A stretch of 64,000 bases of DNA. It comes from Candidatus Latescibacterota bacterium. Its GTDB lineage: Bacteria > Latescibacterota > UBA2968 > UBA8231. The stretch is from NCBI GenBank assembly GCA_965200315.1, contig OZ241362.1, forward strand, positions 1,056,001 to 1,120,000, read 5' to 3'. The notes under the pieces are model-generated. The model searched no databases. It had not been told where the DNA came from and saw only the letters and a program-made list of their open reading frames with translations. The position numbers and the translations under genes were made by a program. Below, in pieces: positions 1-64,000 of this stretch; the first letter of the stretch is position 1, and every line of letters starts with the position of its first letter.

Positions 1-1245
1 CGATTGGATTGTATCGTCCCACCAAGCTGTGAGAGCACGAACTGGGAAATCCCTTTGGTATCGTGTGTAGGTGAGAGTATTGCCAACGATCCGAAGCCGT
101 CCTGCTTTGGCTAGTACATCCATACCTGTCTGGTTGGTCTTCCAGAAAGCACCCCGTGACGGGCTAAGCTTTCTTCCTTCCAAGAAGACTGGGAAATTTG
201 TTTTCTCACCACCGCTTTGGGAAGTAATGTTACTGGCTCGGAAAAGGGAACCAGAGCCTGGAACATAATTTCTCTTTTCACTGGTACTAAGCCGGTGCCA
301 AATACCTGGACTGTCTTCAATGTTAGGAAAAGCATAGGTATCATCACCTGTTTCAATCCATAGCTGGCGGTACTTCATTTTCTCCTTGAACTTAGCGTAT
401 AGAAGTAGCGTATCGTTTACCACGTCCAAATATTGTCCGCCAAGAGCAGAAGTTTTCCTGAATGGGATTGTTGCAACAAAATTCTCCGCCCCAAACACCT
501 CGTCCATCACCGCCCTAACCCGATGCACATTCTCGTCGCCAATCTGCACGAAGATGCTGCCGCTCTCGGTCAACAAATCCCGCGCCACCGTCAGCCTGTC
601 TCGCAAATACGTCAAATACGAATGAATCCCATCGCGCCACGTATCCCGAAACGCCTTCACCTGTTCCGGCTCCCGCGTAATGTGCTCGGCCTTGCCGTCT
701 TTGACGTCGCGGCTAGTCGTTGACCACTGAAAGTTGGAGTTGAACTTGATGCCATACGGTGGGTCGATATAAATGCACTGCACCTTGCCGCGCAGGCCCT
801 CGCGCTCGGCCAGCGACGCCATCACCTGCAAGCTATCGCCCAAAATCATCCGGTTCGACCAATTGGCGTCGTGCTGATAAAATTCGGTCTGCGCGTCCGC
901 GCTCGGCAGCCCGTTAAAATCCGCGAACAAATCGGCCTGCACCTCCGCTTCCTCCGCCTCCTTGCTCCGCTGCCGCAAATCGTCAATCAGCACCTTCGGA
1001 TGCACCTTCTCCTGAATGAACAGCGGCGGCGCTTGCACCACCAAATCCGACCAATTCTGCTCATCCTTCCCGCGCCAAACAAGCTGCGGATCGAGGTCCT
1101 GATTGCGCCGCTCATAAGCGACCTCAATCGGATTCCGGTCGTCGTCGGCCATCACCGCCTGATACTCTGCCGTGGGGATATTCTTCCGCGATGCGTCTTG
1201 GTGCCGCAAAGTTTCGACACGCTTGGCCGATTTTCTTTTTGCCAT
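1..1245 (-). CDS. mod: Type III R-M modification methyltransferase (Mod), runs off the window at its 3' end
   Basis: Not in the ORF track because it is open at the edge. Manual translation from ATG 1245: MAKRKSAKRVETLRHQDASRKNIPTAEY...NRMILGDSLQVMASLAEREGLRGKVQCIYIDPPYGIKFNSN...; DPPY N6-adenine motif; same strand as res. Confidence 0.92.
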   Translation of the reverse strand, partial: MAKRKSAKRVETLRHQDASRKNIPTAEYQAVMADDDRNPIEVAYERRNQDLDPQLVWRGKDEQNWSDLVVQAPPLFIQEKVHPKVLIDDLRQRSKEAEEAEVQADLFADFNGLPSADAQTEFYQHDANWSNRMILGDSLQVMASLAEREGLRGKVQCIYIDPPYGIKFNSNFQWSTTSRDVKDGKAEHITREPEQVKAFRDTWRDGIHSYLTYLRDRLTVARDLLTESGSIFVQIGDENVHRVRAVMDEVFGAENFVATIPFRKTSALGGQYLDVVNDTLLLYAKFKEKMKYRQLWIETGDDTYAFPNIEDSPGIWHRLSTSEKRNYVPGSGSLFRASNITSQSGGEKTNFPVFLEGRKLSPSRGAFWKTNQTGMDVLAKAGRLRIVGNTLTYTRYQRDFPVRALTAWWDDTIQS

Positions 1246-1266
1246 AATTGCAGTCTTTCTACCGTA

Positions 1267-1440
1267 TCACAAACTAGTTCGGTCACAAACCTCGACGGAC
1301 AGGCAACCTTCGACGGCCTCGTAGAGGTTGGTCAGCAATTCTTCAAAAGATTCCCCTTGGGTAGCACAGCCGGGAATAGAGGGTACTTCTGCCCAATATC
1401 CGCCTTCTTCCGCTTGATAGATCACAACTTTCAGTTTCAT
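1267..1440 (-). CDS. hicB: HicB-family antitoxin, probably C-terminally truncated, no hicA partner
   Basis: MKLKVVIYQAEEGGYWAEVPSIPGCATQGESFEELLTNLYEAVEGCL is the typical HicB N-terminal fold; only 57 aa. Confidence 0.8.
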   Translation of the reverse strand: MKLKVVIYQAEEGGYWAEVPSIPGCATQGESFEELLTNLYEAVEGCLSVEVCDRTSL

Positions 1441-1557
1441 GGCTTCCTCATATCCTGAATGTAGAGCCGCCAACTACGCTCTTCTTGGTGGGTATCAGAC
1501 ATTGACCATCTCCTGTTCTATATATGGACGCATCTCCGTCTGTAGTGCTTTGTCAAG
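1437..1557 (-). pseudogene. Relic of an MntA/HepT (nucleotidyltransferase-DUF86) TA pair: 3' end of mntA plus 5' end of hepT
   Basis: 1554-1495 reads DKALQTEMRPYIEQEMVNV* (MntA-like C-terminus); overlapping 1502-1437 reads MSDTHQEERSWRLYIQDM (DUF86-like N-terminus), then stops. Confidence 0.65.
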
Positions 1558-1579
1558 TACGCTCTCGCTCAGGCCAGAA

Positions 1580-1870
1580 TCAGGAAGGCTGCATCACATC
1601 GGCCATGGCTTGCTCGATAGTTTTCGTATCTACGCCATGGTTTTGCAGACTTTCTACGAATAGTTCAAGTCCAAGGTTGTTTTCCAGTCGCATGAGATCA
1701 TGACGGAGACCTTGGCCTATGTAGGCTCGAATGAGCGGTTGGTAGCCGGAGAATCCCAACTGAGGGGCGATTCGTTTAAGATCTTCAATTACATCCTCCG
1801 GCATGCGAATGCTCACTGGGACCATCTTCCGATTCTTATCCAATCGTCTCCGTAACTCATCGCTCTTCAT
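1580..1870 (-). CDS. BrnA-like RHH antitoxin
   Basis: MKSDELRRRLDKNRKMVPVSIRMPEDVIEDLKRIAPQLGFSGYQPLIRAYIGQGLR; overlaps the brnT stop. Confidence 0.8.
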   Translation of the reverse strand: MKSDELRRRLDKNRKMVPVSIRMPEDVIEDLKRIAPQLGFSGYQPLIRAYIGQGLRHDLMRLENNLGLELFVESLQNHGVDTKTIEQAMADVMQPS

Positions 1871-2156
1871 AGCTCTTCCTCTCAGTTGGCGTTGCCGGCC
1901 GCACGGAGATGAGGCGAAATCTGTCGCCATGTCGTTCGGCATAAACAACGCACAGGAGCTTCCATTGGAGGGTCATTCCGATTAGCGTATCTCTGACTTC
2001 ATGCCCGTGATGTTCACTTTCCAATACCAGGACGAATGGGTCGAAGAAGATCTCACAGGCTGCTTCAAAATCAACTCCGTGCTTTTCGATGTTGGCTTCT
2101 GCCTTGTCGCTGTCCCACTCGAATTCAATACCATGAAGCCGAATCGTTACGTCCAT
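1857..2156 (-). CDS. brnT: BrnT-family ribonuclease toxin
   Basis: FEWDSDKAEANIEKHGVDFEAA...LIGMT...VVYAER...RLISVRPATPTERKSY, the canonical BrnT motifs. Confidence 0.9.
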   Translation of the reverse strand: MDVTIRLHGIEFEWDSDKAEANIEKHGVDFEAACEIFFDPFVLVLESEHHGHEVRDTLIGMTLQWKLLCVVYAERHGDRFRLISVRPATPTERKSYEER

Positions 2157-2175
2157 ATCCAGACTCAAATTTACG

Positions 2176-2193
2176 ATTATGTATATACATAAT
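2176..2193. promoter_or_regulatory. Perfect 18-bp palindrome, probable BrnA operator in the brnTA promoter
   Basis: ATTATGTATATACATAAT is its own reverse complement and lies 20 bp upstream of the brnT ATG. Confidence 0.7.
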
Positions 2194-2280
2194 ACAATGT
2201 CGATCCCTGCCGTTGATATACACGACAAGGGCGAGCGTTCTGTTTACTGGTCATGCCGGGCGCAGCGAAGCCTCTCAGAC

Positions 2281-4020
2281 CTAAAGGATCGGAGGTTCGT
2301 ATTCCAACAGGGCCGACTTCCCGATCATCTCAATAAACCGCACGATCCATTCAAACCCGTTGACATCCGTAAGTCGCAAAGGCTGGTTCAACTTGAAGTA
2401 AACGGGTTGCTGCTTGCCCTCCTCAATGGCGACATTCGTCGCGTACAGGTACATGCGGTCGAGATCGTCGAGGATCGGGTTTAGCCGCCCGGTCAAGTTG
2501 GGCAAATGACCTGTTCCCTCTGTGAACACTGTCGAGCCACCTATCGACAGCGGTTTAAGCGGCACGTGCAGCGGTTCCGGCGGATGCCAATCCCGCTTCA
2601 CGTGGGCGGCCCATCCCGGTGCCGCGCAGAAAACGGTGATGGGCAGTTCCGAATGAAATCCAAAACTGACCCGCCCAAACGTATCGGTTTCCTCCTCCAG
2701 CCAAGTCTTGTTGGGATACAGCGCAACCACCTTTGCGCCCGCGAGCGGCCGACCATCGGCGGATACCAACACGTCCCCTTCAATGCCAGACACCGGTGGG
2801 GGAGTAGAAGGTATGGTCAGCCGTAGTTCCGCGCCGCCGAGCAGTTCGTATTCCGGGTCGCGTCCGGTTAGCTCCCTAGTCTGTTCGTAGATAATCGGCA
2901 CCCCTTCGCCGCGTTGCTCCAAGAAGTACTGCCGGTCGCCAGCACCGGCAATATCCCCTACCGCGAGCATGCGGAGGAGGGACGCGAGCGTTTCGTTGCG
3001 GGTGGCTTGTCGATTGCGCATGGCCTCAATGGACAAGGTGTTGGGCAGGGCACCCGGCGAGTACAACTCAAGGCGATCGTCAAAAACGAAGAGCCGTGTC
3101 TTCTCGTTTTCCATGGAGTAGTCGCGGTGAACCACCGCGTTGACGATGGCCTCAAATACCGCCCGCGGGCTAAATTGCGGGGTCTCTACCCGCCCAGGGG
3201 CCTTGCGTGCCGCCACCCGAGTGTTGAGCCTGACGAAGTTGACCGTATCGCGGATCTGCTGGTCCAACGGGCCGGTGATAGACGCCGCATCGTGCTGACT
3301 CGCGCTGCCGAGCGTCGTGCCGCGATAGCGCACCGCTTCGATCACAGCACCGCGTAGGTACTCGTCCGGGCGTGTAGTGCAAAGCAGCACCCCGGCGACC
3401 GTTGCGCGGAGAACGCCGCTGTCGTCTTCCCGCAACAAACCGAGCTTTGTAAGTTGGACCGTTGTAGGCTCGGTGGCGCGCGAACTCAGGAAACGGTCCG
3501 CCAAGGTCGCGTCGAGCGTGTTGGCGCCGGTTTGGGCAACAATCACTTCGTCCAGGCCGAGCCGGCCAGAACGCCCTCGTTGCTGAAACAGACGATTCAA
3601 TGCCTCTGGCGACAGTTCGCGCTTAGTGCTGCCTTGTCGAGAAAGATATCCCCCGGGACTCTTGTGGACCAGCGCACTCTGTTCGACTTCGACGACCAAG
3701 ACAAACGAACCGTCTGGCAGGGCCAACCGTTGGGTGACAAACGCCAGCGGGGGACGGATGCTGTCCGAACAGATCTCGCTGACAAAGGCTTCCAGCGCAT
3801 CCATCTCTCGACGGTTCATCGACCGCACCTCGCCGGCGTCGGACACGCTGAAGATCAAAGTGCCGCCGATGGTGTTGCCAAAAGCGGCCAACTCGTCGGC
3901 GACCGTCTCGCGACGCGGCCCGCGGACGCGGTCGCCAGCGAACACAGCTTCCTTGAACTCGACGCGGCTGTCCTCCCCGAGTTTGAGTTGCTGCAATAAG
4001 CTATCGCTATCCCAGAGCAT
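2281..4020 (-). CDS. Schlafen/AlbA_2 domain + HATPase_c_4 (RecG-C-like) ATP-binding domain + C-terminal beta-sandwich domain
   Basis: GEDSRVEFKE...AAFGNTIGGTLIFSV (AlbA_2); AVFEAIVNAVVHRDYS...LELYSPG...RNETLASLL...EQRGEGV (HATPase_c_4); C-terminal DGRPLAGAKVVAL...TDTFGRVSF; SD GGGGAG before ATG 4020, right after the res stop. Confidence 0.85.
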   Translation of the reverse strand: MLWDSDSLLQQLKLGEDSRVEFKEAVFAGDRVRGPRRETVADELAAFGNTIGGTLIFSVSDAGEVRSMNRREMDALEAFVSEICSDSIRPPLAFVTQRLALPDGSFVLVVEVEQSALVHKSPGGYLSRQGSTKRELSPEALNRLFQQRGRSGRLGLDEVIVAQTGANTLDATLADRFLSSRATEPTTVQLTKLGLLREDDSGVLRATVAGVLLCTTRPDEYLRGAVIEAVRYRGTTLGSASQHDAASITGPLDQQIRDTVNFVRLNTRVAARKAPGRVETPQFSPRAVFEAIVNAVVHRDYSMENEKTRLFVFDDRLELYSPGALPNTLSIEAMRNRQATRNETLASLLRMLAVGDIAGAGDRQYFLEQRGEGVPIIYEQTRELTGRDPEYELLGGAELRLTIPSTPPPVSGIEGDVLVSADGRPLAGAKVVALYPNKTWLEEETDTFGRVSFGFHSELPITVFCAAPGWAAHVKRDWHPPEPLHVPLKPLSIGGSTVFTEGTGHLPNLTGRLNPILDDLDRMYLYATNVAIEEGKQQPVYFKLNQPLRLTDVNGFEWIVRFIEMIGKSALLEYEPPIL

Positions 4021-4022
4021 TA

Positions 4023-7000
4023 TCACTCCCCTATTGTAATCTTCGGCGAGGCTACCAACCGATTGAACTCAGCTTCCATCCCGTACACATCGGTAAACTC
4101 GGCAAAAGCCCAGCGGCCATAATTCCCGTGATTATTCACACCAGGCACCCAATACGCCTCCATGGTCGCCTTCTTGTCCTTGGCGTCTTCCCCCCGATAG
4201 CCCTTGATCTCGACGATCAGATTCAGCAGATCGTCATCGCCACGGCCATCATCAACGCGGACGATAAAATCTGGAATGTACGTCCGCGTTTCCGACCCAC
4301 GCCGATAGGGCACCTCCAAACCGAGATTGTGATTTTTGACGTAGGCTTTGACGTGCGGATGGGATTCTGCGACGCGGCAAAACTCCCCTTCCCAGTCGCT
4401 GTCGAGGACGAGATAGTTGAGGTGACAACGGCGGGAATCGGCCTGCCAGCGGCTGGTCTTGGTCGCGTTGAAATTCACGTGGGCTGTTGAACCAACGGGA
4501 TTGTACGGATCGAGCACCGCTTTGACCGGGCGCCTGTCGATTCCCTCTCGCGTGATAGCCGCCGCGATGCGCTCGCAGGCCGTGTCGGCCAGTTCTTGAT
4601 ACATAAGTTGGGCGGGAAAGGTGTCGCCCTTGCAGTCGAGATAGCCATCGAGCCATTGTTTGGCGATGCGCTTGAGCTGGCCAAAGAGATAGAGCTTAGG
4701 CTCTTCGTCCGGATCGCGGAATTTGGTGTAGAGCAGCCGCTGGGTCAGATGAAACAGGAGGGTCAAGCGCCGCAGGTCGTTGGTGTGCACCAGATTGAGA
4801 TCGACGCCCTCGCCGATAATGCCTTGATTCCTTGTCCTCGACGGACCAACCAAATCGGGCGTCAGTTCCAGTACCGAGTCCTCGTTGAACTCGGCCTTGA
4901 GCCGCTCTTCCGGCAATTCCACCCGATACCCAGCCACCCGAGGAAAGCGAATCTCCAACGCATCTTGTTCGGGCCGCACAGCCTTCACCTGCACGGTCTC
5001 TCGCGGCTGCTTCGGCGAAGCCACGACGGGCTTGGCCGTAAAGTCGAACGGGATGCCCAAGACATCCGCGTACTCCACGTCAAATAGGCCCGCTTCGTTG
5101 AGATCGTAGGACTGCCGCCGCAGCGCCCGGCCAATGACCTGCTCGCAGAGTAGCTGCGTCCCAAAAGCGCGGACGCCCAGTACGTGGCTAACCGTGTTCG
5201 CGTCCCACCCTTCCGTAAGCATCGACACCGACACCACGCAGCGAATCGAATCCCCTAGCCGACCCGGCTTGCCGACGGTATTCATAACCTCGCGGAGCAG
5301 CTCTTGGTCGCTGATGTTCTCGGCCTGACGCCGGTCGCCGGTGCGCTCGATCTTATCCCGCCGAAAGCGGTCGATCTCATCGGCGGCCATATTGCGAAAA
5401 TTGCGGTCGAGCGCGTCGCCGGACTCCAATTGTTCGCTGTCGATGAGCAGGGTGCGGGGCCGGGGGTATTGGTCGCCCTGTTCGTCAAAGTTGCGGAACA
5501 ATTCTAGGCGACCGTTTACCAACGTCGTGCCATCCTCGTTCTCGCGGTGAAAGCCGGAGATATAGTCGTACACCAGCTTGGAGGTCGCAGTGTTGTTGCA
5601 GACCACGATGAAGCACGGCGGCACCCTCATGCCCGCTTCCTCCATCAACTTGAAGGTCTTCTGGTAATGCCCGTAAAGGGCATCTAGGGCGGTCTGCAAC
5701 GGCACGGGTAGGTTGAGAGGATCGAGGGCCTCGGCCTTGCCCCGCCCCTTCTTGGGCATGTCGGTGCGAATGTGTTCCCAGAGGTTGCGGAACTTGGGCA
5801 TTTCGCCGCCGGGGATGTTGTCGGCCACCGGTACGCGGGGTAGTTTGACGATGCCGCATTCAATGGCGTCCATGAGCGAAAAGTCGCACATCGTCCACGG
5901 GAACAACGTGCCTTCGGCGTACCCCGACCCGCGCAAAAAGAAGGGCGTCGCCGAGAGGTCCAGCACCCGGTTGATGCCCAATTTTCGGCCGACGGTTTCC
6001 AGCCCGGAAATCCACAGCCGCGCCGCCGCCCTGTTCTTTTCGGCTTCCTTTCTGTCATCTCCCTTAAGCGTGCCTTCCTCTCCCTCGTCCGGTTTCTCTC
6101 GGTAGCAGTGGTGCGCTTCGTCGTTGAGGACGAGGATGTTCTTTAGGCCCATGAGTTCGGGCGCGACCCGTTGCAGCATCTGCCCCTCGCTCTCCAAGGT
6201 CTCGAGCGCGTCGCCGCGTCCCTGCAGCAAGGAACGGCCGCCGGTGGACAGCTCCAAGCGTTCGCGCCGCTTGAAGGCGTGGTAGTTGGTGATGACGATC
6301 TTGGCCTTTTCCAAGTCGGGCAACATGTCGGGCGGAACCAACTCGCGGCTTTGGTAGTAGCTATCCGGGTCGTTGGGCTGCAGTACGCGCAGGCGATCTT
6401 TGATGGTGATGCCGGGCGTGACCACCAAGAAGCCGCGTGTGAAGCGGCGTCTTTGGGGCCGACGCACCGCGTTGATGGTCTGCCAAGCGATCAACATCGC
6501 CATGACCGTGGTCTTGCCGGTACCGGTCGCCAACTTGAGCGCCAACCTCGGCAGAGGCACATCTGGATTGGCGTCGTTGTTGGCGGCCTTCAGATGTTTG
6601 ATGAAGGCACTACCAGATCGCGTCTTATGCGCAACCTCGGCAAGCCATATAGCGGTCTCTACCGCTTCGATTTGGCAGAAGAAGGGCCGAATGCCGCTAA
6701 AGCGGTGGTGCCGCCAGTGCTGGAGCAGGCGAGCGGTCTCCGGGGTCACTTGCCATTGGCTCGGCTCCGGTAGGCCGCGCCAGCGGTCGACCTGCTGACG
6801 AACTCCGTTGATGATGGCCGTCAGGTCGTATTGCTGGCCGGCGGTTTCGAGCTGCTGCGCCTCCGGGGCGAACACCAACGCAGCTTGTTGCGCGGCTCCC
6901 TTGCGCTTTTTCGGCTGCGGAATTGGCGTAATGAACTCGGCCGGGCGGCGGCTGTCGACGATCTGTTGGGTCGGCTGCCCGGTCTCGTCGAGTTCCCAAT

Positions 7001-7061
7001 GCCGGTTCGGGCGCTCGTATGGCGAGTTGAGGACCGGCTGTTCAAAGAATGGATTTGTCAT
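4023..7061 (-). CDS. res: Type III restriction endonuclease Res subunit (SF2 ATPase + PD-(D/E)XK)
   Basis: LATGTGKT Walker A, LNDEAHH, SVSMLTEGWD, QVIGRALR, C-terminal PDFIVRVDD...IVEIKG. Confidence 0.93.
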   Translation of the reverse strand: MTNPFFEQPVLNSPYERPNRHWELDETGQPTQQIVDSRRPAEFITPIPQPKKRKGAAQQAALVFAPEAQQLETAGQQYDLTAIINGVRQQVDRWRGLPEPSQWQVTPETARLLQHWRHHRFSGIRPFFCQIEAVETAIWLAEVAHKTRSGSAFIKHLKAANNDANPDVPLPRLALKLATGTGKTTVMAMLIAWQTINAVRRPQRRRFTRGFLVVTPGITIKDRLRVLQPNDPDSYYQSRELVPPDMLPDLEKAKIVITNYHAFKRRERLELSTGGRSLLQGRGDALETLESEGQMLQRVAPELMGLKNILVLNDEAHHCYREKPDEGEEGTLKGDDRKEAEKNRAAARLWISGLETVGRKLGINRVLDLSATPFFLRGSGYAEGTLFPWTMCDFSLMDAIECGIVKLPRVPVADNIPGGEMPKFRNLWEHIRTDMPKKGRGKAEALDPLNLPVPLQTALDALYGHYQKTFKLMEEAGMRVPPCFIVVCNNTATSKLVYDYISGFHRENEDGTTLVNGRLELFRNFDEQGDQYPRPRTLLIDSEQLESGDALDRNFRNMAADEIDRFRRDKIERTGDRRQAENISDQELLREVMNTVGKPGRLGDSIRCVVSVSMLTEGWDANTVSHVLGVRAFGTQLLCEQVIGRALRRQSYDLNEAGLFDVEYADVLGIPFDFTAKPVVASPKQPRETVQVKAVRPEQDALEIRFPRVAGYRVELPEERLKAEFNEDSVLELTPDLVGPSRTRNQGIIGEGVDLNLVHTNDLRRLTLLFHLTQRLLYTKFRDPDEEPKLYLFGQLKRIAKQWLDGYLDCKGDTFPAQLMYQELADTACERIAAAITREGIDRRPVKAVLDPYNPVGSTAHVNFNATKTSRWQADSRRCHLNYLVLDSDWEGEFCRVAESHPHVKAYVKNHNLGLEVPYRRGSETRTYIPDFIVRVDDGRGDDDLLNLIVEIKGYRGEDAKDKKATMEAYWVPGVNNHGNYGRWAFAEFTDVYGMEAEFNRLVASPKITIGE

Positions 7062-7188
7062 AGCGATCAAATTGGTTGGCCGGGGCGTCCGGAGTCAAAA
7101 AAAGCCCCCAGAATTCTGCATCCGCTGCGCCTAGCGCAACAGGCGTACTCTTCAAGGGGCAAGCACTCTGACGCCGAATTGTCTTGGG

Positions 7189-7500
7189 TCAAACGCCGAG
7201 CTTAGGCTGGCCATCCCGCCGCTCGGCGGTGCGTTCCTTAGTCCACATCTCGATGGTGCTGTTCAATAGCTGCGAAAAGGCCATCGCATGCTGGGGGGAC
7301 ATCGCCACGCGGGCCTTCTTTTCGCGTATGATGTCGCCTTTTTCATCTTCCGTGATCTCGAAAAACAAAATCCTGAAATCCCACAGCGAGAATCCCATTT
7401 CAACGTGATTCGAGTACGTCGAAATATACTCTGCCGCTCGCTGCTGTGGCAGTTCATTGATGTTTACAGGCTCATCTTGTGGCCTGTGCTTCGCACTCAT
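7189..7500 (-). CDS. DUF3467-family protein
   Basis: YSNHVEMGFSLWDFRILFFEI...ARVAMSPQHAMAFSQLL matches the DUF3467 pattern (Y.N......D..L.F ... RV.MSP..AK.L); overlaps the upstream gene by 29 bp. Confidence 0.75.
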   Translation of the reverse strand: MSAKHRPQDEPVNINELPQQRAAEYISTYSNHVEMGFSLWDFRILFFEITEDEKGDIIREKKARVAMSPQHAMAFSQLLNSTIEMWTKERTAERRDGQPKLGV

Positions 7501-8044
7501 ACGGTGTCCTTTCTGTGAAACAATGGGTACTGGGTTCCGTGCTAGCGAGAATCACGTTACGAGTCTGAGTTTCTGTCGACTGAAGGGATAGCACGCGCTC
7601 TGCGGGCAGGGCCTGCATCTTGAGCTCGAATTTGCGGTTGGTTGTGTAAGATGCTGTCGGCACCAACATATCGGTAACCTCCACAACCCTTTCTACGTGG
7701 TCTTCTGCAAAGCTAGGAACGCGAAACGTCTCGGGATCAAAGGCCGTTTCCCGCCGTACCAACTCGCTAAACGGGACAAATTGGACCAGCAAGCCCACGT
7801 CAAAGGCGGCTGCCAATCGGTACAGCGTCCTCAGTGATAGCGGATCCCGACCAGGCTGTTCAATATGGGATATCCGCGCTTGCGGAATGCCGCTCCGCTC
7901 CGCGAGTTGGGTTTGCGTCCAGCCGCGTGCTTTGCGGATTGCTCGGATCTGAAAAGGCACCTCAATGGAGTGCTGAGCTTCCGTATAGCCGTCTCGGTAC
8001 GCTTTGTCGCGCAGTTTGCGCCAGAGCTTAGTAATCGAACTCAT
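7472..8044 (-). CDS. HigA-like XRE HTH antitoxin/regulator with long C-terminal extension
   Basis: FQIRAIRKARGWTQTQLAERSGIPQARISHIE...SLRTLYRLAAAFDVGLLVQFVPFS, followed by a tail of about 75 aa. Confidence 0.85.
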   Translation of the reverse strand: MSSITKLWRKLRDKAYRDGYTEAQHSIEVPFQIRAIRKARGWTQTQLAERSGIPQARISHIEQPGRDPLSLRTLYRLAAAFDVGLLVQFVPFSELVRRETAFDPETFRVPSFAEDHVERVVEVTDMLVPTASYTTNRKFELKMQALPAERVLSLQSTETQTRNVILASTEPSTHCFTERTPYECEAQATR

Positions 8045-8396
8045 GGATGCTTGCCTTCCCGTTTTCTATTTCATTGCGGCGTTGTACCGCCGTATTATAG
8101 GCTTCCGTAGGTCTATACCGAGCGTCCTTGTGTATGCAGCCGCAGAGCAATGTCAATTGTCTATCGGAAGGAACGTAACAAAATATCCGATGCGGAACTC
8201 TATTTTCGCCTCACCAACGCGCCTCCTATAACGCACGAAATTTCTTGAAATGCGGCGGTTGAAGCCGGTTGAGTTGTCGGGCGATGCGCCAGAATCGGTC
8301 GGCTCTCGCTCTGTTTTTCACTGATAACTCTCCATACCATTCCGATACAACAGGGCACTTCCCTGACGTACTCTGATATTCCCGGAGGTTCCACAT
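8028..8396 (-). pseudogene. HigB/RelE-like toxin pseudogene with two in-frame stops
   Basis: Manual translation: MWNLREYQSTSGKCPVVSEWYGELSVKNRARADRFWRIARQLNRLQPPHFKKFRAL*EARW*GENRVPHRIFCYVPSDRQLTLLCGCIHKDARYRPTEAYNTAVQRRNEIENGKASIHEFDY*; TAG at 8228-8226, TGA at 8213-8211; overlaps the higA start. Confidence 0.8.
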
Positions 8397-8401
8397 CCTC
8401 A

Positions 8402-8429
8402 ATTATCACTTTTTTGTGATAATCGTCAA
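8402..8429 (-). promoter_or_regulatory. Sigma70 promoter (TTGACG-16-GATAAT) with overlapping inverted-repeat operator ATTATCAC-N6-GTGATAAT
   Basis: Perfect 8-bp inverted repeat at 8402-8409 and 8416-8423; the -10 element ends 5 nt before the toxin ATG. Confidence 0.7.
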
Positions 8430-8460
8430 TTTTCGTCTAATCTGCAAGCACGGGTTCCGC

Positions 8461-9495
8461 TCACCCCTGCGGCATAAACATCAGCTTGATCCCCTCCTGC
8501 CCCTCGGCCATGTCAAAGGCCCGCTGCCATTCGCGCAAGGCAAAGTGGTGGGTGATCAGCTTTTCGCTGGGAATAAAGCCCCGCTCGAAAAGCCGCAGCG
8601 CCCGCTTCCAAGCCGGTCGCCGCTGCCCAATGCCGCCAGAGACTTGAAGCTCGTTGTAGGCGATCTTCTCGAAGTCGATCTCCACCGGCGCACCCGGCAG
8701 GCCCATCTGGGAAAAGCGGCCCCGCTTGCGCACCAGTTCCAAGGCCAACCGCATAGCCGGTGCCACCCCCGCGCACTCGACCACCACGTCGGCCCCATAA
8801 CCGCCGGTCAACTCGCGCACCCGCGCCACCGGGTCGCCGGCCGTAATATCGATCGCGTGTTGTACGCCCAGTTCCTCGGCCAGTCGTAGCCGCTCGGTAT
8901 CCCGCTCCGTGCCGCAGAGAATCACCGTCCCCCCCTCGGCCAGCGCCACCAACGCCGAGAATAGCCCCACCGGCCCAGGCCCGGTGATGGCGACAAAATC
9001 CCCGGCCGTCACGCCGGCCTGCTCGATGACCGAATGCACGCAGCAGGCCAACAGCTCGGTCAGGGCACCGGCTTCAAACCCCACGCCCTCGGGCAGCTTG
9101 TGGACAAACGTCGCATTGCAGTAGGGCGCGAAGCAGCCGTGGTGCCAGTAGCCCATGACCTTGCGCTCGGGGCACAGGTTGTAGTGCTCGCTCAGGCAGT
9201 AGTCGCAGGCGCCGCAGATGTACACGCTCGGCTCGCCGGTCACGCGGTCGCCCACCTGCACGTGGTCGCCGACCTCTGCGCCCTTTTCTACCACCACGCC
9301 GCTGAACTCGTGGCCCATGACGACCGGCGTCTGGATGTTGTAGTTGATGGTATCGCGGTACACGTGGAGGTCCGATCCGCAAATCCCGGTGGCCTGCACC
9401 TCGACCTTCACCTGATTGGGGCCGGGCGGCGCGTCTGCTAGGTCGCGCAGCTCGACAAATCCGTCGCCCCGCTGGTATTTGACCACTCCCTGCAT
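8461..9495 (-). CDS. Zn-dependent medium-chain (sugar alcohol/threonine-type) dehydrogenase
   Basis: GICGSD, GHEFSG, CGACDYC...C structural Zn, GPGPVG. Confidence 0.9.
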   Translation of the reverse strand: MQGVVKYQRGDGFVELRDLADAPPGPNQVKVEVQATGICGSDLHVYRDTINYNIQTPVVMGHEFSGVVVEKGAEVGDHVQVGDRVTGEPSVYICGACDYCLSEHYNLCPERKVMGYWHHGCFAPYCNATFVHKLPEGVGFEAGALTELLACCVHSVIEQAGVTAGDFVAITGPGPVGLFSALVALAEGGTVILCGTERDTERLRLAEELGVQHAIDITAGDPVARVRELTGGYGADVVVECAGVAPAMRLALELVRKRGRFSQMGLPGAPVEIDFEKIAYNELQVSGGIGQRRPAWKRALRLFERGFIPSEKLITHHFALREWQRAFDMAEGQEGIKLMFMPQG

Positions 9496-9497
9496 CG

Positions 9498-10508
9498 CTA
9501 TTCTCCTTCGGCTAATTCGAGCCGGTCGCCCGCCTTGATCTCTCCGCTGGCGCGGATCACTCGCAAGCTGGCGAGCCGGGTGCTGATGATTTCGGTGACT
9601 TCGACGAGGGCAACCGACTCTTCGGGGGCCAGCTCCTCGGCCTTGATCCGCTCGTTGCTCGGATAGACGAAAAAGCGCAATCGCGGGCGTATGCCGTGCG
9701 CGCTGCCGATATTGGCGTAAATATCCTCGCTGTACACGGCGATGACCTCGGGCGCATCGCCCTCAAACACCAAGCCCTCGGGCTCAAAAGCAGCAACTAC
9801 CTTGTGTACCAGCTCGCCTACGGCCTCGACCGTCGCTTGGCCCAACAGGGTCTGGCGAAACGCCTCCGAGCCGAACGCTACCTCCTTTAAGCTGGCAAAT
9901 TGCAAGTCCTGCTCGCGCGGCTTGCCCAATAGGTCGAGCCCTACGTCGCGGTCGGTGAGATCGCGCTGGGCCTCGGCCTGACCGACCGCGCTGCCGTCGT
10001 CAACGCGCGCAATTTCGACGCGCATCTGCGCCACGGCCGAATAGGATTTGTAGCCTCCCACCAAGGGATCCCCCACCGACAGGCGGCGCATATCGTAGTC
10101 TTGCAACAGGCCCATAATGACGAAATCGGCCGCTAGCTGGCGGCCGATCGATAGGGCCTGATCGTGGCTGGCAAACCCCGACTCCAGCGCCAACTCGGCA
10201 ACCGCGTCAAAAGGGACGACCTCCCAATTGCGACCGGCCACTAGCTCCGCGCTGAGCATGTTGGCCAACTCGTATTCGATGTTCCACACGCCCTCGCGAA
10301 ACCCCGACTTATCGACAAACGGCACCACGGCCACAAAGTCGGGCCGCGGGCCAGAGCCATAGCGCTGGCGCACCTCCAAGTACTGCTCTAATGCGCTCGG
10401 CGGTGGGGGAGGCGGCTCGGATTTCTGCCATTCGTCCGGCCCTCCCTCAGGAGAGGTCAGCGGGGCGCAACTACACCACAAAAGAAATGCAATAGTCCAT
10501 TTTTTCAT
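9498..10508 (-). CDS. Putative lipoprotein with CsgG-like domain and FlgT C-terminal-like domain
   Basis: Signal peptide with Cys (MKKWTIAFLLWCSC); VAVVPFVD...IGRQLAADFVIMG; C-terminal IYANIGSAHGIRP...IKAGDRL. Confidence 0.6.
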   Translation of the reverse strand: MKKWTIAFLLWCSCAPLTSPEGGPDEWQKSEPPPPPPSALEQYLEVRQRYGSGPRPDFVAVVPFVDKSGFREGVWNIEYELANMLSAELVAGRNWEVVPFDAVAELALESGFASHDQALSIGRQLAADFVIMGLLQDYDMRRLSVGDPLVGGYKSYSAVAQMRVEIARVDDGSAVGQAEAQRDLTDRDVGLDLLGKPREQDLQFASLKEVAFGSEAFRQTLLGQATVEAVGELVHKVVAAFEPEGLVFEGDAPEVIAVYSEDIYANIGSAHGIRPRLRFFVYPSNERIKAEELAPEESVALVEVTEIISTRLASLRVIRASGEIKAGDRLELAEGE

Positions 10509-10600
10509 TGCGAATTCCACCAAGAAAAAGCGCGGTCCTACCGAGTGGCATAAAAAGCGACCTGCCCAGTTCTATGTCAACGCGCAGCGCAGCGCACATC

Positions 10601-10629
10601 TTGACAGTGTTTTTCCTCGACGATACGTT
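10601..10629 (+). promoter_or_regulatory. Sigma70 promoter of addB-addA
   Basis: TTGACA-17bp-TACGTT, 40 bp upstream of the ATG. Confidence 0.6.
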
Positions 10630-10668
10630 GCCAGCGTACCCGTCCACGCCACTTCCAACCTGCTGCTC

Positions 10669-13600
10669 ATGGGCGAACTAACCCTCATCTACGGCCCGGC
10701 CCATCCCTATAAGGCGTCGCCCGCGTACGAGCGCTGCTCGACGCACCTCGACACCGGCGACAGCGAGTCCTTCCTCTGGCTCTTTCCAACCCACTTCCAA
10801 GCCCAACTCATGCGGCGGCAGCTCATCCGCGCCAGCCGCACCGGCCTGCTCACCGGGCACTTGGCCCTCGATCTAAACAGTTTCATCGACATGCTCTATA
10901 GCCTATGTCCCGAGCGGCGACCGGCCCTGCCCCTCAGCGCACAGCGGCTCTTAGTCGAAGACGCCCTCGCCGCCAGCGCGGCTAGCGCACCCTATTACAG
11001 CCGCCAACCCGAGCGGCTGAGCCGGGGGCTGACTCAGTTGTTCCGCCGGTTAGAAGAAACGGGCACCCAGCCGAGCGACCTAGGGAGAACAACCCAGCGC
11101 AGCGCGGAATTGCAGGTCCTTTACGCGGCCTACTTGGAGCGGCTCGCGGCTGGCTGGAGCGGGAGCCGCGAGCGTTTTGTCGCTGTGGATGCCCACCTCG
11201 ACCGCTCGGCACTCGCCCAGCGTTTCCCCGGCCTCGGCCTGCTCGTGCTCTGCGGCTTTGTAGAAATGCCCGCACCTTTTTTGCCCGTGCTGGAAAAGCT
11301 GCTGGCCCTCGTTCCAGAGTCCATCGCGCTGCTCGATTACGACGAAGGGCCTCGTTTTTTTGCCCGCACACGGCCCCTATACGAATTTCTCCGCGCCCGC
11401 GCCGGCCGCGTCGAGCGCAGCGCCGCCGGCCAACACCCAGCCGCTGCATTCTCCGGCCGCCTCTTCACCCACAGTCGCGCTAGTCTCGACGTGCCCGTAG
11501 AGCGGGTCGCCTGCCCGGACCGAGTCGGCGAAGTAACGGCCATGGCCCGCCGCATCCGCCAGTTGCATCAGGAGCAAGGAATCGAGCTAGCGCAGATTCG
11601 CATGGGCTTCCGCAATCTCGACACTTATGCCGAGCTCGTGGCCGAAGTGCTGCCGCGCCACGGCCTGCCTTTTTACCTCGCACGCGGGCGGCCCCTTGCC
11701 ACAGCACCCGCCATGAACACCGTTTTCGCGCTGATCGACGCGGTGTTAGAGGGCTACAGCCGCGCCGCGCTCTTCCGCCTACTCAGCTTACCTTTGGTGC
11801 GGCTGCGCTATTCATTCTCAGACCAAACCAGCACGCTTTCTGCCGCGGACTTTGCTGCGTGGACTCGCAACGTTCCATCGTCGCCCGGGCGCGGAACTTG
11901 GCTCGCCGCCATCGAAAGCAACTTCGCCTATTTAGAGAGCGAACTAGGCCGAGAAGGCGAACCGTTCTCCGAAGACATCGACGTTTTTCCCACTCGGCGC
12001 GAGGACCTGCTCGCCGAATTGGAAGCCCTCCAGCCCCTGAAAGTTAGCCTAACCGCGCTCTTTGATTTACTCCAGCCCTTGGAACGCCGCCAAGACCTGC
12101 CCTCCTTCCGCCAGCATGTGCTCCACGCCCTCAGCGCATTGGGCGCAGAGGACGCCCTTGCGGATGGGGCGGCAGCAGACGGCCAAGCCCTAGCGCGCTT
12201 CTTGGAGCTGCTCGACGAACTGTGCGCACCAGCCGCAGCCCTCCAGCCCCGCACCCTGAGCCAGTTCGCCAATCTACTGCGCGACGCGATTTCCCAAGCG
12301 CATGTCCCCGCTGCCACGCGCGCTGGCATTCAAGTGACCGACCTCGCCGCAGCAGGTAGCGCACCTTGCGATTACCTTTTCATCGGCGGGTTGGTGCAAG
12401 GCGAATTCCCCCGCTTGCCGCCAACCGATATTTTCCTCGAAGAAACCCAGCGCCGCGCCCTGCACCTCGACGATGATGCCACCACCGAGGCCGAGCGTTT
12501 GCTGTTCTACCGCGCCGTATGCACACCGCGCCGCGGCCTCGGCGTCTTCTACCCCAAACAGTCGGGCAGCGAGACGCTCGCCCCCTCGCCCTTTGTCGCT
12601 GAGTTAGACGGCCTACTCGCCTCACAACCTTCTCAGTGCGAAGCGGCTGCCGCGCCGGGGACCTCGGCCGAGCTGCACCTCGCCTTGGGCCGCGGCCTGT
12701 GCGCAGCACGTGCCTCCGACTCAGCGCACGACGCCCTCGCCCTCTATAGCCAAGCCTCACAGCTCGACGGCCACGCCACCGCGCTACGCCACCTCGTGCG
12801 CGGCTTGCACAGCGCCGAACAGCGCACGATCCCCGAGCGTCTCGGCAGCCACGAAGGCGTCCTCGACGAGGTCTCGCTGCTCGACGCGCTGCGCACCCGC
12901 CTCGGCGCGGGCTATTCTTTCTCCGCGACCCAATTAGAGCTATACGGCCGCTGCCCCTTCCGGTTTTTTGCCCAAGAACTGCTCAACCTCCAGCCCCTCC
13001 GCGACCCGCAAGAAGACGACTCGGCACTCAAGCGCGGCACCCTCGTCCACCGCATCCTCTATCGTTTCTATGCGGCCCACGGCGAAGCAGCCGAACGCGC
13101 GGAAAACTTAACTGAAAACATCGTAGAACTGCGCCGACAAGGCCGCCAAGTCGCTGAGGAAATGAAGCTTACGGGCTTTTTCTCGGAGCGGGAATTAGAG
13201 CTCCTGCTCGGGGCCGACGACGGGGAGCGCGAGGGCGTCTTGCCGCACTTCCTGCGCCTGCAAGCGGCTGCGGCTACCCCGGCCGTGCCAACCCATTTTG
13301 AACTGAGCTTTGGCAGCTACCCTGGCATGGGAGAAGGCGACCCGCAGTCGACCACCACGCCATATGCCATCGGCGACCCAGAGACCGGGGACGAGGTGCG
13401 GCTCTCCGGCAAAATAGACCGCATCGACCGCACGGCCGATGGCCGCTTCGTCGTCTTCGACTACAAGACTGGCCGCATGCCATCGCTAGCCGATATTGAC
13501 GCCGGCCTCAACCTCCAGCTTCCGCTTTACTTGCTGGCGGCTGAATCCCTGTTCGGGGAACTCGGGCTGTACCAAGGGGCTGGGGCGGCGTACCTAATGC

Positions 13601-13875
13601 TCCGCGACCTAGAGGACTGCGGCCGCCGCGGGTTATTCGCCGATGCCACCCATCGCAATACGGCCTATGTCGCCAGCGGCCGCCACGGCATCTACAACCA
13701 CGAGGCGTATCGCCAGCGCCTCGACGAGGTGCGTGGTTTCGTCCTTTCTTACACCCGGGCCATGCGCCGTGGCATATTCCACGTCACCCCCCACGACCCG
13801 GACAAAATCTGCCCCCATTGCCCTTATCAACAAAGCTGCCGCCTCGATCCCCAGCGCATGAGGGCCTTGTCGTGA
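10669..13875 (+). CDS. addB: AddB/RexB-like helicase-nuclease subunit B
   Basis: FSATQLELYGRCPFRFF, RGTLVHRIL, SGKIDRID...VFDYKTG, LQLPLY, CPHCPYQQSC (Fe-S staple). Confidence 0.85.
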   Translation: MGELTLIYGPAHPYKASPAYERCSTHLDTGDSESFLWLFPTHFQAQLMRRQLIRASRTGLLTGHLALDLNSFIDMLYSLCPERRPALPLSAQRLLVEDALAASAASAPYYSRQPERLSRGLTQLFRRLEETGTQPSDLGRTTQRSAELQVLYAAYLERLAAGWSGSRERFVAVDAHLDRSALAQRFPGLGLLVLCGFVEMPAPFLPVLEKLLALVPESIALLDYDEGPRFFARTRPLYEFLRARAGRVERSAAGQHPAAAFSGRLFTHSRASLDVPVERVACPDRVGEVTAMARRIRQLHQEQGIELAQIRMGFRNLDTYAELVAEVLPRHGLPFYLARGRPLATAPAMNTVFALIDAVLEGYSRAALFRLLSLPLVRLRYSFSDQTSTLSAADFAAWTRNVPSSPGRGTWLAAIESNFAYLESELGREGEPFSEDIDVFPTRREDLLAELEALQPLKVSLTALFDLLQPLERRQDLPSFRQHVLHALSALGAEDALADGAAADGQALARFLELLDELCAPAAALQPRTLSQFANLLRDAISQAHVPAATRAGIQVTDLAAAGSAPCDYLFIGGLVQGEFPRLPPTDIFLEETQRRALHLDDDATTEAERLLFYRAVCTPRRGLGVFYPKQSGSETLAPSPFVAELDGLLASQPSQCEAAAAPGTSAELHLALGRGLCAARASDSAHDALALYSQASQLDGHATALRHLVRGLHSAEQRTIPERLGSHEGVLDEVSLLDALRTRLGAGYSFSATQLELYGRCPFRFFAQELLNLQPLRDPQEDDSALKRGTLVHRILYRFYAAHGEAAERAENLTENIVELRRQGRQVAEEMKLTGFFSERELELLLGADDGEREGVLPHFLRLQAAAATPAVPTHFELSFGSYPGMGEGDPQSTTTPYAIGDPETGDEVRLSGKIDRIDRTADGRFVVFDYKTGRMPSLADIDAGLNLQLPLYLLAAESLFGELGLYQGAGAAYLMLRDLEDCGRRGLFADATHRNTAYVASGRHGIYNHEAYRQRLDEVRGFVLSYTRAMRRGIFHVTPHDPDKICPHCPYQQSCRLDPQRMRALS

Positions 13876-16800
13876 AGCGCGCCGTCCCCCTGACTCCCGT
13901 CCAGCGCATGGCTCTCGACAGCCAGCGCAATATCGCGGTCACGGCCAGCGCCGGTGCCGGCAAGACCGCAACCTTAGTCGAGCGCTACATCGAACTGTTG
14001 CGCCAGCATCCCAAAATCGGCGTGCGCCACGTGCTGGCCATCACGTTTACCCAAAAGGCCGCGGCGGAAATGCGCGAGCGCATCGCCCGCCGGCTGTCCG
14101 ACGCCCTCGACCAAGAGCTGCCCGAGCCAGAGCGGCAGCGCTTGCGGCAAATCCGCGAAGACCTGCCCGCCGCGCGCATTTCCACCATCCACGCTTTCTG
14201 CGCGGCCCTGCTGCGCGAGTATCCCATTGAAGCGGATGTGGACCCGGCCTTCGCGGTCTTAGAGGGAGTAGATGCGGCGCAACTCCGACATCAAGCCGTG
14301 CGCCAAACCTTAGAGACCCTAGCTCGCGTACGCGACTCCGACCCAGACAAAGGAGCCTTGCGACGCACCTTAGCCGAATGGCCGCGCCGCTATCTCGAAC
14401 AAGTCTTGGAATACCTGCTCGAGAAAAAACATCGCGCCCGCCTGTGGTGCCGCCACTACGCTGAGCAATCACCGGACCAAATCCTCAGCGACTGGCGCGG
14501 GATGCAGCAAACGACCTGCGCCCCCGCTTGCCATGCCCTACTCGATGACACCCAATTCACCGCCATGCTCTCAGAGCTTGCCGCGCTCGCGCCCCTCACC
14601 GCCGCGAGCGACTCGGCTGTCGAGCGACTAAATCCGCTCCGCGATTTCATGCGCCGGCTGAGCCAAGCACCCCCGCTCGACGAAGCGCTAGAGATTCTTC
14701 CAAGTCTAGCCAAAGGTCTTTTGACCAATGGCAAACCCCTAAAAGGCAGCCGGCTGGGCAAGAAATCCAATTGGGAGGAAGCCACACTCGCCCGCGTCCG
14801 CGAGCTCGTGCCCGCCTTGGGGCACTGCTTGGCCCCGCACACCAACCTCCTCAGCCTCGAACTCAGTGCGGCCGACGAGCGCGCCGCCGCTGTGTTGCCC
14901 GCCCTGTCGCGCGTCTTCCTCCGCGCCGATGCGCGCTATGAGAACAGCAAAGGCAACGGCAGTGCGCTGGACATGGATGACCTCCTAGAGAAAACCCACC
15001 AGCTCATCGCGGCCGACGCGGGCATCCGCCACCGCTTGGCCCAACACTATCGCTTCGCACTGATCGACGAATTCCAAGACACCGACCCCTTGCAGTGGGA
15101 AATCATCCGCTCGCTGGCGGCACCGGGCGGACAAATGGCCGGCGACAAGCTCTTCATCGTCGGCGACCCCAAGCAGTCGATTTACTCGTTCCGCGCGGCT
15201 GATGTCACCGTCTTCGCCCGCGTACGCGACGCCATTGCGGAGGCCAATGCCGCGCACGAGCGCGAATCTCGGCCCTTTCGCGACGACGGCGAGGTCCTCG
15301 ACGCCTCCCCCGCCCAGCGGCTTGGCACTCTCGTCATGGGCGAAAATTTCCGCACTCTCGCCCAGCCCGTTGCCTTTGTCAACGCACTCTTTCCCCAGTT
15401 TATGCAGGCGATCCCAGACGAGCCTTTCCAAGTCGGCTACGACCCGCTCATCGGGTGCCGCCCTGCCGATGTAAGCGAGGGTTCGGTCGAGCTGTTGCTT
15501 TTGCCGCCGGACGATAGCCGCGACTCGACAGAGACCGCACGGTGCGAAGCCCAGTTGGTCGCTCGCCGCCTGAGCCGCCTTTTGGCGGGCAACGACCTGC
15601 AAGTCGCCGACCAAGACGGCTTGCGCCCACCCTGCCCCGGCGACATCGCCTTACTCCTGCGCCGCCGCCGCTATCTCTCCGCGTACGAAGACGCGCTGCG
15701 GGCCTGCGGCATCCCTTTCCAAGTAGCCGGCGGCCAAGGCTTTTACCAGCGCCAAGAAATCTACGATCTAGCCAACATTCTCCGCGTCCTGTGCAACTCT
15801 GGCGACAGCATCGCCCTGATGGGCGCGTTGCGCTCCCCGTACTTCGGTCTTTCGGATAACGCCCTGTACGCGCTGACCGCGCCCGACGGCAGTCGGCTCG
15901 CCAAGAATCTCGCGGACGCGAATCAGCGCCAGCGGCTCGCCCCGGCCGACCAAGAGGCCGCCACAGATGCCGTCCTCCGACTCCAGTGCTGGGGAAAACT
16001 GCGCGACCGCGTACCCCTCGTCGAGCTTTTGCACACCATCCTCGAAGACACCGGAGCTTGGGGCTTTCTCTGCTATGGCGAGCGCGGCGAGCAGGCCGTG
16101 GCCAACGTGCATAAGCTCCTCGACCTCGCCCGCCAATTCCGCGGCCCCCTCGCCGATTTTGTGGTTCGCCTCGATTTGTTGACTAATGCAGAAGAACAAG
16201 AAGGCGAAGCCCTCCTCGACGCGGATGCTTTGCACATCCTGACCGTCCATGCGGCCAAGGGCTTGGAATTTCCCATCGTCGTCGTGCCCGATTTGGCCGC
16301 ACGGTTTAACCTTCAAAACAGCGCCCCCGCGCTCATCGACGCGGAAAAGGGCCTCGGCTTGCGCGTCCTCGACCCCGAGCAGGATTACAAAAGGACCTCC
16401 TCCTTTATCCGCACCCTCATCAATCGCAACGCGGGCCGCCGCCAGCGGGCCGAAGAGAAGCGCCTGTTGTACGTGGCTTGTACCCGCGCCCGCGACCACT
16501 TGCTGCTCGGCGGCGCGTTGACCGACAAGCACTTTCCCGCCGACCTCGACGCGGCTGGGGACTGTCTCGGTTGGATTTGCGGCAGCCTAGCCCTGACAGA
16601 GGACGACCTCGCCCGCGGCAGCAAAGCGGTTGCAGGCGTACCATCCCCCTTGCCCATCCACACCGACCCCAGTGCGTTCCCAGCCACCGCGCCCGCTGAC
16701 CACCGGGCCGAGCCAGCCTTTCGCGCCCTCAACACCGCGCCCTCACCAGCAGCAGACCCCGCGTTGGAGCTGCTCTCGCCGCTCGACGATAACCAAGACC

Positions 16801-17492
16801 GGCCCGAATTTGCCGCCCGCGAGTTGGTCCTCTTCGCCGCGGACCCAGCCGAGCACCATCGCCAGTACGTGCTGGGCTTGCCGGCGTGGCCCCTCGGCCA
16901 AGTAGATGCGCCCCGTCGCCGCGCCATGCTCTTTGGCCAGCTCGCCCACGCTGGTCTAGAGGCCCTGAGCAACAGCCCAGACGCCGACCCCGCGGCCCTC
17001 GCCGCCGACCTCGTCGCGGCCGTCGCGTTGCCCTTAGCATCCTATCGCGCCTCATTTGAACGCGAGTTAGCCGCCCTGTTGCGCCGCTGTCGCCAATCGC
17101 CCTTAGCTACTGAGGAAGCCCGCACTGAAGTGCGCTTTACCCTCTTGCTCGATCTCGGTTTAATACACGGAGTAGTCGATTACATAGGACGCGGCGCCGA
17201 CGGACTGTGGGAACTAGTCGATTACAAGACCGGCCACCGTGCGAATCCAGACGAAGCAGTACAGCGCTACCAACTCCAGTTGGAAATCTACGCCCTCTGC
17301 TTGCAGGCCCTCCACCCGGACCAAGGCGAATACCGCGCGACGCTGTACATCACCGACTTCGGCGAAGTGCGTCGCGTGCGCTTCACACCAGCCGATCTAG
17401 CCGCGGTGCGCACCCGCCTCGACGACCTCACCGCCCAGCTCATTGCAGCCAAAGCCAAAGCAAGCGGATCGCTGCTCGCCGGCATGCTATGA
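13872..17492 (+). CDS. addA: AddA/RexA UvrD-type helicase-nuclease subunit A
   Basis: ASAGAGKT, ITFTQKAAAEM, LIDEFQDT, VGDPKQSIYSFR, TVHAAKGLEF, RLLYVACTRA, C-terminal GVVD...VDYKTG; GTGA overlap with addB. Confidence 0.92.
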   Translation: MKRAVPLTPVQRMALDSQRNIAVTASAGAGKTATLVERYIELLRQHPKIGVRHVLAITFTQKAAAEMRERIARRLSDALDQELPEPERQRLRQIREDLPAARISTIHAFCAALLREYPIEADVDPAFAVLEGVDAAQLRHQAVRQTLETLARVRDSDPDKGALRRTLAEWPRRYLEQVLEYLLEKKHRARLWCRHYAEQSPDQILSDWRGMQQTTCAPACHALLDDTQFTAMLSELAALAPLTAASDSAVERLNPLRDFMRRLSQAPPLDEALEILPSLAKGLLTNGKPLKGSRLGKKSNWEEATLARVRELVPALGHCLAPHTNLLSLELSAADERAAAVLPALSRVFLRADARYENSKGNGSALDMDDLLEKTHQLIAADAGIRHRLAQHYRFALIDEFQDTDPLQWEIIRSLAAPGGQMAGDKLFIVGDPKQSIYSFRAADVTVFARVRDAIAEANAAHERESRPFRDDGEVLDASPAQRLGTLVMGENFRTLAQPVAFVNALFPQFMQAIPDEPFQVGYDPLIGCRPADVSEGSVELLLLPPDDSRDSTETARCEAQLVARRLSRLLAGNDLQVADQDGLRPPCPGDIALLLRRRRYLSAYEDALRACGIPFQVAGGQGFYQRQEIYDLANILRVLCNSGDSIALMGALRSPYFGLSDNALYALTAPDGSRLAKNLADANQRQRLAPADQEAATDAVLRLQCWGKLRDRVPLVELLHTILEDTGAWGFLCYGERGEQAVANVHKLLDLARQFRGPLADFVVRLDLLTNAEEQEGEALLDADALHILTVHAAKGLEFPIVVVPDLAARFNLQNSAPALIDAEKGLGLRVLDPEQDYKRTSSFIRTLINRNAGRRQRAEEKRLLYVACTRARDHLLLGGALTDKHFPADLDAAGDCLGWICGSLALTEDDLARGSKAVAGVPSPLPIHTDPSAFPATAPADHRAEPAFRALNTAPSPAADPALELLSPLDDNQDRPEFAARELVLFAADPAEHHRQYVLGLPAWPLGQVDAPRRRAMLFGQLAHAGLEALSNSPDADPAALAADLVAAVALPLASYRASFERELAALLRRCRQSPLATEEARTEVRFTLLLDLGLIHGVVDYIGRGADGLWELVDYKTGHRANPDEAVQRYQLQLEIYALCLQALHPDQGEYRATLYITDFGEVRRVRFTPADLAAVRTRLDDLTAQLIAAKAKASGSLLAGML

Positions 17493-19729
17493 TGCTGTAC
17501 TCGACCCTCTCCCTAGCCATCGTCGTATCCCTAACCGCCTGTACAGCTCCCGAACAAGCTCGGCCGTCCGCTGCGGGGACCCAGCGAATGGCCGAGCGTC
17601 TGCGACAAATTGCCCTCAACCGCAATCCGATTTCCAACATCTATCTGAACGACTTGCGAGTGGAGCACTTCAGCCGCTTACAGGAACGTTTATATCCCTT
17701 GGCCCGCCTGCGCACCCGGATTGTATTGGTCCGAGAGCGTCTGCGGGCCGGCCAGCCTCAGGCTTCTATTGACGAATTACACGCATTGCAGCCTGAAATC
17801 GAACAGCACCGAATCCGCACACAGCCGAGCCTAGACATGCTCTTGGGTATGGCCTATATGCGCTTGGGCGAGCAGGTCAATTGTCTAAAGGGTCATGCGA
17901 CCGCCGCGTGTCTATTCCCCATCGGCACCGACGGCGTTCACGCCGACCAGCGGGGATCGCGGATGGCCTTGTCCTACTTCACAGCCGTGCTGGAACAAAA
18001 TCCCGACGATTTGACCGCTCGCTGGCTCCTCAATATCGCTTATATGACCATCGGGAAGTACCCCGACCAAGTTCCGTCCCAGTGGCTTCTCGCGCCGTCG
18101 CTTTTTGCCTCCGAACACGACATCGGCCACTTTCCCGACATCGCTCCCTTCCTGAGGCTCGACTTGGTATCCCTAGCCGGCGGCAGCATCATGGACGACT
18201 TTGACAACGACGGCCTACTCGACCTAGTAATCTCGTCTTGGGCCCTAGAGGACCAACTCCGCTATTTTCGCAACCAAGGCGATGGCACCTTCAGCGAGCG
18301 CACCCAAGCAGTCGGTCTCGCCGGCCTCACCGGTGGTCTGCAACTGGTCCACGCCGACTTCGACAACGATAGCTGGCTCGATTTTCTGGTCCTGCGAGGG
18401 GCTTGGATGGGAGCTGACGGCCAGCACCCCAATTCGCTGGTGCGCAACCAAGGCGGCACCTTTGCCGACGTGACAGAAGCGACTCGCTTACTCAGTTTCC
18501 ATCCCACCCAGACCGCAGCTTGGGCCGACATGGACAACGATGGCTGGCTCGATCTCTTCATCGGCAACGAGACCTTTCTCGACGACGGCGATATCCACCC
18601 CAGCGAACTCTTCCACAACCAAGGCGACGGCACCTTCGCCGAAAAGGCCGCCTCGCTCGGGTTGGCCACTCAAGGCTTTGTCAAAGGCGCGACTTGGGGA
18701 GACTTTGACAACGATGGACAGGTCGATTTATACATCTCGCGTCTGATGGGCGACAATTTCCTCTTCCGCAACCGAGGGGCCGAAGCGGCTGAAGAGCCGC
18801 GCTTGGTCGATGTAGCTAGCCAAGCTGGGGTCGAGCAGCCGCACAACAGTTTCCCCACTTGGTTTTGGGACTTCGACAACGATGGCTGGCTCGATTTATT
18901 CGCTTCGGGTTATCACTACAATCCCGAAATCAACGCCGGGGATGTAGCAGCCGACTATCTGGGCCTGCCCACCAACGCCGAACGGGCCCGGCTTTTTCGC
19001 AATCGCGGCAACGGCACCTTTGCCGATGTCAGCGAGGGCCTCCACCTCCACAAAGTGCTCTATACGATGGGGTGCAATTACGTCGATCTAGACAACGACG
19101 GCTGGCTCGATTTTTATGCCGGCACGGGCGCGCCTTCTCTGAGCTCGGTGATGCCCAACCGCATGTTTCGCAACGCCGGAGGCCGGGTTTTTCAGGACGT
19201 CACCGCCGCGGGCGGCTTCGGCCATTTGCAGAAAGGGCACGGCGTGGCGGTCGGCGATTTGGACAACGATGGCGACCAAGATATCTACGCGGTCATAGGC
19301 GGATCCTATACGGGGGATAGCTTCCAGAATGTCCTCTTTGAAAATCCCGGCCACGGGAACCGCTGGATCGCCTTGCTGCTGGAGGGCACTCGAGCCAACC
19401 GCAGTGCCATTGGAGCTCGCGTCGCGGTCCAAGTGGAAACGGCCGCGGGCACTCGGTCAATCCACCGGACGGTGAGCAGCGGTGCCAGCTTCGGAGCTTC
19501 GAGCCTGCAACAGGAAATCGGTCTGGGACAGGCCAGCGCCATCCGGGAAATTGCGGTAATCTGGCCGGGCGAGGACGCGGCTCAGCGCTTTGCGGATGTT
19601 CCGCTGGACCAAGCTTATCGGGTGCGGCAAGGCGAAGCGGCCTTAATTCCACTCGTGCGGCAGTCCGTGTCTCTGGCACCCGAGCGGAATGGCGCGGCCC
19701 AAGGCCACCACAGCCTTGATCACAATTGA
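17489..19729 (+). CDS. CRTAC1/ASPIC-UnbV family protein with FG-GAP repeats, probable lipoprotein
   Basis: Repeated D(F/L)DNDGxLD motifs; C-terminal NRSAIGARV...GLG (ASPIC/UnbV); lipobox LTAC; ATGA overlap with addA. Confidence 0.88.
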   Translation: MMLYSTLSLAIVVSLTACTAPEQARPSAAGTQRMAERLRQIALNRNPISNIYLNDLRVEHFSRLQERLYPLARLRTRIVLVRERLRAGQPQASIDELHALQPEIEQHRIRTQPSLDMLLGMAYMRLGEQVNCLKGHATAACLFPIGTDGVHADQRGSRMALSYFTAVLEQNPDDLTARWLLNIAYMTIGKYPDQVPSQWLLAPSLFASEHDIGHFPDIAPFLRLDLVSLAGGSIMDDFDNDGLLDLVISSWALEDQLRYFRNQGDGTFSERTQAVGLAGLTGGLQLVHADFDNDSWLDFLVLRGAWMGADGQHPNSLVRNQGGTFADVTEATRLLSFHPTQTAAWADMDNDGWLDLFIGNETFLDDGDIHPSELFHNQGDGTFAEKAASLGLATQGFVKGATWGDFDNDGQVDLYISRLMGDNFLFRNRGAEAAEEPRLVDVASQAGVEQPHNSFPTWFWDFDNDGWLDLFASGYHYNPEINAGDVAADYLGLPTNAERARLFRNRGNGTFADVSEGLHLHKVLYTMGCNYVDLDNDGWLDFYAGTGAPSLSSVMPNRMFRNAGGRVFQDVTAAGGFGHLQKGHGVAVGDLDNDGDQDIYAVIGGSYTGDSFQNVLFENPGHGNRWIALLLEGTRANRSAIGARVAVQVETAAGTRSIHRTVSSGASFGASSLQQEIGLGQASAIREIAVIWPGEDAAQRFADVPLDQAYRVRQGEAALIPLVRQSVSLAPERNGAAQGHHSLDHN

Positions 19730-19760
19730 CGAGCCTGCTAAGTGAGTATGAAGCGACAAT

Positions 19761-19994
19761 TCAGTTATTCGCCCCTCCCATCCCTCCCTGCATCGCCGCG
19801 GCGCGGACCAAAACCGCCAGCACTTCTTCGCGCAGGGCCTCTGGCAAGGCCGCGAAGTCGATCGGTATAGCTCTGTGCGGCAACTCGGTTCGACTCTTGT
19901 TCCACCCATCTTCTGCGCGGCACCACCGGATTACCAAACCATTGCCCAAGCGGACGAAATACGCCCCGTCATCTGTGTAAAGTGTCGCTTGCAT
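19761..19994 (-). CDS. Small hypothetical protein (77 aa)
   Basis: G-rich SD (GCGGGGG) before ATG; fills the gap between CRTAC1 and pgi. Confidence 0.55.
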   Translation of the reverse strand: MQATLYTDDGAYFVRLGNGLVIRWCRAEDGWNKSRTELPHRAIPIDFAALPEALREEVLAVLVRAAAMQGGMGGANN

Positions 19995-20079
19995 AGAATC
20001 CCCCCGCTAAATTGCGTCGTTTGCTTTCCCTACTCGACTGCGTACTTTTTTAAGCATTCCCAACTCAGCAGACAAATCA

Positions 20080-20143
20080 GTGGTTAGTGGCCAGTCCCTC
20101 CGGGCGAGCACTAACCACTAATCACTAACCACTAATCACTAAT
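20080..20143. repeat. Five CACTAA(C/T) heptamers with an inverted arm, hairpin-forming
   Basis: 20109-20143 CACTAAC CACTAAT CACTAAC CACTAAT CACTAAT; GTGGTTAGTG at 20080-20089 is complementary to 20109-20118. Confidence 0.85.
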
Positions 20144-20144
20144 C

Positions 20145-21821
20145 ATGCAGTTTTCAGTCCTTCAGGCCCCACCCGCCTTTAACGCACACCTACGCCGCGC
20201 CGAGCGCATCTATCCCCGCATCCTCGCACGCGATCACACGATCTGGCGACCGGACCCAACCGAGATTGCCAATCGGCTCGGATGGCTCGATAGCCCGCGC
20301 GTTATGCGGGACGCCATCGGCCCCATCCACCAATTCATCGACGCCGTCCGCGCCGCTGGCTACACCCATGCCCTGCTGCTGGGCATGGGCGGCTCTAGCC
20401 TCACGCCAGAAGTTTTCCGCGAAGTCTTTGGCGTGGCCGATGGATTTCTCGATCTCTCAGTCCTCGACAGCACCCAGCCCGACGCCGTCTTGGCCAAGGC
20501 GCACGCTCTCGACCCCGCCCGCACCCTATTTCTCCCGGCCACCAAGTCCGGCGGCACCGTAGAGACGCTGTCCTTGCTCAAGTACTTCTACAATCGCACA
20601 GCGGATGCCCTCGGGCCAGAAGAGGCCGGACAGCACTTCGCCGCCATCACCGACCCAAGCAGCGGCCTCGAAGCCCTCGCGCAAAGCCTCGGCTTCCGCC
20701 ACATCTTCCGCAACGACCCCAACATCGGCGGGCGCTACTCAGCCCTGTCTTACTATGGCTTGGTTGCGGCTGGTGCCATTGGTGTCGATCTCGGCCGCCT
20801 GCTCAACCGGGCCGAGCAAGCCCTCGACGATCCGCAACCGGGCATTCAACTCGGATCCTTTCTCGGCGCGGGGGCCCTCGCCGGTCGCGACAAGCTAACC
20901 CTCATCGCTTCGCCAGCCATCAGCGCAGTTGGTGCTTGGGTCGAACAACTCATCGCCGAGAGCACCGGCAAAGACGGCACGGGCCTGCTGCCAGTCAATC
21001 TAGAGCCTGAATGTTCAGCCCACACCTACGGACCCGACCGGCTCTTCGTCCATCTGCGCTTGGACGATGCAGCCGATGCCCGCGCCCAAGCCATTGCCGC
21101 AGCCGGGCACCCAGTCTTGTGCCTCCAGCTAGCAGACGCTTACGATCTCGGCGCGGCCTTCTTGCACTGGGAAATTGCCACGTCCATCGCCGGATTCTTT
21201 CTCGACATCCATCCCTTCGATCAGCCCGATGTCGAGGCGGCCAAGGAACTGGCCCGCCAGATGGTGGCCGCCTACCAGCAGCGCGGCGCGCTACCCGCCC
21301 CCGCGCCCGACCTCGTCGATGGCCTCGCGCTATACGGACCAGTGCAGGGCACCACCCTATCACAGGCCCTAGCGCACTTTCTGGCAAGCGGCGAGCCGGG
21401 ACGCGCCTACATTGCCCTGCAGGCATATCTCCCGCCGGCCCCGGCAACCACCGCCGCCCTCCAAGACCTGCGCCGCCAGCTACTAGCGCGCACCGGCCTA
21501 GCCACGACCCTCGGCTTTGGCCCGCGCTTCCTGCACTCAACCGGCCAACTACACAAGGGCGACGCCGGACGCGGACTTTTCATTCAGCTAACAGCCGATG
21601 CAGTAGAAGACGCGCCGATTCCCGACCAAGCCGGGGCGGCGGATTCTAGCATCACCTTCGGCGTCCTCGCTCAAGCCCAAGCCCTCGGAGACCGCCAAGC
21701 CCTCGTCGATCGAGGGCGGGCCGTACTTGGCATCCATCTAGGCGCGGACATCGCCGCGGGCCTTGCCCAGTTGCGCCGCGTTTTAGACCCGAACAACGAC
21801 CCCACAGGAGGAGTCCAATGA
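20145..21821 (+). CDS. pgi: Glucose-6-phosphate isomerase (Tal-Pgi C-terminal type)
   Basis: LGMGGSSL, TKSGGTVET, IGGRYSALS, QLIAESTGK, PFDQPDVEAAK, GPRFLHSTGQLHKG. Confidence 0.9.
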   Translation: MQFSVLQAPPAFNAHLRRAERIYPRILARDHTIWRPDPTEIANRLGWLDSPRVMRDAIGPIHQFIDAVRAAGYTHALLLGMGGSSLTPEVFREVFGVADGFLDLSVLDSTQPDAVLAKAHALDPARTLFLPATKSGGTVETLSLLKYFYNRTADALGPEEAGQHFAAITDPSSGLEALAQSLGFRHIFRNDPNIGGRYSALSYYGLVAAGAIGVDLGRLLNRAEQALDDPQPGIQLGSFLGAGALAGRDKLTLIASPAISAVGAWVEQLIAESTGKDGTGLLPVNLEPECSAHTYGPDRLFVHLRLDDAADARAQAIAAAGHPVLCLQLADAYDLGAAFLHWEIATSIAGFFLDIHPFDQPDVEAAKELARQMVAAYQQRGALPAPAPDLVDGLALYGPVQGTTLSQALAHFLASGEPGRAYIALQAYLPPAPATTAALQDLRRQLLARTGLATTLGFGPRFLHSTGQLHKGDAGRGLFIQLTADAVEDAPIPDQAGAADSSITFGVLAQAQALGDRQALVDRGRAVLGIHLGADIAAGLAQLRRVLDPNNDPTGGVQ

Positions 21822-23272
21822 GCCGAGCAGACATCGGCCTAATCGGCCTAGCCGTAATGGGCGAAAACCTCGTCCTCAACATGGCTAGCCACGGTTTCAC
21901 TGTTGCCGTTTACAACCGCACAACCACCAAGGTCGATGCCTTTATGGCCAGTCGCGGCCGCGGCCAATCCATCATCGGCACCCACTCGCCAGCCGAACTG
22001 CTCGCCCAGCTCAAAAAGCCGCGCCGCGTGATGCTAATGGTGCAAGCCGGTCAAGCCGTGGACCGCGTCATAGCCGAGCTCGTGCCCTTGCTCGACCGCG
22101 GCGACATCCTCATCGATGGCGGCAACTCCAACTACCAAGACACGACTCGCCGCACCCAAGAGCTAGCGGCCAAAGGCTTGCTTTACGTGGGCACCGGCGT
22201 CTCCGGCGGAGAGGAGGGCGCGCTCAAAGGCCCGAGCATCATGCCCGGTGGCAACCCCGCCGCTTGGCCCCACATCAAAGACCTCTTTCAAGCCATTGCC
22301 GCCAAAGTAGAAGACAACAGCCCTTGTTGCGATTGGGTCGGCCGCGACGGCGCTGGACATTACGTGAAAATGGTCCACAACGGCATCGAGTACGGCGACA
22401 TGCAGATGATCGCCGAGGCTTATGCCCTGATGCGCGAGGGGCTCGGCATTGAGCCGCAGGAACAGAGCGAAATTTTCCAGCAGTGGAACGAGGGCGAACT
22501 CGACAGCTATCTCATCGAAATCACCAGCCACATCCTCGCCAAGCTCGACGACGAAACCGGCCATCCGATGGTCGATGTAATACTCGACGCAGCCGGCCAA
22601 AAGGGCACCGGCAAGTGGACCGGCATCGACGCCCTGCAATTGGGTGCTCCAGTAACTGCCATCACCGAGGCGGTCTTCAGCCGCGCCCTATCCTTCCTCA
22701 AAGACGAGCGCGTAGCTGCGGCCGGCATCCTCCAGGGCCCGGATGCTTCGTTTACTGGAGACAAAGAAACTTTTGTCGCAGATATCCGCCGAGCCCTGTA
22801 CGCGGCCAAAATTTGTTCCTACGCCCAAGGCTATCAGTTGCTCGCCCTCGCCGCCCGCGAGTATGGCTGGGAACTCAACTACGGAGGCATCGCTTTGCTG
22901 TGGCGCGGCGGGTGCATTATTCGCGCCCAGTTTTTGGGCCGCATCAAGGAAGCCTTTGACGCGGACCCAACGCTGGCCAATTTGCTGCTCGCTCCTTACT
23001 TCAGCTCAGCACTCGCACAAACTCAAGCGTCGTGGCGCAGCGTCGTGGCCACGGCTGCGACCCTCGGCATCCCCGTGCCGACCTTGGCCAGCGCCCTCGC
23101 TTACTACGATGGGTACCGCTCTGCCCGCCTGCCCGCCAACCTACTCCAAGCCCAGCGCGACTACTTTGGTGCCCACACCTATGAGCGCACCGACAAGCCG
23201 CGCGGCACGTTCTTTCACACCAATTGGACCGGGCGCGGGGGAACGACGGCATCGACGGCTTACAACGCCTAG
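21818..23272 (+). CDS. gnd: NADP-dependent 6-phosphogluconate dehydrogenase
   Basis: IGLIGLAVMGENL, GVSGGEEGA, VKMVHNGIEYGDMQ, QAQRDYFGAHTYER. Confidence 0.97.
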   Translation: MSRADIGLIGLAVMGENLVLNMASHGFTVAVYNRTTTKVDAFMASRGRGQSIIGTHSPAELLAQLKKPRRVMLMVQAGQAVDRVIAELVPLLDRGDILIDGGNSNYQDTTRRTQELAAKGLLYVGTGVSGGEEGALKGPSIMPGGNPAAWPHIKDLFQAIAAKVEDNSPCCDWVGRDGAGHYVKMVHNGIEYGDMQMIAEAYALMREGLGIEPQEQSEIFQQWNEGELDSYLIEITSHILAKLDDETGHPMVDVILDAAGQKGTGKWTGIDALQLGAPVTAITEAVFSRALSFLKDERVAAAGILQGPDASFTGDKETFVADIRRALYAAKICSYAQGYQLLALAAREYGWELNYGGIALLWRGGCIIRAQFLGRIKEAFDADPTLANLLLAPYFSSALAQTQASWRSVVATAATLGIPVPTLASALAYYDGYRSARLPANLLQAQRDYFGAHTYERTDKPRGTFFHTNWTGRGGTTASTAYNA

Positions 23273-23558
23273 CGCAAAAATGTGCGGTAAAAGCTGTAAT
23301 GACATGCGCAATTTGTCGCATACAGCAGCTAGCAATCTATTCATAAAACAACCTCTGTTATCGTCCTTTGTTTGGACCGACAATAGGGCCTCGTCTCTAA
23401 TAAGCCGGTAGAGGATGGGCATACTTGCTGCACCTTCTTTTGCTATTTTTGGGTTGGCGCACAATACCATTCTAGGGTGCATTTGCTAAATACTATAATT
23501 TTTTTAAATTTGGAAATGTCGTACATACACTTACTTACTTGAGATGAAAGGATTTTTT

Positions 23559-24050
23559 ATGCCGACCCTCGCAACTCTACTAAAGGAAGAGATCAGCAAG
23601 ATCGCCCACAAAATCGTCCGCAAAGAATTGCAAGATCAAGTGCGCGAACTCAAGCAAACAGTGCGCGAACAGCACGATGCAATCGCTCGCTTAGAAAAGC
23701 AACTCGGCTCAACAAAGGCCAAAGCCCCTGCCAAAGCCCCTGCCAAAGCCCCCGCCAAAACAGCTACCAAAACAGCCGCCAAGACAACCACCAAAACAGC
23801 CGCCAAAACCAGCAAAGCATCCGCAGGCGACAAGAGAAAACAACCCCGCATCTCACCAAATACAATCAAGAAGCATCGCAAGCGCCTCAAGCTCTCCCAA
23901 GCCGATCTCGGCAAGCTACTCAATGTTAGCACCAACACCGTTCTGCGCTGGGAAGCGGGCACCTCTAAACCGCGTAGTAAGCACCTCCCGGTACTTAGTC
24001 AACTCCGCTCCATAAGTATGCGGGAACTCAAAAAGCAACTCGGCCAATAA
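23559..24050 (+). CDS. XRE HTH DNA-binding protein with N-terminal coiled coil and Lys/Ala-rich linker
   Basis: MPTLATLLKEEISKIA...; KAPA/KTAA repeats; IKKHRKRLKLSQADLGKLLNVSTNTVLRWEAG. Confidence 0.85.
   Translation: MPTLATLLKEEISKIAHKIVRKELQDQVRELKQTVREQHDAIARLEKQLGSTKAKAPAKAPAKAPAKTATKTAAKTTTKTAAKTSKASAGDKRKQPRISPNTIKKHRKRLKLSQADLGKLLNVSTNTVLRWEAGTSKPRSKHLPVLSQLRSISMRELKKQLGQ
23718..23818 (+). repeat. 12-bp coding tandem repeat (AKAP/AKTA)
   Basis: GCCAAAGCCCC(T/C) three times, then degenerate (G/A)CCAA(A/G)ACA units. Confidence 0.8.
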
Positions 24051-24072
24051 CAGGCTTACTTACAGAACAAAC

Positions 24073-24113
24073 AAAACCCCTTAATCCGTCTGTGCGGGCT
24101 AGGGGTTTTTTTT
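24073..24113. terminator. Probable bidirectional intrinsic terminator
   Basis: AAAACCCCT...AGGGGTTTTTTTT between convergent genes. Confidence 0.75.
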
Positions 24114-24124
24114 ACGACCTATTA

Positions 24125-24946
24125 CTACTGCCAACGCGCTATATAGTCGCCCATCTGCTGCTGCAATTCCACATTGTCGCGTTTAGCGGCTCCGCGCTCG
24201 ACAATCCGTGCCTTGCGCAACAGCATAGCGCGCGCAGCCGCAGCGCGATCCGCTGCAAGTTGCAACTCCTCGCTCAGTAACTTGTCGAGTGCGTACACGC
24301 GAAAGCGGTCCATCGCGTAGTGCGCCTGCGATAGTTGATCGGCGTGGCCGCCGTATTTGCGGATGAGTTTCTCTGCCAAATAGACTACCTCATAGCGACA
24401 AGTAATCCGCAGCCAAAATTCGTAGTCCTCGCAGGCGGGTAGGCCTTCGTCAAACAAACCAACGTCCGCAAAGACCTCGCGGTGAATTGCAATTGACGAA
24501 GGAGACATAACACACAAGGGCAAAGCCCTAAAGAAAATGTCGCCGCCGTATTTCTGGTGATGTTTGTGGGGATTAACTCGCACGCCATTGCGGATCCAGA
24601 CCTCATCGGTGTGGCAGATCAACAATCCGCTCTCGCGCAGGGCCGCTGCTTGGCGTGCGAGTTTGTTGGGCAACCACTCGTCGTCCGAGTCGAGCAGGGC
24701 CATCCACTCGCCTTCGGCTACCGCGATCCCGCGATTGCGTGCGGCAGAGACCCCGCGATTTTCTGCCAAGATCACTATTTTGACCGCGTCGCCAAATTCC
24801 TCGCGCACTTGCTCGGGCGTACCGTCGTCGGAGGCGTCGTCCACCACAATCACCTCAAAGTCTGCACCCTGCTGAGCCAGTACCGAACGGATCGCCCGGC
24901 CGACCAACGCACGGCGATTGTACGCGGGAATGACAACCGAGAACAC
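24125..24946 (-). CDS. Glycosyltransferase family 2
   Basis: SVVIPAYNR, VVDDASDDGT, GVSAARNRG, LDSDDEW, CEDYEFWLR. Confidence 0.92.
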   Translation of the reverse strand: MFSVVIPAYNRRALVGRAIRSVLAQQGADFEVIVVDDASDDGTPEQVREEFGDAVKIVILAENRGVSAARNRGIAVAEGEWMALLDSDDEWLPNKLARQAAALRESGLLICHTDEVWIRNGVRVNPHKHHQKYGGDIFFRALPLCVMSPSSIAIHREVFADVGLFDEGLPACEDYEFWLRITCRYEVVYLAEKLIRKYGGHADQLSQAHYAMDRFRVYALDKLLSEELQLAADRAAAARAMLLRKARIVERGAAKRDNVELQQQMGDYIARWQ

Positions 24947-24949
24947 GGC

Positions 24950-27076
24950 TCAGCTACCACTAGCGAGCACAGCGGCCGCGTCTAGTTTTTCGATGACCAT
25001 TTCTGCCGTAATAACCTCGGGCAACACCAGCGGTTGGTCGATAAGACCGGCGGGAAAGATCACATACAAGGGCACCCCAGAGCGCCCAAAGGCGCGCAAG
25101 AGCTGAGTGATCTCGGGATTGCGGTTGGTCCAATCGGCTTTGACTAGGGCCACATTGTGCGCGGCAAACCGCTCGCGAACCACTTGCTGCGCCAGCACTA
25201 CCCGCTCGTTGACCTTGCAAGTCCAGCACCACTCGGCTGTAAAGTCGATAAAGACCGTCTGCCCGCCCGCGACCAACTCCTCGACGTGCGCGGCGCTAAA
25301 TGGCTGCCAGTCTAGGGAGGGCGTGGCAGCCTGCTCGGATAGCGTCTGCTCGGCGGCCAACAGCGGATGGATAAAGATCACATAGCTGCCCAAAACCAGC
25401 ATCAGCGCCACCGCTCGGGCCAGCAGTTTTGCGGGATTGGCATGCAGGAAACTGCCCCATTGCCCCCAGACCCAGCAGGCCAGACCCAGACCCAGCAAAA
25501 AGGCCCCCGTCCACACCACGCCTTCGACGCCGACCTGATTGCCTAAAACCCAGAGCAACCACAGCACCGTGGCCATCAGCAAAAAGCCCATTAACTGCTT
25601 AAAGCGCACCATCCAAGGCCCGGGCTTGGGCAAGCGCCCTATCCACGCCGGCTTGATCGCCAGCATCACATACGGCAGGGCCATACCCGCGCCAATCGCC
25701 AAAAAGACCGCGATGACGACGCCGACCGGCTGGGCAAAGGCAAACCCCAGCGCGGTCCCCAAAAAGGGCGCAGTGCAGGGCGTGGCCAGAATCGTCGCGA
25801 GCACGCCGTTGAGAAAGGATCCTGTCAACCCCTCGCGTCCCTCTAACCCCCCCAAGCTACTAGTCCCCGGCAGCAGGATCTCATAGACACCGAACAAACT
25901 TAAGGCCAATGCAAAAACCAAGGCGCTCATCGCCACCACAAAACCCGGGTACTGAAATTGAAAACCCCAGCCGATCTGCTCACCGCTGCTTTTGACCAAG
26001 AGCACTGCGAGCGCCAGCGCCAAAAAAGTAGCTATAATACCAGCGCAAAACGCCCACCCTAGCTGCTGCACCCGCTTGGTCTCTTCGCCGGATTGCTTGA
26101 CAAAACCGAGCACCTTGAGCGAGATGACCGGCAACACGCAAGGCATCAAATTGAGGATCAACCCACCTAACGCCGCAAAGGCGATATAGACCCACAATGA
26201 CCGGGCGACCTCTCCGCTAGCTGCGCGGTAATCCCGCGCCAAGATTCCCTCTCCCTGGCGCGGCGCAGCGCGCAAATCCAACGCCAGCGTCCCAGCTTGC
26301 ACCTCGCCATCTAGCCCATAGACGAGCACTCCGTGCAACGCATCAACTGCGGCGGCACCGTGGGGTTCGACAGACAGCACGAGGTGATCGGCAGCTAGAC
26401 GCCGAGTGGAAAGCGCAAAATCGTCGGCTGCCAGCGGATAAAAGTCGGGCACCTGTTCGCCCTGATCCAAAGCCTTTCCCTCGTAGGCAAGGCGCACATC
26501 AACCTCCACAACCCCCTCGCCCCGCACGGCAAGTTCTACCGCAACGCGCTCGTCCAACGCGCCCGGCACTTGCGCTGCATAGCGGTCAAATTGCGCCTGC
26601 TGGGCACTCGGCTTGCCGACGGCAGCTACCGGCAGCGCCAACGTCAACGATGCTCCTCCGGGGATGCACAGCTCGCGGCACACCAGCCAAGAGACCTCGG
26701 CTGCAAGGTGCAGCGTATCCCCTGCTGCCAATTCCTGCGGCGCAGTGGCCTCGGCCATGAGCAACACTTCGTCGGCATACCCATAGACCACCAGTTCCCC
26801 TTGTTCCTCGAATTTGTTGGGCAAGGGCCATTGCAACGGCCCTGCCACAACGCCGGCAGGTAGCTGCCACTCGATTTCAATGGGTAAACCGGCGTCGCCG
26901 CTAAAAAGCCAGTAGGTGTGCCATTTCTCCTCCATCCTCAGCTCGACCCCCAGCCGAAAGGATTGACCGGGCACCACGGCATCTACATCGGCCAAAAAAT
27001 TGGCCCGCACCGGATGGTCGTCGGCATGGAGCTGCCCACAGAGTGCTAAGATGAGAAGCAGGACAAAATTGTACAT
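24950..27076 (-). CDS. dsbD: DsbD-family protein-disulfide reductase (N-terminal domain + TM domain + thioredoxin)
   Basis: WHTYW, CRELCIP, LNLMPCVLPV, ATPCTAPF, FTAEWCWTC. Confidence 0.9.
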   Translation of the reverse strand: MYNFVLLLILALCGQLHADDHPVRANFLADVDAVVPGQSFRLGVELRMEEKWHTYWLFSGDAGLPIEIEWQLPAGVVAGPLQWPLPNKFEEQGELVVYGYADEVLLMAEATAPQELAAGDTLHLAAEVSWLVCRELCIPGGASLTLALPVAAVGKPSAQQAQFDRYAAQVPGALDERVAVELAVRGEGVVEVDVRLAYEGKALDQGEQVPDFYPLAADDFALSTRRLAADHLVLSVEPHGAAAVDALHGVLVYGLDGEVQAGTLALDLRAAPRQGEGILARDYRAASGEVARSLWVYIAFAALGGLILNLMPCVLPVISLKVLGFVKQSGEETKRVQQLGWAFCAGIIATFLALALAVLLVKSSGEQIGWGFQFQYPGFVVAMSALVFALALSLFGVYEILLPGTSSLGGLEGREGLTGSFLNGVLATILATPCTAPFLGTALGFAFAQPVGVVIAVFLAIGAGMALPYVMLAIKPAWIGRLPKPGPWMVRFKQLMGFLLMATVLWLLWVLGNQVGVEGVVWTGAFLLGLGLACWVWGQWGSFLHANPAKLLARAVALMLVLGSYVIFIHPLLAAEQTLSEQAATPSLDWQPFSAAHVEELVAGGQTVFIDFTAEWCWTCKVNERVVLAQQVVRERFAAHNVALVKADWTNRNPEITQLLRAFGRSGVPLYVIFPAGLIDQPLVLPEVITAEMVIEKLDAAAVLASGS

Positions 27077-27139
27077 GGGAGCCTCGAAAGGGAATGGGGC
27101 CGTTCGGTTGCCCCTACATAGGCGCGGGCTAAAAGGCGA

Positions 27140-27745
27140 TCACCCACGCAGCACGGCTTGGTGGATTTGCTCGATGTCGATTAAGCGGCAACCCAAGCGG
27201 CGGGCAAAATCCACTAGCTGCTGGCCCTTGGCCATAGAGCCGTCCGCGGCCATCACTTCGGACATCACCGCCGCCGGAAAAAGACCGGCCTGCCGGGCCA
27301 ACTCCACCGCGCCTTCGGTGTGCCCCTGGCGACTGAGCAACCCTTCTGGCCGGGCGGCTAAAGGCAACACGTGTCCAGGGATGACGATATCGTCGGGTCC
27401 GGTGTGCGGCTCAATGGCGCGCCGGATGGACGTAGCGCGATCTTCAGCCGATACGCCGGTTCCAATCCCCTCTAGCGAGTCAAACGGCAGGCCGAAGCGC
27501 GGAGTCGTCCAGTCGGCGTTGTGTGGCTCAATTAAGCCGACGCCGAGCCTCGTTAGATGAGCCTCAGTCGTGGCTAAGTGCAACATGCCCCGCGCCTCTT
27601 TGAGCATTTGATTGATCGCATCACCCGAAACGTATTCCGCGGCCACGATCAGATCGCCTTCGTCTTCGCGCTCCTGCGCATCGACTAAGATCAAAAACTT
27701 CCCGGCGCGAAAATCCGCGATCGCTTCATCTAGCTGACAAAACAT
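27140..27745 (-). CDS. ribB: 3,4-dihydroxy-2-butanone-4-phosphate synthase (RibB)-like protein, divergent
   Basis: EREDEGDL, TGVSAEDR, PGHVLPL, RQGHTEG; several conserved positions are substituted. Confidence 0.75.
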   Translation of the reverse strand: MFCQLDEAIADFRAGKFLILVDAQEREDEGDLIVAAEYVSGDAINQMLKEARGMLHLATTEAHLTRLGVGLIEPHNADWTTPRFGLPFDSLEGIGTGVSAEDRATSIRRAIEPHTGPDDIVIPGHVLPLAARPEGLLSRQGHTEGAVELARQAGLFPAAVMSEVMAADGSMAKGQQLVDFARRLGCRLIDIEQIHQAVLRG

Positions 27746-28867
27746 TTATTCCACCCGGTGCGCCATAAGCACCGCTTCGTCGAGTTCAATTCCCAAGCCG
27801 GGCGCGTCCGGCACCCGGATGTGACCGTCTATTGTGGTTTCTGCCGGACGCACCAACTCGCCGCGCCAATCCACCTCGCCAAACGCGTATTCGAGCACTG
27901 TGAAGTTGGCAACCGTCGCCGCCAAATGCACCCCAGCTATCGTCGATACCGGACCAGCCGGGCTGTGGGGCGCAATCGGCATCTGCGCTATTTCGGCCAG
28001 CGCGGCAATGCGCCGGCATTCGGTAATGCCACCAGCGTGTTTGACATCCGGCATCAGCACATCCACTGCTCCTTGGGCAATATAGGGCCAAAACCCCTCG
28101 CGACCGACGAGCGCCTCGCCACCGGCAATGGTCTGACCCGAGTATAGCCGCAACTGGCGCAGCGCATCGACTTGGGCGCGCGGCACTGGCTCCTCAAACC
28201 AGTAAAGATTGAGCGGACGCACCTTTTCGGCCACCTTAAAGGCCAAGGCCAAGTCAAAGCGCTGATGACAATCCACCAACAACTCGATTTCGTCGCCAAT
28301 GGCCTCTCGCGTCGCCACCAGCCGCGCGATTCCTTGGTCCGCGTCGCGCTCAACTCCACCGCGGTCCATCCGCCGCCAATGCACCTCGTCAAAGGGCGTA
28401 CTCTTGACGGCACCAAAGCCGGCATCGACCGCTCGGCGCGCTGCATCGGCAAACCCCTGTGGGCTGCGGTCGCGGGTGCCGCGATTGAGATTGGCGTACA
28501 AGCGCACGACATCGCGCCGCTTGCCACCCAATAGACGCCAAGCCGGCACCCCGAGCGCCTTGCCAGCCAAATCCCACAGCGCTTGGTCGATTGCGCTCCG
28601 CGCTGTGGCTCCGACGCGGCCGGTATCGCCCGAGAAAATGGCCGATCCCCGCGCCATTCGCTCCCACAACACCTCTACCTGAGTCGGGTCCGCACCCACC
28701 AATCGCGGCCCCAATTGCTCCAACGCGGCCGCGACCAAACCGTCGTTGCCACTCTGGCTCGCTTCGCCCAGCCCGCTCAACCCAGCGTCGGTGTGCAGTT
28801 GGACGAAGAGCCAATTGCCGCGGGGCGACGCCGCCACCGAATGTAATTCTAAATGAGTGATTTTCAC
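27746..28867 (-). CDS. Mandelate racemase/galactonate dehydratase-like enolase-superfamily enzyme
   Basis: SAIDQALWDLAGK, VDCH, WFEEP, GGE, DVKHAGGITE, APHSPAGP. Confidence 0.88.
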   Translation of the reverse strand: MKITHLELHSVAASPRGNWLFVQLHTDAGLSGLGEASQSGNDGLVAAALEQLGPRLVGADPTQVEVLWERMARGSAIFSGDTGRVGATARSAIDQALWDLAGKALGVPAWRLLGGKRRDVVRLYANLNRGTRDRSPQGFADAARRAVDAGFGAVKSTPFDEVHWRRMDRGGVERDADQGIARLVATREAIGDEIELLVDCHQRFDLALAFKVAEKVRPLNLYWFEEPVPRAQVDALRQLRLYSGQTIAGGEALVGREGFWPYIAQGAVDVLMPDVKHAGGITECRRIAALAEIAQMPIAPHSPAGPVSTIAGVHLAATVANFTVLEYAFGEVDWRGELVRPAETTIDGHIRVPDAPGLGIELDEAVLMAHRVE

Positions 28868-29006
28868 CTAATCTCTCCAGCTTAAAACTGCGTCCTCAGA
28901 AAACATAAAGAAGAGACGGTCTAGCCGCTACGAGCAGAGAGGTTCACGCGGTTCAACTAAGTCGTTATGTTTTTAATCCGCTCCCTCTTTCCCCGGAGGT
29001 GAAAGC

Positions 29007-31256
29007 ATGGATCTTTTCGACGCCGGACTGCGAGATCGCCAAGCGGCGGACCAACCCCTAGCCGCTCGCCTGCGGCCGCGCACCTTAGACGAATACGTCG
29101 GCCAAGACCACATTCTCGGGCCGGGCCGCCTGCTGAGGCGCGCCATTGAGGCCGACCAGCTTTCCTCGCTGATTTTCTACGGCCCGCCCGGCACGGGCAA
29201 AACCACGCTCGCCGCGGTCATCGCCCACACCACCCGCGCCCATTTTATCTCTATCAACGCCGTCTTAGCCGGGGTCGCCGATATTCGCCAAGCCGTCGAT
29301 GAGGCCGGCCAGTTGCGCAAGCTGCACAGCCGCAAAACCATCCTCTTCATCGACGAGGTCCACCGCTTCAACAAGGCCCAGCAAGACGCGCTCCTGCCTT
29401 GGGTCGAAAACGGCACCATCATCCTCATCGGCGCGACCACCGAGAACCCCTACTTCTCGGTCAATCGCCCTCTGCTCTCGCGCAGCCGGGTTTTTCAGCT
29501 CCAAGGCCTTAGTTGCGAAGCCCTCGGGCACATCGCCCAACAGGCACTTACCGACTCGCGCGGCTACGGCCATCTCCGCGTCGTTCTGCACCCCGACGCC
29601 CGCGCCCACCTGATCGACGTGGCCAACGGCGACGCCCGCGCCTTGCTCAACGCCTTGGAGCTAGCGGTCGAAACCACCGAGCCAGACACTCAAGGGCGAA
29701 TCGCCATCGACCTAGCGGTGGCCGAGGAGTCCATCCAGCGTCGTGCCCTGCTCTACGACAAGGAGGGCGACTACCACTTCGATGCCATCAGTGCCTTTAT
29801 CAAGTCCATGCGCGGCTCAGACCCCGACGCTGCCCTCTACTGGCTGGCGCGGATGGTGTACGCCGGCGAAGACCCGCGCTTTCTCTTCCGCCGCATGCTC
29901 ATCTTCGCCAGCGAGGACATTGGCCTCGCCGACGAGCGTGCCCTCCAAGTCGTCCTAGCCGCGGCTGAATCCTTCGACCGCATCGGCCTGCCCGAGGGGC
30001 GCTTCCCTTTGGCCCACGCCGCCTTGTATTTGGCCACCGCGCCCAAGAGCAATTCGACTATGGCCTTCTTCGACTCGCTAGCGGTTGTGGAAAAAGAGCG
30101 CGAAGGCGAGGTGCCCACCCACCTCAAGGACGCCAGCCGCGACAGCGAGGGCTTTGGCCACGGTGCCGGCTATCTCTACCCCCACGCCTACCGAGAGCAC
30201 TGGGTTGCCCAGCAGTACCTACCCGCCGATCTACAGGGCCGCATCTTCTACCAGCCATCGGATCAAGGCCGAGAAAAAGACCTCGGCGACCGCGTCCGCC
30301 AACGCCGCGAGCTACAGCTCGCCGCCATGCGCGAAGCAGAGTCCGCCCCGGCTGAGGTGCTGTCCCTGTCTCCGCCTGACCAAGCGCGCGACCAGTGGCT
30401 CAAGCGCACCAGCGGCGACGTTAGCGCCCAGCTAGAGCGCACTCGCCAACGCCTCTTCGCCCCGCTTGCGCTCGCGCGCCACCACCTCGTCCTCGACTTG
30501 GAGGCCGGAACGGGCCTGCTCACCTGGGAGGCCCTGCGGCGCGTACCCGAAGGGGGCGTCTGGGCACATACCAGCGACAAGATCGCGGCCGTAGCCCTGC
30601 ACGAAACCGCTACCCACCTAGCCGAGGTTGAGCGTCCCCAAGTCCTACAAGGACCGCTGGCCACCCTAGCCGACCAGCTTGCCAGCCACAATCCCGACAT
30701 CCTCTTTGACGCCATCGTCGGGCGCAACGCCATCGGCGCGCTAGCGCACAAGGAAGAATTCATAGCAACTCTGCATCGCTACCTCGCCCCACAAAGCCGC
30801 GTCAGCTTGGTCGAGACCCTCTCTCGCCGGTCGCAGCGCTTGTATCAGTTGCTCGACTTACAGCAACTCGGCGGCCTAGGCGAGCACCTCGTCGCCGCCG
30901 AAGAGGCCATCTACGCCGCGCCCGACAACCCGCGAGTCAACTGGGACGTCGCGGATCTCGAACAAATGTTCGCGGTCGCGGGCTTCGGCGCGGTGCAGGT
31001 GCGGGTGGAAGCAGTCCAGTCGCAGCGCCACATCGAGCCGCGCCATATAGCACACTGGTTCAATCTCGGCGGCGAAAAGCGACACACCTACGCCCACCAT
31101 CTGACCCAGCATCTCGACGCCGACGAACTGCGGCAGGTGCGCAGGTTCTTCGAGCAGAGCTTGGCCAACCACGCAGTGACTTGGACGACGCCTCAGGTAT
31201 TTATCGCAGCTAAAAAGCGGCAAGGGAATGATGCAGATGCAGCACCCAAGAATTGA
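29007..31256 (+). CDS. rarA: RarA/MgsA AAA+ ATPase with C-terminal SAM-methyltransferase-like domain
   Basis: [48 protein letters not shown]; extra domain [14 protein letters not shown]. Confidence 0.9.
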
Positions 31257-31316
31257 TTTATGACGGCTCACGGCTTACCTTATCCGCATTTGGCCACCCC
31301 TAACCCACCATAGACC

Positions 31317-32531
31317 ATGATTGTCAAGTGCCTAACCTGTCTGCTTCTACTGAGTCTCAGCGCCTGTAGCACTACCGAGGAGCAGGTCGTCGAACTCCTA
31401 GAACAGCTAGCCGCCAATCCGGTTGATTCGCCGGCCTATCAGCAATCCATCGACGAATTGGCCGCCATTGGTCGGCCCGCCGCCCGCCAGCTCATCGCCC
31501 GCCTCAACCCCGACTTGTACCTCGGCGAGAACTACCGAGAGTTCCGCGACGAACAGGAAAAGCTCCGCGTCGGCTGTGCCCGAGCGCTGGGCCACATCAA
31601 GCCGCGCGGGGCCACGGCCGCGCTCAAGGATCGGATCACAACCGCGTACACCGACCGCGAGCGCATCGCCTGCCTGTGGGCCATGGGCCAAGTCGGCTAC
31701 GTCCAAGCGGGCGTAGATGCGGCCAAGGGCCAGCTCGAAGACGACGATCCCATCATCCGCATCCACGCGGCCATTGCCCTGCTCAAGATGGACGACGAGC
31801 TTGGCACCAGTGAAATCGAAGCGGCCCTAGCCAGCAGCGACCCGGAATTGGCCCAAACCGCCCTGCAAGGGTTAGAGGAATCCGGCTACTTCGGCGTCCC
31901 GCTGCTCGTGGTACTAAGCGGCCGCGCCGGTCCTCACCAAGCCGCGCTGCGCTCGGTGGTAGCCAAGGTCAAAGACCAACTCATCATTCAGCTAGAGGCC
32001 GAAGAGCCAGTCCACCGCCAGCGCGCCGCGCAAGCCCTCGGCTACATCGGCGACGAAGGCGCAGCGGCCGCCCTAGCCGACCTGCTCGAAGACCCCAGCA
32101 ATCAGGTGCGCTTTAGCACGGCTGCCGCCTTGGCCACCATGGAGAGCAGCCGAGGCATTGAGTTCCTCTTTGAGGCCCTGCGCAACACCGACTCCATCCT
32201 CCGCGCCAATGCCGTCAAGTTTCTCACCAATGTCCAGCAACAATCCGGCGCAGTCGAAGCGCAACTCATAGCTGCCCTCAACGACGAGGATCCGCTCGCC
32301 CGCGCCGGCGCAGCACAAGTCTTGGGCCAAGCGCGCGTGCAATCCGCCCTCAGCGCCCTACTGGCGGCCACCGCGGACGAGGTCGCCGATGTACGCGCCA
32401 ATGCCGTCATTGCCCTCGGCCACATCGGCGGCGACCAAAGCCGCGCCCTGCTCGAAAAATTGCGCCACGATAGCGACGCCACCGTTTCCTACTACGCCGA
32501 GTGGGCCTTAGGTCAGCTCGGATCGAGTTGA
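31317..32531 (+). CDS. HEAT-repeat lipoprotein
   Basis: Lipobox LSAC; repeated L.D.D..VR..AA.ALG units. Confidence 0.85.
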   Translation: MIVKCLTCLLLLSLSACSTTEEQVVELLEQLAANPVDSPAYQQSIDELAAIGRPAARQLIARLNPDLYLGENYREFRDEQEKLRVGCARALGHIKPRGATAALKDRITTAYTDRERIACLWAMGQVGYVQAGVDAAKGQLEDDDPIIRIHAAIALLKMDDELGTSEIEAALASSDPELAQTALQGLEESGYFGVPLLVVLSGRAGPHQAALRSVVAKVKDQLIIQLEAEEPVHRQRAAQALGYIGDEGAAAALADLLEDPSNQVRFSTAAALATMESSRGIEFLFEALRNTDSILRANAVKFLTNVQQQSGAVEAQLIAALNDEDPLARAGAAQVLGQARVQSALSALLAATADEVADVRANAVIALGHIGGDQSRALLEKLRHDSDATVSYYAEWALGQLGSS

Positions 32532-32554
32532 CCCTAACCCCCCTTTTTAGCGCC

Positions 32555-33469
32555 ATGCAAAATGCAATCTACCTGTTGTTCGTCCTCTTGGCCCTGCCGC
32601 CGTTTGTCGCGCCCAGCCGCGCCGGCGAAACGCCCGAGACCCTCCTCATCCGCCAAGCCCTTGCCAACGACATCTCCGGGTATCGCCGGGCCGATGCCGA
32701 GCTAGCCCTCAAGGCGTACCACCCGCATTTCGTCGCCTATGAAGGCCACGCCAACGGCGACCCTCGCGCTTGGACGATCCTGCATGAAAACCAAGATGCA
32801 TTCGCCAGCCAGCTAGCGGAGGATCTCAGCGCTCAGCGCTACGAGGTCACGCGCACGGTCCCCTTTATCGCGGTGCGCACCACCCACGCCATTGCCACCA
32901 GCGTGGATTCCGGGCGCGTCGTCGATCGCCAGACCAGCGAGGCCACGCCGGTTGTCGTCCACCGCTTCTGGACTTTTCTCAAGGAAGAGGACGATTGGCT
33001 GGCCACAGGCATGGTCGCGGATTTGGGCGACACGCTCTTGCCTGCGGCTGGCACCCCCGCCAACAGCGAGGTCGCCGAATTATTGCAGCGCGAAAGCCAA
33101 GCGTGGGAAGCCGGCAGCGGCATCCTCGGCTTCTTCGACGCCAACTTCACCGGCTACGAGGCCCTCGGCGCTTTCAAGCCAGCCTCCTACAAAATCGCCT
33201 TCAGCGGCAGCGAGGAACTGGAAAAGTGGCTCGACAAGCGACTGCCCTACGTGCAGTACGACCTCGACCGCAAAGTGCTCCACACGGACATTGGCCCTGC
33301 CGGTGACGAAGCATTGGCTGTCACGCACGAAAAAGTGGCCGTCGAGCACGTCAAAGGGCCAGCCAAACACCACAAGGAACGCTACGTGTTCTGGACGTTG
33401 AGCCGTCGCTCTGGCTCGTGGAAGATCACCAATATGGTCTTCAACTTGGGGCTGGAACCTTCCGACTAA
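32555..33469 (+). CDS. Secreted protein with two NTF2/SnoaL-like domains
   Basis: Signal peptide; two halves ending FWTFLKEEDDWLAT and FWTLSRRSGSWKIT. Confidence 0.65.
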   Translation: MQNAIYLLFVLLALPPFVAPSRAGETPETLLIRQALANDISGYRRADAELALKAYHPHFVAYEGHANGDPRAWTILHENQDAFASQLAEDLSAQRYEVTRTVPFIAVRTTHAIATSVDSGRVVDRQTSEATPVVVHRFWTFLKEEDDWLATGMVADLGDTLLPAAGTPANSEVAELLQRESQAWEAGSGILGFFDANFTGYEALGAFKPASYKIAFSGSEELEKWLDKRLPYVQYDLDRKVLHTDIGPAGDEALAVTHEKVAVEHVKGPAKHHKERYVFWTLSRRSGSWKITNMVFNLGLEPSD

Positions 33470-33472
33470 CTC

Positions 33473-35344
33473 ATGGAAAAACTGGTCTGGCTACTCCTCT
33501 TTACCGTCGGCTACTGGTCGTACTGCATCTTCTGGGGAGTCAAAGGCGCCCGCCAGTCTAAGACGGCCTCGGATTACTTTATTGCTGGCCGCGGCATTGG
33601 CCTATGGGTCTTCGTGCTGGCCGCCACCGCCACCTCTTTTAGCGGCTGGACTTTTGTCGGCCATCCCGGCACCATCTACAACGTCGGCCTGCCCTATGCC
33701 TTTGCCTCCTTCTACGCCATCACCATCCCCTTCACCGGGGTGTTGTTCCTCAAGCGACAGTGGCTTTTGGGCCAGCGCTTTGGCTATATCACGCCGGGCG
33801 AGATGTTCAGCGACTACTACCGCACTGACGCGATGCGCTTCCTCACCGTCATCGTCGCGCTCGTCTTCAGCGTACCCTATCTCGGAATCCAGCTCAAGGC
33901 ATCGGGCCTGCTTTTCAATCGCCTGACGACCGGCACGCCGCTGGAGGGCAGCTTCATCGGCTCTGTCGAGGGTGGGGCCATTGCACTTTCGGTCATCGTC
34001 TTTATCTACGTAGCATCGGGCGGGTTGCGTTCGGTCGCCTACGTGGACTGCGCCCAGTGCATCCTCTTGGCGTTCGGCATCGTCGTCCTCGGCTTTATTG
34101 CCCTCGACTTGGTCGGTGGCTGGACGGCCTTCAAGGGGGGGTTGGCCGGCCTCGCCGAGCAAAAGCCCGACATGGTCGCCATTCCGACCCGACCGGAGTC
34201 AGACTCTTTTCTAGAGCGAGCCGGCACCCTGTTTTTCGACTCCCAAGGCGGTCCTTGGACCGGCCTGATGATCCTGACCTATATGTTTGCCTTGATGGGT
34301 ATCCAGTCGGCTCCGGCTTTTTCGATGTGGGCTTTTGCCAACCGCGACCCTCGGCCTTTTCCCTGGCAACAGGTTTTCGCCTCTTCGCTGGTCATTGGCG
34401 GCATCTTGTTCTTTTTTACGGCCTTTCAAGGCTTAGGCGTCCGGCTGCTCGATATGGAACTGGTCCCAGGGACTAAACCCCTCGGCCTGCCCGCATCCGA
34501 CCACTTGATTCCCTACCTGATCGACACCTTAGCCGACAGCTTTCCTTTCCTCTTGGGGCTTTTGGCCGTTTGCGCGCTAGCCGCGATGCAATCGACCGGA
34601 GCCGCCTATATGTCCACGGCCAGCGGCATTATCACCCGCGATCTCTACCGCCATTTCTTCAACAAAGAAGCATCGCACTCGGCCCAAGTCTTTGTCGGTC
34701 GCTTGAGCGTGGCCATCGTCGTCAGCCTAGCCCTGCTAGTCGGACTAGCTTCCGGCGACCTGCTCGTCTTGCTGGGGGGGTTGGCCGTTTCTTATGGGTT
34801 CCAGATGTGGCCGGCGCTTTTAGGCATCTGTTACATCCGCTTTTTTACCCCCAAGGCCATCGTCGCCGGACTCATCGGCGGACTCATCGCCGTTACCTTC
34901 ACCTATATAACCGAGCTCGGCGGACTCATCGGCATTGGTCGCTATCCGCTCACACTCCACAGCGCCGGTTGGGGCATCCTCTTTAATATGGGCATTGTCG
35001 TTGTCGTCAGTTTGTTCACCCAGCCCAAGGAAGCCAACCATCTGGCCCACCGCGATCGCTACCACCACTTCCTCCAAGCGCACACGGCCCTACCTGAAGC
35101 CAAAAAGAAGTGGAAAACGCCAGTCTGGATTCTGACGATAGTTTGGTTCCTCTGCGCCATCGGCCCCTTTGCCGTCTTAGGCAATCAAACCGATCCCGTC
35201 CATTGGCCCTTGGGCATCCCCACGCTGTGGATATGGCAGATAGCCTGGTGGATCATCGGCTGTTTTATGATGTATTTGTTGGCCTTTAAGCTGGAAATGT
35301 CCACCGTCCCCACCAGCGAGGTCGACTCGCCACAAGACGCCTGA
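33473..35344 (+). CDS. Sodium:solute symporter
   Basis: DYFIAGR, ATSFSGWTFVGHPG, GGLRSVAYVD, AAMQST; many TM segments. Confidence 0.9.
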   Translation: MEKLVWLLLFTVGYWSYCIFWGVKGARQSKTASDYFIAGRGIGLWVFVLAATATSFSGWTFVGHPGTIYNVGLPYAFASFYAITIPFTGVLFLKRQWLLGQRFGYITPGEMFSDYYRTDAMRFLTVIVALVFSVPYLGIQLKASGLLFNRLTTGTPLEGSFIGSVEGGAIALSVIVFIYVASGGLRSVAYVDCAQCILLAFGIVVLGFIALDLVGGWTAFKGGLAGLAEQKPDMVAIPTRPESDSFLERAGTLFFDSQGGPWTGLMILTYMFALMGIQSAPAFSMWAFANRDPRPFPWQQVFASSLVIGGILFFFTAFQGLGVRLLDMELVPGTKPLGLPASDHLIPYLIDTLADSFPFLLGLLAVCALAAMQSTGAAYMSTASGIITRDLYRHFFNKEASHSAQVFVGRLSVAIVVSLALLVGLASGDLLVLLGGLAVSYGFQMWPALLGICYIRFFTPKAIVAGLIGGLIAVTFTYITELGGLIGIGRYPLTLHSAGWGILFNMGIVVVVSLFTQPKEANHLAHRDRYHHFLQAHTALPEAKKKWKTPVWILTIVWFLCAIGPFAVLGNQTDPVHWPLGIPTLWIWQIAWWIIGCFMMYLLAFKLEMSTVPTSEVDSPQDA

Positions 35345-35445
35345 GAAGCCCTCTTAACACTCCTGTCAAACCACTCTGTGGGGCGGTCGAACATCTTGCG
35401 TATCCCGCGTTTTTCGCGGGCGAGACACCCTCGATCCCGGCGGCT

Positions 35446-37188
35446 ATGAACCGAGTCAGAGACCAAAATCCTAGTTTTAAGACGGCTTCTCAGGTGCGCT
35501 CCACCTTCCCTGTTCTCCGCTTGGTGCTAGCGCTGAGCGCGGCCCTGCTCGGTGCGCTGCTCCTGCCCGATCGAGACGCAACGAGTGGGCTAAGCCTCTT
35601 TCCACCCGCCGCGGCCATCCTCGTCGCAGTCGCCACCGGCCGCCTGATCTTGGGGTTAGGGTTGGCCATCGTCGGCGGTGCGTTCATTTCCCTGCCGCCA
35701 GACGTCCCCCTCTACGCGATCCCGTTGCGCGGCTTAGAGCGCGCCCTCATAGACTTTGTTTGGGCTCCGCTGCGCGACTCCTTCCAGCTCTTCATCCTCG
35801 GATTTACGGCCTCGCTCATCGGCATGGTGCGCGTCATCTCGCTGGCTGGCGGCACTCGCGGCATCGCCGAATTGTTGGTCGCCCGCGCCGCGGGTGTGCG
35901 CTCGGCCCGGCTGGCCACCGCACTATTGGGGCTGGCGGTCTTTTTCGACGATTACGCCAACACGCTCGTCGTCGGCACCACCATGCGCCCCATTGCCGAT
36001 CGCTTTCGCATCTCGCGTGAAAAGCTGGCCTTTCTCGTGGATTCTACGGCCGCCCCCGTGGCCGGCATTGCCGTCGTCAGCACTTGGATCGGCTTTGAGG
36101 TGGGCCTGTTCGACAGCGCGATGGAGCAAGTCGGCGCGGGGATTTCTGGCTATGAACTGTTCTTCCGCGCTTTGCCGGGCCGCTTCTACTGCCTGCTAAC
36201 CCTCGCCTTTGTGCTGTGCTCCACCGTCGCCGGCCGCGATTTTGGCCCCATGCTCAAAGCCGAGCGCCGCGCCCGGCGAACGGGTCAAGTCCTCGCCCCG
36301 GGAGACCGCCCGATGACCGGCGACGCATCCCAACTCCCCGAGCACCCTGGCCTTCGCGCCCATTGGGCCGTGGCCGCAAGTCCTGTCCTCCTCGTGGTCG
36401 CTGGCGTACTCGGCGGGATGCACCTAGACGCCAGCCAAGCCCCGGCCGTGGTGGCAGCCCGCGCCGAACACGGCTTTTTCGCCCGGCTCTACTGGACACA
36501 AGTTTTCGCCCACTCCGACGGCGCCAAAGTGATGTTCCTATCCGCCTTAGCTGGCTCGGTACTGGCCGCAATTTTGGCCCTAACCCGCCGCGAAGAAGCA
36601 AGCCCCAAACGCCCGCTCGGGCTCGTGGAAGTCTGCAAGACTTGGGCAAGCGGCATTACGGGCTTTTCCTATGCGCTGGTGATATTGATCTTGGCTTGGG
36701 CGATCAAGGAAACCTGCGAGGCCGTCGGGACTTCGGCCTATATCATCGGTGCGCTCTCCGGCTTTCTCGACCCGCACTTCCTCCCCCTCCTCGTCTTTCT
36801 ACTCGCCGCGGTGGTCGCCTTTTCCATCGGCACCTCGTGGACGACGATGGCCGTACTGTTGCCTACCATGGTCCCAGTAGCCTACGACTTGGGCGGCTTG
36901 GCACTGACGGTCCTCGTGGCCGCTGCCGTATTAGACGGCGCGATCTTCGGCGACCATTGCTCCCCCATCAGCGACACTACGGTTCTTTCCAGCATTGCCG
37001 CGGCCTGCAACCACTTAGCCCACGTTCGCACCCAGATACCCTACGCCCTGACGACGATGACGATCGCCGGGCTGTGCGGCTACTTGGGCAGCACTCTGCT
37101 GTGGTCGCCGACCACTGGCTTGGTCGTGGGGCTGTGCCTAGTTGTCGTGGTGATCTTTACTGTGGGAAGAAAAACGGATGCCGACTGA
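35446..37188 (+). CDS. Na+/H+ antiporter NhaC-family transporter
   Basis: FFDDYAN, SREKLAFLVDSTAAP, GTSWTT, GAIFGDHCSPISDTT, HVRTQIPYA. Confidence 0.9.
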   Translation: MNRVRDQNPSFKTASQVRSTFPVLRLVLALSAALLGALLLPDRDATSGLSLFPPAAAILVAVATGRLILGLGLAIVGGAFISLPPDVPLYAIPLRGLERALIDFVWAPLRDSFQLFILGFTASLIGMVRVISLAGGTRGIAELLVARAAGVRSARLATALLGLAVFFDDYANTLVVGTTMRPIADRFRISREKLAFLVDSTAAPVAGIAVVSTWIGFEVGLFDSAMEQVGAGISGYELFFRALPGRFYCLLTLAFVLCSTVAGRDFGPMLKAERRARRTGQVLAPGDRPMTGDASQLPEHPGLRAHWAVAASPVLLVVAGVLGGMHLDASQAPAVVAARAEHGFFARLYWTQVFAHSDGAKVMFLSALAGSVLAAILALTRREEASPKRPLGLVEVCKTWASGITGFSYALVILILAWAIKETCEAVGTSAYIIGALSGFLDPHFLPLLVFLLAAVVAFSIGTSWTTMAVLLPTMVPVAYDLGGLALTVLVAAAVLDGAIFGDHCSPISDTTVLSSIAAACNHLAHVRTQIPYALTTMTIAGLCGYLGSTLLWSPTTGLVVGLCLVVVVIFTVGRKTDAD

Positions 37189-37689
37189 CTACCACCCCGC
37201 CGTCGTCCGATCCACCAATTCCTCTAACACCATGCCCAGTGCCCGCTCCACCGCTGGATCCCGCCCCTCCTCCTCGGTCGCCGCGGCATCGTAGGTTCCC
37301 CAACCCTCTAGCTCGGCCAACGCCAACAGCACCTCCCCATCCTCCACCCTCACCAACTCGGCTGCCACCAAGACCGCAAACCGGTATTGCTCGGTCTGCT
37401 CGGCCGTCGTATAGGTATCGGGGCGGTCCTCAATCGAGATCACGTTGAGCTGCAAGAGGGCATCGGCGCTTTCTTCATCAACCACTCGCAACTGGCCATC
37501 CTCGGTGTAGAGAGAATCGGCGAGTTCAGTCAGGCGCTCGGCCACGGCAAAGTCCGAGATCTGGTTGTCGGCCACGGGGATGCCAATGCTGCGGATGCCG
37601 CCCAGCAGGCCGCCGGAGGTCGAGTAATAAGCGCATCCGCCAATGCAGAACGCGGCCAGCACAGCTCTAATCGTCTGACTTGCTCGCAT
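37189..37689 (-). CDS. lptE: LptE-family LPS assembly lipoprotein
   Basis: Likely start MRASQTIRAVLAAFCIGGC (lipobox); IRSIGIPVADN...ADALLQ...; the longer ORF in the track is a by-product of the tandem repeat. Confidence 0.7.
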   Translation of the reverse strand: MRASQTIRAVLAAFCIGGCAYYSTSGGLLGGIRSIGIPVADNQISDFAVAERLTELADSLYTEDGQLRVVDEESADALLQLNVISIEDRPDTYTTAEQTEQYRFAVLVAAELVRVEDGEVLLALAELEGWGTYDAAATEEEGRDPAVERALGMVLEELVDRTTAGW

Positions 37690-38278
37690 CGCCCTCGACC
37701 GCCGGCTTGCTCCCGTCCTCCTTAGCGGCCGGCTTGCTCGCATCGCCCTCGACCACCGGCTTGCTCCCGTCCTCCTTAGCGGCCGGCTTGCTCGCATCGC
37801 CCTCGACCACCGGCTTGCTCCCGTCCTCCTCAGCGGCCGGCTTGCTCGCATCGTCCTCGACCGCCGCCAACGACCGCGCTCCATCGCCCACGGCAATGGG
37901 CTGGTTCTGGGGGCGCCCCTGCACGTCGGTTCCTCGCACTTCCAGCCGCTGCCACTGCTCTTGGCCCGGGGCGCGAGCCACCGAGTGCTCAACCATCATC
38001 GCGCTCAAAGGCCGGGTATCGCCCACCACCGGCACCTCGCCTACGACCGGAGCGCGCACCGTACACAGGCGAGGTTGCACATGGGTGGCGACTACCCGCG
38101 CCTTGACCGCTTCCCAGCGGCCCAGAGGCTGCCCGCTGTCTGGGTCTGCGATCTCCCTGTGCAAGGCGAAAATGGCAAAGGCCATGCCTTCCTCGACGCC
38201 CTGCTCGCTACCGACGTTGAGTACCAGCGTTGTGTCGTCGATAATGGCGGCTACCTTACCTTCAATAGGCGTGCTCAT
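37667..38278 (-). CDS. Hypothetical protein with FlgT-C-like beta domain and acidic repeat tail
   Basis: IEGKVAAIIDDTTLVLNVGSEQGVEEGM...IADPDSGQPLG; tail of EGDASKPAAKEDGSKPVV units. Confidence 0.65.
   Translation of the reverse strand: MSTPIEGKVAAIIDDTTLVLNVGSEQGVEEGMAFAIFALHREIADPDSGQPLGRWEAVKARVVATHVQPRLCTVRAPVVGEVPVVGDTRPLSAMMVEHSVARAPGQEQWQRLEVRGTDVQGRPQNQPIAVGDGARSLAAVEDDASKPAAEEDGSKPVVEGDASKPAAKEDGSKPVVEGDASKPAAKEDGSKPAVEGDASKSDD
37679..37865. repeat. 54-bp tandem repeat (about 3.5 units, built from two related 27-bp halves)
   Basis: GCATCG(C/T)CCTCGACC recurs at 37686, 37740, 37794 and 37848. Confidence 0.92.
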
Positions 38279-38351
38279 AGGGCTGTGCTCCGAAAAAAAG
38301 ACCGGCCCGCGTTTGCTGGACCGGTCTCTAGATACTTGGTAGATGTTTGAA

Positions 38352-39377
38352 TCACTCGCTTGCGGCCCACATATAGTTCCCACTGTTGTCGAAGATAAAA
38401 TCTTCTGGATTCTGGTATCCTCGGTTCTTGCTCAACTGTTGATCTCGCAAGCGCACCGCGTAGTGGAGGTGGGGGCCAGTCGAACGGCCCGAGTTACCCA
38501 TCGTCCCGATCTGCTGCCTGCGCTTTATCTGCTGACCTTGCTTGACCATAATTCTATCCAAGTGGCCGTATTCGGTCTGGTAGCCGCCTTGGCGCGCATA
38601 GGGCTGGCCTTGCTCGTCGCGTTCCTTTTTTCGATGGGCAACAATAATCGTATTGCCGAGGTATTTATCCTTCCCGGCGTAGTGTACAAAACCATCCGCC
38701 GTCGCGTAGATGGGCGTTCCTTTGCGGCCAGCGAAATCGATGCCACGGTGGAAGGCCCGACGCCCGGTAAAGGGATCAATACGCCATCCAAAGGGCGACG
38801 ACAGCCACGCCTTCTGCTCGGGGACTGGTAAAATCGTGGGCAAGTATTGGACGTTCGTCTCTTCAAATTTGCGCTCGATTTCCTCAAAGCTCTCGGCCTG
38901 TAGGTTGACCATCCTCTTTAGGTAGTCGATGCGCGAGCCCAGCTCGCGCATCATCAAGCGCTTTTGCGGCGGCAAGGACGCGAATTCCTCGGACAAATCT
39001 TCCACGCCCCCGACGCCGCCCAATTCCCCATCCGCAGCGAGTGGCTCTATATCCAGAGGTTTCATCTCGTGGTGGGCGCGCAATCTATTTTCCGTGGCCC
39101 TGAGCTGATCCATGGCCTCCCCGAGTTGCTGTACTTCCTCTTGGGTCTGCTCTAAGCTGTGCAAGAGGTTTTTGTTTTCTTCCAGCAAGGCCAGCAGGGT
39201 TTTTTGATCGCTCGGTTGATGAAAGCCCTGTGTGTAGGCGTAATAACCACCACCCACAAAACCCAGCACGCCCAACAGAATCAACCCTAAGACGCGAGGA
39301 GAAAAACCGTACTCGCGGATCTGACCGTCGCGCGGGGAAATGACGATAAAAGTTCTGCGCTTACCTAGTATTTTCAT
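38352..39377 (-). CDS. M23-family metallopeptidase
   Basis: N-terminal TM and coiled coil; HRGIDF, YGHL, GRSTGPHLHY. Confidence 0.92.
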   Translation of the reverse strand: MKILGKRRTFIVISPRDGQIREYGFSPRVLGLILLGVLGFVGGGYYAYTQGFHQPSDQKTLLALLEENKNLLHSLEQTQEEVQQLGEAMDQLRATENRLRAHHEMKPLDIEPLAADGELGGVGGVEDLSEEFASLPPQKRLMMRELGSRIDYLKRMVNLQAESFEEIERKFEETNVQYLPTILPVPEQKAWLSSPFGWRIDPFTGRRAFHRGIDFAGRKGTPIYATADGFVHYAGKDKYLGNTIIVAHRKKERDEQGQPYARQGGYQTEYGHLDRIMVKQGQQIKRRQQIGTMGNSGRSTGPHLHYAVRLRDQQLSKNRGYQNPEDFIFDNSGNYMWAASE

Positions 39378-39522
39378 AAAAACTATATTCCTCTGTCTGC
39401 TAGGCTGATAGCAAATTTTGAGGTATTCGCTAAATTGTGCTATGTAATTGGATATTGTTTTTTGAGTTAAACCTATTCAAGTTATAGATACCACGACGGA
39501 AAGTCAATCGTCAAACTTCCCC

Positions 39523-40272
39523 ATGCTCTTGGCCATCGACGTCGGCAACACCTGCATCGACATCGGTCTTTTGGCCGGGGATGCGTTCGTTTTTCGCCAC
39601 AAATTCCCCACGGCCCCGCCAGCCGATACCGACCTACAACGCCTTTTAGCAACGCTTGCCACACCTCCGATTGGCGCGGTCATCGGGTCGGTCGTCGCAG
39701 AATTGGGGGCTGCATACGCAGCGGCCTGTCGCGACTTCTCCTCCGGCCCCACCCTCCAAGCGGGCAGCACGTGGGATTGGGGCCTACAAATCGACTACGA
39801 CGATCCCGCTCGGATTGGCATTGACCGCCTCGCTGCGGCCTCAGCCGCCCATCGCGCAGCCCCGGCTGGCCAAGCCGTTGTGGTCGCGGATGCTGGCACC
39901 GCGCTAACGGTCGATGCCATCGACGCCGAGGGCACCTTCCGCGGCGGTGTTATCACCCCAGGGCTGCGCCTCGGATTAAATGCCCTCAGCGCGGGCACCA
40001 GCTTCCTACCCCAAGTCGAGCTAACGGCCACAACGCCCTTGCTGGGCAAAAGCACCCCGGACGGCCTGCGCTCGGGGGCACTGCACGGGTCGGCCGCACT
40101 CATCGAGGGCCTCTGCAAGCGCATGGCCGCAGCCTTAGACACCCCCGTCGTAGTCTTCCTCACCGGCGGCGATGCCCCCCTGCTCTACCCTCATATCGCC
40201 GCGGTCCACACTTGCGATCCAGACCTCGTATTACGCGGTTTAGCCCTCGCCTACCGGCGGCGCACTGCTTGA
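39523..40272 (+). CDS. coaX: Type III pantothenate kinase
   Basis: LAIDVGNT, IGIDR, DAGTALTVD, GGVITPG, TGGDA. Confidence 0.93.
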   Translation: MLLAIDVGNTCIDIGLLAGDAFVFRHKFPTAPPADTDLQRLLATLATPPIGAVIGSVVAELGAAYAAACRDFSSGPTLQAGSTWDWGLQIDYDDPARIGIDRLAAASAAHRAAPAGQAVVVADAGTALTVDAIDAEGTFRGGVITPGLRLGLNALSAGTSFLPQVELTATTPLLGKSTPDGLRSGALHGSAALIEGLCKRMAAALDTPVVVFLTGGDAPLLYPHIAAVHTCDPDLVLRGLALAYRRRTA

Positions 40273-40322
40273 CGCGGTACAGGCTCGTTAATTATTTATA
40301 TCTCCTTTTATATCTCTAAGTC

Positions 40323-42245
40323 ATGTATGCTCAACGCCGTCAACGCGCCCTACTGACCAAGGAGTGTCGCTTGTCCACTTTGCGCATTTCGCTGCTGCTC
40401 GCTCTCGTCGCATCCGCCTCCGACTTGCGGGCTGAGCGCTCGGTTGAAGACGAATACAAAGCCCTGTTGTGGAAGACGGCCAAAATCATTCATCAGTACT
40501 ACTTTGAAGAAATACATCCCGATTCCCTAGCCCAAGCGGCTGCACGAGGGATATTCCATTCCTTAGACCCAGCCTCGGAACACACGTTCAACGCCCGTGC
40601 CCAGCTCGATAGTGCAGACACTGAAAGGCTGCTAAACCACCGCCTCTACACCCTCATGCAGATGGCTCAAGCCATCGACGCGAATGCCTTTTATCCGGTT
40701 GCTGCGGATACGCTAATCCGCTTTGGCATCGCCGGGATGATGGAAATTCTCGACCCCTATTCGGTGTTTTTGGAAAAGCGCAATCTCGACAATTTCAACA
40801 TCCAAAACCAAGGCAAATACGGGGGGCTGGGCTTCCGCATTCAAGTAGTATATCCCGACAGCGCAATTGCCGTGTGGAGACTCGTACACGATCGGACTCC
40901 AGCGGCCCTAGCGGGCGTCAAGTCGGGCGACCTCATCACCGCGATCAACAACACTTCTACCAAGGGCATGGCGGCTGGTGTGGCCGCCGACAGTATGCGT
41001 GGCGAGCCGGGCACCTCCGTAACCCTGACCTTAGAGCGCGCCGACCACCCCAATCCCTTTGATCTGACGATCGAGCGCCGAGAAGTGCAGATGAACAGCG
41101 TCTCCCTCGCCACCCTCTTCCCCGACGAAACCGGCTACATCAAGCTCGACAGCTTCCGAAAGGGGTCGAGCAGGGAGGTGTTCAACGCCATCGTCGAGCT
41201 AGAAGACCAAGGCATGGAGCGGCTGATCTTTGACCTGCGCGGCAATGGTGGCGGGTATCTTGAAGAAGCCGTGCAAATCGCCGACCTCTTCCTGCCTCGC
41301 GGTCGCCTCGTGGTCTTTACCGCAGGCCGCGCCTTCCGAGACACGGCTAGTTACGAAACTAGCGAGGACGCCCTGCTGCGCGACACACCCCTCATCGTCA
41401 TGGTCAACCACCTGTCCGCTTCCGCTTCCGAGATCGTCGCCGGTGCCATCCAAGACTGGGACCGCGGGCTGGTGCTGGGAACTACGACCGTGGGCAAGGG
41501 CTCCGTTCAGCAGATCGTCCAAATCGACGACCACGCCGAGCTCAAGCTGACCATGGCCGCTTGGCACACGCCTTCGGGGCGCTCCATTGACAAGCGCAGG
41601 CGCAAGGACTCTACCCTCGTCCGCGGGTACGACAAGGAGTTCAAGACCCTCCTCCTTGAACGCATCGTCCGCGGCAGTGGCGGCATCACCCCAGACATTG
41701 AGGCGTCTGGACGCAGTGGCAGCCGACTCTACGCGCAGCTCAGCGGCCTCTACAGCCTCAATAACCAATTCTTCTACTACGCCCGCGAGTACCGGCTCAA
41801 GTACCCCGATCTGACGCCAGCCTTCGTCGTTGGTCCAGCGGATCTAGCGGCCTTCCGCGCCTTTGCCGAAAACCGCGAGTTCAACTACATCAGCGAGCTC
41901 GAAGCCCAAGTCGAGGAATTGGACAAAGTCGCCGAAGGCGAGGAGTACGACCAACTCGCCAAGCCGCTCAGCCACCTGACCGACGAGATCGAAAAAATTG
42001 AGGAAAAACACTGGCAGGAGAACGAAGAGCTCATCGCTTGGCGGCTCACCTTCGATATCCTCGAAAAAGCATTCGGGGAGCCAGTGGCCGAAGCGTACAA
42101 TGTAACCGTGGATCCTCAAGTGCTGGAGGCGCGCCGCATTATCGCCGATCCGAGCGAGTACCAGATGTGGTTCGACAAGGGGGAAATAGGCACACCAGCA
42201 GAGGACTCTCTCGCCCAAGAAGCCGGCAGCGACGATCTCCAGTAG
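40323..42245 (+). CDS. S41 C-terminal processing protease (CtpA/Prc-like), start uncertain
   Basis: YGGLG PDZ, DLRGNGGG, SASASEIVAGA, TVGKGSVQ, GGITPD. Confidence 0.9.
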   Translation: MYAQRRQRALLTKECRLSTLRISLLLALVASASDLRAERSVEDEYKALLWKTAKIIHQYYFEEIHPDSLAQAAARGIFHSLDPASEHTFNARAQLDSADTERLLNHRLYTLMQMAQAIDANAFYPVAADTLIRFGIAGMMEILDPYSVFLEKRNLDNFNIQNQGKYGGLGFRIQVVYPDSAIAVWRLVHDRTPAALAGVKSGDLITAINNTSTKGMAAGVAADSMRGEPGTSVTLTLERADHPNPFDLTIERREVQMNSVSLATLFPDETGYIKLDSFRKGSSREVFNAIVELEDQGMERLIFDLRGNGGGYLEEAVQIADLFLPRGRLVVFTAGRAFRDTASYETSEDALLRDTPLIVMVNHLSASASEIVAGAIQDWDRGLVLGTTTVGKGSVQQIVQIDDHAELKLTMAAWHTPSGRSIDKRRRKDSTLVRGYDKEFKTLLLERIVRGSGGITPDIEASGRSGSRLYAQLSGLYSLNNQFFYYAREYRLKYPDLTPAFVVGPADLAAFRAFAENREFNYISELEAQVEELDKVAEGEEYDQLAKPLSHLTDEIEKIEEKHWQENEELIAWRLTFDILEKAFGEPVAEAYNVTVDPQVLEARRIIADPSEYQMWFDKGEIGTPAEDSLAQEAGSDDLQ

Positions 42246-42267
42246 GAGCTTGTATTTTGGCGGCGGT

Positions 42268-43485
42268 ATGAAGGGCTTTAAAGGGCCTGTTCCCTACCTC
42301 ATAGCGGGCCTTTTAATTCACGCCATTTTCCTCGCCGCCCTCGGCACCGACCTCCTCCGGCCTCTCTTTAACGACGCATCCCACACCCGCCGTGGCTTTG
42401 ACTTCGGGGTTTTCTATTTGGCGGGCCAATCCCTAGCCGAAGGCCGCGACATCTACTCGGTGTCGGGTGCCTTCGGCTTCCGCTATCTGCCGGCCTTTGC
42501 CTTGGTCGCCAGTCTTTTCGCGTACTTTCAGCCCCTCACTGCATACCTTCTGCATCTCTGCTGCACCGAGCTTTTTCTCGCGGCCAACCTCTATCTGACT
42601 TGGCAGTGGGTCGCAGGACTGCGCCGGGGCGTGGCCTTGTTTATGTGGCTGGCGTTTTCGCCTTACTTTCTCGAACTCTACATGGGGCAAGTCAGCTTCT
42701 GGGCGGCCTCGCTGCTCTTTTGGCTCGTCGTCGGCCTCCACAGCGGCCGGGAACGGGTGGCCGGCTTCTATTGGGCGGGTGCCCTCTTAGTCAAACCCAA
42801 CGCCTTAATCCTCACGCCCGCGCTTTTGCGGCTTCGCGCTTGGCGCGTCCTCGTTTTGGGACTGCTAGCCGGCTTGTTCACTTCGCTTCCCTACTTTCTT
42901 CTGCATCCAGATAGCTTGGCAACCTTTTTCGCCGCCAACATCCACGGTGCTCCCGTCCAAGGTGCCCTCACCCACGCGGGCAACCTCGGGCTGCAAGGCG
43001 GGCTAGTCAGCGTCGTGGCCCAACTAGCCGGGCGGCCCCTAGCCGAACTGACGACTCTCGCCGACCTCCCTTTGGCGGGCCGTGCGGTCATCTATTGCTC
43101 GCAGGCCACCATCCTCGTAGCGGCACTAGTGGCCACCTATCGCGGCCGCGATGTCCTGCCGCTGCTCTCGCTGTGGATGTGTACCTTTTTTCTCGTTTAC
43201 AAAGACGTTTGGGAGCATCACTACGTCTTTCTCCAGCCCGTACTCGTGGCTTTGTACGCGCACTCAGGCTCTCCTAAGTTCCTGTGGATATTTGCTCTTA
43301 TCGCGTTGCCGACGCCCTTTGTGTTCTTCGACCTTGAGCCGGGGGTCTATGGGCCGATTGACCCTGAGCGCACGTGGGGGCCGGTCACTTCCCTCGCCTA
43401 TCGCAGCACTAAACTCATTCCCCTTGGCTATCTGTGGTACGGGCTGTGCCGCACGTGCTTAGCCTCGGCACCCACCAAGTCTTGA
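42268..43485 (+). CDS. GT87/DUF2029-like membrane glycosyltransferase
   Basis: DFGVFYLAG, FRYLP, MGQV, LVKP, WEHHY; polytopic. Confidence 0.75.
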   Translation: MKGFKGPVPYLIAGLLIHAIFLAALGTDLLRPLFNDASHTRRGFDFGVFYLAGQSLAEGRDIYSVSGAFGFRYLPAFALVASLFAYFQPLTAYLLHLCCTELFLAANLYLTWQWVAGLRRGVALFMWLAFSPYFLELYMGQVSFWAASLLFWLVVGLHSGRERVAGFYWAGALLVKPNALILTPALLRLRAWRVLVLGLLAGLFTSLPYFLLHPDSLATFFAANIHGAPVQGALTHAGNLGLQGGLVSVVAQLAGRPLAELTTLADLPLAGRAVIYCSQATILVAALVATYRGRDVLPLLSLWMCTFFLVYKDVWEHHYVFLQPVLVALYAHSGSPKFLWIFALIALPTPFVFFDLEPGVYGPIDPERTWGPVTSLAYRSTKLIPLGYLWYGLCRTCLASAPTKS

Positions 43486-43510
43486 TATTAACGTGCCGGC
43501 GTCGTATTAT
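43482..43510 (+). promoter_or_regulatory. Sigma70 promoter of lipA
   Basis: TTGATA-17bp-TATTAT. Confidence 0.55.
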
Positions 43511-43543
43511 ATTCTATTCTTTTAGTTTTTCCTCTTCTGTCCT

Positions 43544-44431
43544 ATGGCATCTAATTCCAAGCACCGACTTCCGACCTGGCTCAAGGCCAAAGCCCCAGGC
43601 CACCCCAATTACATCGCCCTAAAAAACCTGCTCGCCGATTTACAGCTTAACACGGTGTGCGAGAGTGCTCATTGCCCCAACATCGGCGAGTGCTGGAGCC
43701 AGCGCACGGCGACCTTTATGATTTTGGGCGATGTTTGTACCCGCAGTTGCGGATTTTGTGCGATCAAGACGGGACGCCCCCAATGGCTCGACGAAGGCGA
43801 GCCTGAGCGCGTTGCCGCTGCCATTGCCCGCCTCGGACTAGAGCACGCGGTGATTACCTCGGTCAATCGCGACGAACTGCTAGACGGCGGAGCACGCATC
43901 TTCGCCCGGACGATCGCGGCAGTACATCACCTTTGCCCCGAGACGAGCGTCGAAGTCTTGATCCCGGACTTCAAGGGCGACTGGCAGGCCCTAGCTACTG
44001 TCCTTGAAGCCGGCCCGGACATCCTCAATCACAACATCGAGACGCCGCCTCGCCTCTACCCCACCATGCGCCCGCAAGCCCGGTACGACCGCTCGCTGGA
44101 GCTCCTCGACCGAGCGCGCAAGATGAGTCCTGCCCCCACCAAGTCCGGCATGATGCTAGGGGCCGGCGAGACCAAAAGAGAAATAGCCCAGAGCATCCAA
44201 GATCTAGCGGATGTCGGCTGCGCCATTCTGACCTTGGGCCAATACCTAAGCCCGTCCGACCACCACGTACCCGTAGAGCGCTTCGTCCACCCCGACGAAT
44301 TCGCGGAGTGGCGGCGTCTTGCCCTCGGCTTGGGCTTTCGCCACGTCGAGTCTGGCCCATTAGTGCGCAGCTCGTACCATGCCGCCAGCCAAGTCGAACA
44401 GGTGCGAGCCGCCACCCCCACTACCTCCTGA
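43544..44431 (+). CDS. lipA: Lipoyl synthase
   Basis: CESAHCPNIGEC, CTRSCGFC, RSSY. Confidence 0.97.
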   Translation: MASNSKHRLPTWLKAKAPGHPNYIALKNLLADLQLNTVCESAHCPNIGECWSQRTATFMILGDVCTRSCGFCAIKTGRPQWLDEGEPERVAAAIARLGLEHAVITSVNRDELLDGGARIFARTIAAVHHLCPETSVEVLIPDFKGDWQALATVLEAGPDILNHNIETPPRLYPTMRPQARYDRSLELLDRARKMSPAPTKSGMMLGAGETKREIAQSIQDLADVGCAILTLGQYLSPSDHHVPVERFVHPDEFAEWRRLALGLGFRHVESGPLVRSSYHAASQVEQVRAATPTTS

Positions 44432-44440
44432 GAGAAGCCC

Positions 44441-45445
44441 ATGAACTTAGAGAGAAAGGCTATATCCCAGTACCTGAAACGCAAAAAACTGCTCGCCGAC
44501 GAGGGCCCGATCCGCGTCCAGAGCTTGAGTGACGGGCTAAAAAACCGGATTTACTACGTAGAGGCGGCCAATCGGGCTTGGATCGTCAAGCAGGCGCACT
44601 CGCGCGCCCAAATCAAGGAGCGCTGGTGGATCGATCGGCGACGCATCTTCGCCGAGAAAAGCTGCATCGAGCGCCTAGGGCAATTTCTCGCTCCCGAGAT
44701 CTTGCCGGAAGTCCTGCTCGAAGACCGCACGGACTTCATCCTCGTGACGACTCCACCTCCGCACAATGCCCTGTCATGGGAGGGCGACTTGGTCAATGGC
44801 CGCATCGATCTGCAAATCGCCGTCCAGTGTGGCGAACTGCTGGCCACTGTCCACAACGAGACCGCCGGCTCGTCCGAGGTCGCCGACGAGTTTGCATCCA
44901 CTAAGGTATTTGAGCAACTGCGCATTGACCCTCACTACAACTATATCACCAACGCCTACCCCGACCTCAAAAAGGCCATTGCCGTCCATACCGATCGCCT
45001 GCTCAACGAGGGGTTTTGCCTCGTCTTAGGCGACTTGCGTCCCCGCAATATATGGGTCGCCAACGGTCATCCCTACTGGGTCGATTTTGCCACCGCCCAC
45101 TACGGTCACCCCACCTTTGACCTCGCCTTCTACACGGCTGATATGTGCGTCAAGGCCATGCAGAACACCGCCCAAAAAGCCGCCTATTTAGAGGCTGTCA
45201 ATGTATTTTGGAACAGCTATTTTCAGAGTGCGAACTACAAAGAGGTCGAGGAAGTCAAACACCAAGCCGTACATGATCTCGGCTGCCTGCTGTTGAGCGC
45301 GACCGATGGTCGCCAGCCGGTCGCGCTCTACGACGAGCGCATCATCGGGCTCTCGCGGCGCATCGCCCAGAGCCTGATTTTGACGGGGTTAGAGAAAATT
45401 GAGGACGTCACCGAGTTCGTCAATCGGACCCTGATCGACGGCTAG
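44441..45445 (+). CDS. APH/methylthioribose kinase-like phosphotransferase
   Basis: IVKQA, GDLRPRNI, VDF, HYGHPTFD. Confidence 0.75.
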   Translation: MNLERKAISQYLKRKKLLADEGPIRVQSLSDGLKNRIYYVEAANRAWIVKQAHSRAQIKERWWIDRRRIFAEKSCIERLGQFLAPEILPEVLLEDRTDFILVTTPPPHNALSWEGDLVNGRIDLQIAVQCGELLATVHNETAGSSEVADEFASTKVFEQLRIDPHYNYITNAYPDLKKAIAVHTDRLLNEGFCLVLGDLRPRNIWVANGHPYWVDFATAHYGHPTFDLAFYTADMCVKAMQNTAQKAAYLEAVNVFWNSYFQSANYKEVEEVKHQAVHDLGCLLLSATDGRQPVALYDERIIGLSRRIAQSLILTGLEKIEDVTEFVNRTLIDG

Positions 45446-46178
45446 CCCGCTGCAAATCTCCGCTGCTAGAGCGGATGTGCGCTGCCATCGCCTGCTGTGC
45501 GGCCTCCGCATCCCGACGCTGCAATGCCGCCAAGATCTGCTGGTGCTCCGCCAGCGATAGTTCGGCTCGGGGGCCAGCCAGCGACGGCTCTACTAAACTT
45601 TCCTTGATCCATTCTTGCAGATAGTTGCGCGTGGTTTCGAGCAAGCTGTAGAGAATGGAATTGTGAGTGCCCCGGGCAATGAGTAGGTGGAACTGCAAAT
45701 CGCTAGCGAGAAAGCGCCCCTCGTCAGAAAGCCCCCCGGCCATGCCAGCCAGCGCGTCGGCAATCGCCGCCAAATCCTCGGGCGTAGCCCGCTCAGCCGC
45801 CAAATAGGCGTTTTGCGACTCGAGCATCATCCGCGTCTCGCTCAGGTCTTGGAGCTTCTTGCCGTCGAGCAAAAACCCCCACTGCAACGCCCGCTCCACG
45901 TATTGGCTCTTGTCGCAGACAAACGTGCCCTCGCCCACGCGACCGTCGAGCAGGCCCATCATGGACAACGAGCGCAGGGCTTCGCGCAGCGAGGAGCGCC
46001 CAACCTGAAAGCGCTTGCACAACTCCCGTTCCGGCGGTAGCCTGTCGCCGGGCTTGAGAACATTGCGCTCAATTAAGTCGGTTATCTGCGCGATAATCTC
46101 GTCACTTACCGATGTGCGCTGCACCGGGCGCATGGCCGCGGCTGCGGCTTTTTTACTAGCGTGGACCAAGGTATTCAA
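45420..46178 (-). CDS. FadR/GntR-family transcriptional regulator (FCD domain); alternative start at 46133
   Basis: LKPGDRLPPERELC..FQVGRSSLREAL; DLQFH, EHQQI, MAAHI. Confidence 0.92.
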   Translation of the reverse strand: MNTLVHASKKAAAAAMRPVQRTSVSDEIIAQITDLIERNVLKPGDRLPPERELCKRFQVGRSSLREALRSLSMMGLLDGRVGEGTFVCDKSQYVERALQWGFLLDGKKLQDLSETRMMLESQNAYLAAERATPEDLAAIADALAGMAGGLSDEGRFLASDLQFHLLIARGTHNSILYSLLETTRNYLQEWIKESLVEPSLAGPRAELSLAEHQQILAALQRRDAEAAQQAMAAHIRSSSGDLQRASRRSGSD

Positions 46179-46199
46179 TCGCCGCTGGCGGAAAAATAT

Positions 46200-46228
46200 T
46201 TGCCGATGGTCTGACCATTAGCTATTTT
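46200..46228 (+). promoter_or_regulatory. Sigma70 promoter with FadR-type operator ATGGTCTGACCAT in the spacer
   Basis: TTGCCG-17-TATTTT; the palindrome at 46206-46218 matches the TGGT-N3-ACCA FadR/PdhR/LldR box. Confidence 0.75.
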
Positions 46229-46269
46229 GTCTAACAGTACTCAACTTAACGTTTTGCTGTCAAGAGGAA

Positions 46270-46911
46270 ATGCAGATGACACAGATTTTGGACCTCGGCC
46301 CGCGCATAGAGCTGGTCTCCATGGATTCCCACTGCCACCACATCTCCATCGCCCTCTATCGCCCCGGCCCGGATAACGCCCCGGCCTATAAAGTCCACAC
46401 CTACAGCCATCTTCCCGAAGCCGCCGAGCGCATCGCCGGGATCGCGGACGCCATGCAGATACTCGGGGGTATGGAGCAAACCAGCGATGGCCTACTTCGC
46501 TTCCCCTGTGGCCACGCGCATCTGTTCGCCGTCAAGCGGCTCTTCTTAGAGGCTTGTAAGCTGCCGCCAGCGCAACCCATAGAGCCGCGCCCGTTACACA
46601 TTTTCGACAAAAAAGCCAACGCCACCATTGCCGTCGCCAGCCGCGGGCAGGGCTTGTACGAGGCCCACGCCACCGAACAGGCCCTAGGCGCGGAACGCCG
46701 CGTCACCACCATCGCCCGCGGCCTAATCCGCCTCGGCGAAATGGAAGAAGTCGCCGATCAACCCAACCAAGTCCGCTTCGGCTGCGGCCACCCCCACGAC
46801 GCCCTAATCGGCCTCTTGCTCGTCCGCGCCCCCAACGTGCGCGCTGCCGTGCGCGAGGCCGAAGCCATGGCCAACCGCGGCGTGCTCTCAGCCCCTAGCG
46901 CCCAGGAATAA
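46270..46911 (+). CDS. Hypothetical protein with internal duplication (two RFxCGHxH motifs)
   Basis: SD GAGG; first gene of the operon; RFPCGHAH and RFGCGHPH. Confidence 0.8.
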   Translation: MQMTQILDLGPRIELVSMDSHCHHISIALYRPGPDNAPAYKVHTYSHLPEAAERIAGIADAMQILGGMEQTSDGLLRFPCGHAHLFAVKRLFLEACKLPPAQPIEPRPLHIFDKKANATIAVASRGQGLYEAHATEQALGAERRVTTIARGLIRLGEMEEVADQPNQVRFGCGHPHDALIGLLLVRAPNVRAAVREAEAMANRGVLSAPSAQE

Positions 46912-46922
46912 AGGAGTCTATC

Positions 46923-47957
46923 ATGACCTCTTCGATGACCAGCCGCGAGCGCGTACTCGCCGCCCTTGCCCGCGAGCCTGTGGATCGCACCCCACTCTGC
47001 AACCCAACCTCGTTGGCCACCGTCGAATTGATGGACCTCGTCGATGCCCCCTTCCCCGCGGCCAATCGCGAGCCGGAGCTTATGGCGCGGCTGGCCGCCA
47101 CCGGCTACACCGAGCTGGGCTTTGACACCATCATGCCAGTCTTCACCATCATTCAAGAGTCCTCGGCCCTCGGGTGCAAAATCCAGTGGGAGCAGAAGGA
47201 CAACTGGCCCACCGTCCGCATGAGTCAGCCGATCTGGGACGAACCTGACGACATCAAAATCCCCGCCGACCTCTGCACCCACCCCGACACGGCCTGCGTC
47301 ACTGAGGCGATCAAAATTCTGCGCAGGGAATACGGCGACGAAGTCGCCATCGTCGGCAAGACCATGGGGCCTTGGTCGCTGGGTTACCACTGCTTCGGAG
47401 TCGAACCTTTTCTGCTGCTGTCGCTCGACGACCCCGGCAAGACCAAGCTCTGCCTCGACCGCATGAAAGAGATCACCATTGAGTTCGGGCAGGCGCAGAT
47501 CGAGGCCGGGGCCGACGCCCTGACCCTGCCCGACCACGCTACCGGCGACCTCGTCAGCGGCGAGTACTATGAGCGCTACTTGCGCGATTTGCACATCGAG
47601 TTTGCCGAGCGGCTTTCGGTGCCCATCATCCTCCACATCTGCGGCCGCACGGTTGACCGCATGGAGTACATCGCCCAAACCGGCATGGCGGCCTTCCACT
47701 ACGACTCCAAGAACACGCCCGAGGAATCCGTCCAAATCGTGCGCGACCGCATCTCGTTGGTAGGCAATATCAACAACCCCGAGACCCTCTTTGCCAAAGG
47801 GCCAGAAACCGTCGGCGCGGAAGTTGTGCGCAACCTCGAAGCCGGCGTCCAGCTCATCGGCCCAGAGTGCGCCATCCCCTTGCAGACCTCCATCGAAAAC
47901 CTCAAAACCATCCCCCGCACGGTGCACGAGTGGCACCGCGACCAAGATCGCAACTAA
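46923..47957 (+). CDS. MtaA/CmuA-family (UroD fold) Zn-dependent corrinoid methyltransferase
   Basis: MTSRERVLAAL...DRTP, GKTMGPWSL, AQIEAGAD, ILHICG, GNINNP, GPECAIP. Confidence 0.88.
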   Translation: MTSSMTSRERVLAALAREPVDRTPLCNPTSLATVELMDLVDAPFPAANREPELMARLAATGYTELGFDTIMPVFTIIQESSALGCKIQWEQKDNWPTVRMSQPIWDEPDDIKIPADLCTHPDTACVTEAIKILRREYGDEVAIVGKTMGPWSLGYHCFGVEPFLLLSLDDPGKTKLCLDRMKEITIEFGQAQIEAGADALTLPDHATGDLVSGEYYERYLRDLHIEFAERLSVPIILHICGRTVDRMEYIAQTGMAAFHYDSKNTPEESVQIVRDRISLVGNINNPETLFAKGPETVGAEVVRNLEAGVQLIGPECAIPLQTSIENLKTIPRTVHEWHRDQDRN

Positions 47958-47970
47958 AAGAAGAGACCCT

Positions 47971-48726
47971 ATGGCAGACATCACCGACATCGCCAACGAA
48001 TTTATCCACGACGAGATCGAAGAGTTCATCGAGCGCGACGAAGAGCGCGAGCGCATCATCAATCTCTTCGCCCAAGCCAGCGAGCAGATGCAGAACATCG
48101 CTGCGGCTCTCATCGACGGCGACCACCTAACGGTTGACGAATTGACCGGCCAAGCCATTGCCGCGGGCGTGGAGGCCCTCGAAGTCATGGACGACGGACT
48201 GATCGCCGGCATGGCCATCGTCGGCATCAAATTCCGCGAAAACTTTATCTTCGTCCCCGAAGTGTTGGCTTGCGCCCGCGCCATGAAGGCTGGCATGACC
48301 CACATCGAACCCATTCTCTCGGCCTCGGGCGTCGATCCCATCGGCATTGTGATCATGGGCACGGTCAAGGGCGACCTTCACGACATCGGCAAAAACTTGT
48401 GCATCATGATGCTGCGCGGGGCCGGTTTCGTCGTCCACGACCTAGGCGTAGATACCTCCGAAGACGAGTTCATCGACGCCGTCGAAGAGCACCAAGCCCC
48501 GCTCTTGGGCATGTCGGCCCTGTTGACCACCACCATGCCCAACATGGGCAAGACCATCGAGGCCTTCATCGACGCCGACTTGCGCGACGACGTCAAAATC
48601 ATGGTCGGCGGCGCGCCCGTGACTCAGGAATTTGCCGACGACATGGGGGCCGATGGCTACGGCAAGGACGCCCTCGCCTGCGTGGCCTTGGCCAAGGATT
48701 TGCTGAGCGAAGTTGAGGACGAGTAG
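47971..48726 (+). CDS. Corrinoid (B12-binding) protein, MtaC/MttC-like, with acidic N-terminal extension
   Basis: FVPEVL..ARAM, GTVKGDLHDIGKN, GMSALLTTTM, VGGAPVT. Confidence 0.93.
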   Translation: MADITDIANEFIHDEIEEFIERDEERERIINLFAQASEQMQNIAAALIDGDHLTVDELTGQAIAAGVEALEVMDDGLIAGMAIVGIKFRENFIFVPEVLACARAMKAGMTHIEPILSASGVDPIGIVIMGTVKGDLHDIGKNLCIMMLRGAGFVVHDLGVDTSEDEFIDAVEEHQAPLLGMSALLTTTMPNMGKTIEAFIDADLRDDVKIMVGGAPVTQEFADDMGADGYGKDALACVALAKDLLSEVEDE

Positions 48727-48730
48727 CGGT

Positions 48731-48901
48731 GTGCAGATTGTCTTTCGAGCTATGAAAGAGGCCCCCAATGGCAACCCTCTAACGGGACGGTCAGCGAGAA
48801 CATTGGGCGTTCGCATCTGCGGGCCGCGAATCGACATCCCCATTCGCGCCGGAAGGGTCCACCCCCAGACAGGCGGAATGTCTGTAACTATACGATACTA
48901 A
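48731..48901 (+). pseudogene. Truncated Tse2-like ADP-ribosyltransferase-fold fragment
   Basis: VFRAMKEAPNGNPLTGRSARTLGVR...DIPI...VHPQTGGMSV, then an abrupt stop; resembles the R and S strands of ART toxins (recalled similarity). Confidence 0.45.
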
Positions 48902-49127
48902 AGAGAAGTGGGTGAAATATGAGTGATGCCCTCCAGTGCAAGCGATCTCTGAGAAGCGGATCTGATTTACATCCGTTGGAAATATGCAGGCTGAATTTGC
49001 CCCTCAAACAGCTTGCATCATGGGGCGGCTTGGTTGTTTGCGATCAGTCGTCGCACACAAAAATCAAATGGCCTGAATTAAAGGAGCTATAGGCTCAACG
49101 CAGATGCGCCCAGCCTCACAATAATCC

Positions 49128-51005
49128 ATGACCCAAATCGACCCCGCCGAATACCAAAAGCGCCTCGACCGCCTGTCGGGCATCCTCGCCGGCATCGCCA
49201 CCCACGCCGATGTGCAGGCCACCTTTCGCTGCCCTTATAAGAACCGCTTCGACCAATGCACCGCCCACTTCGGCTGCCGCAACCAGCGCAAGCCGCAAAA
49301 GCCGGGCGAACTGCTCCAATGCGGCAGCGACGACCAGCTCGACTACCGCTCGGCTTGGGAGTCGGCCCAACGCCCGGCCACGCCTAACCGCGGCCACATC
49401 CGCTGCGACAGCACCTCCTACCCGCTGTCCACCGGCGGCACCCTCTTCGACTACGCGGATCAGCTCGGCACCCGCGTACCCACTTCCTGTGGGCGCACGG
49501 GCCATTGCCACGAGTGCATCGTCGAAGTAACAAGCGGCGCGCAAGCCCTCAGTGCGCCAACGCCGGCCGAGGACTTCCTCGGCGGTGAATTCCGGCTCGC
49601 CTGCCAAGCCAAAGTCGAAGACGCCGATGTCGATATCGAGTTCGCACCGCTTTTTCGTACGCCCCGGATACTGACCCACACCGTGGAGCGCCCCGCCGAG
49701 CTCGATCCCGTAGTCCAGCGGCGCGGGCAAACCATCTACTACGGCGACGAGGAAATCGACCAATACCGCGGGCATCTCTACGGCCTAGCCATCGACTTGG
49801 GCACCACCACCATTGTCCTCGACTTAGTCGATCTGGAGACGGGCCAGAGCGTGCATTTGAGCGCGTTTGAAAACCCGCAGCGCTTTGGCGGCAGCGACAT
49901 CATGCACCGCATTTCCTACGATGGGCAACACCCCGGCGAGCTGCGCCAAGCCCTCGTCAAGGCACTCAACCACGAGATCGCTGATCTGTGCCGGCGCGGC
50001 GGCTTTGTGCGGCAGGAGATTTACGAGATCGTGGTCGCTGGCAACTCGACGATGCGCGACATCCTCTTCCGCCTCGACGTGCAGAGCATCGGTCAAAAGC
50101 CCTACAAATCGCGCATTGAGCACGAATACCTAAGCGGCGAACGCACCGCGACCAGCCTAGTCGAAAAGACCCGTCGCCTCGGCCTGAAGGCCAATCCCAA
50201 AGCGCGCGCGTACTCGCTGCCGCTGATCGCCAGCCACGTCGGCGCGGATGTAGCCGCCGACTTAGTCGCCGTTGATATGGACCTTTCCAGTGAGAGCGCA
50301 ATGCTGGTCGATGTGGGCACCAACACCGAAGTAGTAGTCGCGCACCAAGGTCGCCTCGTCGCGGCTTCCTGCCCGGCCGGCCCGGCCTTTGAGGGCGGTG
50401 GCATCACCTATGGGATGCCCGGCTGCGACGGAGCCATTGAATCTATCCGCTGGGACGGCGCACGTTGGCAGTGGGAAACCATTGGCGACACCACACCAGC
50501 GGGGCTGTGCGGCTCCGGGCTAATCGACCTCCTCGCCGAGTTGCGCCGCCACGATTTAATGACCCCCAAGGGCGTCTTCGCGGCCAAAAAGCGCCTGTTT
50601 GAGCTAGTACCCGAGCACGGCATCACCTTCTCGCGCCTCGACGCTTCCAACCTAGCCCAAGCCAAAGCCGCCAATTTCTGCGGTCAGTACATCGTCTTGC
50701 GGACCTTGGGCCTCAATCCGGGCGATGTGCAACAGCTCTACCTCGCCGGCGGCTTTGCCAACTACGTCGATGTTCAAGCCGCCATCGACATCGGCTTTTT
50801 GGCCCCCGTGCCCACAGCGCGCATCGCCAAGGTGGGCAATGCCGCCGCCCAAGGGGCGCGCGAAGTGCTGCTCTCCGCCGGCAAACGCGCCCGCATCGAA
50901 GCGCTGGCCAAGCGCATTGAGCACGTCGAATTAGAGACGACCCCCGACTTTTTTGAACTCTTCGTCGAGGGCTGCCAATTCAAACCCATGCCCGCCGCAC
51001 TTTAA
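49128..51005 (+). CDS. ASKHA-domain [2Fe-2S] reductive activator of corrinoid proteins (RACo/RamA, DUF4445)
   Basis: CGRTGHCHEC...RLAC, IDLGTTT, NPQRFGGSD, VDVGTNTE, AGPAFEG, GLCGSG, LAGGFA, VGNAA. Confidence 0.93.
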   Translation: MTQIDPAEYQKRLDRLSGILAGIATHADVQATFRCPYKNRFDQCTAHFGCRNQRKPQKPGELLQCGSDDQLDYRSAWESAQRPATPNRGHIRCDSTSYPLSTGGTLFDYADQLGTRVPTSCGRTGHCHECIVEVTSGAQALSAPTPAEDFLGGEFRLACQAKVEDADVDIEFAPLFRTPRILTHTVERPAELDPVVQRRGQTIYYGDEEIDQYRGHLYGLAIDLGTTTIVLDLVDLETGQSVHLSAFENPQRFGGSDIMHRISYDGQHPGELRQALVKALNHEIADLCRRGGFVRQEIYEIVVAGNSTMRDILFRLDVQSIGQKPYKSRIEHEYLSGERTATSLVEKTRRLGLKANPKARAYSLPLIASHVGADVAADLVAVDMDLSSESAMLVDVGTNTEVVVAHQGRLVAASCPAGPAFEGGGITYGMPGCDGAIESIRWDGARWQWETIGDTTPAGLCGSGLIDLLAELRRHDLMTPKGVFAAKKRLFELVPEHGITFSRLDASNLAQAKAANFCGQYIVLRTLGLNPGDVQQLYLAGGFANYVDVQAAIDIGFLAPVPTARIAKVGNAAAQGAREVLLSAGKRARIEALAKRIEHVELETTPDFFELFVEGCQFKPMPAAL

Positions 51006-51007
51006 CC

Positions 51008-52618
51008 ATGTCGCTGCCCGCGCTCCATCCACCCGCCCGCTACTCGGGGGCTTGGCAGAAGAAACCCCTGCGCCATTTGCTCAAAACCACCGACACCTTC
51101 GTCCACATCGTCGAGTTGGTGACCTCGCGGGGCTTAATCACCGAGCGCGACGGCCGCAAGGTCCTCGCCCTCGCCCGCCGCCTCGCCGAGCACCCGCAAT
51201 TCCACGCTCTGAGCATCACCGATAACCCCGGCGGCAACGCCATGATCAACCCGGACACCCTCGGCACCGACCTGATCTCGCGCGGCCAAGACGTCATCAT
51301 CCACCTCTCCTGCAAGGACTGGAACCGCAACGCGCTGCAAGGCCGCGCTTGGCAACTTGCCAGCGAGGGCTTCAACAACATCCTCGCCCTTTCTGGCGAC
51401 TACCCCATCAGTGGCTATCAGGGCACAGCCGGTGGGGTCTTCGACCTCGACTCGGTCGGCCTGCTCGAAATGTTCGCCGCCATGAACGCTGGCTTAAAAA
51501 TAAAAAAGGGCAAGCGGACTCAGCGCATGGAGGCCACGGATTTTTATCTAGGGGCCGTAGTCAATAACCACAAGCGCTACGAGCGCGAGGTCATGCCTCA
51601 GTACTTCAAGCTGGCCAAAAAAATCCACGTTGGCGCAGCTTTTGTCATCAGCCAGATCGGCTACGACGCGCGCAAGCAGGACGAGTTGCTCAAATACATG
51701 GCCTTGTGCGACCTCGAGGTCCCGGTCATCGCCAACGTGTACGTGCTCTCGCGGCCGGCGGCGCGCTTCTTTCACAAGGGTCACATTCCCGGGGTTGAAG
51801 TCACCGACAAATTGATGGCCGTCGTCGAAAAGCAGGCCCAAGCCAACGACAAGGGGCGGGCGTTCTTCTTGGAACTGGCCGCTAAGCAGTGCGCCATCGC
51901 CAAGGGCCTCGGCTACCGGGGAGCTTATCTCGGCGGGCACCTGCAATACGGCGACTACGAAAAAATCCTCGCTCTCGCCGCGACCTACTCGGAAGACGAC
52001 TGGCGCGACTTCGCCAAGGAACTCTGCTTTTCCTTTGCCGACGAATTCTACTTTTTTGAACCCGATGGCGACACCGGCCTCAGCTCAACGACCATCAACC
52101 GCGCGTACCTCGCCTCCAAGGAGCAAGCCGCCCTCCACCAAGCACGCGGCCGCCTGCCGCTGAGCTACAAGTTAAACCGCCGCATCCACGACCAAGTATT
52201 TGCGCCTGAGAGCGCGGGTTTTCGCACCGGTGCTCATCTCGCCCGCGCCCTAACCGAGCACCCCAAGGCCGCCAAGCTCGTCCACGCGGCCGAGCACGCG
52301 CTCAAAATCGCTGCTTTTGACTGCCGCGACTGCGGCGATTGCTCGCTGCCAGACATCGCCTACTTGTGCCCGGAATCGCAGTGCGTCAAAAACCAGCGCA
52401 ACGGCCCCTGCGGCGGCACACGCCAAGGCAAGTGCGAAGTCGGCGACAAGGACTGCATTTGGGCACGCGCGTACGACCGCCTCAAAGCCTATGGCGAAGA
52501 GGAACAGATGCTCGGCGACGCAGCCGTTATCAAGGACGCGGACTTACAGGGGACCAGTGCTTGGACCAACGCCTTTTTGCAAAAAGATCACCGTGGGAAG
52601 AAGAAAGATTCGCGGTAA
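51008..52618 (+). CDS. metF: Methylenetetrahydrofolate reductase with C-terminal Cys-rich (MetV/MTHFR_C) domain
   Basis: SITDNPGG, HLSCKDWNR, LALSGDYP, ISQIGYD; CRDCGDC...CPESQCVKNQRNGPCGG...CEV...CIW. Confidence 0.88.
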   Translation: MSLPALHPPARYSGAWQKKPLRHLLKTTDTFVHIVELVTSRGLITERDGRKVLALARRLAEHPQFHALSITDNPGGNAMINPDTLGTDLISRGQDVIIHLSCKDWNRNALQGRAWQLASEGFNNILALSGDYPISGYQGTAGGVFDLDSVGLLEMFAAMNAGLKIKKGKRTQRMEATDFYLGAVVNNHKRYEREVMPQYFKLAKKIHVGAAFVISQIGYDARKQDELLKYMALCDLEVPVIANVYVLSRPAARFFHKGHIPGVEVTDKLMAVVEKQAQANDKGRAFFLELAAKQCAIAKGLGYRGAYLGGHLQYGDYEKILALAATYSEDDWRDFAKELCFSFADEFYFFEPDGDTGLSSTTINRAYLASKEQAALHQARGRLPLSYKLNRRIHDQVFAPESAGFRTGAHLARALTEHPKAAKLVHAAEHALKIAAFDCRDCGDCSLPDIAYLCPESQCVKNQRNGPCGGTRQGKCEVGDKDCIWARAYDRLKAYGEEEQMLGDAAVIKDADLQGTSAWTNAFLQKDHRGKKKDSR

Positions 52619-52694
52619 GACTGCATTGTTGAAACCAGAGTAAACAGTGGGCTGTCTTGCGAGCTTGACGTAGCACAAACCATCAAATGAATAG

Positions 52695-53111
52695 ATGGCA
52701 GCCATCCACCACATCCGGTTATCAGTCTCCGATCTAGATACTTCGACGCGATTTTACTCGCCCTTACTAGAAGAGCTTGGATTCCGAAAGTTGTCCCCGC
52801 GGCTGACAGAGAAGGGCGAGATCGACAGATTGCGATTTGAGAGGAATGGGATGATCCTGCTGATCGGCCACACTACAGAAGCAGGCCGCTACGATAGGGC
52901 CAAGCCGGGGCTACACCATATCGCCTTTTCTGTCGATTCACGGGCAGAAGTTGAAAAAATCTACGAATACGAAGAGGTAATCAAGAACCTAGAGCATGTG
53001 AATGTCGAAGACCCACCTATCGACTGTCCAGAATACGGCGAGGGATACTACGCGACTTTCTTCTTCGACCCCGACGGTATCAAGCTCGAAGTAACGTACA
53101 CCCCAGAATAA
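52695..53111 (+). CDS. VOC/glyoxalase-family protein
   Basis: IHHIRLSVSDL, GLHHIAF, YYATFFFDPDGIKLE; lower GC than flanks. Confidence 0.9.
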   Translation: MAAIHHIRLSVSDLDTSTRFYSPLLEELGFRKLSPRLTEKGEIDRLRFERNGMILLIGHTTEAGRYDRAKPGLHHIAFSVDSRAEVEKIYEYEEVIKNLEHVNVEDPPIDCPEYGEGYYATFFFDPDGIKLEVTYTPE

Positions 53112-53132
53112 CTTGGAGCGGAAAACACTAGC

Positions 53133-53852
53133 ATGATTCGCGACGTGCTGAATGATCTTTTTTCCAAAAAGTTCCTTGATGACCACTTAGATGAATGGGG
53201 AATCGTAGAGCACTGTGACCATCTGACCTCGTTGGGCTATTCGACCACGATTACTCCTAGGACGATCTATGAGGCAGTTGACCGCAGCGCAGATGTAATT
53301 GTGACTCATCACGATGCCTGGAACTTCATGTTTGAGCAAAGGGATGAGGTTTGTGGCTTACTCCAAGACAAAGGCTTAACGCATATCTGGGCTCATCTGC
53401 CGTTGGATCTAGCAGACTTTGGAACATCGTCCACACTGCTCACCAAAATCGGGTGTCACCATGTTTATAAACCCTCAGCATGTGAGGCTCGCATCGGCAA
53501 ACTGCCTACCCCGACGAGCTTCCAATCGGTTTGCTCGACATTGAATTCGCTCCTTCAAGAGCAACCACGCAGCATGTATGACGCGAATCGAACAGTCCAA
53601 CGTATAGGTTGCGTCACTGGAGCCGGTATCTACACCAGCTACATTCGGGACGCCATGTCCCATGACATCGACATGTACCTAACTGGAGAAACCAATCTTT
53701 ATCTACTCGAATACGCTCGGCACCACGAACTCAACGTGGCGGTGTATTCCCACAACTACACAGAGTTGCCCGGCGTTGAGACGTTCGCACATAGGCTCTG
53801 TCGTTCTCTAAAACTTGAGATGAAAGGACACTTGGGGGACGCCCACTTCTAA
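53133..53852 (+). CDS. Nif3-like dinuclear metal centre protein
   Basis: IVTHHD, AHLPLD, GCVTGAG, YLTGE, SHNYTE; lower GC than flanks. Confidence 0.85.
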   Translation: MIRDVLNDLFSKKFLDDHLDEWGIVEHCDHLTSLGYSTTITPRTIYEAVDRSADVIVTHHDAWNFMFEQRDEVCGLLQDKGLTHIWAHLPLDLADFGTSSTLLTKIGCHHVYKPSACEARIGKLPTPTSFQSVCSTLNSLLQEQPRSMYDANRTVQRIGCVTGAGIYTSYIRDAMSHDIDMYLTGETNLYLLEYARHHELNVAVYSHNYTELPGVETFAHRLCRSLKLEMKGHLGDAHF

Positions 53853-54129
53853 TCGCAACCGAGAGGCATCGTCCTCAGAAACTAAGGCCCTGTGGTTGGA
53901 ACAATAAGAAGCTGGCTATGTTGGCTCCTCGTCCAAAAGTATGAGGACAACGGGGTTGACCAAGGGCAGGGGAGGCGATACCTTAAAAAAGTTTGGCTTC
54001 GTGGACGAAATGGCGGCGATTTTCTTGCCAGTAAATCGCATCCCATCCATAGAAGCCTATCTTATTTAACTTCGTGCAACAACGCCCGTCCTAAATCACT
54101 AATCCACGTACAAACAAATACGGAATCCA

Positions 54130-55158
54130 ATGAACATCCCCGGTACGGACCGTCCCTTCGTCGTCATCGGCGAAAACATCCACACCACCCGCGTCGTCTT
54201 GCGCAAGGGCAAGCTCATCGGCCCAGACCCCCAAGGCGTCGAATCAGTGCGCTTCCGCGATGCCAATAACAAGCGCCGCTTCCTCCAGATTCCCGAAGCA
54301 GTTAAAACAACCCAAGACTACGAGGAAGGCCGCGTCAAATACCTCAAAATCGCCGTGCAACAAGCCATGCTCGGCAACGTGGATGCCCTCGACTACCTCC
54401 GTCGCCAAGTACAGCGCCAAGAAGCGGCCGGCACCGATTTCCTCGACCTCAATGTCGATGAGATATCCCTCAAGCCCGCGGAGCGGCAAGAGGCCATGCG
54501 CTGGTTGGTACAGGCGGTATCGGCCATGTCGCAGACGGCACTGGCCATTGACTCCTCCCAGCTAGACACCCTCGCCGTCGGCCTCGAAGCCGGTGACGAC
54601 CACCCCCAGCGCCTACTGCTCAACTCCGCGTCCTTGGAGCGGCCTGAAGCCCTAGATCTGGCCAAACGGTACAACGCCCAAGTCATCATCACTGCGGCGG
54701 GCGAGTCCGGTATGCCACAAAATGCACAAGAACGGATCGATCACGCCCGGCAGATGGTCGACAAGGCCCTCGCCTTGGGGCTGTCGCTCGCCGACTTGTA
54801 CATTGACCCCCTGATCTTCCCCATCTCGGTTGATGCGCAATTCGGCCACCACGCTTTTGACGCCATCCGCCAACTGCGCGGCGAGTTAGGTGCCGAAATC
54901 CACATCACCGGAGGCTTCTCCAATGTCTCCTTCGGCCTGCCCTGTCGCCACTTGATCAACGATGTCTTCCTGCTGCTGGCCGTCGAAGCCGGTGCCGACA
55001 GCGCAATCATGGATCCGACTACCACCTCACTATCCGACCTCTTTGCCTTCGACCGCCAAGCCCGGCCCTACCAGCTAGCTGAGGATATGTTGCTGGGCCG
55101 AGACGAGTACTGCGCCGCCTTCCTGCGAGCCTATCGCAAGGGCGAACTCGCAGCCTAG
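54130..55158 (+). CDS. Methyl-THF:corrinoid methyltransferase (pterin-binding, AcsE/MetH folate domain)
   Basis: VIGENIH, LDLNVD, IDSS, LLNSAS, IDPL, GGFSNVSFGLP, DSAIMDP. Confidence 0.9.
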   Translation: MNIPGTDRPFVVIGENIHTTRVVLRKGKLIGPDPQGVESVRFRDANNKRRFLQIPEAVKTTQDYEEGRVKYLKIAVQQAMLGNVDALDYLRRQVQRQEAAGTDFLDLNVDEISLKPAERQEAMRWLVQAVSAMSQTALAIDSSQLDTLAVGLEAGDDHPQRLLLNSASLERPEALDLAKRYNAQVIITAAGESGMPQNAQERIDHARQMVDKALALGLSLADLYIDPLIFPISVDAQFGHHAFDAIRQLRGELGAEIHITGGFSNVSFGLPCRHLINDVFLLLAVEAGADSAIMDPTTTSLSDLFAFDRQARPYQLAEDMLLGRDEYCAAFLRAYRKGELAA

Positions 55159-55261
55159 TCCGTTGGTCATTTTTGGCCTTATCGCGTAGATTAAAAACTG
55201 AGCTTAGGGCGACCTTTGTCGCCATCGGTCCCGTAGATCGCCAACGGAAAGGAGGGTCAAT

Positions 55262-56188
55262 ATGCGAAACGACAGAATCTCTATTCTTGCTGCTCTGCTG
55301 TCGTTGACCCTCACCGCCTGCGGCGAAATATCCGATACCGAGTCGGTCGCCGAGTCGGTCGCCAATTTGAGCAAGGATCACACCGTCCACTCATTGGGCG
55401 GCCAACGCCCAGCCTTCTTGGTCCTCCCAGCCGATCACGACCCCAAGACGCCTATTCCGCTCGTCCTCAGTCTGCACGGCTTCACCAGCCATTTAGCTGA
55501 GCACGACCGCTATTTTGGTCTCTCGCAGCGGGTGAATGCTGAGCACTTCGCCCTCATTATGGCCAACGGTACGCACGACCCCGATGGCAGGCGCTTTTGG
55601 AACGCCACGGACTTCTGCTGCGACCTCCACAACACTCAGGTCGATGACGTGCAGTACCTTTCCGGGCTATTAGAAGAAGCCGCCACGCATATCGCCGTAG
55701 AGCGCATCTTCGTCCTCGGGCACTCCAACGGCGGCTTTATGTCCTACCGACTCGCCTGCGAAGGCATCCCGGGCTTAGTCGCCATTGCTAGCCTCGCCGG
55801 TACTTCCTTTAGCGACCCCTCCCGTTGCGCTTTTGCATCCCCAGTCTCGGTGCTGCAAATCCACGGCACAGCCGACAAGGTCATAGCCTACGACGGCAGC
55901 ACGGGTGAGCATGAGTACGCAGGCGCACAAGAAGTCGCGCTGCGCTGGGCGGCACTCGCCCGCTGCGACCTCACCGATCCAGAAACCCTTCCTCCGCTCG
56001 ACCTCGACCAAAAACTCGACGGCCCCGAGACGGTCCGCGCCCGCTACCGCACGGGCTGCCGCAACGACGTCACCATCGAGTTGTGGACCATAGAGCAAGG
56101 CGCGCACGTACCGAACTTTGCGCCCGACTTCGGCCAACGCTTGCTCAAATGGCTGTTCAGCGACTCCCGCGCCGACACCCTGTCCTAA
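55262..56188 (+). CDS. LpqC/PHB-depolymerase-like alpha/beta hydrolase lipoprotein
   Basis: Lipobox LTAC; LHG, WNATDFCC, GHSNGG, HGTAD, GAH; strong SD AGGAGG. Confidence 0.85.
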   Translation: MRNDRISILAALLSLTLTACGEISDTESVAESVANLSKDHTVHSLGGQRPAFLVLPADHDPKTPIPLVLSLHGFTSHLAEHDRYFGLSQRVNAEHFALIMANGTHDPDGRRFWNATDFCCDLHNTQVDDVQYLSGLLEEAATHIAVERIFVLGHSNGGFMSYRLACEGIPGLVAIASLAGTSFSDPSRCAFASPVSVLQIHGTADKVIAYDGSTGEHEYAGAQEVALRWAALARCDLTDPETLPPLDLDQKLDGPETVRARYRTGCRNDVTIELWTIEQGAHVPNFAPDFGQRLLKWLFSDSRADTLS

Positions 56189-56203
56189 GACGGAGACAAG
56201 CCT

Positions 56204-57193
56204 GTGTCCCTTTTCCTTCAGCGCCTTAATGACCCGCGGCCTCTCTTGTACGACGGTGGTTTTGGCTCCGAGCTTTTCGCCCGTCACATCGAACTAACCA
56301 ACTCCACCCTCGCCAACGAAAGCCATCCAGAGGCGGTCGTCGATATCCACACCGACTATATCACCGCAGGTGCTGACTGCATTGGCACCAACACCTTTGT
56401 CGCCTCTGAGTTACACCTCGCCATGGCCGATAAAGACCCGACTCAAGCCGGTGCGCTGGCCCGACGCGGGGCCGAACTGGCACAGCGCGCCCGGGAGCGC
56501 TGCGGACGTGACGTCTTCATCGCCGGCTCCATCGGCCCCTCCCCCGGGGCCATCGAAGCCGACGCAGGCAGTACGGATTTCGGCATCGCCAACGACAAGG
56601 TCCGCGCTGCACATCAGCGCATCATCGACGCGCTCTGCGAAGGCGGGGTCGATTTTTTCTCCGTTGAAACCCAGTTTTCAGCCGTCGAAGCGGCCATGGT
56701 CTGCGACATCGCCCGCCAGACCGGCCTGCCCATTGCCGTCAACCTCGCGCTCAAATACACGCAAGACCGCAAAAGCAAGCAGGTCGTCTATCGCACCGAT
56801 TGGGGACATTCGGTCGCCGACCTGTTGGACATGCTCGCCTCGGGCCAATACTCCAGCGGCGACAACCTCCTCGACCACGTCCACCTCGTCGGGATCAACT
56901 GCGGCGCTGAAACTCGGCGCAGCGAGCACACCGGCATGCCATACGCCCTCCACGGCGTTGAGCAGCTTAAGGCCGCCATGCAGGAGCGCGGCCTCGACAA
57001 GAAGCTGATGACCTATCCCAACGCCGGTATGCCGCAGCTCAACAGCGCCCTCCGCACCATCTACTCGCAAAGCCCCGAGGAAATGGCCACGTACGTCCCA
57101 TATTTAGCGGCGGCCGGCGTCCAGATCATTGGCGGCTGCTGCGGCACCACGCCGGAGCACATCCGCGCCTTTCGCCAAGCACTCGACTCATGA
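56204..57193 (+). CDS. Homocysteine S-methyltransferase domain protein (split MetH, N-terminal part)
   Basis: DGGFGSEL, TNTF, AGSIGP, GINCG, PNAG, GGCCGTTPEHI. Confidence 0.92.
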   Translation: MSLFLQRLNDPRPLLYDGGFGSELFARHIELTNSTLANESHPEAVVDIHTDYITAGADCIGTNTFVASELHLAMADKDPTQAGALARRGAELAQRARERCGRDVFIAGSIGPSPGAIEADAGSTDFGIANDKVRAAHQRIIDALCEGGVDFFSVETQFSAVEAAMVCDIARQTGLPIAVNLALKYTQDRKSKQVVYRTDWGHSVADLLDMLASGQYSSGDNLLDHVHLVGINCGAETRRSEHTGMPYALHGVEQLKAAMQERGLDKKLMTYPNAGMPQLNSALRTIYSQSPEEMATYVPYLAAAGVQIIGGCCGTTPEHIRAFRQALDS

Positions 57194-57471
57194 CTCAATA
57201 CCAAGTCCTTTACTGGCGCGACATCCCCGTGCAGATCAAGCTCTTTGCCGGCCGCCGGCCGAGTTCACACACCCTACCCGCCCGCTTCCAACTCGCGATC
57301 GACCGCATCGCCATGCAGGAAGGGCTCGTGGGCACCGACGCCTATTTGGACCAGTGGCATTGGTCCGCAAAGCAAGAGCGCGCCGGCACCCCCGAAGACG
57401 TGCTGCAGACGCTCTTGCGCGAAACCGAAGAGGAAGGCGACCGCATCCTCGCCGCGTATAAACAATCGTGA
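57190..57471 (+). CDS. Virulence_fact-domain small protein (usually near split MetH/MetF genes)
   Basis: YWRDIPVQI...[15 protein letters not shown]...DAYLDQW. Confidence 0.85.
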
Positions 57472-59342
57472 TTTTCTACGACAAAGAGTACCAAGTCATC
57501 GTCGTCGGCGGCGGCCACGCCGGCACCGAGGCCGCACTCGCCGCGGCGCGCATGGGAGCCGAGACCCTGCTCCTGACCATGAACTTGGACACCATTGGCC
57601 AGCTATCCTGTAACCCGGCTATCGGCGGGATCGGCAAGGGGCACATCGTCAAGGAAATCGACGCGCTTGGCGGCCAGATGGCCGTCAACATCGACCGCAC
57701 CGGCATCCAATTCCGCCGCCTCAACACCTCGCGCGGGCCAGCCGTGCGCGCCTCGCGCGCCCAAGCCGACAAAAAGGACTACCAATTCGAGCTGAAGTAC
57801 ACCTGCGAACAGCAAGAGCATCTCGACATCCGCCAGGGCCTGATGGAGAGCTTGCTAATCGAGGATGGAGCCGTCCAAGGCGTCGGCATCAAGGGCGGCA
57901 TCGCCTACCGCGGGCGCACCGTCATCCTCACGACCGGCACCTTCCTGCGCGGCAAAATTCACGTCGGCGATTTTTCTTATAGCGCCGGGCGCACCGGCGA
58001 GACTGCCGCCGAAAAAGCCGCCGAGGGCTTGGTCGCGCTCGGCTTTGAAACCGGACGCCTCAAAACCGGCACTCCACCGCGCATCAACGGTCGCACCCTC
58101 GACTTTGCCGCGTTTGAAGAACAGCCCGGCGACGACCCACCGCGCCCCTTTTCATATTCGGTGCCCAAAATCACCCAGCCGCAAATGCCCTGTTGGATCA
58201 CCTACACCAACGCCCACACCCACGAAATCGTCCAAGAGAACCTGTCGCGCTCGGCCATGTACAGCGGGCGCATCGAGGGCATCGGCCCGCGCTATTGCCC
58301 CTCCATAGAGGACAAAATCGCACGCTTTGCCGACAAGGAGCGGCACCAAGTTTTCGTCGAGCCAGAGGGGCGGCGCACCCTCGAGTTTTATCTCAACGGC
58401 CTGTCGATGAGCCTGCCGGAAGCCCTGCAACCCCAGATCGTGCGCTCCCTGCCCGGCCTCGAACGGGCCGAGATTCTGCGCCCGGCGTACGCGGTCGAAT
58501 ACGATTACGCCCCGCCGACCCAACTCTACCCGCACCTAGAGACCAAGCGCGTGGCCAATCTCTTCTTCGCCGGCCAAATAAACGGCACCACTGGCTACGA
58601 AGAAGCTGCGGCCCAAGGGATTATGGCCGGCATCAACGCCGTGCTCAAGGCTCGCGGCGACGACCCGCTCGTGCTCACGCGCGCCGATGCGTACATCGGC
58701 GTCCTAATTGACGACCTCGTGACCAAAGGTACGCTGGAGCCGTACCGCATCTTCACCTCGCGCGCCGAGCACCGCCTGCTCTTGCGCGAGGACAATGCCG
58801 ATGACCGCCTGATGGCCAAGGGCCGGGCGCTAGGGCTGATCGACGACGACCTGTGGCACCAGTTTCAAACCAAGCAGCAACAAGTCGCCGCCGAGCGCGA
58901 ACGCCTACAGCACGAGCGCGTCAAACCGACCGAAAAGGTGCAAGAGGTCTTGGCGCGCCAAGGTACCACTCCCATCACTGAATCGACCTCGCTCGCCGAG
59001 TTGCTGCGTCGCCCCCAACTCAACTACGACCACCTCTGCGAATTCGCCCCACCACCACAGCCTCTCTCGCCAAACGCGGCCGAACACGTCGAGGCCGAGA
59101 TTAAATACGCGGGGTACATCAAGCGCCAAGAGACCCAAGCGCAAAAGCTCAAGCGCCTCGAATCCCTGCGCCTGCCAGTCGATTTTGACTTCGCCGCTTC
59201 CAGCCTGAACATTTCAACCGAGGCGCGCCAAAAGCTCGCGGCGATCCGCCCACAGACGCTAGGACAGGCGTCGCGCATTTCCGGGGTCTCACCTGCGGAC
59301 CTCGCTTCGCTCATGGTCTTCTTGCACGCCCGCTCCCAATGA
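57468..59342 (+). CDS. mnmG: tRNA U34 carboxymethylaminomethyl modification enzyme
   Basis: [55 protein letters not shown]. Confidence 0.97.
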
Positions 59343-59391
59343 CGATAAAACGATGAGTACATTATACAGCCCAATCGGGGCGTGTATGAGC

Positions 59392-59420
59392 TTGACGCTG
59401 TTTCGCACCTTTGTTAAGCT
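59392..59420 (+). promoter_or_regulatory. Sigma70 promoter of the methylase gene
   Basis: TTGACG-17bp-TAAGCT; SD GAAGGAG before ATG 59487. Confidence 0.55.
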
Positions 59421-59486
59421 CGATTGGTTCGCTCCTGAGGCGTTCATTGTATCATTACCAACTCCACAACCGAAGGAGTGAATGCT

Positions 59487-60535
59487 ATGGGCAATAGTCT
59501 AATAATTCAGCAAGTCATAGATGGACAACGAGACCTTGGATTATTGAAAGGAAACTGCCGAGAAGTTATTAAAACGATACCGGACGATAGCATTGACTGC
59601 GTAATAACGTCGCCTCCCTACTGGCAATTAAGAGAGTACGACATAAGTGAAGACACAGATCAGCTAATAGGCACAGAGAAAACTCCCGAGGAATACGTAA
59701 ATCACATTACAGAAGTTTTTAAGCAAATCAAAAGAATTCTGAAAAAGACGGGATCGGTATGGCTAAATCTCGGAGACAAATACCACAATAAAAATCTAAT
59801 GGGGATGCCTTGGCGCGTTGCTCTGGCTATGCAGGACGATGGTTGGATTTTGCGAAACGATGTAATTTGGTCGCAAATGAAGGGGACGCAAAGTGCTAAA
59901 GACAGATTGCGGGATATGTACGAACATATTTTCCACTTTGTAAAAAACAAGAAATACTACTACGACGCAGATAGCATAAGAATTAAACCTACGAAACTCC
60001 CTAAAGTAACAGGTAACGAGACTATATCAGCGACTGGTGTGAGTGGCAAAAAATACCGTCAGCAAATTATCGACTCGGATGCCTTAACTCAAAGCGAAAA
60101 AACGCCGCCATAAAAGCACTCGACGAGACGCTAGGAAGAATTCGCTCCGGCGAACTCGTCGATTTCAGAATGACAATTCGAGGAACGCAACGCACGTACC
60201 ACAGCAACAACGGTAAAGTGAGTGGACGAGCGAAAGAACTGGAGAATAAAGGGTATTTTATTTTAACGAGTAAATCCAAGGGATACATTCCATCCGATAT
60301 ATGGAATATAGTGCCAGAGGATGAGTGGAGGAAAGATGCCCATTACGCCGTGTTTCCCATTGAATTATTGCAAATTCCGATCAAAGCTACCAGTCGCAAA
60401 AAAGGTATAGTTCTCGATCCATTTATGGGAACTGGCAGTACCCTAGTCGCCGCTAATCAAATTGAATTGAGTGACGACTACATAAAGGTCGCTAATCAAA
60501 GATTAGAAAAAATCCAGTTGAGTTTCAGAATGTAG
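59487..60535 (+). pseudogene. N4-cytosine (beta-class) DNA methyltransferase, frameshifted
   Basis: TSPPY in ORF1; HYAVFP and DPFMGTGST in ORF2; frames join at the A6 run 60097-60102 (one more A gives EKNAAIKALDETL...). Confidence 0.85.
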
Positions 60536-61390
60536 GTTCAACCTAGAACTTATATTTCTTTTGAATTCACCGACGGTTGGAAATTTATCCTTGGTGGCTC
60601 CCCCTAGAATTTTTCGTATTCCTTCAGTATTAGTTCCCATCCTCTTATCAAAAACCAATTTCCATGTAGAGCTATTTTCTCGCCAAATCATTTTGAACGT
60701 ACAGAAGTGAACAGAATAATCGTCAGTTGCTTCGTGTAAATCACTAGCATCAGTGGTACTTACTATATAATCGAGACCTACATCTTGTAGTACGAATACT
60801 ATTTTCTTAACCCAAGATTCTACCACCATCCCCTTTTTATAGATCTGTTGCATCATCGTCTTCGTAAACTCATTCGCCCAATTTATACCGTATCCATAGG
60901 TTTTCTTTGTAAATCCTTCTGTCCTCTGAAAGTCTAAAAATGCTTCCCAAGGCGTTCCCGTGGTGCCGGCTGCTTGAAATTCAACGCAAACAAAATCCTC
61001 GATTCCTTCATCGCTAACTTTTGCCGCGACAAAGTCGATACTACCTGCCACACCACATGACACTTCTGATGTCCATAGTATTTTGCTCTCTGATATCTGG
61101 CCTTCAAAATACAATTTTTCAATAGTTTCATAGATGATCTCCTCTAGCCGATGAGGACAAATGATAATAGGGGAAGTCTTTTCTAGAAATGTCCCCTTAT
61201 AGCCCACTGAACAAACACCTATTTTAATTTCTGGTTGACTCTTTCGCGGCTTTTTACATTCGCCGTCAAGAAACGGACAGAACTGTTCTTGCCGTGCCGC
61301 TTGAGCACTTGAAGAAACATCTACAAAAGAGTAGCCGAATATCTCTGTTGGATGATTGGTAATTTTTGGTTCTTGCACAGTATATTTCAC
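60503..61390 (-). CDS. NotI-family restriction endonuclease
   Basis: CPF...C.K...GVCSV...IICPHRL (Cys4 metal site), IDFV...VEFQAAGTTG, GINW, QQIYKKG; low GC; convergent with the methylase. Confidence 0.8.
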   Translation of the reverse strand: MKYTVQEPKITNHPTEIFGYSFVDVSSSAQAARQEQFCPFLDGECKKPRKSQPEIKIGVCSVGYKGTFLEKTSPIIICPHRLEEIIYETIEKLYFEGQISESKILWTSEVSCGVAGSIDFVAAKVSDEGIEDFVCVEFQAAGTTGTPWEAFLDFQRTEGFTKKTYGYGINWANEFTKTMMQQIYKKGMVVESWVKKIVFVLQDVGLDYIVSTTDASDLHEATDDYSVHFCTFKMIWRENSSTWKLVFDKRMGTNTEGIRKILGGATKDKFPTVGEFKRNISSRLNLHSETQLDFF

Positions 61391-61417
61391 CGAATTAAGG
61401 TGTCCGGGTTGCTATAT

Positions 61418-61459
61418 AAAAAACGCCCCTGCACGGCAACAGCAGTGCAAGAGCGTCCA
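61418..61459 (-). terminator. Intrinsic terminator of the radC/DUF151 transcript
   Basis: Minus strand GACGCTCTTGCAC-loop-GTGCAGGGGCG-TTTTTT. Confidence 0.65.
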
Positions 61460-61483
61460 AGCGCGGCGCGGCGAAAGCAACTT

Positions 61484-62176
61484 TTAGCTTTCAGATTCTA
61501 GCTCGCTGATGCGGTCGCGGACCTGGGCCGCCTGCTCGTAGGCCTCTTGGGCGATGAGCCAGTCCAAGTGCGCCTTGAGCTGTTCCAATCGGCTTATCGG
61601 CTCGCCCGTCTCCGGATCCACGAACGCCTCCGACTTCTTCGCGACTTGCTCGCGCTCGGCCTCTTCGTCCTCTACCGGCACATCCGGTGGCACAGCGGCT
61701 TGTTCGTCCTCGACCGCTGTGCGCTCGTCGGAGTGTTCCAGCGGCTGGCCGGCCGCCTCCATGACCTCTGGGGTCAAAAAGAGCGGCACACCCAAGAGCG
61801 TGGCCACAATCATGCCATCGCTGGGACGACAGTCGAGGTAGAAGGACTGGCCCTGAGCTTGGACCAGCAGGTACGCGTGGAAAACATCCTCTTTGAGCGT
61901 GTGAACCACCAGCTTGTGGACCACGGCGTCGATTCGCTTGAGCAGGTTGCACAACAGGTCGTGCGGCAGGGGCCGCGGCAAGGAGATTTTGCGGAGCGCC
62001 ATGGCGAGAGCTTGGCCCTCAAAGTGGCCGATCGTGATGGGCACCACGATGTTTTCCGTACCCTTGAGCAACACCAAGAATTTCTGCGGCATGCCCAAGC
62101 CCTGTTCCGAGTCTGGGTAGGGGTACATGTCGAAAATGTACACTGGAATTAAATGGCTTCCTTCGTCTTTCATCAC
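61484..62176 (-). CDS. Bifunctional nuclease (DUF151) with C-terminal UVR motif
   Basis: PITIGHFEGQAL, PRPLPHDL, DCRPSDG, EAYEQAAQVRDRI. Confidence 0.9.
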   Translation of the reverse strand: MMKDEGSHLIPVYIFDMYPYPDSEQGLGMPQKFLVLLKGTENIVVPITIGHFEGQALAMALRKISLPRPLPHDLLCNLLKRIDAVVHKLVVHTLKEDVFHAYLLVQAQGQSFYLDCRPSDGMIVATLLGVPLFLTPEVMEAAGQPLEHSDERTAVEDEQAAVPPDVPVEDEEAEREQVAKKSEAFVDPETGEPISRLEQLKAHLDWLIAQEAYEQAAQVRDRISELESES

Positions 62177-62253
62177 TTAGCGAACCCTTGCCTTATATAA
62201 ATTGCTGTATTTGTTCAGTAATATAGGCTTTTGCCGAGCAAATACAATTTTCT

Positions 62254-62973
62254 TTAAATCAAGCCGCGCTCCTTCAAGCTGAGAAAATCGTCGCTGCCGA
62301 TGATGAGGTGGTCTAGCACGTCAATGCCCATGATTTCGCCGGCCTGCACTAAGCGCCGCGTCAGGTTGATGTCGTCTTGGCTGGGCGACACGTCACCAGA
62401 GGGGTGATTGTGTGCCAAGATCACGCTGGCCGCAGCCTGCGCTACAGCCGTGCGAAAGACCTCGCGCGGATGCACGATGGCCGAAGATAGACTGCCGATG
62501 GACACGATTTCCTTGTGGATCACCTGATTGCGGGCGTTGAGATACAGGCAGAGAAAGTGCTCGCGCTGCTGATCCTTGATGTCGGACAGCATGGACAGCG
62601 CGTCGCCAGGCGCACTAATCACCGGCCGCACCCCCAAGCCCTTGTGCAATCCGCGGCGCGCCAATTCAAACGCCGCGACCAAAACCCCGGCCTTGGCCTT
62701 GCCCAGCCCTTTGATCCGGCTCAATTCCCCCAAATCCATATCTACCAGTGATTCCTTGGGGTAATCGGCGAGGATGCCCTCGGCCAAGTCCAGCACGTGC
62801 CGACCGCGATACCCCGTCCCCAAGGCTATGGCCAACAATTCTTGGTCTTTGAGCGCCTGCGGCCCCAAGCGCGCGAGCCGCTCCCTTGGCAGTTCGTCGC
62901 GGTGGACAGGCGGGCCCTCGCCCACTGTGCGGGTGGCAAAGTTGTAGTCAATGGGCTGAATTTGCGTTGGCAC
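62254..62973 (-). CDS. radC: RadC (JAB domain) protein
   Basis: PRERL...ELLAI.LGTG, HPREVF, AHNHPSGDVSPSQDD, LDHLII; SD AAGGAGG before GTG 62973. Confidence 0.95.
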   Translation of the reverse strand: MPTQIQPIDYNFATRTVGEGPPVHRDELPRERLARLGPQALKDQELLAIALGTGYRGRHVLDLAEGILADYPKESLVDMDLGELSRIKGLGKAKAGVLVAAFELARRGLHKGLGVRPVISAPGDALSMLSDIKDQQREHFLCLYLNARNQVIHKEIVSIGSLSSAIVHPREVFRTAVAQAAASVILAHNHPSGDVSPSQDDINLTRRLVQAGEIMGIDVLDHLIIGSDDFLSLKERGLI

Positions 62974-63071
62974 GGTGCGTTCCTCCTTAGGCAAAGCTGT
63001 AGCAAAAAAACCACGCGAATGTAGCACCTAGCCCCCACAAGCCGCTCGGCACTAGACGCAATCAACATACA

Positions 63072-63087
63072 AGCACAATCTGTGCCA
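63072..63087 (-). promoter_or_regulatory. Candidate sigma54 promoter upstream of radC
   Basis: Minus strand TGGCACAGATTGTGCT = GG-N10-GC with TGGCAC. Confidence 0.5.
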
Positions 63088-63143
63088 GCCTTGCTCCACC
63101 CCAGCCCCCCTCCTATATTTTTGTGCATTACCCTCCACTGCCG

Positions 63144-64000
63144 ATGTCTAACCCTCGCTTCGTCTTGGCCCTAACCCCGCTTTCCCGCCTGCTGCTGGCC
63201 GCACTGAGTGGGGTCTTGCTCTCGCTGGCTTTTCCCAGTCACCCAGATCACCCGCTCGCCTTTCTCTATCATCCGCTCTGGGCCCATTGTGCGCTGGTGC
63301 CTTTGCTGCTGGTGCTGAAAGATCGCGGCTTCAAAGCCGGCTTTGCCGCGGGCTGGATCAGCGGCTTGGTTTGGAACCTACTATCCCTGTACTGGGTCGC
63401 CTATACCCAAGGCGGGGGGCTTGCCGTCGTCGGGGGCACCGGGCTGATGGCCGCTTATTTGGGCCTTTTTACCGGCCTCTGCACTGGGCTGTTCAACGCG
63501 CTCGCCGCGCGGTGGGGTGCAAAGGCGCTCGCGCTGCTGCCTTTGTTGTGGACCGGGCAGGAATATCTGCTCTCGCTCGGGGAGTTGGGATTTCCTTGGC
63601 TCCTATTGGGGCACAGCCAAGCGGCCCTGCCACACTTCATCCAGTACGCCACTTGGACCGGCGTCTTTGGCGTCTCCTGCTGGGTCGTCGGCCTCAACGC
63701 GCTGTTTTACTTGGCGCTCGTCGAGCGGCGCGTTTTTCTCGTGGGTGTTGCCTTGAGCTATCTCTTGCCTTGGGTTCACGCTCAGAGCGCGATGGCGACC
63801 ACCGTCCCGGACGAGAGCCTGCGCATCGGCCTGATCCAGCCGAACACTACATACGCCGACAAGTGGGGTCCCAACGGACTGGAGCGCACTTTCTCAGCTC
63901 TAGCCACACTCTCGCGCCAAGCGGCCAAGCGCGATCCCGAGCTGCTAGTCTGGCCCGAGACTGCCGTGCCGTGCGATCCTGTGCGCCGGGCTGGTTGCCG
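63144..64000 (+). CDS. lnt: Apolipoprotein N-acyltransferase, runs off the window at its 3' end
   Basis: Manual translation: LLSLAFP...LYWV...GFPWLLLGHSQ...GVFGVS...IQPN...KW...LVWPETA. Confidence 0.92.
   Translation, partial: MSNPRFVLALTPLSRLLLAALSGVLLSLAFPSHPDHPLAFLYHPLWAHCALVPLLLVLKDRGFKAGFAAGWISGLVWNLLSLYWVAYTQGGGLAVVGGTGLMAAYLGLFTGLCTGLFNALAARWGAKALALLPLLWTGQEYLLSLGELGFPWLLLGHSQAALPHFIQYATWTGVFGVSCWVVGLNALFYLALVERRVFLVGVALSYLLPWVHAQSAMATTVPDESLRIGLIQPNTTYADKWGPNGLERTFSALATLSRQAAKRDPELLVWPETAVPCDPVRRAGC

Follow-up and report, generated by a model that had tools for sequence, protein, structure and literature searches.

A conserved corrinoid methyl-transfer cluster in a Latescibacterota genome, with an MtaA-like enzyme and its partner ORF211 as the candidate methyl-loading pair

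We confirmed that the 64,000-nucleotide stretch analysed here (the window) carries a genuine gene cluster under regulation, which we read with about even confidence, judging from the predicted proteins, as a corrinoid methyl-transfer hub. An MtaA-like enzyme and a small partner protein, ORF211, would load methyl groups from a donor (probably an S- or Se-methyl compound, possibly a methyl halide) onto a common corrinoid protein (CoP), from which a homocysteine S-methyltransferase (HcyMT) would form methionine and a pterin methyltransferase (MeTr) would exchange methyl groups with folate (Table 1). Gene identities were assigned by Pfam and NCBIfam profile searches, and absences and copy numbers refer to the entire genome (one contig of 5.36 Mb, completeness 94.7%). 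Every gene listed in the original prediction is present, although that inventory had overlooked ORF211 and three insertions that are not conserved. No match to MttB (MTTB), to MtaB or to the MetH reactivation domain (Met_synt_B12) was found anywhere in the genome, so that their absence, first noted from the window, holds genome-wide. The Rhodobacterales setting that had been invoked is contradicted by the nearest public relatives, which carry Latescibacterota/Gemmatimonadota labels.

Table 1. Features of the cluster, with positions in the window.
Feature	Position	Strand	Evidence or remark
GntR+FCD regulator, divergent	45420..46178	-	Pfam GntR 66 bits, FCD 92 bits
Palindrome ATGGTCTGACCAT, divergent promoter	46206..46218	.	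Likely operator of the regulator (predicted)
ORF211, 211 aa, two tandem alpha/beta repeats	46276..46911	+	Each repeat with a Cys-x3-His pair
MtaA-like zinc methyltransferase, UroD fold	46923..47957	+	Pfam URO-D 208.8 bits; MtaA/CmuA family
CoP	47971..48726	+	Pfam B12-binding_2 and B12-binding
Non-coding remnant, 401 bp, between CoP and RACo	48727..49127	.	Insertion hot spot
RACo/RamA-type ATP-dependent reductive activase of CoP	49128..51005	+	Pfam Fer2, Raco_middle, RACo_C_ter
MTHFR fused to a C-terminal DUF5981 (MetV-like) domain	51008..52618	+	Pfam
VOC/glyoxalase-fold gene, insertion	52695-53111	+	Pfam; 3/46 related loci
NIF3-like gene, insertion	53133-53852	+	Pfam; 2/46 related loci
MeTr, methyl-tetrahydrofolate:corrinoid methyltransferase	54130..55158	+	Pfam Pterin_bind 71.7 bits
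Alpha/beta-hydrolase, secreted-type, PHB-depolymerase-like, insertion	55262..56188	+	3/46 loci
HcyMT, stand-alone, MetH Hcy-domain type	56204..57193	+	S-methyl_trans 191 bits
Virulence_fact (PF13769) small protein	57190..57471	+	Pfam 64.7 bits

The clustering of these genes is far beyond chance. Of 46 related loci, which bear five phylum labels, 45 have the MtaA-like gene next after ORF211, 40 have CoP and 39 have RACo, counts that are limited by the 10-kb flanks and by contig ends; the check on conservation suggested alongside the original prediction thus showed the genes to be co-conserved. The constant unit across the five labels is ORF211-MtaA-CoP-RACo, and the partner spoke varies. Three same-class genomes (98-99% complete) that also encode a canonical MetH carry this unit followed by HcyMT only. 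Their sole MeTr-like match lies within the MetH frame (1222-1250 aa) and no stand-alone pterin module was found anywhere in them, so that HcyMT there could receive methyl from the MtaA-like protein alone. The unit is followed by MeTr only in seven alphaproteobacterial loci from MAGs, and both spokes are present in the window and in two other loci (L063 and L064). In a survey of 151 genomes of the phylum, ORF211 was retained whatever the type of methionine synthase: it was found in 21/21 genomes of the window's own genus, where the MetH domain occurs in 0/21, in 19/20 genomes of genus g19 (MetH domain in 20/20) and in 7/8 of genus g7 (8/8).

The MtaA-like protein scored 249.8 bits with TIGR01463 (cut-off 235.4) and fell below the NCBIfam equivalog cut-offs for MtaA and MtbA. 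It aligned over its full length with MtaA of M. mazei (4AY7; 179 bits), including the LHICG and PxC motifs and the His-x-Cys and distal Cys that make up the His-Cys-Cys zinc motif. According to the available text of PMC10418091, this motif is the mark of S/Se methyltransferases in the UroD superfamily, whose O-demethylases have the Cys ligands replaced; O-demethylation is therefore disfavoured. Pairwise alignment showed that CmuA, a methyl-halide enzyme, likewise keeps the His and both Cys, so that the motif is no proof of S/Se chemistry. We infer that the donor is most likely a methylated sulfur or selenium compound, and may be a methyl halide; from the range of methyl-thiols, methyl halides and methoxy groups first proposed, the S-methyl class is thus retained as probable and the halides as possible, with the methoxy class disfavoured. 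An intake role for this enzyme, as originally proposed, is still the best reading and draws support from the three MetH-bearing genomes described above. Counting against that reading is an unusually high conservation for a substrate-specific enzyme: mean column identity is 85%, and identity across phylum labels is 76-83%, where ORF211 shows 46-55%. Also against it, no transporter or downstream catabolic gene conserved beside the module was found among 35 neighbouring ORFs at 4 loci.

On the acceptor side, CoP begins at the ATG at 47971 and its translation carries the DxHxxG motif; MtgC-type NCBIfam models were top-scoring, below their cut-off. Genome-wide, PF02310 matched CoP and one further protein weakly (33 bits), and RACo and the stand-alone MeTr (PRK07535, 199 bits, under the cut-off of 259) are each single-copy. 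As the only methyltransferase-type corrinoid protein, CoP must serve all spokes, which agrees with the common corrinoid protein of the original prediction and suggests that the spokes share it. The cluster MTHFR is the second in the genome, and the fusion has matches of at least half its length in 27/46 loci; the other MTHFR is a YitJ-like HcyMT-MTHFR fusion (C1:56162-58027), which is also the sole other copy of HcyMT. The Virulence_fact gene overlaps that of HcyMT by 4 bases and follows it in 10 of the 12 HcyMT-holding loci; the model of its product (AF2 pLDDT 95.9) gave no Foldseek match to the PDB at E<=0.001. Methionine may have further routes, since short MetE-C-like ORFs occur in all six genomes examined.

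In the proposed mechanism CoP would carry the methyl group as CH3-Co(III), RACo would spend ATP to keep CoP active as Co(I), and three methyltransferases would dock on CoP. The MtaA-like zinc enzyme with ORF211 would take a methyl group from a small donor to load Co(I)-CoP. HcyMT, with the Virulence_fact protein, would pass it to homocysteine as the only B12-dependent methionine synthase here; MeTr would swap it with tetrahydrofolate (THF), and the adjacent MetF-MetV fusion would connect CH3-THF with CH2-THF. If this is true, the cell could form methionine and acquire C1 units while sparing its folate-bound methyl groups. The MeTr and MetF genes for the predicted routing to THF and oxidation via MetF are present. 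From a thioether, however, transfer to THF would be uphill by a step whose size is given by general energetics, and would fit the MeTr-only alphaproteobacterial clusters poorly unless the donor were stronger. This follows from the loading of Co(I) from a thioether, described as thermodynamically unfavourable in the available part of a preprint (10.1101/548461).

Flow in the opposite direction would be downhill for these seven loci and would run MetF-MetV in its usual reductive direction: the MtaA-like protein and ORF211 would form the acceptor side, as MtaA does in methanogens, with MeTr and CoP relaying methyl from CH3-THF to a small thiol, sulfide or selenide. The methyl thioether formed would serve detoxification or biosynthesis, while HcyMT made methionine alongside. 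The closest characterised relatives, MtaA proteins, do methylate thiols from CH3-corrinoid; in the accessible parts of the sources, MtpA methylates mercaptopropionate robustly with the reverse unfavourable (10.1101/548461) and ClMlp2 methylates selenide and sulfide in vitro (PMC10418091). An internal thiol or a gas would also require no transporter. We nevertheless consider this direction unlikely, because in the three MetH-containing genomes with HcyMT and no stand-alone MeTr an acceptor MtaA could draw methyl only from methionine through HcyMT working backward, with no driving force. A search for the coenzyme M biosynthesis gene ComA did not find it, making the classical acceptor unlikely.

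ORF211 lies directly before the MtaA-like gene and starts at its second ATG, as backed by the alignment of related loci. It matched no Pfam or NCBIfam model, and its predicted structure (AF2 pLDDT 88.6) no Foldseek entry at E<=0.001; the best VIA Z was 7.0. Relatives numbered 800 at E<=0.001 among 1482 candidates, with 203 representatives among 1.84 billion proteins; C78, H82, C94, C170, H174 and D175 are invariant and the C-terminal tail is conserved. We infer that ORF211 is an obligatory partner of the MtaA-like enzyme and that the two make physical contact. We consider it unlikely that ORF211, possibly with the MtaA-like protein, instead assists the corrinoid machinery, for example by loading the cofactor, protecting it or reactivating it, in place of DUF1638 (PF07796). 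DUF1638 is indeed absent from all six ORF211-carrying genomes examined, all with RACo, and PF07796 is present in 12/81 sampled genomes of Alphaproteobacteria, where, in the available text, Price et al. (2018, PMC5764234) found that genomes with RamA-like proteins are almost exactly those with DUF1638, and that DUF1638 is required for methionine synthesis by the roseobacter split methionine synthase. ORF211 is also almost always present, as a single copy, across four families of the phylum (106/114) and lies in housekeeping neighbourhoods, and its conserved Cys/His pairs could bind metal or cobalamin. Yet it has no detectable homology to DUF1638 (hhalign probability 0.4%) and is tied to MtaA rather than to CoP or RACo, the pair standing alone in 4 Poribacteria loci, and two genomes examined have CoP elsewhere. 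The MtaA-like protein, for its part, keeps the full catalytic zinc motif and a full-length likeness to an active methyltransferase.

The Cmu-type gene set also includes a pterin methyltransferase and a second MetF (CmuB, MetF2). In the chloromethane pathway of Methylorubrum extorquens CM4 (pCMU01, L047), as here, a UroD-type methyltransferase and a corrinoid module pass methyl on to folate, and folate C1 genes lie close by, including purU beside cmuA. CmuA, however, fuses the two modules that are separate proteins in the window (34.6% identity between its corrinoid half and CoP), the pathway lacks the HcyMT, RACo and ORF211 found here, and the UroD-family gene upstream of cmuA has no likeness to ORF211. 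A methyl-halide or O-demethylating (methoxy) methyltransferase I, feeding methyl-THF to oxidation via MetF in a Cmu-like or O-demethylase-like catabolism, would have strong donors that run downhill to both THF and homocysteine, suiting all three architectures, and gases in no need of a transporter, and the UroD superfamily does include CmuA, CdmB, MecE/MecC and aromatic O-demethylases (PMC13222342, in part), but we regard it as the least probable reading given 25% identity (43.9 bits) to the methyltransferase half of CmuA against 179 bits to MtaA, the replaced Cys ligands of O-demethylases, a CdmB without zinc in the same source, a regulator of a type not expected to sense halomethanes, and no folD or purU seen by Pfam among the cluster genes.

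A corrinoid protein shared between a demethylase and a split MetH is an idea that Mausz et al. (2025, PMC12478193, cited from its available text) have already put forward for glycine betaine. The MtgBCDE hub of Ruegeria pomeroyi DSS-3 described there resembles the preferred methyl-loading hub in its separate CoP and pterin methyltransferase, common to the demethylase and a stand-alone HcyMT, in its RamA-type activase, and in a second MetF by the pterin gene; a canonical MetH is frequently lacking there. Its substrate enzyme is of the MttB family (MtgB), whereas the window has a UroD-fold MtaA-like zinc enzyme with ORF211, no MttB, a CoP under the MtgC model cut-offs and, unlike that hub, no DUF1638; MtaA, UroD and sponges go unmentioned in the available main text. 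The split MetH of Phaeobacter inhibens likewise has HcyMT, pterin and B12 modules as separate proteins and RamA-like ferredoxin-ASKHA reactivation instead of an AdoMet domain. As far as the accessible text of PMC5764234 goes, it has neither an MtaA-like enzyme nor ORF211 and needs DUF1638; in the window, most parts are clustered under one local regulator. Among the soluble coenzyme M methyltransferases of methanogens (MtaA, MtbA, MtsA and MtpA) and the bacterial Mlp clusters, thiol/thioether or selenide chemistry has been proposed for the bacterial members (Kountz and Balskus, PMC10418091). In the parts of that source available, type 1 clusters have two or three Mlps, in contrast to the one UroD-type gene here, include no folate or homocysteine modules and are found in obligate anaerobes, and no Mlp cluster is described with an ORF211-like partner.

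A GntR/FCD regulator gene adjoins ORF211 in 31/46 related loci. The regulator reached no NCBIfam equivalog, with NanR/LldR-like models as its best matches below cut-off, and was rejected as a FadR orthologue (FadR models 23-24 bits against cut-offs of 189-249); of the proposed FadR control, regulation by a local protein stands and the FadR identity does not. The palindrome core TGGTC-N-GACCA is invariant in 10/10 aligned loci, with diverging flanks. The perfect 13-mer occurs once in the window and once in the genome, and two other exact cores and the one-mismatch 13-mers (8 sites in total) all lie beneath open frames that are 120 aa or longer. The regulator would bind this palindrome until a ligand, probably an organic acid as expected for FCD proteins, frees the operon.

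Contigs from RNA libraries cover the cluster; since the same runs also yielded contigs as long as 123 kb, DNA carry-over is possible and the coverage is no proof of transcription. The VOC, NIF3 and alpha/beta-hydrolase genes (the last with weak Pfam and NCBIfam matches only) are insertions outside the system, and GC content drops to 0.50 at 53000-53999. Pieces of the remnant match genes that five related loci (L001, L002, L004, L021 and L022) carry inserted between CoP and RACo; the products of these inserts are a Tse2-like domain protein, a HerA-like ATPase, a DNA methylase or an SNF2 helicase.

The genes of the corrinoid methyl-transfer cluster, and other features of the window that bear on it, are listed in the table below. 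The gene list of the original prediction was right in the genes it named, but it omitted ORF211, a 211-aa protein of no known family encoded just before the MtaA-like methyltransferase gene, and passed over three unrelated insertions in silence. A longer frame for the corrinoid protein (CoP) opening at 47791 is upstream read-through; the start MADITD... is common to 39/39 relatives among those listed. We read the cluster as a hub in which the MtaA-like enzyme and ORF211 load a methyl group onto a shared CoP, and because computation cannot decide the donor and the direction of transfer we give this donor-side reading even chances. Scans for promoters and terminators did not rise above the level of shuffled sequence (promoters, 2 found and 3.7 expected; terminators, 22 found and 16.2 expected, sd 4.5). 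The whole stretch is covered by four RNA-library runs from one study, three of which have contigs ending at the divergent promoter, but this is no evidence of transcription because the same runs hold contigs of up to 123 kb. Runs labelled sponge, coral or marine that cover a small share are no guide to habitat.

Genes and associated features of the cluster (window coordinates), the scans that identified the genes, and their recovery among 46 loci found with ORF211
Feature	Position	Strand	Basis	Loci of 46	Identity
GntR+FCD regulator (GntR)	45420-46178	-	ORF listing, Pfam and NCBIfam scans	31	58-95%
Palindrome, candidate operator	46206-46218
ORF211, without family match	46270/46276-46911	+	ORF listing, Pfam and NCBIfam scans	46 (query)	46-90%
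URO-D/MtaA-CmuA family methyltransferase (MtaA)	46923-47957	+	Pfam and NCBIfam	45	76-97%
Corrinoid protein (CoP)	47971-48726	+	Pfam and NCBIfam	40	78-97%
N-terminal extension of CoP	47971-48075
Remnant at the CoP-RACo junction	48727-49127
ATP-dependent corrinoid activase (RACo)	49128-51005	+	Pfam and NCBIfam	39	58-96%
MTHFR+DUF5981 fusion (MetF-MetV)	51008-52618	+	Pfam and NCBIfam	27 (matches of at least half length)	66-98%
VOC protein	52695-53111	+	Pfam and NCBIfam	3
NIF3-like protein	53133-53852	+	Pfam and NCBIfam	2
Pterin-binding methyltransferase (MeTr)	54130-55158	+	Pfam and NCBIfam	17	50-94%
Alpha/beta hydrolase	55262-56188	+	Pfam and NCBIfam	3
Homocysteine S-methyltransferase (HcyMT)	56204-57193	+	Pfam and NCBIfam	12	62-92%
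Virulence_fact protein	57190-57471	+	Pfam and NCBIfam	10	57-94%
MnmG	57468-59342	+	Pfam and NCBIfam
Low-GC stretch	59000-61000
DNA methylase gene (N6_N4_Mtase)	59478-60113

The genome consists of one contig of 5.36 Mb (C1), estimated at 94.7% completeness and 7.8% contamination. No match to the MetH reactivation domain (PF02965) was found genome-wide, and neither the MttB family (PF06253, 0 matches) nor MtaB was found in the whole 94.7% complete genome, which bears out two absences proposed from the sequence of the window. A genome-wide tblastn search with the cluster proteins returned no second ORF211, CoP, RACo or MeTr, and a search for B12-binding domains returned the cluster CoP and one weak 33-bit match. 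With one CoP and one RACo in the genome, all corrinoid methyl traffic must therefore pass through that CoP, and its single copy suggests that one CoP and MeTr would serve both methionine synthesis and substrate demethylation. The sole other URO-D gene scored 388.7 bits, as for a true uroporphyrinogen decarboxylase. Outside the window, a 639-aa frame of YitJ-like architecture (C1:56162-58027) joins an HcyMT domain to an MTHFR domain, giving the genome a second of each; it is probably the housekeeping MetF. [quoted passage not shown]

Conservation of the cluster was assessed at the 46 loci found with ORF211, taken with 10-kb flanks and in some cases cut by contig ends. ORF211 was followed directly by MtaA, at a distance of 13-184 bases, in all but one locus, which breaks off at a contig end, and together with the recovery of CoP and RACo this bears out, for these core genes, the proposal that the cluster is co-conserved. 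A compact order, GntR<-ORF211-MtaA-CoP-RACo-MetFV-MeTr-HcyMT-VirF-MnmG (MetFV, MetF-MetV; VirF, Virulence_fact), was found in loci L026-L031 and L063, with L030 being without MetF-MetV and MeTr matches. Public records title the nearer loci as MAGs of Latescibacterota or Gemmatimonadota (67-90% identity) and the more distant ones as Poribacteria, Opitutales and Alphaproteobacteria MAGs. The Rhodobacterales comparison of the original prediction does not apply. Identity at the 15 loci furthest from the window is 46-55% for ORF211, against 76-83% for MtaA and 78-84% for CoP, and mean column identity in an alignment of 20 MtaA sequences was 85%. Since the GC content of the related loci spans 47% to 74%, the likeness of MtaA and CoP points to strong constraint rather than recent transfer. 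A wider database search gave 3175 MtaA relatives at E ≤ 1e-20 among 8000 candidates scored; most carry the family name alone and two JGI entries have methanogen-type enzyme names, and some, with 83-84% identity, belong by name to Acidobacteriota or Bryobacteraceae.

The partners of these core genes vary, and this is the chief result of the comparison. For 151 genomes of the phylum, taken as a fixed sample (families f1-f14; genera g7, g19 and g20), we scored ORF211, the MetH reactivation domain and Virulence_fact, and the genus counts indicate that ORF211 is kept whichever enzyme makes methionine.

Genomes of the phylum sample scoring positive for three markers
Group	ORF211	MetH reactivation domain	Virulence_fact
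Whole sample	109/151	63/151	88/151
Own genus	21/21	0/21	20/21
Genus g19	19/20	20/20	0/20
Genus g20	15/15	3/15	15/15
Genus g7	7/8	8/8	7/8

By family, ORF211 was present in 56/63 genomes of f1, 29/30 of f2, 19/19 of f3, 2/2 of f4 and 2/2 of f6, and in 0/34 genomes of f5 and f7-f14. In three g19 genomes (98-99% complete) the neighbourhood reads ORF211-MtaA-CoP-RACo-HcyMT and the sole MeTr match lies inside a canonical MetH frame of 1222-1250 aa. Seven alphaproteobacterial loci have ORF211-MtaA-CoP-RACo-MeTr instead; one genome with such a cluster carries canonical MetH, and another gave no HcyMT match with the window query and no MetH domain. Two Poribacteria genomes hold the ORF211-MtaA pair, CoP with MeTr, and HcyMT in three separate places. 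Given these varying partners, we take ORF211-MtaA-CoP-RACo as the constant unit. To judge from gene content, in the HcyMT-only form the MtaA-like enzyme would be the sole possible methyl source for methionine formation, and this form, seen in g19, is the strongest support for the donor role originally proposed. Virulence_fact is absent from the 20 g19 genomes with canonical MetH, although HcyMT is present there. The Virulence_fact gene of the window overlaps the HcyMT stop codon, and its product was modelled with a pLDDT of 95.9 as a small beta-sheet and long-helix unit that had no Foldseek match in the PDB at E ≤ 0.001.

The kinship of the MtaA-like enzyme was judged by comparison with CmuA, with MtaA (via the PDB) and with NCBIfam scores. 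It passes the MtaA/CmuA family model TIGR01463 (249.8 bits, cut-off 235.4) and PRK06252 (257.6 bits, cut-off 244), and its alignment with M. mazei MtaA (4AY7; 179 bits, E 1.2e-51) spans the full length and takes in the LHICG and distal PxC motifs that form the His-Cys-Cys set of S/Se-type methyltransferases of the UroD superfamily. Identity as an MtaA or MtbA equivalog was rejected, both cut-offs being missed (MtaA_Meth, 228.9 bits against 400; MtbA, 196.4 against 600). A genome-wide search for ComA (PF02679) gave no match, and by this one route coenzyme M would not be available as acceptor. The three residues H238, C240 and C316 are invariant in 20/20 sequences, and we take them, from the family literature rather than from a structure of this protein, to be zinc ligands.

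According to Kountz and Balskus (PMC10418091), His-Cys-Cys marks S-methyltransferases of the UroD superfamily, O-demethylases having the cysteines substituted; they also demonstrated methylation of selenide and sulfide by a bacterial relative. CmuA of pCMU01 (25% identity, 43.9 bits) keeps all three motif positions, however, so the motif alone leaves methyl halides possible as donors; CdmB, the anaerobic haloalkane enzyme, is reported to be without zinc (PMC13222342). The 35 ORFs around the ORF211-MtaA pair at four distant loci included no common transporter or catabolic gene. Transfer from methyl-pterin to a thiol amounts to about -30 kJ/mol. By such energetics, methyl from a thioether could pass to homocysteine, a roughly neutral step, but would hardly reach THF. 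Three readings follow: the donor may be stronger than a thioether, clusters with MeTr only may run from folate to thiol, or MeTr and MetF-MetV may in this genome mainly supply methyl rather than oxidise it. MtpA is reported to methylate thiols robustly, the reverse reaction being unfavourable (10.1101/548461).

Of 1482 candidates, 800 match ORF211 at E ≤ 0.001, and almost all of these are about 211 aa long. This compact family has 203 representatives in 1.84 billion proteins; the relatives have no Pfam domain and no name other than 'hypothetical'. An alignment of 29 sequences revealed two repeats with F-x-C-x3-H in each, six invariant residues (C78, H82, C94, C170, H174 and D175) and a basic, conserved C-terminal tail (RAPNVR..RE...RG.L.APS.Q). 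The AF2 model (pLDDT 88.6, pTM 0.85) comprises two beta-beta-beta-alpha-beta-alpha units, with residues 203-211 of the tail below a pLDDT of 50. Foldseek gave no PDB match at E ≤ 0.001, and the ESM Atlas no usable match. Likeness to KipI/allophanate hydrolase in the VIA rows (Z about 4) is in the chance range; the best match of the wide VIA search, a urea carboxylase domain (Z 7.0), is within chance likeness, and no fold was assigned; and a divergent DUF1638 was rejected by hhalign (29 against 7 sequences, probability 0.4%) and a blank Pfam scan. Because ORF211 stays with MtaA when CoP is elsewhere in the genome, it is best read as a putative subunit or specificity factor of the methyltransferase. 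The first 35 residues of CoP form a conserved acidic extension (IANEFIR.EIEEF.ER) that plasmid-borne corrinoid proteins are without, all 30 among the matches listed beginning at query residue 31 or later; it is a possible docking helix for ORF211, whose basic tail would bind there.

The cluster is a genuine feature, built on a principle that is already known: MtgBCDE of R. pomeroyi (PMC12478193) and split MetH (PMC5764234) share the hub architecture. Like MtgBCDE, the cluster has a stand-alone CoP, a pterin methyltransferase, HcyMT and a RamA-type activase, for which the Pfam domains are present, each as a single stand-alone copy in the genome; unlike MtgBCDE with its MtgB, it is in a genome without an MttB-family enzyme. 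As in Phaeobacter-type split MetH, a RamA-like RACo takes the place of the AdoMet reactivation domain, but the DUF1638 protein of that system is missing (PF07796, 0 matches here and in 0/5 other ORF211-carrying genomes). Type 1 mlp clusters differ in having at least Mlp2 and Mlp3, against one UroD-type gene here, and the Cmu pathway differs in that methyltransferase and corrinoid domains are fused in CmuA and encoded separately in the window. On a Poribacteria contig (L033, 10646-12176) the MtaA-like frame continues in frame into a corrinoid domain whose N-terminal cap is missing, so that the two make up a 510-aa fusion resembling CmuA; since the locus stops at the contig start, this may be an assembly artefact. 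No description of the ORF211/MtaA-like arrangement was found in the literature searched, supplementary files aside, and the UroD-type spoke, its obligatory partner without known fold and the folate-free HcyMT-only form beside canonical MetH are not described there.

If the donor-side reading is true, many uncultured bacteria would gain methionine and C1 units from environmental methyl compounds via a B12 relay; the link between methionine and osmolyte demethylation would extend to sulfur, selenium or halide chemistry, cobalamin demand in symbioses would have a new source, and the ORF211 family, which always neighbours an enzyme that is among the best conserved in these genomes, would gain a function. 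The carriers are near-universal in four families of this phylum and include MAGs labelled Poribacteria, Opitutales, Alphaproteobacteria, Gemmatimonadota and Acidobacteriota. A bolder proposal, which we think rather unlikely, is that ORF211 and the MtaA-like enzyme form a new two-protein methyltransferase I that passes methyl via CoP directly to homocysteine, and so would act as a folate-independent, donor-driven methionine synthase. Its candidate donors are methanethiol, dimethylsulfide, methylmercaptopropionate, methyl selenides and methyl halides, volatile or dissolved and widespread, and it would imply a hitherto unrecognised biological sink for such compounds in sponge symbionts and in ocean and soil bacteria. 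The cluster offers a compact, reconstitutable set of four or five genes.

The regulator had been proposed to be FadR. It has the broader GntR/FCD architecture but is not FadR, for the two FadR equivalog models, with cut-offs of 189 and 249 bits, gave 23.9 and 23.2 bits. That its ligand is a carboxylate is a reasonable guess, made from the FCD family. The 97-base divergent region has 27 matches in relatives, and is 91-98% identical among the 12 listed. It contains a palindrome, ATGGTC-T-GACCAT, whose core TGGTC-N-GACCA is kept in 10/10 aligned loci, reaching relatives with a regulator only 59% identical. The start of ORF211 and its ribosome-binding site are kept too. In form, the palindrome is similar to the operators of GntR regulators of the FadR subfamily. 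The copy in the window is the sole perfect one in the genome; all other near-copies lie under open frames of at least 120 aa, and therefore no further regulon targets emerge.

We also noted traces of insertion and replacement. In relatives, insertions recur at the CoP-RACo junction (L001, 12446-13909; L004, 6355-12288; L025, 12693-16508), a hot spot that holds a Tse2-like ADP-ribosyltransferase-domain gene along with unknown ORFs, a DNA methylase together with a HerA-like ATPase, or a helicase of the SNF2 type. The window retains a 401-bp remnant alone, the first 162 bases of which match the beginning of the Tse2-like gene. In relatives with RACo at 92-95% identity (loci L001, L002, L007, L009, L014, L018-L020, L022, L024 and L025), MetF-MetV falls into two classes of 92-98% and 66-69% identity to that of the window, both with the same MTHFR+DUF5981 architecture, which looks like in-place gene replacement. 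Right after mnmG, GC content falls to 0.41-0.49 (against about 0.60) in a stretch that contains a DNA methylase gene and is likely to be foreign DNA.
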